Shown: positions 1 through 37,210 of the stretch, one piece after another
Layout of the letters: each line of letters begins with the position of its first letter
How positions within the stretch are numbered: the stretch's first letter is position 1
IMG/VR virus record: IMGVR_UViG_2713896798_000012
Reading direction: 5' to 3' (one strand)
Length of the DNA: 37,210 nt
Origin: a virus
Lineage: Duplodnaviria > Heunggongvirae > Uroviricota > Caudoviricetes
The notes under the pieces: generated by a model
What the model was told of the DNA's origin: nothing
What the model saw: only the letters and a program-made list of their open reading frames with translations
Database searches by the model: none
Translations under genes and position numbers: made by a program

Positions 1-149
1 TCACCCCACCAGTCCCGATAACGTCAGGACTCGCCAGGCGGTGGAAAAGAAAATGGCAACCAGCATGACTAAAAATGAAATGCCGACGATTACACAGAGG
101 ATCTTCGCCAGCGTTATGAGTTTATCCGATATCATTAGCCACCACTCCA

Positions 150-719
150 TCAATCCGCCTTTGTTATTTTCCCTTTGCCTGTATCAGCCAGGACAAAATC
201 AATCAGCAGATTCGCTTCGTTTATCAATGTGCGGATTTTTGATACATGCGCGGATTTAACCTGTTTCCACTCATTCAGCCCGGTAGCAAACACACTGGCA
301 ATGTTTTTATCCCGTTTCATGTCAGCGCAAGCCTGATTGAGTTCTTCCATCACACTCATTCGACGGGGATTAACGACAAAACCCTTCGTCCAGTATTCAT
401 AGAGAACATCGTCACACTCTTCCTGATACTGGATTACCTTGCCGCGGATTTCGGGTTTTACTTTGTTGGGATTGATGGTTTGTAACCAGCCTGCAAGTTT
501 TCGAAGCGGCAGGGACACCATATTGCGTCGTTTCCCATCCTCAGCAACCATAACGATTTCCGTTATAGTTGACGCAAAACGCTGTCTTAACTTAGCCAAC
601 TGTGATTGCCAGGCCAGCCCCATCCCCGCAACGACAGGTTTCATGGGAACGTATGGTTCGCCGTTATGGTTAACCACATAAAGAGAATCGCCGTGAAACG
701 GCACGGTCATCATATTCAT
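150..719 (-). CDS. Phage antirepressor-like protein (Ant N-terminal-type domain)
   Basis: 189-aa ORF; N-terminal region resembles Ant-type antirepressor domains as I recall them; AAGGA RBS before ATG. Family from memory only. Confidence 0.5.
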   Translation of the reverse strand: MNMMTVPFHGDSLYVVNHNGEPYVPMKPVVAGMGLAWQSQLAKLRQRFASTITEIVMVAEDGKRRNMVSLPLRKLAGWLQTINPNKVKPEIRGKVIQYQEECDDVLYEYWTKGFVVNPRRMSVMEELNQACADMKRDKNIASVFATGLNEWKQVKSAHVSKIRTLINEANLLIDFVLADTGKGKITKAD

Positions 720-992
720 CGGTTATTTCCTTTTAGTGATGAACCCTGCGCACAGGAATAACCAGCCCAAAGAGGGTTAACCAGACCACTGCCGGTTATC
801 CACCAGGGCTCATCCTGAAAGGTTCTTTGGTTTATTTACGCTTGTGCGAAGCGCAGAAATGACAAAGGCACCATTACGGTGCCTCTTCATGAAACAATCT
901 TGTTGACTTTATTCACTTACATTTTGCCAGTTCGCAGGATTTCGTGTTATCTGCCGCGTTGGCCAACGTCATTTTTCAGCAAAATATTCTGC

Positions 993-1526
993 TTACCTGT
1001 CGATACCCCAGCATGACAGCGCACTCTCCTGGTCACGTCTTGATACCTGACCGTAGCAATTATTTGAGCGGATACGGCAGTCTCTGCCACCGTCCTTAAT
1101 CCACCAGCGAATCGCTTCGCAGGCACCTTTTCGATCACCTGCATTAATTCGTTTATAAAACGTCGACGGGAAACACTTACCGGGGCCAATGTTGTAAGGA
1201 CAGAATGACGCAATACCCGCTTTCTGGGGTTCAGTCAGTGGCACTCTGATGTTCTTCGCCACCCATGCCAGCGCCTTATCCCGTTCGATAGCGTTAACCC
1301 GGTCGCATTTTTCCTTCGACAGCTTCATGCCAGGAATCACAGGCTTACCATCCACCCGGGTGGCTCCACGGCAGATGGTCCAGATACCCACACCATCACG
1401 GTATGCCGTGGTGTGGTTACCTTCCTTTTCATCCAGAAACTGGTCGAGGATTTCAGGCGCAGAAGCACCTGCGGCAATCAGCGCCAGAACTACCGCTGAT
1501 AAACCATAGCGGAATTTCCTGCTCAT
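993..1526 (-). CDS. R: SAR endolysin (phage lysozyme, phage-21 R-like)
   Basis: 177 aa; hydrophobic signal-anchor-release-like N-terminus (YGLSAVVLALIAAGASAPEIL); lysozyme-like body; sits directly after the holin. Confidence 0.85.
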   Translation of the reverse strand: MSRKFRYGLSAVVLALIAAGASAPEILDQFLDEKEGNHTTAYRDGVGIWTICRGATRVDGKPVIPGMKLSKEKCDRVNAIERDKALAWVAKNIRVPLTEPQKAGIASFCPYNIGPGKCFPSTFYKRINAGDRKGACEAIRWWIKDGGRDCRIRSNNCYGQVSRRDQESALSCWGIDR

Positions 1527-1530
1527 CAGC

Positions 1531-1746
1531 TTACTCTCCCCGCGCCGCCTTACGCCGGTCTTCTTTAATCTTGAAATACAGGTTCGTCAGGTACGTCAGC
1601 AGACCAAACAGCAGACTCCCCAGCACGCCTATTGCCGCCCACTGAGACGGGGAAACCCTGTCCAGCAACTGCAGGAACCAGTAGCCCGTTCCCACCGCTG
1701 ACGTGGTGTATGACACACCTGTTGTGATTTTTTCCATCTGGTACAT
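1531..1746 (-). CDS. S: Pinholin (phage-21 S-like class II holin) with dual-start motif
   Basis: 71 aa; strong similarity to S21 (…GYWFLQ…[14 protein letters not shown]…[21 protein letters not shown]); Met1 and Met4 give the holin/antiholin dual start. Confidence 0.9.
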
Positions 1747-1824
1747 ACCCCGTCTCCCGCAATCCGGAAGCTCACAACATGAAAAAGGCCAGCAGCTGTT
1801 TACTGATGGCCCTGACTCCCTCCG

Positions 1825-2097
1825 TTACAGCATCATGACCGATTCGGGTTGAGGTTCAGTCGCATCGGCGACCGGTGATTCAGGCTGAACTTCACCGCTC
1901 TCTGCGGTGGTATCTCCCGCTTCAGTCGGTGGCTCTGCCTGTACACCAAGCAGTTCATCCAGAATGGCATCCACTTCTGCATCAAGACGCGCTTCCAGGT
2001 TATGGCGAAGTTTCTGTTTCAGTGCGCTCCGGACTTCTTCAGAGCGCAGGACGTCCTTCACTGCCTCTGCAGTGACCAGGGATGTAATTTCTGACAT
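1825..2097 (-). CDS. Hypothetical acidic phage protein upstream of holin
   Basis: Internal ATG of the 148-aa track ORF (MSEITSLV…), 90 aa; the track's longer N-terminus overlaps another small ORF and looks non-coding. Confidence 0.45.
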   Translation of the reverse strand: MSEITSLVTAEAVKDVLRSEEVRSALKQKLRHNLEARLDAEVDAILDELLGVQAEPPTEAGDTTAESGEVQPESPVADATEPQPESVMML

Positions 2098-2137
2098 GGG
2101 ATTTTCTCGTCGAAAGGTGTGATTAAGAAAGTTGCCG

Positions 2138-2317
2138 CTAAATGAGCGGCTCTTCGGGTTTGCTTCCGGCTGACTGACTGGCGCTGATTTTCTCAGCGGC
2201 CCTTTTGTCAATCTGTCTGCGCCAGAAGTCACGCATGGCCCTGTACCCACCCGAAAGGAGATACAGCACACAGACCACCGTACAGAAGTACAGCATTAAC
2301 TGGTTCAGAAATGTCAT
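2138..2317 (-). CDS. Small hydrophobic protein (59 aa), below ORF-track threshold
   Basis: Hand-translated ATG…TAG ORF (MTFLNQLMLYFCTVVCVLYLLSGG…) between nanS-p and the holin; weak RBS. Confidence 0.3.
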   Translation of the reverse strand: MTFLNQLMLYFCTVVCVLYLLSGGYRAMRDFWRRQIDKRAAEKISASQSAGSKPEEPLI

Positions 2318-2414
2318 AATTTCTTTCCGTTATTGTTGACAATAAGAACTGTTTTCATTAAAAACCAGAGTACGAAAGTATCGTTCCTTTATTTTTTCTC
2401 CATAGGTATCACCA

Positions 2415-2450
2415 CCGCCAGCGTCCATTCCTGTCGCTGGCGGTTTTTTT
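2415..2450 (+). terminator. Intrinsic terminator oriented on the plus strand (antisense to the late operon)
   Basis: CCGCCAGCG…CGCTGGCGG 9-bp stem followed by T7 on the plus strand; on the minus strand the stem has an A-run upstream and no T-run. Confidence 0.45.
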
Positions 2451-2451
2451 A

Positions 2452-4389
2452 TCATGCCGCAGTGTCTGTGCTGTTCACTTCCACCGCAATGCTGTCTATC
2501 AGTACCGGGTAAGTCGCACCTCTGGTAATGTCTGTCACATGCAGTTTATCCGCCGCAAAGGCACTGACCGGTGACTGCGTCAGCGTGAACGGTGTGCCAT
2601 CCTGACCATCAATAACCGGCGTCACCTGCAGGCTGTTATTCCCGGCAAAGCGGAAAGCCAGCGTATGCCATTCGTTATCAAATGCGCCAAAGGTTCCCAG
2701 TTTCAGGTTGTTTGTCGCCACTTTCGCATTGTGGTACATCACATTCAGGTCTTTTGCATCTGTCTGGATGTAGAACGCTGCCAGCAGGTTATTCCCCCCG
2801 TCTCCGGTCAGGGCAACGCCCTGTGGCAGTGAAGATACCGGCCAGTAAAACGCCATAACATACTGGTTCGCAGCCAGCGCTCCCGAAACCTTAAAGCGGC
2901 AGCGAATCTGCCCCCCTTTCTGTAACAGAGCCGCACCGTTGCCCGCGGCGTACTCCAGCACCCAGCTGCTTTTACCGGCTTCCTTGGTCAGCTTCACTGC
3001 CTTACCTCCGGTTCCCTCCGCATCGCTGACCACTTCTGCCCTGCCGCCACTGGCTGACCATCCCTGTACTTTCAGGCTTCCCTCTGACTCGCTGGCAAGG
3101 TAAGAGAGCAGTGTTGTGACGCCTGTGGCTTCTGCACCGGAAGGCGATGACGGGCGCACCTCTGATACTGTCGATGATGCCCCCGCGTTTAGCGCCACTC
3201 TTCCCGCATGGCGCAAAATCGCCGTTGCCAGACGGTCGGAAATAATCCCGCGGCGAGCCCATGAACTGAAATGGCTCGCCCTGTCCTGTGACGTCCAGGT
3301 GGCTGAGCTGTCACGCCATTTCGAACCGTAATATCCGATACCCGGAATGTCCGGGTCTTCTTCCGGTTTGTTCGTCGGCACATTCACCCCGTTCTCATCC
3401 GTCATGAACGGTACGAAATGGATATTCTTTTCCGTTTTGTTTTTATAGCTGCCATACACCGTCTGGTACGTGGATTCGTTCTTCTGCTTCCAGAAATACG
3501 TCGTGTCCCCGCATATCCAGGGAACACCGCCAGCAGAGCCACCGACGCACTGGCCTGCCATATCCGCCAGGTCTGCACGGAATTTATCAACCAGCGCACC
3601 AAACTGTGCGGCGTGATTTACCGGCGTACCGCCAAAATCAAATTCCCCCTGCATCCACACCACGGCAAACAGCACATTTTTCGGATTCTTCTTCAGTGCT
3701 GCTTTTGTTCGACCGATAAGGTCCTTATACAGCGGCTTGTCCACACCCCAGCGGGTTGAATTCTCCGAGGCACCACTCGCGTCACTGTATGTGCCATCGG
3801 CTCCGGTGGTGAACGCTGAACCACCACGACAGCACGGAACCAGCAGAATGCCCGCATTCGCCGGTATAAACGGCAGCAGTTTTTTGGCGATATGCAGCCC
3901 CTGCCCCACGGTTCCGTACTGCCCCTTTGACAGGTCCGCTTTCGGATGGTTAAGACGGCTCATGTCCTGCACATCATGCAGACAATGGTCCGCCGGAATG
4001 ATGTCGTTATATTTGCATACTGCACCGCCCGGTGTCACCGTACTGCGACGCGCTAACTGTTTAATACGTGGATCAGGGCTGTCGAATGTATCCGGCAATG
4101 GCAGTCCCTCACCGTATGACATACCATTGGACTGACCAGCAAGCGCGATCACATAGTAATATTCTGGCGCAACAGAAGGCGCTGAGGTCGTCGGACGGTT
4201 GCCTGGCTCCTCTGGTGATGAGATGCTCCCCTCACTCACAACTGGCTGGATGAACTCCGCACCATAACCAGCTGTCGAAATCAGCGCACTACCATAAGGC
4301 TGCCACCCTTCCTTCAGTTTTTGAGTTATTCGTTTCGCAAGGTCTGACGGCGACGCCGCCCTGACAACATCATAGTGTTTAAATGCCAT
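2452..4389 (-). CDS. nanS-p: Prophage sialate O-acetylesterase (NanS-p type)
   Basis: 645 aa, the size and position (between tRNAs and holin) of NanS-p esterases of Stx-type prophages; GGGAGGA RBS before ATG. Recognised from memory. Confidence 0.75.
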   Translation of the reverse strand: MAFKHYDVVRAASPSDLAKRITQKLKEGWQPYGSALISTAGYGAEFIQPVVSEGSISSPEEPGNRPTTSAPSVAPEYYYVIALAGQSNGMSYGEGLPLPDTFDSPDPRIKQLARRSTVTPGGAVCKYNDIIPADHCLHDVQDMSRLNHPKADLSKGQYGTVGQGLHIAKKLLPFIPANAGILLVPCCRGGSAFTTGADGTYSDASGASENSTRWGVDKPLYKDLIGRTKAALKKNPKNVLFAVVWMQGEFDFGGTPVNHAAQFGALVDKFRADLADMAGQCVGGSAGGVPWICGDTTYFWKQKNESTYQTVYGSYKNKTEKNIHFVPFMTDENGVNVPTNKPEEDPDIPGIGYYGSKWRDSSATWTSQDRASHFSSWARRGIISDRLATAILRHAGRVALNAGASSTVSEVRPSSPSGAEATGVTTLLSYLASESEGSLKVQGWSASGGRAEVVSDAEGTGGKAVKLTKEAGKSSWVLEYAAGNGAALLQKGGQIRCRFKVSGALAANQYVMAFYWPVSSLPQGVALTGDGGNNLLAAFYIQTDAKDLNVMYHNAKVATNNLKLGTFGAFDNEWHTLAFRFAGNNSLQVTPVIDGQDGTPFTLTQSPVSAFAADKLHVTDITRGATYPVLIDSIAVEVNSTDTAA

Positions 4390-4919
4390 GAATCCTCCCG
4401 GCCGGGATAATATTGTGAGTAAAATAAGGAGCGGGCTGAAGTCCGGAAGTTACAGGACAATGGCAGAAGGGAGACTACAGCCCGCAATTCGAAAAAGGTC
4501 GCGCAGTTGCGCAGAGTGATTACTATAGGGTATTATTCGCCAGCTGAAATATTACTTCACGTTTCATTGTTTATTCCTTGCCGCCCGCGTCTCCCAGCGC
4601 GGGCTTTTTTGTCCATAAGAAAGCCCCTCCGGAGAGGGGCTGGAGAGTGGCGCTATGTGCCATTGCATGGTGCCGGGTGCCTCCCGGTGAGTTCAGCCCG
4701 GTGCCACTAAACCCTCGTCATTCTCGTTTTGATAATCAGAGATTATACCGTCACCAGTCGCCCCTCCGCTCAGGGGGATTCACCATGCAAAACTTTTTTA
4801 ACAACTCTCCGTCAACCAGACAATCATCAACTGCCTGAATTGTGAGGCATTTAACATTTCACTGTCCAGTGTCTTTCCTGTAATAAAAAGCCCGCAAAAG
4901 CGAGCCTGGTAAATAAATA

Positions 4920-4996
4920 TGGCGCGTTGTACTGGATTCGAACCAGTGACCGATTGCTTAGAAGGCAATTGCTCTGTCCGGCTGAGCTAACAACGC
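4920..4996 (-). tRNA. argO: tRNA-Arg (anticodon UCU)
   Basis: Hand-folded 77-nt cloverleaf: acceptor GCGTTGT/ACAACGC, anticodon loop CTTCTAA, TTCGAAT T-loop, CCA end. Confidence 0.8.
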
Positions 4997-5009
4997 AGTG
5001 TGCAGATAA

Positions 5010-5086
5010 TGGACCGCCATCGAGGACTCGAACCCCGCGCAACCAGCTTCGAAGGCTGACGCTCTATCCCGATGAGCTAATGGCGG
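5010..5086 (-). tRNA. argN: tRNA-Arg (anticodon UCG)
   Basis: Hand-folded cloverleaf: acceptor CCGCCAT/ATGGCGG, anticodon loop CTTCGAA, CCA end; 5' end could be 1 nt off. Confidence 0.7.
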
Positions 5087-5093
5087 TATGTGA

Positions 5094-5169
5094 TGGTGGC
5101 CCTTGCTGGATTTGAACCAGCGACCTGGCGATTATGAGTCGCTCGCTCTCACCACTGAGCTAAAGGGCC
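5094..5169 (-). tRNA. ileZ: tRNA with CAU anticodon (Ile2/Met type)
   Basis: 76-nt cloverleaf: acceptor GGCCCTT/AAGGGCC, anticodon loop CTCATAA, T-loop TTCAAAT, CCA; first of an ileZ-argN-argO-like trio downstream of Q. Confidence 0.8.
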
Positions 5170-5330
5170 GGGCGCAGGATAATAACGGTACGTAACTAAT
5201 TCTGCAATATCATCCGTTCTGACTGACTACATTCTGAACTTCCCTGACCGTCTGCTCAAAACGCCCGCTCTCCAGCTCAACGCCAATTGCACGACGCCCT
5301 AGCGCCATTGCTGCTTTGACGCTACGGACA

Positions 5331-5360
5331 TAAAAAAGCCAGCCACTGGGGGAGGCTGGC
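5331..5360 (-). terminator. Intrinsic terminator between Q and the tRNA cluster (tR'-like)
   Basis: Minus strand GCCAGCC-loop-GGCTGGC 7-bp stem followed by T6. Confidence 0.6.
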
Positions 5361-5537
5361 AAACTCGTAGAGCAAAATGCTGTTACGCAAACTTCGTTAC
5401 AGGGTTATCCTGCAATACTTAAAATATACAATATTTAGAAAACTAATAGTGCTATATGCGATTTTTAAGATTTTGTTATTAATTACGGTCGCACCTTCCT
5501 TTCTGTGTACTTTCCGTATAGCTCACAGGATTCGGGG

Positions 5538-5562
5538 TACAAAAAAACCCGCGCATCGGCGG
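5538..5562 (-). terminator. Intrinsic terminator just downstream of Q
   Basis: Minus strand CCCGC-loop-GCGGG followed by T7. Confidence 0.55.
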
Positions 5563-5610
5563 GTTCGACTGCGTGGCAATGTAACCACTCTTATCATGAT
5601 ATGCAGATTT

Positions 5611-6045
5611 TTACGATCGTAAACTATTTTTTCGCTGATAAAATACAGAGGTTCTCCCTCCCGGCAATTCACGCTCAACATACCGATCCATCTCAAGCCT
5701 CACTCCCAGCATCATCAGCATGCCTTCAACAATCCCCTCCGCTTTGTGAAGGCGTTTACCTATACAGGTGTCAGAGCACCCATGTTTCCGTGCCAACGCC
5801 ATGAACGTCTCCCCCAACACGTAATAATCAACCAGCAAGTCATGCAGATCGCGATTGTTCCGGTAAAGGCGGGCTATGCACCCGCATATCACCATCGCAT
5901 CATCGTCACAGCACTGTGGACGTGATTTTACTTTTTCGGGGATCAGTCCCTTAAATCCGGCAGCAATGGGCGACCATGTAACATCCTCATAGTTATTTGC
6001 CGCCCATGCCCCCCAGCGCTCAAGAACCTGCCGGATATCACGCAT
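5611..6045 (-). CDS. Q: Late-gene antiterminator Q (Stx-phage/82-type)
   Basis: Start taken at [18 protein letters not shown]… (144 aa), matching my recollection of the 933W-type Q N-terminus; overlaps ninH stop by 8 nt. Confidence 0.75.
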
Positions 6046-6232
6046 CAGTATCTTTACCCCATCCGCGGTGAACCATAAGAACACCGTTGACGATAGCGTG
6101 TCTTTTCCCTTCTTTATCGCCAGTGTATTTTCTGACCGTGTTGCGACTACAGTTCAGTATTCTGGCTACCTCGGTCTGATTTTCATATGCCTCAACGAGC
6201 ATGTCAGGAATGGTTTTTACTGTGAACGTCAT
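6038..6232 (-). CDS. ninH: NinH
   Basis: 64 aa [14 protein letters not shown]…[18 protein letters not shown]…, near-identical to lambda NinH as I recall it. Confidence 0.8.
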
Positions 6233-6834
6233 GCGGCCTCACTTCTGCTGTTTCGCAGGTCTTTAAGTTTCTGCTGATACTTCGCCTTGATCGCCCTGCA
6301 TTCTTCGACAGTCCAGCGATGGCGGTTATGGTTTGATTCGATTTCGTCTACTGCTTCCTGCCCGATGCGGTTAATCAGTTCGACGCGATACGGAACGAGA
6401 TTTCCGCTTTTATGTTGGTTGCACACCACGCATTGCTTGTGAATATTGCGTTCATCAAATCGGAGTTGAGGCGCAGCAGCAGTTGTCCGGTAATGCCCGG
6501 CATCCCACTGAGCAGACGTGAGCGTTCCGCACGAGATACATGGTAAGTCGCGGTCTCTTTCTCTGATGAAGGCGTTTACGGCTTGTTGGGCTTGTTTAAT
6601 CCAGTAACTGCGGGGCTTTAAGGCGAGTTTTCGAATCTTAAGTTTATCTTTCTGTTTCTGCTCCTCTCGTCGTCGTTTCTTCTCTGCTGCCTTTTCCGCT
6701 TTTTCGCGTTCTTTGCTTCGTCGTTCGAGTGCTAATTGAGTTCCGTGTTCCGGGCTGCACCACCACTGATTTGAGAATGCCGGGTGAAACCATTCCTTAC
6801 AGATTTTGCATTTCCTTCGCGCTGGTTTAGCCAT
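6229..6834 (-). CDS. ninG: NinG (Rap) recombination-associated endonuclease
   Basis: 201 aa, close to lambda NinG (MAKPARR…WWCSPE…CVVCNQHK…). Confidence 0.9.
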
Positions 6835-7556
6835 TAAGCAGCCTCCCCTGTTACTTTCAGCATTCCGTTATCGAGCAGCTTTCTGGTCAGCCACTGTTGA
6901 CCACGCCCGGTGATTTTTGTGGTGAACGATATCTGTATTCCGTGATTTGTATTGACCGCTGTTTCTTTCACTGTGAAATAGCCGCGCTCCATATATTCCT
7001 GCATTGGCACATTTCGCCGGGAACCTGAAGCAATAAGGATTTTGTGATCGCGCATCCACGCAAACAGTTTGTTTGGACCAATACCAACAACCTTTGCAAA
7101 GTTTCCAATCAAAATTCCGCTGGCCTCGCCAACGCGATCGGCAAACTCAACTTTAGGTGCGGCAATTGCGAGCTGGTTTTCCAGTTGCATTTTCTGCTCA
7201 GCAAGATCAGCAGCAAGGCGCAACGCTTCTGGTAGCGTTTTGGGGATATTAACCGCAGCTTCTTCAAGCTCTCGCCAGCGGTCAACAAGGCGAGCGGTGA
7301 ATTCCGGCGACAGCTGGGCTACAACGACAATACTGTCTCGCTTTCCTTGTTCGCCTTCGAAGACGTAATGCTCGTACTGAACATTGAACCCTAAGTTATT
7401 GATTCTTTCGGAAACCTCAATTTGAGGAAGCCGGATAACACCATTTTTAGCCAGCGTTTCGATGGTACGTTTCACATTGTCATGACGCTTACCCACCAAC
7501 TCAGCGATTTCAATGCTTGTCATTTTGATGGCATTGCCATTTATTAACTCACTCAT
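6834..7556 (-). CDS. Rha-family phage regulatory protein / antirepressor
   Basis: 240 aa; N-terminal Rha-like region ([19 protein letters not shown]) plus antirepressor-like C-terminal part. Confidence 0.65.
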
Positions 7557-7725
7557 CGTCTTCTTCCTCGTACATTGAGCTATTCGGATCGCTCATCAGT
7601 TCTGCGCAGCAATCGGAGCACACGTGAACTTCCAGCACATGCAGCTTCTGACCGCAGTTAGCGCACGTTAAAGCCCGCTCGACGCTTTCTTTCTGGTATT
7701 GAAGGGATTGGGATGGACTAAGCAT
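7549..7725 (-). CDS. ninF: NinF
   Basis: Internal ATG giving MLSPSQSLQYQKESVERALTCANCGQKLH…, matching lambda NinF. Confidence 0.8.
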   Translation of the reverse strand: MLSPSQSLQYQKESVERALTCANCGQKLHVLEVHVCSDCCAELMSDPNSSMYEEEDDE

Positions 7726-7888
7726 GGCTTTCACCATTAAAAAGTCGCTTGTAAGCATCAATGTCTCGTTTTGCTTCACCGAGCTTTCGTCTTAATTCCA
7801 TGTTTTCTGATTCAAGCTTTTCCATGTCTTGCTGGTATCGGTCGCGGTGTTCTTTCCATGCTTTTTTATACGCCTTCATGTATGTCAT
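7718..7888 (-). CDS. Hypothetical small basic protein
   Basis: ATG with GAAAGG RBS; 56 aa (MTYMKAYKKAWKEH…); the longer track ORF begins at a GTG without RBS. Confidence 0.4.
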   Translation of the reverse strand: MTYMKAYKKAWKEHRDRYQQDMEKLESENMELRRKLGEAKRDIDAYKRLFNGESHA

Positions 7889-8053
7889 GTTGGCCTTTCT
7901 CTTTGCCTGACGAACTGCGTGGTGGTTTTTCACAAACCAGTCAGGGTCGTTAAATGCTGCTCTGGCGCAGGTATACCAATAATTTGTTGCCTCCCTGTTT
8001 AGCCAATAAATACTGATAAATGGGTAAGCGTCAACGGAGCACCGTATTGACGC

Positions 8054-9667
8054 TTATTTATTGGTGAGTACTACGTTCCATGGCAGGAGTTCGTCAACTC
8101 GGTTGGAAGGCCATTCCGGCAGTACGCTCAGGATATGGCGCAGATACGCTTCCGGATCGATACCGTTCAGACGGCAGGTGCCGATCAGCCCGTACAACAG
8201 TGCTCCACGCTCGCCGCCGTGATCGCTGCCAAAGAACATAAAGTTTTTCTTTCCGAGACAGACTGCACGAAGCGCTCTTTCCGCAGCATTATTATCCGCC
8301 TCCGCCAGACCGTCATCACTGTAATAACAGAGGGCATCCCACTGATTCAGTACATAGCTGAACGCTTCGCCCAGTCTGGATTTTTTCGACAGCGTACCAT
8401 TCTTCTCCACCATCCATTCATGCAGCGACGTCAGTAACACTTTGCTTCGCTGCTGCCTGACGGCAAGACGCTCTGACTCCGGTAATCCCCGTATTTCATC
8501 CTCGATGGCGTACAGTTCACTGATTCGCTTCAGGGCTTCTTCTGCCGTCGCACTTTTGCTGCTGATGTATACATCGTGGATTTTTCGCCGGGCATGGGCC
8601 CAGCACGCAACTTCTGTCAGTGCACCACCTTCACGTTCTGCACTGAACAACCTGTCGTAACCTGTGAACGCATCCGCCTGCAGGATACCCCGGAAGGGGC
8701 GGAGGTGTTGCTCCGGGTGTTTCCCCTGCCGGTTCGGCGAGTACGCGAACCAGACCGCTGGAGGAGATGACGAACCCACATTGCGATCATCCCGGACATA
8801 CGTCCAGATACGCCCTGTTTTCGCCTTTTTCTGACCCGGTGCCAGTACCTTTACCGGTGTGTCATCAGTGTGAACCTTGCGGGTGTTCATTACATAACGG
8901 TACAGGGCATCATTCACCGGTGTCATTAACTGGCAGCACGCGTCAACCCAGTTGGAGAGTAAGGCCCGGCTCAGTTCGACACCCTGGCGGGCAAAGATTT
9001 CACTCTGACGATACAGTGGCAGATGTTCGCAGTATTTTCCCGTTAACACGCGGGCAAGTAATCCGGGGCCCGCGATACCACGCTCTATCGGGCGGGACGG
9101 CGCCGGTGCTTCAACAATACAGTCACATTTTGTACAGGCTTTTTTTACCCGTTCTGTGCGGATCACTTTCAGGGCACTGCTCACCAGTTCCAGCTGTTCA
9201 GCGCTGACTTCCCCCAGATAATCCAGCTCACCGCCACACTCCGGGCAACAGCTTTCTTCTGGCTCCAGGCGGTGTATTTCACGGGGAAGGTGTGCCGGTA
9301 ACGGACGACGATGGCGCGACTGTCGCAACTGGCGGGGAACCTGAGGATCGTCTTCCCGCCCACTGTAACGATCGCTGTCCTGTTCACGTTGTTTCAGCAG
9401 AGCCTCAGCCAGTTCAACTTCACGACGCAGTTTTTCAGAACGGGTACCGAACAGCATCCGGCGCAGTTTTTCTATCTGAGCCCGCAGATGTTCTATTTCC
9501 CGTTCATCTTCTTCGATCTTTTCTTCGGCACGTGTCAGTGCAGAGCGCAGGAAGGCTTCCGTCTCTTCAACCAGACTCAGTTGCTGGTCTTTCTGACGGA
9601 GGGCTTCAGCCTGCTCAGAGAGCAACCTTTCCAGCTCTGCGATGCGAATGAGGTATTTCTGACTCAT
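8054..9667 (-). CDS. tnpC: IS66-family transposase TnpC
   Basis: 537 aa with N-terminal coiled coil and CxxC zinc motifs typical of IS66 TnpC. Confidence 0.9.
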   Translation of the reverse strand: MSQKYLIRIAELERLLSEQAEALRQKDQQLSLVEETEAFLRSALTRAEEKIEEDEREIEHLRAQIEKLRRMLFGTRSEKLRREVELAEALLKQREQDSDRYSGREDDPQVPRQLRQSRHRRPLPAHLPREIHRLEPEESCCPECGGELDYLGEVSAEQLELVSSALKVIRTERVKKACTKCDCIVEAPAPSRPIERGIAGPGLLARVLTGKYCEHLPLYRQSEIFARQGVELSRALLSNWVDACCQLMTPVNDALYRYVMNTRKVHTDDTPVKVLAPGQKKAKTGRIWTYVRDDRNVGSSSPPAVWFAYSPNRQGKHPEQHLRPFRGILQADAFTGYDRLFSAEREGGALTEVACWAHARRKIHDVYISSKSATAEEALKRISELYAIEDEIRGLPESERLAVRQQRSKVLLTSLHEWMVEKNGTLSKKSRLGEAFSYVLNQWDALCYYSDDGLAEADNNAAERALRAVCLGKKNFMFFGSDHGGERGALLYGLIGTCRLNGIDPEAYLRHILSVLPEWPSNRVDELLPWNVVLTNK

Positions 9668-9697
9668 GACCGTTTTTATAATGCGGTCAGGAGTTTT

Positions 9698-10048
9698 TTA
9701 CAACATTGTCAGTGAGTTACGGCTGGATGTTTTTGGCTGACGCCAGTCCAGCTTATCGAGGAGCATTGCCAGTTGCGAGCGGGTAATGGATACCTTGCCG
9801 TCACGTACCGCAGGCCAGATAAACTGGCCTTCCTCCAGGCGTTTGGTGAACAGGCACAGACCATCAGCATCAGCCCAAAGAATTTTGACGGTGTCACCCC
9901 GTCGGCCACGGAAGATAAACAGGTGACCGGAGAAGGGATTATCATTCAGCACATGTTGTACCTGTTCTCCCAGTCCGTTGAAGGATTTACGCATATCGGT
10001 AACGCCGGCAACGAGCCAGATACGGGTACCTGATGGGAGTGAGATCAT
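9698..10048 (-). CDS. tnpB: IS66-family accessory protein TnpB
   Basis: 116 aa, IS66 Orf2-like (…LVAGVTDMRKSFNGL…). Confidence 0.85.
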   Translation of the reverse strand: MISLPSGTRIWLVAGVTDMRKSFNGLGEQVQHVLNDNPFSGHLFIFRGRRGDTVKILWADADGLCLFTKRLEEGQFIWPAVRDGKVSITRSQLAMLLDKLDWRQPKTSSRNSLTML

Positions 10049-10470
10049 CTTCCCCTCCCGGTCAGTTCACGGATCAACACTGTGAGCAGCTCTGGCGATG
10101 GATTTTCCAGCGTCATGTTACCGTGACGGAATTCCACCTTGCAGGAACTGGCACTGACTCTGGTCTGAGTGGAAGTGGATAAAGACGGCGCAATGGCCGC
10201 CACAGGTTCTTTCTGCTCATCCGGCGTTATTTCTACAGGTAATAATTCAACGCCAGTGTCAGAAGAGGTCGTTACCGGAAGACGCCGCGAAACACGCCCT
10301 TCGTTCTGCCAGAGCCTGAGCCATTTGAAAATAACATTATCATTGACGCCATTTTCACGTGCAATCTGTGCAACACAAGCTCCAGGTTGTGATGCCAGTT
10401 CCACCATACGAAGTTTGAATTCATTCGAATAGTTTTTACGAGGTTCTTTTCGCCAGTCCTGTAATTCCAT
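10045..10470 (-). CDS. tnpA: IS66-family accessory protein TnpA
   Basis: 141 aa, HTH-like N-terminus; overlaps tnpB start. Confidence 0.8.
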   Translation of the reverse strand: MELQDWRKEPRKNYSNEFKLRMVELASQPGACVAQIARENGVNDNVIFKWLRLWQNEGRVSRRLPVTTSSDTGVELLPVEITPDEQKEPVAAIAPSLSTSTQTRVSASSCKVEFRHGNMTLENPSPELLTVLIRELTGRGR

Positions 10471-10555
10471 ACTTAGATGTCCGTCTATATCAGATGGGCG
10501 TCTAAGTTACCAATTCTCGTCTGATGGCTACATACGGCGGTCAGTTTACGCTTAC

Positions 10556-10888
10556 GTACTCCTGACGACAGAAGTTATTAAATTCCTTCTCCGACTGTTT
10601 AAGCTCCGCATTCTCTGCCGCCAGCACCGAAAACTTCTCGTGTGCCAACTTAACAGCCGCATCAGCCTGCTTAATTGACTCAATCGCTTTCTGTTGGTCT
10701 TCGGCCAGCTCCGCTAAATTAGCCTCCAGTTCGGCTATGCGTTCGTTTAATGCATCTCGTTCATCCAGTAGCGCCAGCACAACCTGAGGTGTGACTTTCA
10801 TACGAAATGCCAGCAATTTTTGAGGCGTTGCTACTGTTTCAATTGCTACTGCCGCCTCACGCAGTGCCTGATAGTCAATTTTGCTCAC
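10556..10888 (-). pseudogene. 5' portion of an Ea22/Ead-like gene truncated by IS copy A
   Basis: Track ORF 10541-10888 runs 15 nt into the IS terminal repeat (…FCRQEY|VSVN*); N-terminus MSKIDYQ.LRE matches the paralog at 30985. Confidence 0.75.
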
Positions 10889-11085
10889 TGGTTGCCTCCT
10901 TTGCGCAACATCGCATTCAGATATTTGTTGTCATTAACAGAACCGAAACTCTTTCTCTTAAGCAATTCCTCTCTCGAGGGCATTGGCTTTACGCGTTGGC
11001 GAATAATCATTTCTGCCGGAAGAATGCCGGGATTGTATGCAAGTCCTCTCATGGTAAATTCCTCAGTCATTACTGATAGCGCCAT
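10885..11085 (-). CDS. Hypothetical small protein (C-terminus …RKGGNQ)
   Basis: 66-aa ATG ORF; its stop overlaps the next start as in the ea22-like tandem genes. Confidence 0.4.
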
Positions 11086-11359
11086 AGCGTGAGCGGTAAT
11101 TACGCAGGCGCGGGTCGATATATTCAGGGAATTTGTCTATTGTCGCTTTTCGCAACGGTCTCATTGCTGTTTCGTTTGTTCGGTCCTTCTCCTGTTTTAG
11201 CGCGAGTTGTATATCGCGTCGGTACATCCGTTCTGCTTTTGTTTCTGGTGTCAGAGCAAGAAACGCGTCGAAATTGTTTTTGATATTTTCCAGCACCTCC
11301 GCCTTGGAGCTACCGGAGCAGTTGCGCGGGTCATCCGCACCATACAGAGGCGCTGGCAT
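11063..11359 (-). CDS. Hypothetical protein
   Basis: 98-aa ORF in the early-left operon orientation. Confidence 0.4.
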
Positions 11360-11382
11360 AATGGGAGCCTTATTTTCAGTAA

Positions 11383-11970
11383 TCAGAAAGGAGGGTAATC
11401 GTTCTGGCTGTAACCATAATCATCTGCATGATTATGGCTTACGTTTTTAGAGCGATTGTCTTTATCTTTGAGGCTGGCAACCATGTTGGCGATAGTTTCT
11501 GGTTGCTTGCCTTCTGCCTTTTCTTTAAGGGTTTGACCTGTTTGTGCAATAAACGGGATGCGTATTTCCATCTGGTAGCTGTCTGCGCCAGTCTTTTTGT
11601 TTGTGGTTAATACTTTCTGGAGCACTAACCCGATTTTCTTTCCATGAAATTCAGGTGCAACAAATTTACTGGCGGAAACCATATGTTGCGTTAATTGTCC
11701 AATCCCGGCACACCCCATCATGGCGTGAACGACATTTGCGCCAAATTTGTTTTCCGTGCCGTCATTTTTCTGAACACAGACGCTAAGATACTGGATTTTA
11801 CGTCCGTCGTCGGATTCTCCAGAAAACTCAATAAATTTGGCTCCTTTTTCTGATTGCTTGAGTTCTGCTTCAGTAATGGTAATTATGTGAGCGCCAGTTT
11901 CGTTAATAAAACCACCTTGCCCTGCGGTCAGTGCTGCTTCTTCGTTATAAGTAAAAATTACGTTGCTCAT
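11383..11970 (-). CDS. Hypothetical phage protein (195 aa), possible partner of the adjacent ATPase
   Basis: ORF with upstream RBS-like sequence; no family confidently recognised. Confidence 0.5.
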   Translation of the reverse strand: MSNVIFTYNEEAALTAGQGGFINETGAHIITITEAELKQSEKGAKFIEFSGESDDGRKIQYLSVCVQKNDGTENKFGANVVHAMMGCAGIGQLTQHMVSASKFVAPEFHGKKIGLVLQKVLTTNKKTGADSYQMEIRIPFIAQTGQTLKEKAEGKQPETIANMVASLKDKDNRSKNVSHNHADDYGYSQNDYPPF

Positions 11971-11974
11971 GCTT

Positions 11975-12595
11975 TTATCCTTTTGATAAGGCCTTGTCTA
12001 CAGACCAATGATATGTGTAAATCCTGCTTCTTACCGTGCTTGGGTTTAATCCAGTTTTTTCGCAGTGCTCTGAAATTGTTGCCAGCACTCCATTGAATTT
12101 AAATAATACGGTATTACTCTTATTTCTTGCTTGCTCGATACTTTTCTGCCATTCGCAATTTGATGGTTCGTAATTACCATTGTTATCAATTCTTCCCAAT
12201 GTAGTTCCGTCAGGTCTTTTTCCCATATCAGCGAAAAATAATTTAAAGTTCAGCCACCGTTCACAAACAGTTATTCCTCTTCCTCCATAGTGTTTGTATT
12301 TACTATTTCTTTCATTGAAGCATCTTGTTAACATTGAAGACCATGACTTGTATGTTGGTGTTCCATACATGCCATGTTTGTTTTTTCTTGCTTTTGTTGT
12401 AGATGAGCGTGAGCAACCACAACTTCTTGTGTGCCCTGAACGGAGGTTGCCAAGCTGTTTAACACAAACTACTCCGCAGTCACACACACAGTTTACCAAC
12501 CTTTGAGTACCACGCATTCCTGCATCACCAATAACAACTAAATTGCCAAATCTCTCGCCGGATACCTCAAGACGTCTCATTTTTTTCAAACCCAT
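11975..12595 (-). CDS. Cys-rich putative DNA-binding/nuclease-like protein
   Basis: 206 aa; CxCDCGVVC…CGCS zinc-ribbon-like cluster and a YKSWSSMLTRC…YGGRGITVCERW motif I associate with phage DNA-binding or HNH-like proteins. Confidence 0.45.
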   Translation of the reverse strand: MGLKKMRRLEVSGERFGNLVVIGDAGMRGTQRLVNCVCDCGVVCVKQLGNLRSGHTRSCGCSRSSTTKARKNKHGMYGTPTYKSWSSMLTRCFNERNSKYKHYGGRGITVCERWLNFKLFFADMGKRPDGTTLGRIDNNGNYEPSNCEWQKSIEQARNKSNTVLFKFNGVLATISEHCEKTGLNPSTVRSRIYTYHWSVDKALSKG

Positions 12596-13223
12596 AGTAA
12601 GAGCATATTTTTTTATCTACTTCGTACAAATCATTATCAATAAACTGACTATCAAACATCCCAACCGGACTTTTACAACAATCACTCCCGTTTGTCTGGG
12701 TGGAAAATGAGTATTTTCCGTTCTGTACGTGAGTTCTTAACACGATAGTGAAATAACCTTCAGGAACAAGTGTCGAATCGACTAGTTTTCCGACGGTTTT
12801 CATTCGTGTATAGCCAAAATCATCAGTTTGCGTGTGTGCCAGAATATAAACTCTCCGAGTGTCTGCACCTTCACCAGCAGCCCTGAACACATCCCATGCG
12901 TTTTTCCCTATCGAGGTAAATTTGTCATATCCTCTCTCATTGCATTTACCCATTAGTTCGTTAACCATCACAGCCTGATAATCATCAATAACTACAATTT
13001 CATGCGGAGCATTAATTAGTGCCCTTACAATATTTTCAGTATTATCTGTTCTGTATATGTTCCCGTTATTGTTTTCCTTGCTTATTTTAACCCAATCACT
13101 TGATGGGAATGGTAGCGGTTTGTTTATGCACTGTATGATTAATGTTTTTTCTGGTGGTAAGTTTCTTAAACTGGTTGATTTTCCGGTGCCAGACTCACCG
13201 AGTATTAATGTCGCAGTACCCAT
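12567..13223 (-). CDS. P-loop NTPase (phage Sak4-like ATPase?)
   Basis: Walker A ILGESGTGKST and Walker B-like EIVVIDDYQ; 218 aa; occupies the recombination-module position of the pL operon. Confidence 0.6.
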   Translation of the reverse strand: MGTATLILGESGTGKSTSLRNLPPEKTLIIQCINKPLPFPSSDWVKISKENNNGNIYRTDNTENIVRALINAPHEIVVIDDYQAVMVNELMGKCNERGYDKFTSIGKNAWDVFRAAGEGADTRRVYILAHTQTDDFGYTRMKTVGKLVDSTLVPEGYFTIVLRTHVQNGKYSFSTQTNGSDCCKSPVGMFDSQFIDNDLYEVDKKICSYYGFEKNETS

Positions 13224-13231
13224 AATTCACC

Positions 13232-13432
13232 TCAGAATGGTAATTCGGATGGGGAGGAAAGAAATTCGCGCTCATTCATGCGCTCTCTTTGTGCCTGCCA
13301 TAAGCAAAGTTGTTTCTTTGATTTATCTCCCGCTTTACGCCAGTAACGAGCCTCAGCAATGTGATACTCTCTTTTTAATCGACTTAACTCTGGGGTTTTC
13401 GCCAGTTCTACCGGAATCATTTTGACCTCCAT
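13232..13432 (-). CDS. Hypothetical small protein
   Basis: 66-aa ORF between kil and the ATPase gene. Confidence 0.35.
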   Translation of the reverse strand: MEVKMIPVELAKTPELSRLKREYHIAEARYWRKAGDKSKKQLCLWQAQRERMNEREFLSSPSELPF

Positions 13433-13530
13433 TTTCTGTAGGCTTCTACGGCTTCACGAAACATCTTTTCATCGCCAATAAAAGTGGCGATAGTGAATTT
13501 AGTCTGGATAGCCATAAGTGTTTTATCCAT
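13417..13530 (-). CDS. kil: Kil (host-killing/division inhibition peptide)
   Basis: Internal ATG giving MDKTLMAIQTKFTIATFIGDEKMFREAV…, matching lambda Kil N-terminus; overlaps cIII stop by 8 nt. Confidence 0.7.
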   Translation of the reverse strand: MDKTLMAIQTKFTIATFIGDEKMFREAVEAYRKWRSK

Positions 13531-13663
13531 TTTTTGGAACTCCTGGCTGATTAAGTATGTCGATAAGGCGTTTCCATCCGTCACGTAATTTACGGGTGAT
13601 TCGCTCAAGTAAAGATTCGGAAGGGCAGCCAGCAACAGGCCACCCTGCAATGGCATATTGCAT
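13523..13663 (-). CDS. cIII: CIII (FtsH inhibitor)
   Basis: 46 aa MQYAIAGWPVAGCPSESLLERITRKLRDGWKRLIDILNQPGVPKNG, essentially lambda CIII; AAGGAG RBS. Confidence 0.85.
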   Translation of the reverse strand: MQYAIAGWPVAGCPSESLLERITRKLRDGWKRLIDILNQPGVPKNG

Positions 13664-13721
13664 GGTGTGCTCCTTATTTATACATAACGAAAAACGCCTC
13701 GAGTGAAGCGTTATTGGTATG

Positions 13722-13750
13722 CATATAAAAAGGCCCTCACACTGGAGGGC
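13722..13750 (-). terminator. Intrinsic terminator downstream of the 156-aa moron gene
   Basis: Minus strand GCCCTC-loop-GAGGGC followed by CTTTTTAT. Confidence 0.6.
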
Positions 13751-13854
13751 AAAGAAGATTTCCAATAATCAGAACAAGTCGGCTCCTGTTTAGTTACGAG
13801 CGACATTGCTCCGTGTATTCACTCGCTGGAATGAATACACAGTGCTTATTTGTA

Positions 13855-14325
13855 CTAATAAAATACCCAATTTTCTGTTTCTTGGTTGTGTCCAAAGTTA
13901 TATTCAATATCTGGTGTTGATGTATCAATATTCTTCATCCCATCAACAAGAGTTGATACAACAGCCAAATCTTGTTTGATTCTCATTAAATGGTATTTCT
14001 TCCGGCGCAATAAACTTTCAATGGCAAGTTTCTTCGTTGGGAATGCAAAAGATCTTTCTGCATTTTTTGCTACTTTCTTAATTGCATATCTATTTCTCCT
14101 TTGTTTCCATTCCTGTAACCACTGATTTGGTGCTGGTTTAAAATTAACAATCCAATGCGCAGGAACCAACCATGCATAATGCTCTGTCTGATGAAAAGCT
14201 ATATATTGAAGTGCGTATATTTTGATCCCATCTTCTTCAACTGTCGCCTGGAATCTCCAGAAAACAGGCATTCCATCATGTTCAGTTTCTGATTCAGGAA
14301 AAGGTACGCTCCATGATTTTGTCAT
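13855..14325 (-). CDS. Hypothetical protein (AT-rich insert between N and cIII)
   Basis: 156 aa; strong GAGGTGA RBS; visibly AT-rich; followed by a 9-bp-arm hairpin and terminator. Confidence 0.6.
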   Translation of the reverse strand: MTKSWSVPFPESETEHDGMPVFWRFQATVEEDGIKIYALQYIAFHQTEHYAWLVPAHWIVNFKPAPNQWLQEWKQRRNRYAIKKVAKNAERSFAFPTKKLAIESLLRRKKYHLMRIKQDLAVVSTLVDGMKNIDTSTPDIEYNFGHNQETENWVFY

Positions 14326-14383
14326 ATCTCACCTCAAATAAGTGGTTTGCTGCCTAATTTCATTTTCTGGCGACCAACACAAG

Positions 14384-14767
14384 TCATCTTGCTGTCAGTT
14401 GTTTTGATTTCCGGTAGCCTGCCGCGTAAAGAGCTACGTTTGGAAGACATACACCAGTTTCTGGTTGCTTATGTCCAAACTCATTCGCGTACACAATGGC
14501 CGCTCGCTCCAGATTGCGTCTGTATTCTTTCTGTTGCCAGATCACGTCCTGTGCCATGAACTTAATTGGCTTAGCGTCTTCTATGCGCTCAGGCGTTTCG
14601 TGAGTACCTTTAGCCTGAATCTGCGCTCTGCTTAGAGTAGGGCGGTGTAATACTTCTGAACTTATTGCTTCTTCGCGGGCCAGCACGCCGTTAGCTAATG
14701 CCTTTGCCTTTAAACGCTCACGACGACGAGAACGTGAATTGCCTTTGAACTGAGTTCTGCGTGTCAT
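14384..14767 (-). CDS. N: Antiterminator N (Stx-phage/H-19B-type)
   Basis: 127 aa with arginine-rich motif RRTQFKGNSRSRRRERLKAKA; AGGAGG RBS; lies immediately downstream of the pL/nutL region. Confidence 0.8.
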   Translation of the reverse strand: MTRRTQFKGNSRSRRRERLKAKALANGVLAREEAISSEVLHRPTLSRAQIQAKGTHETPERIEDAKPIKFMAQDVIWQQKEYRRNLERAAIVYANEFGHKQPETGVCLPNVALYAAGYRKSKQLTAR

Positions 14768-14932
14768 ATAGACCTCCTGATGAACTTTGGTGGTGTGGTA
14801 GGTGGGAGACCCATTTCGACCTGTTTCGGCCTACTTCAATTCGGCAATAGTCCCGCAGGCCTCGCCGCTTTACGTGCGACATATTCCCGTCCATGAACCC
14901 TTCACCACACCCCAAAGTTCACTTTGGTTATT

Positions 14933-14947
14933 GCGCTTTGTCAGCGC
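14933..14947 (-). promoter_or_regulatory. Candidate nutL boxB hairpin
   Basis: Minus strand GCGCU-GACAA-AGCGC (5-bp stem, 5-nt loop), same architecture as lambda boxB; no convincing boxA found. Confidence 0.4.
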
Positions 14948-15019
14948 CGTAGATTCATATTCGAATCGTTGTATATTCACCGCCATGGTGAGTAGTGCGT
15001 CCTGCTGATGGGTGAACTT

Positions 15020-15070
15020 TATCGGAATGATAAATTAATGGCAATAGCAAAATGATAAATTCTCTTGGTT
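15020..15070 (-). promoter_or_regulatory. Putative oL/pL operator-promoter region
   Basis: Two copies of ATGATAAAT 25 bp apart (15027, 15052); the same motif recurs in the cI-cro intergenic region. Confidence 0.5.
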
Positions 15071-15240
15071 TTCAAAAATCGTATTGATTCTTATGGTGTT
15101 TTATTTTGTTGTAGGAATTCGACAGGATAAATAAAGAGATTTGAGGGAGATCTGGATTGCGTTGTTTAGCAAGTTGTATCTATCAATTTTTCAATAAATA
15201 CAATTGGTTATGTTTTTTAGGTGTGGGGATCGCGAGGCAA

Positions 15241-15264
15241 AGAAAACCCGGCGCTGAGGCCGGG
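15241..15264 (-). terminator. Intrinsic terminator after the rex-position cassette
   Basis: CCCGGC-GCTGAG-GCCGGG palindrome followed by TTTTCT on the minus strand, directly after the 250-aa ORF stop. Confidence 0.55.
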
Positions 15265-15269
15265 TTGTA

Positions 15270-16022
15270 TTATGCTGCAAGTCTCTTAACCCAAGTCTCT
15301 CTTTTGGAGAATGGTAGAACTTGGCTTGATTCATGGAAGAGTAAGGAGAGTTGTTGCATTTGATCACCAATTGCTTCGCTGTCTATAACAACAAATCTGT
15401 TGTTATACTCCTCACTTGAAGCTTTAAGATCAATTAGTTTCCCAAGCAATGAGTAAGCACTATTCCAGCTTCCTCCGTGTTTCACGCTTGATGTAAAAAC
15501 GTATTTAGGTATGTCGGTTTTTATTGTTACAGGGACGGTAATTTGATGTCCACTCAAGCCATATACGTTTTCACGAAGAGAAAGTGCGTCTCTAAGCTCT
15601 GTGTGATATAGATAATCAATAACCATACTTTCAAACTTTTCAGCTTGAACTGGCTGATACCAGTCTAACGACAAAGTTGATGCGAGTATACCAGCTCTAA
15701 TTATGTTCGATGTAATCGCACCTACATCCTTTTCTGTTGCCCAAGCAATGATTTCTCCTCGAGCATTGAGTTCTGCGCCTTCTTTAAGCAGTAATTGTCG
15801 TATCTCATCAAGTCGTTTTTTGGTAAGCGAGATCCCTCTTGCCTCCATATTCATTAAGGCATCGCATCTGTCACTAACTAAATACCTACCATTGACTTCA
15901 CGGATAAAGGCACCGACATGCTCTCCATCATCACAGTAAGTGAATGGACTGATAATTCTCAAGGTCTTGCCTATTGGATGGCATTCGAAACCTAGTTGTG
16001 AGATCACTGTTGAGCACATCAT
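15270..16022 (-). CDS. Unknown protein B of the rex-position cassette (250 aa)
   Basis: ATG overlaps upstream stop (ATGA); no recognisable motif, no obvious TM segments. Confidence 0.6.
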   Translation of the reverse strand: MMCSTVISQLGFECHPIGKTLRIISPFTYCDDGEHVGAFIREVNGRYLVSDRCDALMNMEARGISLTKKRLDEIRQLLLKEGAELNARGEIIAWATEKDVGAITSNIIRAGILASTLSLDWYQPVQAEKFESMVIDYLYHTELRDALSLRENVYGLSGHQITVPVTIKTDIPKYVFTSSVKHGGSWNSAYSLLGKLIDLKASSEEYNNRFVVIDSEAIGDQMQQLSLLFHESSQVLPFSKRETWVKRLAA

Positions 16023-16576
16023 ATTCCAAACCCCATTTGCCCCGACTCATCTTCAAGCGGTAAAGGTATTCTCCCAGAGTAAGTTATGTTCAGATGTTTA
16101 CAGAAGTAATTCCAATACCCTACCAGGTCATCTGGGTTTATGTCATCTTCGATTGGAAACGCTATTCTATCACTATAGTATCCAGCTTCTTCATAGTATA
16201 CATGGTAGTGAGCACCGTAAATGATATCTTGGTACTTCGGATGATCGACCTTGTAACTATTCGTGTGTTTGTCAAAGTGATAGGTATCTACCGCGAAAAC
16301 CCTCTTGTTATGATAGAAAGCAATAATATTTATTTTAGGGTAAGAAATCGGGTCATCAGGTTCTGAATCCTGATCTGGTTTCCATTTCAGTTCAAACTTT
16401 AGCCCTTGTATAGGTATACAATCCTCATCCAAGGGGATGATATGAGCTTGTAGCCACATATCAGAGCGACTTGGTTTCTGTTTCCATTTAACGCCAGAAA
16501 AGTTAACTATTTTTTTACAATAAAGTACTTTATCAACTTCTACTTGGCTTGGCTGATAATCATCTATTTTTGCCAA
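16019..16576 (-). CDS. Unknown protein A of the rex-position cassette (185 aa)
   Basis: TTG start per ORF track, 90 bp downstream of cI on the same strand; aromatic- and acidic-rich; no recognisable family. Confidence 0.55.
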   Translation of the reverse strand: MAKIDDYQPSQVEVDKVLYCKKIVNFSGVKWKQKPSRSDMWLQAHIIPLDEDCIPIQGLKFELKWKPDQDSEPDDPISYPKINIIAFYHNKRVFAVDTYHFDKHTNSYKVDHPKYQDIIYGAHYHVYYEEAGYYSDRIAFPIEDDINPDDLVGYWNYFCKHLNITYSGRIPLPLEDESGQMGFGI

Positions 16577-16666
16577 TGTTTACCGCCCTGTAAATTGTAG
16601 ATAAAAGTGGTTTCATCACCCAAACGTCTCTTCTGGCCACTGGCTATCAGCTATGTGACGATGAAG

Positions 16667-17371
16667 TCACGAACTTTTCAGCCACTCCCTTGCCTCGATG
16701 TCATCCAGATGGCGAGATTGCTTCAGAATACCAGCCACATACTCCACCTTTGCTACTTGATGATAAGGCAACGTTATAGGCCTGTGATCCTGGTTAATGC
16801 TTGTAAATTGGTATTCTCCATCTCTGTCATAGCCAAGAACCTTAATCATGTTGTGTCCTTCAACGGTTCTGACAAACACCTCATCACCCGGGAATACTTT
16901 GGTGTTAGGCTCAATGAGTACATATTCTCCTGATTTTATTCTGGGCCACATGCTGTCTCCTTTCACACGAAGACCAAAGGCATCTGGATCATCGCTATAA
17001 ATTTTGAGCCACCCATCGCGCTCTTCGGTCATCTCGATGGCACCATCAACACCAAGAATTGCCTCACCAACCACGCGCACTAACCCTTTTCTTACCTGAC
17101 CGACAAAAGTTAAAGAATCTGAGCATGATGCAATTGGTGTTACATCATGTACCAAATCAAGCCACCCATTAGGTAACCCAAGCGCGGCTTCAAATTTTCT
17201 TGCTAGTTTATCCCCTATGTTTCGAGTGCTTTTTTCACCGGAGACTTGCGTGAGTTGAGAAGGGCTAACCCCAAGCTTATCGGCAAAGCTTGCATTAGTG
17301 TTACCCGCGATTTTTTTATGCTCATCTAGCAAAAACGCCAGATTCGATTTGCGAATATCTTTGTTTTCCAT
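16667..17371 (-). CDS. cI: CI-type prophage repressor (HTH plus S24 LexA-like peptidase domain)
   Basis: 234 aa; N-terminal HTH; C-terminal autocleavage domain with GDSMWP Ser motif; divergent from cro. Confidence 0.85.
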   Translation of the reverse strand: MENKDIRKSNLAFLLDEHKKIAGNTNASFADKLGVSPSQLTQVSGEKSTRNIGDKLARKFEAALGLPNGWLDLVHDVTPIASCSDSLTFVGQVRKGLVRVVGEAILGVDGAIEMTEERDGWLKIYSDDPDAFGLRVKGDSMWPRIKSGEYVLIEPNTKVFPGDEVFVRTVEGHNMIKVLGYDRDGEYQFTSINQDHRPITLPYHQVAKVEYVAGILKQSRHLDDIEAREWLKSS

Positions 17372-17484
17372 CTCACAATTTTCCCTCTATTTAGCAAATG
17401 GATAAATACGCAATATGATAAATTTACATTGCGGTTGATTTATCAAAATGGTAAAGTTATTCTGTGTGATAAACGGAGGCACTA
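17372..17484. promoter_or_regulatory. Putative oR operator region with divergent pRM/pR
   Basis: Several TGATAAA(T) half-sites in both orientations (about 17400, 17415, 17437, 17467) between cI and cro. Confidence 0.5.
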
Positions 17485-17718
17485 ATGAGTAATGAACTAC
17501 TACGCTGGCGAAAAGAGGCTTCTAGTGAGGAATGGAAGCGACTCGCCGCATTAGCGAAAACTTCAGTTGGCTATCTTGACCAGATTGCATATGGATTTCG
17601 AAGAGCTTCCCCTGATAAAGCGAATGCAATCGAAGAAGCTACTCGTAATTTCACGGGTTATAAACCTGTGAAAAAGGAAAACCTAGTGTTCGTATCGCGT
17701 AGAGCATCGGCTGCATAA
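17485..17718 (+). CDS. cro: Cro-like small regulator
   Basis: 77 aa, first gene rightward of cI; GGAGG RBS; HTH-like segment. Confidence 0.6.
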   Translation: MSNELLRWRKEASSEEWKRLAALAKTSVGYLDQIAYGFRRASPDKANAIEEATRNFTGYKPVKKENLVFVSRRASAA

Positions 17719-17856
17719 GTAACACCGCTATTTTCACAATGGACATTCGTCCTACGTCGCTGACAAAGCGAGTCCCAATATATCTGACCAACTAAGGCTA
17801 CATGCGTTTCCACGCATACCTTTCAACTAACTATTCACTATTGGAAATCTTAAGAA

Positions 17857-18153
17857 ATGGAACAAACAAGTTACAGCAAACTATCCCAGCGTGACGTTGA
17901 TCGCGCAGAAACAGATTTACTCATCAACCTGTCAACGCTTACCCAGCGCGGTCTGGCAAAGATGATTGGCTGTCATGAATCGAAGATAAGCAGAACGGAC
18001 TGGAGGTTTATTGCTTCGGTCCTGTGTGCTTTCGGAATGGCATCAGACATCAGTCCGATTAGCAGGGCTTTTAAGTATGCGCTTGATGGACTCACCAATA
18101 AAAAACGCCCGGCGGCAACCGAGCGTTCTGAACAAATACAAATGGAATTTTAA
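17857..18153 (+). CDS. cII: CII transcriptional activator
   Basis: 98 aa; C-terminal half (…LTNKKRPAATERSEQIQMEF) essentially identical to lambda CII. Confidence 0.85.
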   Translation: MEQTSYSKLSQRDVDRAETDLLINLSTLTQRGLAKMIGCHESKISRTDWRFIASVLCAFGMASDISPISRAFKYALDGLTNKKRPAATERSEQIQMEF

Positions 18154-18175
18154 CAACATCCAGCGAGGTAATTAT

Positions 18176-18448
18176 ATGCGAAACAAAGGCTTTAATCCAC
18201 CTGATACACACAAAGAAGCTAAGCGTTTGCGCTTCCTTCGTTCCATTGATGAAAGAACTCAAATCTCTTTTGTGAAAGTTGCCAGAACTGAGCTTCTGAA
18301 GGCTGAGGCGAGGGCGTTGCTCCCGTCTCTACCAAAAGAGGAGGGATATACGTTCATTCCAAACGCATTTCTGGAAAAGCTGCTCAAAGAAGACATATCC
18401 GTAAGTCAGTTTAACGATGTTCTTAAGGTCTTTCGTCAAGGCAGGTAG
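18176..18448 (+). CDS. Hypothetical protein between cII and O
   Basis: Internal ATG with GAGGT RBS (MRNKGFNPPD…), 90 aa. Confidence 0.45.
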   Translation: MRNKGFNPPDTHKEAKRLRFLRSIDERTQISFVKVARTELLKAEARALLPSLPKEEGYTFIPNAFLEKLLKEDISVSQFNDVLKVFRQGR

Positions 18449-18450
18449 TT

Positions 18451-37210: not shown

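Follow-up and report, generated by a model that had tools for sequence, protein, structure and literature searches.

The small RNA genes around the toxin site of Shiga-toxin (Stx) phages have been described. The biogenesis of StxS has been reported, this sRNA has also been found in non-toxigenic phages (PMC7547250), and an effect on host physiology, the activation of RpoS, has been shown for it. STnc100 is located 75 nt past stx2B (PMC12370729); PasD is related to it, and sRNAs flank the esterase gene (bioRxiv 10.64898/2026.05.13.724894). RNAs of the STnc100/PasD type have been reported in several size classes, from 80 to 240 nt. EcOnc27, the homologue in 933W, is an Hfq-dependent RNA of 235/247 nt, and northern blots in Sakai show about 222 nt for EcOnc05 and about 271 nt for the EcOnc21/42 type. 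Convergent Hfq-binding sRNAs occupy the moron site of Sp3, Sp4, Sp5, Sp9, Sp10, Sp11, Sp15, and Sp17 (PMC4104026), and stx1AB is "bookended" by EcOnc42 (PMC7547250).

Our study analyzed a window of 37,210 nucleotides (IMG/VR record IMGVR_UViG_2713896798_000012), with special attention to the interval between its tRNA genes and nanS-p. We estimate a probability of roughly 85% for the model as a whole, in which the window holds the late control region of a 933W-type lambdoid prophage with a toxin-free allele of the stx insertion site. The finding is already known: the small regulatory RNA genes of this gap have been described in Shiga-toxin phages, and nothing in it is new in kind.

A 933W-type late region without toxin genes

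The original prediction placed Q, intrinsic terminators, three tRNAs, NanS-p, and the lysis genes in this order, and all of them were found at their places on the minus strand:

6084-5611, minus: Q antiterminator of the 933W (Q933) type (Pfam Phage_antitermQ, E = 1.4e-50)
5623-5596, minus: late promoter pR', TTTACG-16-TATCAT (promoter scan; maps onto the pR' annotated in 933W)
5589-5332, minus: short transcript from pR' to tR', the 258-nt long form of StxS (sequence identity)
5360-5338, minus: tR' hairpin with a 9-nt loop, then a U-run (read from the sequence; annotated in 933W)
5322-5210, minus: C-terminal remnant of a DNA methyltransferase gene, a pseudogene (homologous annotations)
5206-5178, minus: predicted tRNA promoter pT, TTGCAG-17-TATTAT (read from the sequence; corresponds to the pT annotated in 933W)
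5169-5094, minus: ileZ, anticodon CAU (ARAGORN; Rfam tRNA, 72.5 bits)
5086-5010, minus: argN, anticodon UCG (ARAGORN; Rfam tRNA, 53.6 bits)
4996-4920, minus: argO, anticodon UCU (ARAGORN; Rfam tRNA, 70.1 bits)
4907-4878, minus: intrinsic terminator after argO, hairpin 4907-4888 (scan; the "terminator upstream of the stx genes" of 933W)
4884-4846: empty stx slot with a 39-bp filler (breakpoints against 933W, phi345, and EC3283)
4389-2452, minus: nanS-p sialate O-acetylesterase gene (Pfam DUF1737, SASA, and DUF6645 domains)
1746-1531, minus: holin S (Pfam Phage_holin_2_1; 100% amino acid identity to 933W)
1526-993, minus: lysozyme R (Pfam Phage_lysozyme; 96% amino acid identity to 933W)
5566-5545, 4907-4888, 4641-4622, and 4513-4500: intrinsic-terminator-like hairpins (terminator scan)

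This arrangement is that of the 933W type (Sepvirinae): a short Q933-type Q is followed by pR', StxS, and tR', and downstream of these lie ileZ-argN-argO, nanS-p, and a class II holin with the lysozyme. The late order and orientation are the same in 933W and Sakai Sp5 (both Stx2a), and the proteins Q (157/157 residues), NanS-p (645/645 residues, against 933Wp42), and holin are 100% identical to those of 933W, as is the StxS nucleotide sequence. At the nucleotide level, the identity to 933W is 97% upstream of the toxin slot and 95% downstream of it. The tRNA genes differ from those of 933W by 0 (ileZ), 3 (argN), and 1 (argO) substitutions, and the 5' and variable segments of the STnc100 gene also differ. 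The main difference lies in the cargo: 933W carries stx2AB and an AsxR module, whereas the window has no stx2AB and holds an EcOnc08/21/42-type module in place of AsxR. As had been claimed, toxin genes are absent: neither blastn nor tblastn found a match to stx1AB or stx2AB anywhere in the window, and there is no stxA and stxB pair between the Q/tRNA block and the lysis genes, the arrangement that defines an Stx-converting phage.

The transcript from pR' probably starts near 5589. The 258-nt stretch from there to tR' is identical at 258 of 258 positions to Sakai Sp5 and 933W, and its identity to Sp15 is 94.6%. A GU/AUU motif for RNase E (GUAUU) lies at 5418-5414, about 74 nt before the 3' end of StxS, and the processed sRNA is predicted to consist of the last 74-80 nt or so of the transcript, starting at this motif. 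Both the transcript and the RNase E site are as published by Sy et al. (2020), and the transcript size and the processing site agree with that description (PMC7547250). An early hairpin (5566-5545) also falls inside the StxS long-form transcript. The terminator scan, which found 8 terminators in the region against 1.9 expected, missed the tR' hairpin. In the methylase remnant, the open reading frame 5362-5210 has no Pfam match; for the homologous stretch, E2855 and F1273 carry the label of an incomplete methylase pseudogene, and phi315 and phi345 that of "DNA methyltransferase".

Relative to the O/P replication genes, the block from Q through the late genes has the reverse orientation, and it lies between two identical copies of ISEc23 in the window, with junctions at 8024 and 10558 and at 28149 and 30683. 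A search for the roi-ISEc23 arrangement found it in no complete E. coli genome. As a consequence of this ISEc23-bounded inversion, Q may no longer come from pR, and Q-dependent read-through may therefore not occur in the window's prophage.

Small RNA genes between argO and nanS-p

The interval between argO and nanS-p (4390-4919) measures 530 bp, in agreement with the original prediction of about 530 bp with no credible open reading frame. Judged from its sequence, it is non-coding yet functional DNA and not empty. The several hairpins that had been noted in it are indeed present, and what the prediction missed is their function, namely an sRNA gene of the STnc100 family, its terminator, and a convergent antisense unit:

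4845-4611, minus: STnc100-family sRNA gene, relative of EcOnc27, EcOnc05, and PasD (Rfam RF02076 over 4816-4611)
4747-4742, minus: TATAAT hexamer, inside the internal variable segment of the STnc100-family gene
4507-4610, plus: convergent antisense unit in the AsxR slot (promoter architecture and scan terminator)
4507-4512 and 4531-4536, plus: predicted antisense promoter, TTGCGC-N18-TATTAT, with N5 to the start
4542-4610, plus: predicted short sRNA of about 69 nt (hairpin 4583-4604, then six U)
about 4418-4610, plus: predicted longer antisense transcript of the EcOnc21/42 type, overlapping the nanS-p leader (probe mapping)
4513-4500, minus: small hairpin with a T-run in the nanS-p leader (scan; the TTGCGC -35 of the antisense promoter is found on the strand opposite this hairpin)

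The match to RF02076 covers model positions 1-206 of 206 with 158.3 bits (gathering threshold 47, E = 1.4e-37), the RNA folds with a z-score of -4.0, and its terminator hairpin lies at 4641-4622. With STnc100, EcOnc27, EcOnc05, EcOnc13, PasD1, and PasD2, the window shares the full-length covariance match and the conserved core ACUCACCGGGAGGCACCCGGCACCAUGCA; its copy likewise stands between the moron site and the esterase gene, but its 5' leader and its internal variable segment (about 4755-4700) are a distinct variant, closest to the copy of the Stx1 phage. The northern probe for EcOnc27 maps inside the 933W homologue of this gene. The 5' end of the RNA is probably near 4845-4832. As a candidate promoter for it, we examined a promoter-like sequence on the minus strand, TGGACA-18-CACAAT (4868-4839). 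Its -10 is conserved, but the -35 falls within the filler and lacks conservation in the Stx phages.

Two other ways of reading this DNA were weighed against the sRNA gene. Annotators have called coding sequences in the interval, three as "hypothetical protein" in phi296 and one as ORF b70 in an Stx1 phage, and open reading frames of 43-86 aa do exist there, so that it might be taken to encode small proteins. We consider this extremely unlikely: none of these frames has a Pfam match, and among the homologues of the interval there are indels of 1, 2, 4, and 5 nt that disrupt the frames, none of these lengths being a multiple of three. In addition, whole modules are swapped between homologues, the 158-bit structured-RNA match and the terminators account for the whole region, and PGAP calls no coding sequence at the interval in E2855. 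The second reading concerns the minus-strand TATAAT that the original prediction reported at 4742-4747. The hexamer is present, a perfect -10 on the coding strand, and it could be an internal promoter for a shorter 3' sRNA or for nanS-p in the lysogen; the several sizes reported for STnc100/PasD-type RNAs fit such a promoter. Its role as a promoter is nevertheless improbable, since it has neither a -35 nor a TG extension (extended -10), the promoter scan did not call it, and it is not conserved, being TATGAT in the Stx1 phage and missing in 933W, phi345, and Sp4. One TATAAT on the two strands of 530 bp is also close to chance (about 0.26 expected; 9 against 18 expected in the whole window), and a transcript from this site would meet the 4641-4622 terminator about 100 nt downstream.

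Beyond these two readings, a mini-ORF of 14 codons with a good Shine-Dalgarno sequence (ATG at about 4564, minus strand, past the STnc100 terminator) was rejected because Sp4 and Sp15 lack its start codon. Weak Rfam matches to snoZ13, anti-hemB, OmrA-B, the Trp leader, and Plastid-ycf2 (the last over ileZ) were taken as chance.

On the opposite strand, convergent with the STnc100-family gene and upstream of nanS-p, the window has a unit in the slot that AsxR and AgvB occupy (Tree et al. 2014). Its predicted promoter, TTGCGC-N18-TATTAT-N5-start, matches in its architecture the promoter mapped for AsxR in 933W, TTGCGC-N18-TAAAAT-N5-start, and the RNA is likewise short, ending in a GC hairpin with a U-run. 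In contrast, the sequences of its body and terminator are unrelated to those of AsxR and AgvB, and at a predicted 69 nt it is longer than these RNAs (54-60 nt). The conserved 3' region of AsxR/AgvB, about 42 nt, is absent from the window: AsxR (RF02703) and AgvB (RF02702) had no Rfam match in 4380-4930 even at E <= 10, whereas the same slot of 933W scores 88 bits for AsxR. The short RNA folds with a z-score of -3.3, and its homologue in Sakai Sp4 coincides with the Hfq-CRAC peak EcOnc08, so that transcription of this plus-strand RNA of about 69 nt may be expected in the window's strain. The sequence of the 4513-4500 hairpin is nearly invariant in the 7 aligned phages, whichever antisense module is present.

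The EcOnc08/21/42 probe maps to 4503-4537 with 30 of 35 positions matching (5 mismatches), which assigns the RNA to the plus strand. The Sakai coordinates of Tree et al. belong to an earlier version of the genome (offset 0 at Sp4 and +142 at Sp5), so the position of each Sakai peak was taken from the mapped probe instead of the published coordinate. Homology to the Sp4 and Sp15 loci extends over the probe site and the terminator, as in the EcOnc08/21/42 RNAs of Tree et al. (2014); over its whole length the module can be aligned with those of Sp4 and Sp15, and EC3283 has an identical one. The longer antisense RNA shares the terminator of the short one (4583-4610). Its 5' end would lie at about 4418 if GATAAT (4406-4411) is used, or at about 4340 if the RNA has 271 nt; the promoter scan called a promoter-like site at 4383-4411. 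The module, unannotated, is present in 980 of 5426 complete E. coli genomes (about 18%).

The published EcOnc08/21/42 probe lies upstream of the predicted start of the ~69-nt RNA. The idea of a short RNA was doubted when this probe was seen to cover its promoter, and was revived by the AsxR architecture and the EcOnc08 peak. It is conceivable, if rather unlikely, that the EcOnc08-type RNA of about 69 nt represents a third class of short Hfq-binding sRNA, with the promoter scaffold of AsxR/AgvB and an unrelated body. Under such a reading, northern blots did not pick it up because of the upstream position of the probe, and the RNA could be a sponge or a regulator with a different host target.

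By comparison with homologous phages, five units of this region would be transcribable in the lysogen without Q. Transcription from pR' would give the 258-nt RNA that ends at tR' and is processed to StxS, and pT would drive the rare-codon tRNAs ileZ, argN, and argO up to the 4907-4888 hairpin. The third unit would be the STnc100-family sRNA of the Hfq type, about 220-235 nt long and ending at 4641-4611. On the opposite strand, the short sRNA (~69 nt) would occupy the slot held by AsxR in 933W, and the longer antisense RNA would end at the 4583-4610 terminator. Upon induction, RNA polymerase modified by Q would read from pR' through four or five terminators into nanS-p and the lysis genes.

The toxin-free slot and a probably exchanged tract

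The alignment to 933W runs over 7289-4885 and 4845-1 of the window, on either side of the stx2AB cassette of 933W: homology to Stx2 phages ends at 4885 and resumes at 4845, and the 1341-bp stx2AB cassette of 933W, phi345, and EC3283 corresponds to the 39 bp of filler. Past the break, the interval is homologous to what comes after stx1B and stx2B in Stx phages. It thus resembles stx-flanking DNA; a lack of such similarity would have spoken against the original prediction of a toxin-free relative or of a place where cargo was lost or gained. Both sides of that prediction are supported, by the alignment of the flanks to 933W and by the way the differences from phi345 are confined.

Against phi345, the window shows zero differences over 6333-5060 and about 4499-1900, and all differences, about 135 substitutions and indels, fall within 5059-4500. 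This tract, situated between the tRNA genes and the nanS-p leader, differs from the stx2-positive sister phages in the argN/argO variants, in the absence of stx2AB, in the STnc100 variant, and in the EcOnc08/21/42-type module that replaces AsxR. Differences confined in this manner between 100% identical flanks are the signature of cassette exchange, and 5059-4500 looks like a tract swapped by homologous recombination rather than a deletion scar. Alternatively, a 933W/phi345-like Stx2 phage could have lost stx2AB recently in one simple deletion, with the interval as the scar. This would fit the 100% identity of the flanks to phi345 over more than 1 kb to either side, and that of Q, NanS-p, and holin to 933W. 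We regard such a deletion as highly improbable, because it does not create the roughly 135 changes, among them those in argN/argO, the STnc100 variable segment, and the antisense module, and because the 39 bp of the slot are absent from Stx2 phages yet are found in divergent non-Stx prophages. In one of these, an O157 prophage (F1273), the filler is kept with 1 mismatch; its 3' part recurs after stx1B. The sequence gives no direction for the exchange between alleles, which may have been a loss or a gain.

A search of 5426 complete E. coli genomes located the toxin-free junction in 491 of them. The comparison with stx-negative prophages that had been suggested showed the interval to be 100% identical in the phage records phi296, phi315, phi367, TL-2011a, and PPwrbA and in E. 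coli E2855, and the junction to be contiguous in Sakai prophage Sp4 at 85.7% identity. The "empty" site is a common and stable allele. Its 100% identical flanks allow exchange with alleles that bear stx, so that such toxin-free prophages could plausibly act as recombination partners when stx is lost or re-acquired. In annotation and risk assessment, a late region of the Q933 type that has the tRNAs and nanS-p should not be taken to imply that a toxin is present. Toxin-negative relatives keep the phage sRNAs StxS and STnc100 and the antisense unit.

The Stx1 phages (H-19B type, Sakai Sp15, AP005153) have in common with the window Q, StxS (94.6%), and the block of STnc100, EcOnc42, and nanS-p, but in them stx1AB replaces the methylase remnant, pT, the tRNAs, and the terminator (window 5322-4860), and homology resumes 40 bp past stx1B, at 4859. 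The other toxin-free scaffolds (Sp4, phi296/phi315/phi367, PPwrbA_EH2201/EC3734, TL-2011a, and E2855) have, like the window, the tRNAs, an STnc100-type sRNA, a convergent module, and the esterase gene. Sp4 (ileZ1-argN1-argO1, EcOnc05, EcOnc08/21, esterase ECs_1088) is toxin-free like the window, but an AraC-family gene replaces Q upstream of its tRNAs, and its STnc100 variable segment is different. A literature search on phages TL-2011a and PPwrbA found no paper. Phages phi296, phi315, and phi367 are isolated phages with the toxin-free junction, and phi315 has neither the ISEc23 copies nor the inverted early region of the window's prophage.

Late gene order and likeness to phage 933W

All genes of the Q-to-lysis block lie on the minus strand, with NinH and NinG upstream of Q, and DUF1378 and DUF826 proteins and an Ant-type protein also belong to the block (Pfam). 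Its main elements are the following:

6084-5611, minus: Q (Pfam)
5210-5322, minus: DNA methyltransferase gene, C-terminal remnant, located after tR' and before the tRNA promoter
5169-5094, minus: tRNA, anticodon CAU, ileZ (ARAGORN)
5086-5010, minus: tRNA, anticodon UCG, argN (ARAGORN)
4996-4920, minus: tRNA, anticodon UCU, argO (ARAGORN)
4389-2452, minus: NanS-p esterase, 645 aa, DUF1737/SASA/DUF6645 (Pfam)
1746-1531, minus: P21-type holin (Pfam)
1526-993, minus: lysozyme (Pfam)

A scan of 4200-6300 returned eight terminator-like hairpins, against 1.9 expected, and together with ARAGORN and Pfam it confirms the originally predicted scaffold of Q, terminators, three tRNAs, esterase and lysis genes. 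The absence of toxin genes was also borne out, as neither blastn nor tblastn of the whole window found stx sequence, and the interval between argO and nanS-p (4390-4919) is indeed 530 bp without a credible ORF, its ORFs of 43-86 aa giving no Pfam match. The methyltransferase remnant is a pseudogene according to PGAP in related prophages and is kept in stx-positive and stx-negative relatives.

This block matches that of the Stx2a phage 933W, whose record gives the order pR', qut, two terminators, pT, ileZ/argN/argO, terminator, stxA2/stxB2, SASA esterase, S and R. Window 7289-4885 is 97.2% identical to 933W up to the post-argO terminator, 4845-1 is 94.7% identical to it from 46 bp past stx2B onward, and the Q, NanS-p and holin proteins are 100% identical. 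The late region belongs to the 933W-type late scaffold, and because the defining genes are absent, this is not a Stx phage. Stx-negative 933W-like phages are a known kind, and identical sequences have already been deposited.

Between the predicted pR' start (~5589) and the tR' U-run (5332), the 258-nt stretch is 100% identical in 933W and the Sakai Stx2a prophage Sp5, and 94.6% identical in the Sakai Stx1 prophage Sp15. It has been reported that RNase E cuts the 258-nt transcript at a GU/AUU motif to give the 74-nt Hfq-binding sRNA StxS, which activates rpoS, represses stx1B and is also encoded by some non-toxigenic phages (Sy et al., PMC7547250). The GUAUU motif is located at window 5418-5414.

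The toxin slot as a probably exchanged allele

Homology to 933W, the O145-type Stx2a phage EC3283 and the Belgian Stx2 phage phi345 stops at window 4885, directly past the post-argO terminator hairpin, and restarts at 4845, the break points being identical in the three comparisons; between them these phages carry 1341 bp (stx2 promoter, stx2A and stx2B), whereas the window has 39 bp. In Stx1 phages the left break is at 5323, directly past tR', because they lack the tRNA block, and homology restarts at 4859, 40 bp past stx1B. By sequence comparison, these 39 bp of filler are no scar: a non-Stx prophage of E. coli O157:H7 F1273 (NZ_CP038376), with flanks that are only ~90% identical, has them with a single mismatch; their 3' half (AAATGTTAAAT...) is also found after stx1B; and the toxin-free Sakai prophage Sp4 aligns contiguously over the junction (85.7%).

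The comparison with stx2-positive phi345 bears on whether the cassette was simply deleted. There are zero differences in 6333-5060 and ~4499-1900, and all differences are confined to 5059-4500: three argN substitutions, one argO substitution beside the anticodon, the missing cassette, the leader and variable segment of an STnc100-family sRNA, and an antisense module. Relative to 933W, argN differs at 5066, 5059 and 5042, argO has A instead of G at 4959 (the base 3' of the anticodon), and ileZ is identical; the argN and argO changes identify the left portion of the exchanged patch. These alignments set 5059-4500 apart as one discrete tract of recombination with identical sequence on either side, an allele swap, which may have run in either direction (loss or gain), and not a deletion.

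The toxin-free junction is common: among 5426 complete E. coli genomes, 491 match a 171-bp probe of the junction over 80% or more of its length, and in 30 records the match reaches 99% or better. Across the whole interval, identity is 100% with the toxin-free isolated phages phi296, phi315 and phi367, as well as with TL-2011a, PPwrbA_EH2201/EC3734 and strain E2855, and a toxin-free allele of this moron site was already known from Sakai Sp4.

Predicted small RNAs of the interval

The 530-bp interval is not empty. A full-length Rfam match to STnc100 lies in sense at 4816-4611 (minus; 158.3 bits against a gathering score of 47, E ~1e-37), and folding of the predicted RNA surpasses that of shuffled sequences (z = -4.0). 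Family members also lie 75 nt past stx2B in 933W (208 bits), as also reported in PMC12370729, and behind stx1B (177 bits). EcOnc27 has been described as an RNA of 235/247 nt whose 247-nt form is Hfq-dependent (Tree et al., PMC4104026); its northern probe falls within the 933W copy, and EcOnc05 (~222 nt) is the Sp4 copy. From these sizes, the 5' end in the window would be near 4845-4832, ~20-35 nt further upstream than the Rfam model and close to a conserved CACAAT. The TATAAT to which the original prediction drew attention is present (4747-4742, minus), but one such hexamer is about what chance would give; it falls in the internal variable part of the STnc100-type RNA and is not kept in homologues. 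STnc100 has been related to the EPEC sRNAs PasD1 and PasD2, with sRNA genes on both sides of the sialate esterase gene, which PasA flanks in EPEC (2026 preprint, bioRxiv 10.64898/2026.05.13.724894).

On the opposite strand, the slot converging on STnc100 holds AsxR in 933W (88 bits) and AgvB in the F1273 prophage (locus L006, ~3860-3920), where the EcOnc01 probe sequence matches exactly. An Rfam search found neither in the window's interval, where the slot carries a third, EcOnc08-type module, which is common to EC3283, Stx1 phages and Sp4 and which 980 of the 5426 complete genomes contain without annotation. Since AgvB accompanies the same toxin-free junction in F1273, the slot modules change independently of stx, the slot cycling through at least three of them (AsxR, AgvB and EcOnc08-type). 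The EcOnc08/21/42 probe, which detected a ~271-nt RNA in Sakai (Tree et al., PMC4104026), was placed at 4503-4537 with five mismatches, in the orientation of a plus-strand RNA, and stx1AB has been described as "bookended" by EcOnc42 (Sy et al., PMC7547250). The window's TTGCGC (4507-4512)-N18-TATTAT (4531-4536)-N5 resembles the TTGCGC-N18-TAAAAT-N5 ahead of the mapped AsxR 5' end in 933W; because of this spacing we predict a 69-nt RNA at 4542-4610 (plus), terminated by a strong hairpin that six U follow. In Sp4, the Hfq-CRAC peak EcOnc08 (2439-2511) falls on the predicted homologue of this RNA (locus L010, 2506-2437). The AsxR-like promoter, this peak and the ~271-nt signal indicate that the slot probably yields two RNAs with one terminator, a short sRNA in the AsxR position and a longer antisense over the nanS-p leader. 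StxS, STnc100/EcOnc27/PasD and the EcOnc08/21/42 antisense unit are all of known kinds; the least settled member is the predicted 69-nt RNA, whose support is CRAC in Sakai. Directly past the nanS-p stop, a weak antisense Esr41-like match (2375-2452, plus; 28 bits against a gathering score of 102), identical at the same place in 933W, may be a terminator hairpin only or a further antisense RNA bracketing nanS-p.

Extrapolating the transcription pattern from 933W, Sp5, Sp15 and Sp4, a lysogen without Q would make StxS from pR', the three rare-codon tRNAs from pT, ending at 4907-4888, and the STnc100-type and antisense sRNA(s) from their own promoters. Upon induction, Q-modified polymerase from pR' would pass the early hairpin (5566-5545) and tR' (5360-5332), then the post-argO terminator, the STnc100 terminator and a small leader hairpin (4513-4500), and finally reach nanS-p and the lysis genes.

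Inverted ISEc23 copies and neighbouring elements

Two 100% identical, inverted copies of ISEc23 (IS66 family), 17.6 kb apart, enclose the immunity and replication genes:

8024-10558: ISEc23
16667-17371, minus: cI-like repressor
18451-19398, plus: O gene
19395-21788, plus: DnaB-type helicase, 797 aa
28149-30683: ISEc23

The enclosed genes point away from the roi-ninG-ninH-Q-late block (7556-1, minus), and in the assembled orientation Q is cut off from the early operon; therefore, the prophage may be incapable of executing its late programme, while the Q-independent RNAs would be unaffected. Inverting 10559-28148 gives back the canonical lambdoid order, which suggests either an IS-mediated inversion uncoupling Q from pR or an assembly isomer; none of the complete E. 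coli genomes in our collection shows the ISEc23-bounded arrangement. A LAGLIDADG/homing-endonuclease-like insert at about residues 393-454 of the helicase, between its N- and C-terminal domains, suggests an intein. The early region also contains a third IS66-family element (23212-25544, plus), distinct from ISEc23, with two small accessory ORFs beside its transposase of 512 aa. At the window's right edge, a P4-type integrase (Arm-DNA-bind_3 and Phage_integrase; 36041-37210, minus), whose orientation is at odds with its canonical placement with respect to the late genes, may be part of a neighbouring element.

Follow-up and report, generated by a model that had tools for sequence, protein, structure and literature searches.

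The window considered here is the whole 37,210-nucleotide stretch of Caudoviricetes DNA filed as IMG/VR record IMGVR_UViG_2713896798_000012, and the genes of interest within it all lie on the minus strand, in the order (cIII-kil)-hkaM-sak4-[X]-ssb-abc2, within the pL operon of a prophage that is lambdoid and Stx-phage-like. The two genes directly upstream of the module are kil (Pfam E=6e-21) and cIII, as the original prediction had placed them, and they are followed by an hkaM homologue (13232..13420; 62 aa as called by PGAP, with an ORF extendable to 13432 that would give 66 aa), sak4 (12567..13223; 218 aa, a chimeric allele of what is predicted to be a core-only RecA-like ATPase and single-strand annealing protein), an inserted gene that I will call X (11975..12580; 201 aa from M6, or 206 aa in a maximal ORF that reaches 12595), ssb (11383..11970; 195 aa, the HK620-type, DUF669-type phage SSB also named HkaK or 'SSB-2') and, as the last module gene, abc2 (11063..11359). 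The 218-, 206- and 195-aa ORFs are exactly where they had been predicted; the limits first drawn for the module, 11383-13432, are too narrow, as the functional module reaches on to Abc2. These are real genes and not chance ORFs, with PHROG E-values of 1e-64 to 1e-82, homologues that number in the thousands and dN/dS values of ~0.06-0.10 that indicate purifying selection. The prophage also carries several IS66 elements and may be defective.

Because an Abc2 gene follows, an HkaM homologue precedes, and Sak4 and the HK620 SSB lie between them, the region is recognizable as the hkaM-sak4-ssb-abc2 Rec module already characterized in phage HK620. A Sak4-type single-strand-annealing module had been suspected here in the place where lambda keeps gam-bet-exo, and both the phrog_2872 match and the homology to HK620 (PMC5928155) bear this out; the domain checks suggested along with that idea (AAA_24/Sak4, a DUF669-type SSB and HNH) likewise all point in the proposed direction. 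The HkaM homologue, the first gene of the HK620-type module, is identical to HK620 HkaM at 61 of 62 residues (phrog_1723, E=2e-33), and HkaM itself is an orphan of unknown function (PMC5928155). At the other end, Abc2 is the known anti-RecBCD protein, matching Pfam Anti-RecBCD_p2 over its full length (E=1.5e-35, 121.7 bits against a cutoff of 25) and phrog_656 (E=5e-45), in the position that hkaJ=abc2 occupies in HK620.

The 218-aa ATPase is, by homology, a Sak4-family annealase: it matches phrog_2872 ('Sak4-like ssDNA annealing protein', E=3.7e-82) over residues 1-216 of 218, is 51% identical to HK620 HkaL=Sak4 across 97% of its length (tblastn E=3e-67) and is 86% identical at the protein level to the closest sak4 lacking X, an allele from a Salmonella prophage (L174; L numbers denote loci in the collection described below). 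It consists of the P-loop core only and falls within the ~200-230 aa typical of Sak4 proteins. The Walker A and B motifs that had been read from the letters are present as GESGTGKST (aa 9-17, codons 13173..13199) and, within IVVIDD (aa 76-81, codons 12981..12998), as VVIDD at aa 77-81, both on the minus strand, and in an alignment of 34 clade members G9, S11, G12, K15 and S16 of the former and D80 and D81 of the latter are invariant. Pfam AAA_24 scores the protein at 24.1 bits against a cutoff of 27, a sub-threshold result that is uninformative because HK620's own Sak4 barely passes (30 bits); the Salmonella allele reaches 21.7 bits, and the model is marginal across the whole clade. ATP-dependent ssDNA binding and annealing, stimulated by SSB, are established for HK620 Sak4 (PMC5928155), and by homology the allele in the window would be expected to share these activities.

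A phage ssb adjoins ~80% of sak4 genes (PMC5928155), and in all 82 informative loci of the present clade it lies 3' of sak4; in the window only X intervenes. The 195-aa protein is the phage SSB of HK620 itself: it shares 193 of 195 residues with the protein that was purified and characterized (the differences are E152V and H179Q) and matches phrog_743 at E=3e-66. Its last six residues, NDYPPF (codons 11386..11403, minus strand), are identical to the HK620 tail, and in HK620 the removal of this tail lowers Sak4-dependent recombineering ~10-fold and abolishes the binding of Sak4 to SSB-coated ssDNA (PMC5928155). Pfam gave no match to the window SSB even at E<=10, DUF669 included, a negative that is uninformative because the HK620 SSB, used as a control, itself gives none at E<=1. 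NCBIfam and PDB sequences likewise yielded no match to the SSB, and PGAP labels some of its homologues as DUF669.

Gene X is the overlapping Cys-rich protein of the original prediction, and both the 206-aa ORF and the motif YKSW...RC...YGGRGI...CERW are present, the motif being conserved across the family; a literature search on YGGRGI returned only irrelevant venom-peptide papers. If translation is taken to begin at the first ATG, the overlap with the sak4 stop amounts to 29 nt, but homologues and PGAP use M6 (12580), which is likely the real start and leaves a 14-nt overlap with sak4; X is separated from ssb by a 4-nt gap. Three parts can be distinguished on the minus strand: a Cys-rich beta module at aa 13-61 (12413..12559; C38, C40 ... 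C59, C61) that is a probable Zn-finger DNA-binding unit; a central domain at aa 74-160 (12116..12376) with a predicted beta(131-135)-loop-beta(147-151)-helix(152-157) order; and, at aa 165-204 (11984..12103), a C-terminal beta-hairpin and three helices that probably form a helix-turn-helix DNA-binding domain, for which the secondary structure comes from a model, the Pfam HTH_23 match is weak (E=0.036) and other family members match various HTH families. The label 'HNH endonuclease' comes only from PHROG, whose HNH families X matches at E=2e-64, whereas Pfam's HNH models match neither X nor a single one of 102 relatives, and neither NCBIfam nor searches of PDB sequences with X gave a match. An alignment of 227 members shows no catalytic His of the kind found in HNH and His-Me finger nucleases, the position at the end of beta-1 being Arg135 in X and in 222 of the 227 aligned members (the rest have gaps), and R135, Y142, N146 and N158, the putative active-site residues, are invariant. 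By secondary structure and not by superposition, Y142, N146 and N158 fall in the segments expected for PacI's Tyr, in the interstrand loop, and metal-binding Asn, within or just past the helix; the Tyr-for-His arrangement of PacI is known among His-less His-Me fingers (PMC5714182, PMC4081073). X can thus be described as homing-endonuclease-like: a Zn-finger-like module and an HTH flank a beta-beta-alpha-Me domain that is PacI-like and His-less, the nuclease part being putative. An exhaustive profile search of the family returned 211,162 cluster representatives, a count that is inflated, and is not a number of nucleases, because the N-terminal Cys module also stands alone in tandem arrays.

X is optional, inserted and patchy across the Sak4 phylogeny. 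Single-protein searches gave few loci and alignment-based searches were needed to collect them, after which 82 related loci could be compared: in 72 of them sak4 and ssb are direct neighbors, and in the other 10 X lies between the two. Counting L175 and L176 as well, the loci that contain X span seven of 38 Sak4 clusters (80% identity). The three-gene module of the original prediction therefore stands for Sak4 and the SSB, which belong to it, and not for the Cys-rich gene, and the missing co-conservation that had been named in advance as evidence against it is partly what was found, in near-isogenic loci with and without X. L175 and L174 have flanks that are 95-96% identical and Sak4 proteins that are 98% identical, with 609 bp in the one replacing 22 bp in the other, and between L096 and L097 (Sak4 92% identical) 612 bp take the place of 64 bp at the same point. 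Both of these ~610-bp insertions fall just after the '[F/Y]YG' codons of sak4, and the insertion of X removes the Sak4 C-terminal tail. The full arrangement with X occurs in three complete E. coli genomes (of 5,426) and in one phage record (of 50,697), while the module without X is present in roughly 230 E. coli genomes, and L004 holds a truncated copy of X. Members of the wider family adjoin or lie inside DNA polymerase and other essential genes in many phages, and some are found at other positions in Sak4-bearing phages. All close relatives examined (56-81% identity) occupy this one sak4-ssb site, and X is under purifying selection (dN/dS ~0.10) and has co-diverged with sak4; these last three properties would also fit a useful resident gene. 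When 64 unique empty loci were compared at the sak4/ssb junction, they proved too diverse for a conserved nucleotide target to emerge, and a metagenome scan anchored on X, in which sak4 or ssb lay nearby in 0 of 80 cases, is weak evidence, the metagenome relatives all being distant (37-48% identity) and on short contigs.

The insertion has edges that coincide with a mosaic boundary. Compared with Stx phage TL-2011a, the DNA of the window is 100% identical over 11000-11972 and 95% identical over 13100-13700, with nothing BLAST-alignable between these matching flanks at 11973-13170, and this block (11973..13170, which comprises the divergent 3' ~92% of sak4 together with X) stands where the common HK620/TL-2011a-type module has 551 bp. 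In alignments to both TL-2011a and HK620 the DNA stays near-identical as far as ~13171 and diverges beyond it, placing the upstream breakpoint at ~13170, at the 3' edge of the Walker A codons, and the downstream breakpoint is at 11972, exactly the 3' edge of X and the ssb start codon. Against the Salmonella-type loci L174 and L175, identity is 78-88% for the block and just 40-75% for its flanks, and dS against L175 is similar for sak4 (1.41) and X (0.98). The window sak4 is chimeric, a ~1.2-kb Salmonella-phage-type sak4(3')+X cassette having been set into an HK620/TL-2011a-type backbone, and the foreign sak4 allele seems to have come in together with X. The import pairs Sak4 with a non-native SSB, which ends in NDYPPF and shares 63% identity with the DDDIDF-ending SSB of the nearest Sak4 relatives; that the hybrid pair functions is an assumption, because the SSB differs in this way, tail included, and identity between this Sak4 and the tested one is no more than 51%.

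Taken together, the likely explanation is that an HK620-type Rec module has received a free-standing gene of homing-endonuclease type that is not part of the recombination machinery and arrived as a sak4+X cassette. By homology to HK620, Abc2 would bind RecBCD and change it so that DNA ends are processed and not destroyed, the phage SSB would cover the resulting ssDNA, its C-terminal NDYPPF tail would recruit Sak4 as a minimal RecA-like ATPase, and Sak4 would then anneal complementary single strands in an ATP-dependent manner. X is inserted right after the conserved C-terminal YYG codons of sak4, in place of the Sak4 tail, and is probably translationally coupled to sak4. The ~1.2-kb cassette has its crossovers in the codons for the conserved Walker A motif and at the start codon of ssb, and either double-strand-break repair with co-conversion of the flanks or ordinary mosaic recombination would yield such a cassette. 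The sequences themselves show the gene identities, the insertion polymorphism, the mosaic limits and the purifying selection, whereas the activities of this Sak4 allele, cleavage and homing by X, the route of acquisition and homing as the cause of the block's extent are inferred. It is a more tentative proposal, and one that I would sooner doubt than adopt, that X represents a PacI-like homing lineage, His-less and in the present clade also Asp-less, that is specialized on the 3' end of sak4, which drags sak4 with it, shuffles annealase alleles and creates hybrid pairs. Were this true, annealase alleles would move between the lambdoid phages of Salmonella and E. coli, and hybrid Sak4/SSB pairs such as the one in the window would arise whose compatibility depends on the SSB tail.

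The rival that survives best, although it is unlikely, makes X a legitimate nuclease of the Rec module that would produce nicks or ends and feed ssDNA to the SSB and Sak4, in the way of lambda Exo. It draws on the tight packing and probable translational coupling of X (the 14-nt overlap and 4-nt gap), on its low dN/dS and co-divergence with sak4, on close relatives that all sit at exactly this position, and on the literature, which offers both a precedent and an argument for counting HNH nucleases among the members of Rec modules (PMC12315714). However, X is absent from HK620 as well as from the 72 loci of the Sak4 clade counted above, and in HK620 sak4 and ssb alone reproduce the activity of the whole module (PMC5928155), in which type of module the processing of ends is already supplied by Abc2-modified RecBCD. 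Near-isogenic phages exist with and without X, its insertion costs Sak4 a tail, the wider family is scattered beside unrelated genes, and the nuclease that provides the precedent, ES18 gp47, is a canonical Pfam HNH_3 protein at another position with no significant similarity to X.

Less probable again is that X descends from a homing endonuclease, has lost its nuclease activity and is kept as a sequence-specific DNA-binding regulator or as a protector or marker of its own locus. The acidic metal ligand expected before R135 is Gly134 in 43 of 43 members of the X clade, compared with Asp or Glu in 155 of 179 members of the wider family (87%), and because of this X may not cleave DNA. Coupled with the missing catalytic His, the retention of both DNA-binding modules and the strong conservation, this would suit such a descendant, and there are both His-Me finger groups that have lost catalysis and retained DNA binding (PMC5714182) and HEG DNA-binding domains recruited as repressors, e.g., CapR (PMC10448857). 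Yet R135, Y142, N146, Q155 and N158 are all invariant in the clade, which is hard to explain if the catalytic center is irrelevant; D123, or D137 in most members, might stand in for the missing ligand; and backgrounds that are 95-98% identical differ in the presence of X, a recent polymorphism that suggests mobility is ongoing. A role for sak4, X and ssb as a defense or anti-defense system instead of a recombination module, which the original prediction had left open and which could appeal to the location in the early-left region, home to many accessory and host-takeover genes in lambdoid phages, and to the neighboring anti-RecBCD protein Abc2, is very improbable and was dropped because PADLOC assigned none of the three genes to such a system (a 14-bit P-loop match aside), and it sits poorly with an SSB 99% identical to a protein that binds ssDNA and stimulates Sak4 annealing and with a Sak4 homologous to a proven annealase (PMC5928155).

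Overall, the module is ordinary and its novelty modest; its one slightly unusual feature is the optional endonuclease-like gene, probably a selfish one, that stands between sak4 and ssb. What it does settle is an annotation, since genes listed in Stx-type prophages as 'AAA family ATPase' or 'hypothetical protein' correspond to the HK620-type Sak4/SSB/Abc2 module, for which published biochemistry exists. Of lesser weight, but new, is the optional gene at the sak4-ssb junction, with edges that fall on a recombination boundary and a chimeric sak4 left beside a non-native SSB, and this gives a concrete natural example of nuclease genes marking the boundaries of genetic exchange in temperate phages, while the hybrid pair is a ready test case for how much change the Sak4-SSB interaction tolerates. 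Also, the X family is a large, uncharacterized, Pfam-less and nuclease-like family that is very abundant in phages and has mostly acquired its 'HNH' label by transfer.

Among known systems, the HK620 module hkaM-sak4(hkaL)-ssb(hkaK)-abc2(hkaJ) (Hutinet et al., 2018; PMC5928155) shares with the window its gene order, its position after cIII-kil, a Sak4 that is homologous over its full length with an identical Walker A, and an Abc2 of the same Pfam family; it differs in that the window Sak4 is chimeric, eight residues shorter and without the ...IKENAA tail, and in that the window has the extra 201/206-aa gene between sak4 and ssb. TL-2011a is alike in the flanks, at 95-100% DNA identity, whereas in this phage and in the Salmonella prophages (L173, L174) sak4 overlaps ssb directly by 4 nt with no intervening gene, so that the TL-2011a-type and Salmonella modules without X are the 'empty site' states. 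The ES18-type lambdoid Rec module (PMC12315714) also has a tightly packed HNH-superfamily gene beside the SAP, SSB and Abc2 genes, but it uses Erf and a bacterial-type SSB, and its nuclease gp47 lies between ssb and abc2; gp47 was considered as a homologue of X and rejected for its Pfam HNH_3 assignment (E=9e-13), its position and a BLASTP E of 0.08. PacI (PDB 3M7K; His-less group 20 of the His-Me finger superfamily) has no sequence-level match to X and is only 13-14% identical to it, with residue equivalence drawn from secondary structure and not from superposition; the position of its Asp metal ligand holds Gly in the X clade, and PacI is a restriction enzyme, whereas X has been inserted into a phage operon and carries additional DNA-binding modules. 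ICP1's IPA-HNH class, with an N-terminal HNH and a C-terminal AP2, was likewise rejected on architecture. Lastly, when compared with free-standing phage HEGs (T4 mobE and the seg genes, and the ICP1 HEGs; PMC2790892, PMC2988022, PMC10448857), X differs in having a nuclease domain family that is without a Pfam model and distinct from HNH_3, GIY-YIG/T5orf172 and IPA-HNH, but it displays their accepted genomic signatures, including variable presence among close relatives, insertion between conserved DNA-metabolism genes, DNA-binding modules joined to a putative nuclease domain, truncated copies and a location at a boundary of genetic exchange.

A free-standing gene of homing-endonuclease type, lodged at the 3' end of sak4, is the best reading of what separates sak4 from ssb in this prophage. 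The original prediction had placed the open reading frames of this region correctly to the base, all on the minus strand: an ATPase of 218 aa (12567-13223; Walker A GESGTGKST at aa 9-17, Walker B VVIDD at aa 77-81), a Cys-rich protein of 206 aa, here called X (11975-12595), whose gene overlaps the 3' end of the ATPase gene and which contains the Cys-rich motif quoted for it, and a 195-aa protein (11383-11970). Also on this strand are a 66-aa frame (hkaM; 13232-13432), identical to HkaM at 61 of 62 residues counted from the HK620 start, and, next downstream of ssb, the gene for the anti-RecBCD protein Abc2 (11063-11359; Pfam, 121.7 bits), with kil and cIII directly upstream of the module and N farther upstream. 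Judged by homology and selection, the module frames are real genes, since their PHROG E-values run from 1e-64 to 1e-82, the homologues of each number in the thousands, and comparison with relatives gives a dN/dS of 0.06-0.10. The ATPase was rightly suspected to be Sak4, as its whole length matches phrog_2872 ('Sak4-like ssDNA annealing protein'; PHROG, E=3.7e-82) and it is 51% identical across 97% of length to HkaL, the Sak4 of HK620, whose biochemistry was done by Hutinet et al. 2018 (PMC5928155). Similarly, the 195-aa protein is identical at 193 of 195 residues to HkaK of HK620, a genuine ssDNA-binding protein (SSB) whose last six residues, NDYPPF, are required for Sak4 loading on SSB-coated ssDNA and for the stimulation of annealing and recombineering (PMC5928155), and the same tail ends the window SSB (codons 11386-11403, minus). 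Pfam is a poor judge of these two proteins, because the HK620 references themselves score marginally (Sak4, only 30 bits against AAA_24, for which the window Sak4 reaches 24.1 bits at a threshold of 27) or not at all (SSB, equally without a match in the window). The order hkaM-sak4-ssb-abc2 after cIII-kil is common to the window and HK620; the module belongs to the HK620 type, with an SSB that is essentially the characterised protein. Abc2 would then modify RecBCD, SSB would coat ssDNA, the SSB tail would recruit Sak4, and Sak4 would anneal complementary strands with ATP, all of them steps shown in HK620 and expected here by homology. Between N and cIII lies a 156-aa frame (13855-14325, minus) matching phrog_1636, a family of unknown function (E=7e-112), and nothing in Pfam.

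The three-gene module first proposed survives as a two-gene core of sak4 and ssb (plus hkaM and abc2), while its Cys-rich gene reads clearly as an optional insertion and not a module member. Among 82 informative loci with relatives of the window Sak4 (78 viral contigs, three genomes and the window), ssb directly follows sak4 in 72 and an X homologue sits exactly between the two in 10; when the loci L175 and L176 are added to these 10, the occupied loci span 7 of 38 Sak4 clusters (80% level). The two genes overlap directly in HK620, in the Stx phage TL-2011a and in many Stx phages matching the window flanks. The closest X relatives in a large protein database (81% and 70% identity) likewise stand in the order sak4-X-ssb, and the nearest relative of the window Sak4, a Salmonella prophage allele of 86-87% identity, is without X. 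In two pairs of compared loci, one occupied and one empty, X brings 609 bp in place of 22 bp (L175 against L174; flanks 95-96% identical) and 612 bp in place of 64 bp (L096 against L097; flanks 77-79% identical), the left edge falling both times directly after the conserved Sak4 C-terminal '[F/Y]YG' codons; the Sak4 tail (FNNTHPIKENAA in L174) is gone in occupied loci, and the X start overlaps the new sak4 stop. X is probably translationally coupled to sak4, with which it would be co-transcribed. Of 5,426 complete E. coli genomes only 3 have the full arrangement with X, as does a single entry (Stx2a phage Stx2_16002) among 50,697 phage records; the X-less module is present in about 230 E. coli genomes.

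Furthermore, the window's module is chimeric, sak4 included. The window is 100% identical to TL-2011a over 11000-11972, ending two bases before the ssb ATG, and 95% identical over 13100-13700, where base-level alignment is near-identical until the Walker A codons end, at about 13171, and divergent thereafter. The block 11973-13170 (about 1.2 kb) stands in for 551 bp of the common module and is 78-88% identical to the Salmonella-type L174 and L175, whose own flanks are only 40-75% identical to the window; an HK620/TL-2011a-type backbone has therefore received most of a foreign sak4 together with X. The crossovers fall in the two nearest stretches conserved between module types, and a junction break repaired from an X-bearing donor would be expected to yield this outcome; break repair and ordinary mosaic recombination predict the same block, and the data do not separate them. 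The import pairs the Sak4 of one lineage with the SSB of another: identity is 63% between the window SSB and the one accompanying the nearest Sak4 relatives, and the tails differ (NDYPPF versus DDDIDF). By lineage, NDYPPF is found in the window and HK620, DDDIDF in L174 and L175 (L175 ssb, 1927-2512) and DGFTPF in L176, and the window's Sak4 lineage is usually accompanied by the DDDIDF type. This last tail is close to the DDDIPF of E. coli SSB.

Elsewhere in the prophage, a 797-aa DnaB-like replicative helicase (19395-21788, plus) appears to contain an intein: an insert of about 338 aa, matching LAGLIDADG_3 (E=7e-6), Hom_end and, weakly, Hint, interrupts its P-loop, the rejoined ends restore GMGK-T, and the first intein residue would be Ala, not Cys or Ser. 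With it, the prophage would hold two homing-type elements, X being the other. An IS66-family transposase is present in three copies (8054-10470, minus; 24006-25544 and 29040-30653, plus), the first element (TnpA 141 aa, TnpB 116 aa, TnpC 537 aa) adjoining a shortened ead/Ea22-like gene (10541-10888; 115 aa versus 240 aa in strain UTAK-1). Rearrangement or a defective state of the prophage is possible. Left of this element, at the place taken by xis/int in the related UTAK-1 prophage, 1-7556 (minus) holds nin/late-region genes: a 645-aa NanS-p-like SASA esterase, NinG and a KilAC/Rha antirepressor; contiguous coverage of 1-25000 exceeds 40% in no complete E. coli genome. These findings point to an IS-associated rearrangement or to the joining of two prophages.

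X is not decaying in the window (dN/dS = 0.105 versus L175), and it has travelled together with sak4, because their synonymous divergences are similar. Purifying selection and a fixed location could also mark a legitimate nuclease of the Rec module, as a survey from 2025 on the Rec modules of lambdoid phages argued for certain closely packed HNH genes, that of ES18 for instance, with a caution on HNH mobility (PMC12315714). However, gp47, the ES18 nuclease, is by Pfam a canonical HNH_3 protein, encoded in a module of Erf type with ssb and abc2 on either side of it, whereas X lies between sak4 and ssb, and the two proteins share no significant similarity; since gp47 differs in family, position and module type, the precedent is not directly transferable, and I consider this explanation rather unlikely.

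X falls into PHROG families that bear the name 'HNH endonuclease' (E=2e-64), a label examined structurally because X and 102 relatives gave no match in Pfam, NCBIfam or PDB sequences. Confident AlphaFold models (pLDDT 94.8 at full length, 88.7 for the central domain alone) predict a Cys-rich beta module (aa 13-61), a central domain with the topology beta(131-135)-loop-beta(147-151)-helix(152-157), and a C-terminal helix-turn-helix. Throughout 227 X family members, R135 at the end of beta-1, Y142 and N146 in the loop and N158 after the helix are invariant, a predicted pattern like that of PacI, a His-Me finger enzyme without the catalytic histidine, which uses an inter-strand loop tyrosine and holds its metal with Asp and Asn (PMC5714182, PMC4081073). 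However, the residue before R135, where 87% of the wider family has Asp or Glu, is Gly in all 43 members of the window X's clade, and this replacement puts DNA cleavage by the clade in doubt; Gly134 would also suit a nuclease-dead DNA-binding derivative, though I regard that as quite improbable. A more distant second subclade of the family, at the same sak4-ssb position in L116, L117 and L120, keeps an acidic residue at the site corresponding to Gly134 (IER or IDR), suggesting independent site occupations or the ancestral state before the Gly substitution. A defence or anti-defence role of the three genes, the second of which the original prediction had left open, gained no support from PADLOC.

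The homing-type reading of X draws on presence/absence polymorphism, patchy distribution, modular architecture and position at a recombination boundary, four genomic features that count as accepted evidence for elements of this kind (PMC10448857). The wider family is very common in phages and matches 1,092 phage records, often beside or inside DNA polymerase and other essential phage genes and also at other positions in Sak4-bearing phages; its profile reaches 211,162 cluster representatives at 50% identity (95,092 at E<=1e-30), a number inflated by stand-alone Cys modules, and yet no Pfam model covers the family. A literature search found no account of an endonuclease-like gene at the sak4-ssb junction, and what is new, if modest, is a sak4-site-specific clade of this Pfam-less, PacI-like family, together with its coincidence with a mosaic boundary and the resulting hybrid Sak4/SSB pair. 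The shortened X of L004, a Burkholderiaceae MAG locus (154 aa; 4645-5109), stands at the sak4-ssb site without the N-terminal Cys module, and several such short forms are in the protein database (119-156 aa, 63-71% identity, one from Azotobacter vinelandii). The Cys module (12413-12559, minus; ...FGxLxV...WxCxCxCG...SCGC) is, to go by its occurrences, an independent unit: it recurs in other proteins (P0245, P0253, P0355) as tandem arrays of 6-9 copies with no nuclease domain, and the central domain is duplicated in some proteins. These arrays resemble the repeated Zn-finger DNA-binding modules described in phage homing endonucleases (PMC10448857).

Follow-up and report, generated by a model that had tools for sequence, protein, structure and literature searches.

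The DNA analysed here, called the window, is the whole 37,210-nt stretch of the IMG/VR record IMGVR_UViG_2713896798_000012, and its source phage is a Shiga-toxin (Stx1a) phage. Its immunity region contains two adjacent genes on the minus strand, gene A (16019..16576), encoding 185 aa, and gene B (15270..16022), encoding 250 aa, with positions and sizes as originally predicted. Both products appear soluble, A being beta-rich and B being made of two domains, and the highest 19-residue Kyte-Doolittle means (0.45 for A and 1.19 for B) show no membrane segment in either, in line with the earlier remark that neither looks like a multi-pass membrane protein. The stop codon of A and the start codon of B share the ATGA at 16019..16022 (minus strand), an overlap that had been noted before, can be read directly in the sequence, and implies that translation of the two genes would be coupled. 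The start of A itself had to be corrected from ATG to TTG, a choice supported by the conserved N-terminus of the homologues (MAK..DY.P.Q.EVD). TTG or GTG stood at this MAK-type start in six of the seven lineages checked; Thorsellia was the exception with ATG, and the Pseudomonas phage has an ambiguous start.

The pair lies downstream of the cI repressor gene (16667..17371, minus strand), whose 234-aa product was assigned by a Peptidase_S24 domain together with a weak, sub-threshold HTH match. As proposed, A begins 90 bp past cI on the same strand with no intervening terminator; within this spacer (16577..16666, minus strand), the scan returned no terminator-like site, and folding was no better than that of shuffled sequence (z = -1.0). 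Read-through from the cI promoters into A-B is expected from these sequence-based predictions. On the other side of the pair, the scan located an intrinsic terminator (15245..15266, minus strand) with an 8-pair stem, six pairs of which are G-C, followed by TTCTTT; the original prediction was right about its presence and 2 nt off in its coordinates (15241-15264). The operator-rich oL/pL region and N then follow, also as described earlier. Within the oL/pL region (15016..15060, minus strand), TGATAAAT is present twice as an operator half-site (15028-15035 and 15053-15060), alongside a promoter-like site that the scan scored as a pL-like promoter (15044..15016, minus strand; TTGCCA, 17-nt spacer, TAAAGT). 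The TGATAAAT 8-mer occurs at seven sites in the window, compared with 1.8 expected, and recurs at oR, at 17416 and 17438 (17416-17445). The N antiterminator gene (14384..14767, minus strand), identified by Pfam N_peptide (E 9.8e-16), opens the pL operon and marks the far side of the interval. With cI on one side and oL/pL on the other, and on the same strand as cI, the pair does occupy the rex position.

The cassette has a GC content of 39.3%, below the 48.3% of the window, the 44.7% of cI, and the 48.7% of N. The AT-richness that had been judged by eye was borne out by these values, but it is not specific to the cassette because most of the left arm is equally low in GC (approximately 11.5-17.5 kb, mostly about 39-43%, with the exception of one 50% bin over N). 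Comparison of the E. coli and Salmonella copies indicated strong purifying selection on both genes, with pN values of 0.16 for A and 0.09 for B and pS values of 0.88 and 0.74, respectively, which are saturated. Judged from their sequences, A and B are real genes.

The interval between cI and N

Alignment by BLAST with phages AU5Stx1 and BP-4795 delimited an exchangeable cargo segment at 15268..16614, to which no strand is assigned. The borders of this slot (15266-15268 and 16614/16615) were common to both phages, with homology resuming at 15267 in AU5Stx1 and at 15265 in BP-4795, so that comparison of the cI-N interval across related phages gave identical borders around different contents. The terminator is part of the shared backbone and is also found in AU5Stx1, a phage without the cassette. 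AU5Stx1 carries the same cI and N with 337 bp of unrelated DNA in place of the cassette, and BP-4795 carries the same cI and N flanking a three-gene PD-lambda-2-like cassette, the genes of which match PD-Lambda-2_A (E 2.5e-42), PD-Lambda-2_B (E 3.8e-50, N-terminal part only), and PD-T4-9_C. PD-lambda-2 is an experimentally validated defence system (Vassallo 2022). According to these alignments, the A-B pair is swappable cargo, and since the same cI functions without it in AU5Stx1 and BP-4795, the pair is unnecessary for the switch.

The order repressor, A, B on one strand was found in prophages of eight genera and in one Pseudomonas phage, and A and B shared the 4-bp overlap in all related loci that were inspected. 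Lambda-like phages and prophages of E. coli whose cI and N both differ from those of the window also carry the repressor-A-B arrangement, Salmonella prophages have the pair downstream of short repressors of 128-131 aa, and the order is kept in Klebsiella, Photorhabdus, Thorsellia, Pectobacterium, and Aeromonas prophages; in the Pseudomonas D3-like phage, one extra gene is inserted between cI and A. The repressors joined to the pair were either long S24-type proteins of varied length or short HTH-type proteins of 121-131 aa. In every locus sampled, A-B was confined to temperate-phage immunity regions; for a distant PDC-M24A-like clade, the genomic context was taken from Payne et al. (2024, 10.1101/2024.01.29.577857).

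A tblastn search of 72,556 plasmids with B gave no match. Among 5,426 complete E. coli genomes, 241 (about 4%) carried the pair at an identity of at least 99%, as one chromosomal copy each, including UTI89, ABU 83972, and Nissle 1917. A truncated, IS-disrupted prophage of Nissle 1917 still has A-B along with cI and sieB, and the UTI89/Nissle copy shows zero amino-acid differences from the window copy. The idea that A-B had already been tested in Nissle 1917 as 'phage repressor pr' was rejected, the published primers mapping to the cII homologue and to neither cI nor the A-B cassette.

The location beside cI also fits a role in prophage maintenance or switch tuning. One explanation of this kind is that A-B fine-tunes the decision between lysis and lysogeny, or the induction of the prophage, and has no action on foreign phages. 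Lambda RexA and RexB have been reported to help the phage enter lytic growth, and the strict linkage of the pair to repressor genes in all lineages sampled speaks for a tuning role, as does the nucleic-acid-enzyme fold modelled for B, which could bind operator DNA. However, a dedicated component should co-vary with its repressor, whereas the pair is joined to several repressor types and the same cI/oL/oR/N set is found in phages whose slot is empty or holds different cargo; we regard switch tuning as very unlikely. The narrower proposal that A-B is a dedicated partner of cI was rejected, given that several repressor types carry the pair and the same cI occurs without it.

Families and conserved residues of proteins A and B

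Protein A belongs to a rarely encountered family that is distantly linked to DUF6978/PDC-M24A. Residues R92, N106, H123, and H125 are invariant, D97, H104, and G121 are nearly so, and together the conserved residues make up an HxN...GxHxH cluster. No family had been recognised for A at the outset, a statement that is only partly correct, as a match to Pfam DUF6978 was detected below threshold (22 bits, under the gathering score of 29.6). The window copy of A matched the PDC-M24A model weakly (E 4.8e-4), over residues 104-163 and model positions 79-134 of 148 only, and by our own judgement of its coverage rules, PADLOC would probably not call A. Within the family, 6 of 23 members matched one PDC-M24A model (best E 1.5e-6), and two further PDC-M24A models matched three and two members, respectively. 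The family's matches to PDC-M24A and DUF6978 cover the region of the His cluster, and the N-terminal 100 residues are peculiar to the present sub-family. No structural or functional relative of A was found, and the choice of effector between A and B is for that reason a guess.

Protein B was more informative, and here the earlier statement that no family could be recognised did not hold. Residues ~1-120 correspond to DUF1828, with a YbjN/type-III-chaperone-like fold, and exceeded the Pfam gathering score (33.5 bits for a cut-off of 22). Residues ~125-250 match DUF1829, of the PDDEXK clan, with a restriction-endonuclease (PD-(D/E)xK) fold, and this C-terminal domain conforms to the restriction-endonuclease-like alpha-beta-beta-beta-alpha-beta core. 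Its invariant residues are H159, K173, T177, D198, R209, D214, and Q224, and the family alignment contains no invariant canonical D...(D/E)xK triad. In E. coli B, a possible S-x-K181...D198 motif resembles that of the Cfr10I/NgoMIV type, but it is not conserved in the family, where position 181 can be K, R, Q, N, or L. The match to PDC-M24B (E 4.7e-10) extends over residues 2-249 of B and model positions 4-254 of 256.

Searches with both proteins added few functional clues. Profile searches of PDB sequences with the two families returned nothing below E 0.2, neither protein matched an NCBIfam model, and the PHROGs matches were to groups of unknown function. No metabolic or virulence family was matched in Pfam or NCBIfam, and no known toxin or antitoxin family or DNA-binding antitoxin domain in Pfam, NCBIfam, or PADLOC. 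The literature covered on PDC-M24, DUF1828, DUF6978, and the PhiR57/PhiR63 phages, a set that does not include the 2025 study by Brenes and Laub (Cell Host Microbe 33:1004), yielded nothing functional. In that study, E. coli prophage DNA was reportedly screened against temperate phages, and we presume this screen to be the source of phages PhiR57_1 and PhiR63_2.

Defence catalogues and candidate functions

The cassette had been described as unrecognised, yet the pair is already present in two computational catalogues, PADLOC PDC-M24 and DefensePredictor. PDC-M24 is a guilt-by-embedding candidate, one of 145 PDC candidate systems, and its cassette is recorded as FAM_00129>>FAM_00065 (Payne et al. 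2024, 10.1101/2024.01.29.577857). DefensePredictor lists WP_001062368.1 and WP_000968518.1, which are the same proteins as the A-B pair, as predicted novel defense genes (DeWeirdt, Mahoney and Laub, Science 2026, PMC13092281, Tables S5 and S10), with log-odds of 4.90 and 5.64 that lie above the stringent cut-off of 4 (PMC13092281); the copy listed is that of UTI89/Nissle. PD-(D/E)xK, the fold of the B C-terminal domain, is the commonest domain among the validated DefensePredictor systems (PMC13092281). A-B is absent from the 94 screened units of Table S6 and from the validated systems of Table S8, and the paper contains nothing on the mechanism of A-B or its linkage to cI (PMC13092281). Having been catalogued computationally twice before, A-B is not a new discovery, and it opens no new field.

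These catalogue entries could be false positives, the pair being cargo that benefits host or phage in some other way, for example in metabolism, stress tolerance, or virulence. Such a reading gains from the validation rate of DefensePredictor, in which 45% of the tested units were validated and about 55% gave no protection (PMC13092281), and from the lack of an informative match for the fold of A. It is countered by the absence of any membrane-spanning segment or metabolic or virulence family in A and B, by the restriction of the family to temperate-phage immunity regions in all loci sampled, and by three independent context signals in favour of defence, namely, PDC-M24, the BP-4795 slot, and DefensePredictor. 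We consider a benefit other than defence to be improbable.

The cargo slot, the constant linkage to repressors, the PDC-M24 match, and the DefensePredictor listing led us to read A-B as a defence module, and the same evidence supports the original prediction of a candidate defence module in the rex position. We propose, with moderate confidence, that A-B is a candidate pair for defence or abortive infection that lysogens would express. In this proposal, the pair would be transcribed through from cI, giving constant, low-level production in lysogens, and the near-universal TTG/GTG start of A combined with the ATGA coupling would keep A scarce and the A:B ratio fixed. The two soluble proteins may join in a complex in which the chaperone-like DUF1828 domain of B would be the binding or sensing part, the DUF1829 domain would contact nucleic acid, as either a nuclease or a catalytically dead DNA-binding module, and the invariant His cluster of A would supply a metal-dependent activity. 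A superinfecting phage would then trigger the complex and be stopped, the likeliest route being toxin-antitoxin-like abortive infection or attack on nucleic acid.

Several of these features would also be expected of an addiction (toxin-antitoxin) module, whose main benefit would be a penalty on prophage loss rather than the blocking of phages. The small size of the two genes and their 4-bp overlap, the conserved weak start codon of A, and the retention of the pair in the decayed Nissle prophage all agree with such a module, the cassette that fills this slot in BP-4795 is toxin-antitoxin-like, and DS-6B of HipAD, which bears DUF1829, has been proposed to be an antitoxin-like partner (PMC13092281). 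On the other hand, A and B belong to no known toxin or antitoxin family and have no DNA-binding antitoxin domain in the databases searched. The addiction reading moreover largely overlaps the defence reading because many toxin-antitoxin systems found at this location act as abortive-infection defences; as a distinct explanation, we find it unlikely.

A bolder version of the defence reading can be formulated, although we hold it to be speculative and rather unlikely. A-B would be a new abortive-infection system in which A is a metalloenzyme, with a fold lacking a solved relative and the HxN...GxHxH cluster, held and released by B, a sensor that combines chaperone-like and degenerate endonuclease-fold domains. 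The system would ride on temperate-phage repressor transcripts across Gammaproteobacteria and might underlie the resistance to lambdoid and Stx phages that Nissle 1917 shows, for which a factor has been suspected in defective prophage 3 (Bury et al. 2018).

If A-B is a working defence, two uncharacterised families (DUF6978-like and DUF1828 plus DUF1829) would join the anti-phage repertoire, and the cI-pL interval of Stx/lambdoid phages would become a defined exchangeable defence slot, with rex-type genes, PD-lambda-2-like cassettes, and the A-B pair among its known alleles. The pair is found in about 4% of E. coli genomes and in an Stx1a phage and could therefore affect which phages infect these strains. 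Stx-converting and therapeutic phages are among those possibly concerned, and the reported resistance of Nissle 1917 to Stx and lambda phages would be included. Moreover, the conserved non-ATG start together with the repressor linkage offers a concrete model for how prophages might safely dose a potentially toxic module.

Comparison with known systems

Like type II toxin-antitoxin systems, A-B consists of two small, co-oriented, overlapping genes. It also resembles the validated HipAD/DS-6 system, a two-gene operon with a DUF1829 protein (DS-6B) downstream (PMC13092281), but the partner in HipAD is a HipA-like kinase, unlike A, and DUF3037 takes the place of DUF1828 in DS-6B. PDC-M24 shares with A-B two genes in the same order, with A upstream of B on one strand; it was defined inside BREX, DISARM, and type I RM loci, and the A-B sub-family differs in being located in prophage immunity regions.

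In genomic position, A-B can be compared with other occupants of the slot. Lambda rexA-rexB likewise consists of two genes on the cI strand, located after cI and ahead of the terminator that precedes oL/pL, with expression in lysogens presumed for both pairs. However, neither A nor B matched RexA (Pfam PF15969) at E values up to 1, and RexB is a multi-pass membrane protein, which has no equivalent in A-B. A Rex-like mechanism was rejected for A-B, as it has neither RexA homology nor a membrane protein, and the Rex membrane-depolarisation model cannot apply because the folds differ. PD-lambda-2 of BP-4795 fills the same slot, with the same borders, and has the same cI and N as neighbours. This small toxin-antitoxin-like cassette of several genes comprises a HigB-like toxin, an HTH protein, and a third component, and its proteins are unrelated to A and B, making it an alternative allele of the slot rather than a homologue of the pair.

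Gene order and coding constraint

As originally predicted, ORF A (16019-16576, minus; 185 aa) begins 90 bp downstream of cI (16667-17371, minus; 234 aa, S24 peptidase domain) on the same strand, and ORF B (15270-16022, minus; 250 aa) is coupled to it, its own ATG overlapping the TGA of A as ATGA. A terminator scan of the cI-A spacer found no terminator-like site, and the spacer folded no better than shuffled sequence. The pair closes at the expected intrinsic terminator, although its coordinates had to be shifted by 2 nt (stem 15266-15245, minus, then TTCTTT), and the start codon of A is corrected to TTG. Beyond the terminator lie the anticipated operator-rich oL/pL region, where TGATAAAT half-sites (15028, 15053) accompany a promoter-like site (15044-15016, minus), and N (14384-14767, minus); the same 8-mer is found again at oR (17416 and 17438), beside cro. 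The cassette is indeed AT-rich (39.3% versus 48.3% GC for the window), but similar AT-richness extends across most of the left arm, from ~11.5 to 17.5 kb. A 1.6-kb query across the cassette (15100-16700) was 100% identical to the Stx1a-converting phage Stx1_121427.

Elsewhere in the window, a 156-aa ORF without a family match (13855-14325, minus) lies directly downstream of N, a further uncharacterised early-left gene that phages AU5Stx1 and BP-4795 keep at the same place as a 'hypothetical protein'. The O-type replication protein (18451-19398, plus) contains a His/Ala-rich imperfect repeat mid-protein; lambdoid ori iterons are usually located in the middle of this gene. A DnaB-type replicative helicase (19395-21788, plus; 797 aa) with DnaB N- and C-terminal Pfam domains is broken by an intein-like insert: the C-terminal domain match is split in two, and Pfam places a LAGLIDADG homing-endonuclease domain at about residues 393-454.

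Cluster representatives numbered 47 for B and 26 for A, and the named members of both families all belong to Enterobacterales or Aeromonas. The TTG start is supported by the N-terminus of A, MAK..DY.P.Q.EVD, most of which does not vary. Comparison of the E. coli genes with those of Salmonella shows saturation at synonymous sites (pS 0.88 for A and 0.74 for B) and few non-synonymous differences (pN 0.16 and 0.09, respectively). Judged by sequence comparison, A and B are real genes travelling as a translationally coupled pair under strong constraint. The MAK-type start site of A is TTG or GTG in six of the seven lineages checked and ATG only in Thorsellia, a pattern that may reflect selection for low translation of A; the start is ambiguous in a Pseudomonas phage, vB_PaD_phPA-G.

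Repressor linkage and an exchangeable slot

In all loci examined, the pair lies downstream of a prophage repressor and on its strand, with a cro-like gene opposite and a 4-bp overlap between A and B; A immediately follows the repressor everywhere save in vB_PaD_phPA-G, where one extra gene intervenes. The repressors are short HTH proteins (128-131 aa) in Salmonella prophages adjoining pncB (NAPRTase), short in Klebsiella and Photorhabdus, and of the S24 type in Thorsellia, Pectobacterium and Aeromonas caviae, the last with an A 37% identical to that of the window. Because several repressor types are involved and the same cI also occurs without the pair, the linkage is best explained by sharing of the repressor's transcript rather than by physical partnership, A-B being, on its arrangement, always placed for reading with the repressor. 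This independence of repressor type also disfavours the pair as an accessory that tunes the switch, which we consider very unlikely.

The A homologue of vB_PaD_phPA-G (L014 3420-4004, plus), unannotated in the GenBank record, has the motifs HxN...HxH...GYAEP...GQ, a MAK start inside the ORF and a 4-bp overlap with the annotated B homologue; the gene separating it from cI encodes 216 aa with no Pfam match. In Salmonella and Klebsiella prophages (L003-L006, L015-L016), a 57-68 aa ORF is called on the opposite strand ~25-35 bp past B, a position taken in the E. coli window by the terminator and oL/pL.

Compared across related phages, the interval between cI and N holds A-B, unrelated DNA or another cassette. 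With the cI and N of the window as reference (A-B at 15268-16614), the same two genes flank 337 bp of unrelated DNA in AU5Stx1 and three genes in BP-4795, while a different cI and a lambda-type N flank A-B (homology 15138-16645, 98.5%) in ev017, ev207, PhiR57_1, PhiR63_2 and the UTI89 and Nissle 1917 prophages. BP-4795 and the window have the slot boundaries 15265 and 16614 in common. The BP-4795 slot genes (L012 3676-5017), annotated as hypothetical, match PD-Lambda-2_A (E 2.5e-42; HigB-like toxin), PD-Lambda-2_B (E 3.8e-50; N-terminal part only) and, for the third, PD-T4-9_C, and thus resemble an unannotated defence cassette in an Stx phage; PD-lambda-2 itself has been validated by experiment as an abortive-infection defence of toxin-antitoxin-like type (Vassallo et al. 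2022). By alignment, then, A-B is exchangeable cargo, and its slot is occupied elsewhere by a PD-lambda-2-like cassette. That this cargo has an unrelated function seems unlikely to us. The pair is not a Rex homologue.

The cassette was present at ≥99% identity in 241 of 5,426 complete E. coli genomes, including UTI89, ABU 83972 and Nissle 1917, always as a single chromosomal copy, and was not found in a plasmid search. The Nissle prophage at icd (L011 1996-7044) is truncated beside an IS3-family element (ISEc52), with a truncated integrase and its recombination genes lost, and still keeps intact copies of cI, A, B, two small ORFs and sieB, a pattern in keeping with a benefit of these genes to the host. 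The 'phage repressor (pr)' EcN_1294 of this strain was reported to give K-12 protection from lambda and Stx phages (Bury et al. 2018); the cloning and qPCR primers fall on a CII-family gene rather than cI, EcN_1294 being a cII homologue (L011 7431-7732, window 17811-18112; window ORF 17857-18153). Either sieB or the neighbouring A-B pair could be that study's 'unidentified factor' of Nissle prophage 3.

Candidate biochemistry and known systems

Neither protein has a membrane segment, in line with the prediction that neither is a multi-pass membrane protein. The original prediction recognised no family in either, but B matches Pfam DUF1828 above the gathering score (residues 26-110), and 7 of 23 A family members match DUF6978 (6 of 23 match PADLOC PDC-M24A). 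Members of the A family are scarce, with 32 cluster representatives out of 1.84 billion at E ≤ 1e-3; across them W31, R92, N106, H123, H125, F158 and P173 are invariant and D97, H104, G121 and Q180 nearly so, and the HxN...GxHxH cluster suggests a metal or catalytic site. B, modelled by AlphaFold as two domains (pLDDT 84), joins a chaperone-like domain to an endonuclease fold: HHpred by the DefensePredictor authors independently assigned residues 155-241 to DUF1829 (Pfam clan PDDEXK; 98.8% probability; PMC13092281). Its invariant C-terminal residues are H159, K173, T177, D198, R209, D214 and Q224, with no invariant D...(D/E)xK found; S-x-K181...D198 in E. coli B resembles the Cfr10I/NgoMIV type, K181 not being conserved. 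B may have nuclease activity.

We think it probable that A-B is an anti-phage module expressed in lysogens, and, within the reach of sequence analysis, the proposed exclusion or defence role is supported; the choice of A or B as effector is far less secure. The cI promoters would give constant low expression in lysogens, A and B would form a complex, and a superinfecting phage would be sensed via B; either B would then cleave nucleic acid, or a metal-dependent activity of A, restrained by B as in a toxin-antitoxin pair, would act, resulting in exclusion or abortive infection. A pure prophage-addiction module, which overlaps this explanation, is improbable. The family or these exact proteins already appear in the catalogues of two computational screens. 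DefensePredictor (DeWeirdt, Mahoney and Laub 2026) lists WP_001062368.1 (A) and WP_000968518.1 (B), with mean log-odds of 4.90 and 5.64, respectively, as 'Predicted novel defense gene', both exceeding its stringent cut-off of 4; neither is in its table of 94 screened units or its validated-systems table, and 45% of its tested units were validated (PMC13092281). A literature search whose coverage excluded Brenes and Laub 2025 found no published test of the pair. What remains of value is the conserved repressor linkage, the existence of a defined slot for alternative defence alleles, and candidate biochemistry.

PADLOC PDC-M24A matches A (E 4.8e-4, partial) and PDC-M24B matches B (E 4.7e-10, full length), and on these matches A-B and the PDC-M24 candidate family are divergent relatives that share one gene order. 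PDC-M24 corresponds to cassette CAS_00098 (FAM_00129>>FAM_00065; 153 instances), one of 145 candidates that guilt-by-embedding drew from within BREX, DISARM and type I RM loci (Payne et al. 2024). For the protein that bears DUF1829 in HipAD/DS-6, a validated system, the proposed role is that of an antitoxin-like partner that binds DNA, not that of the effector (PMC13092281).
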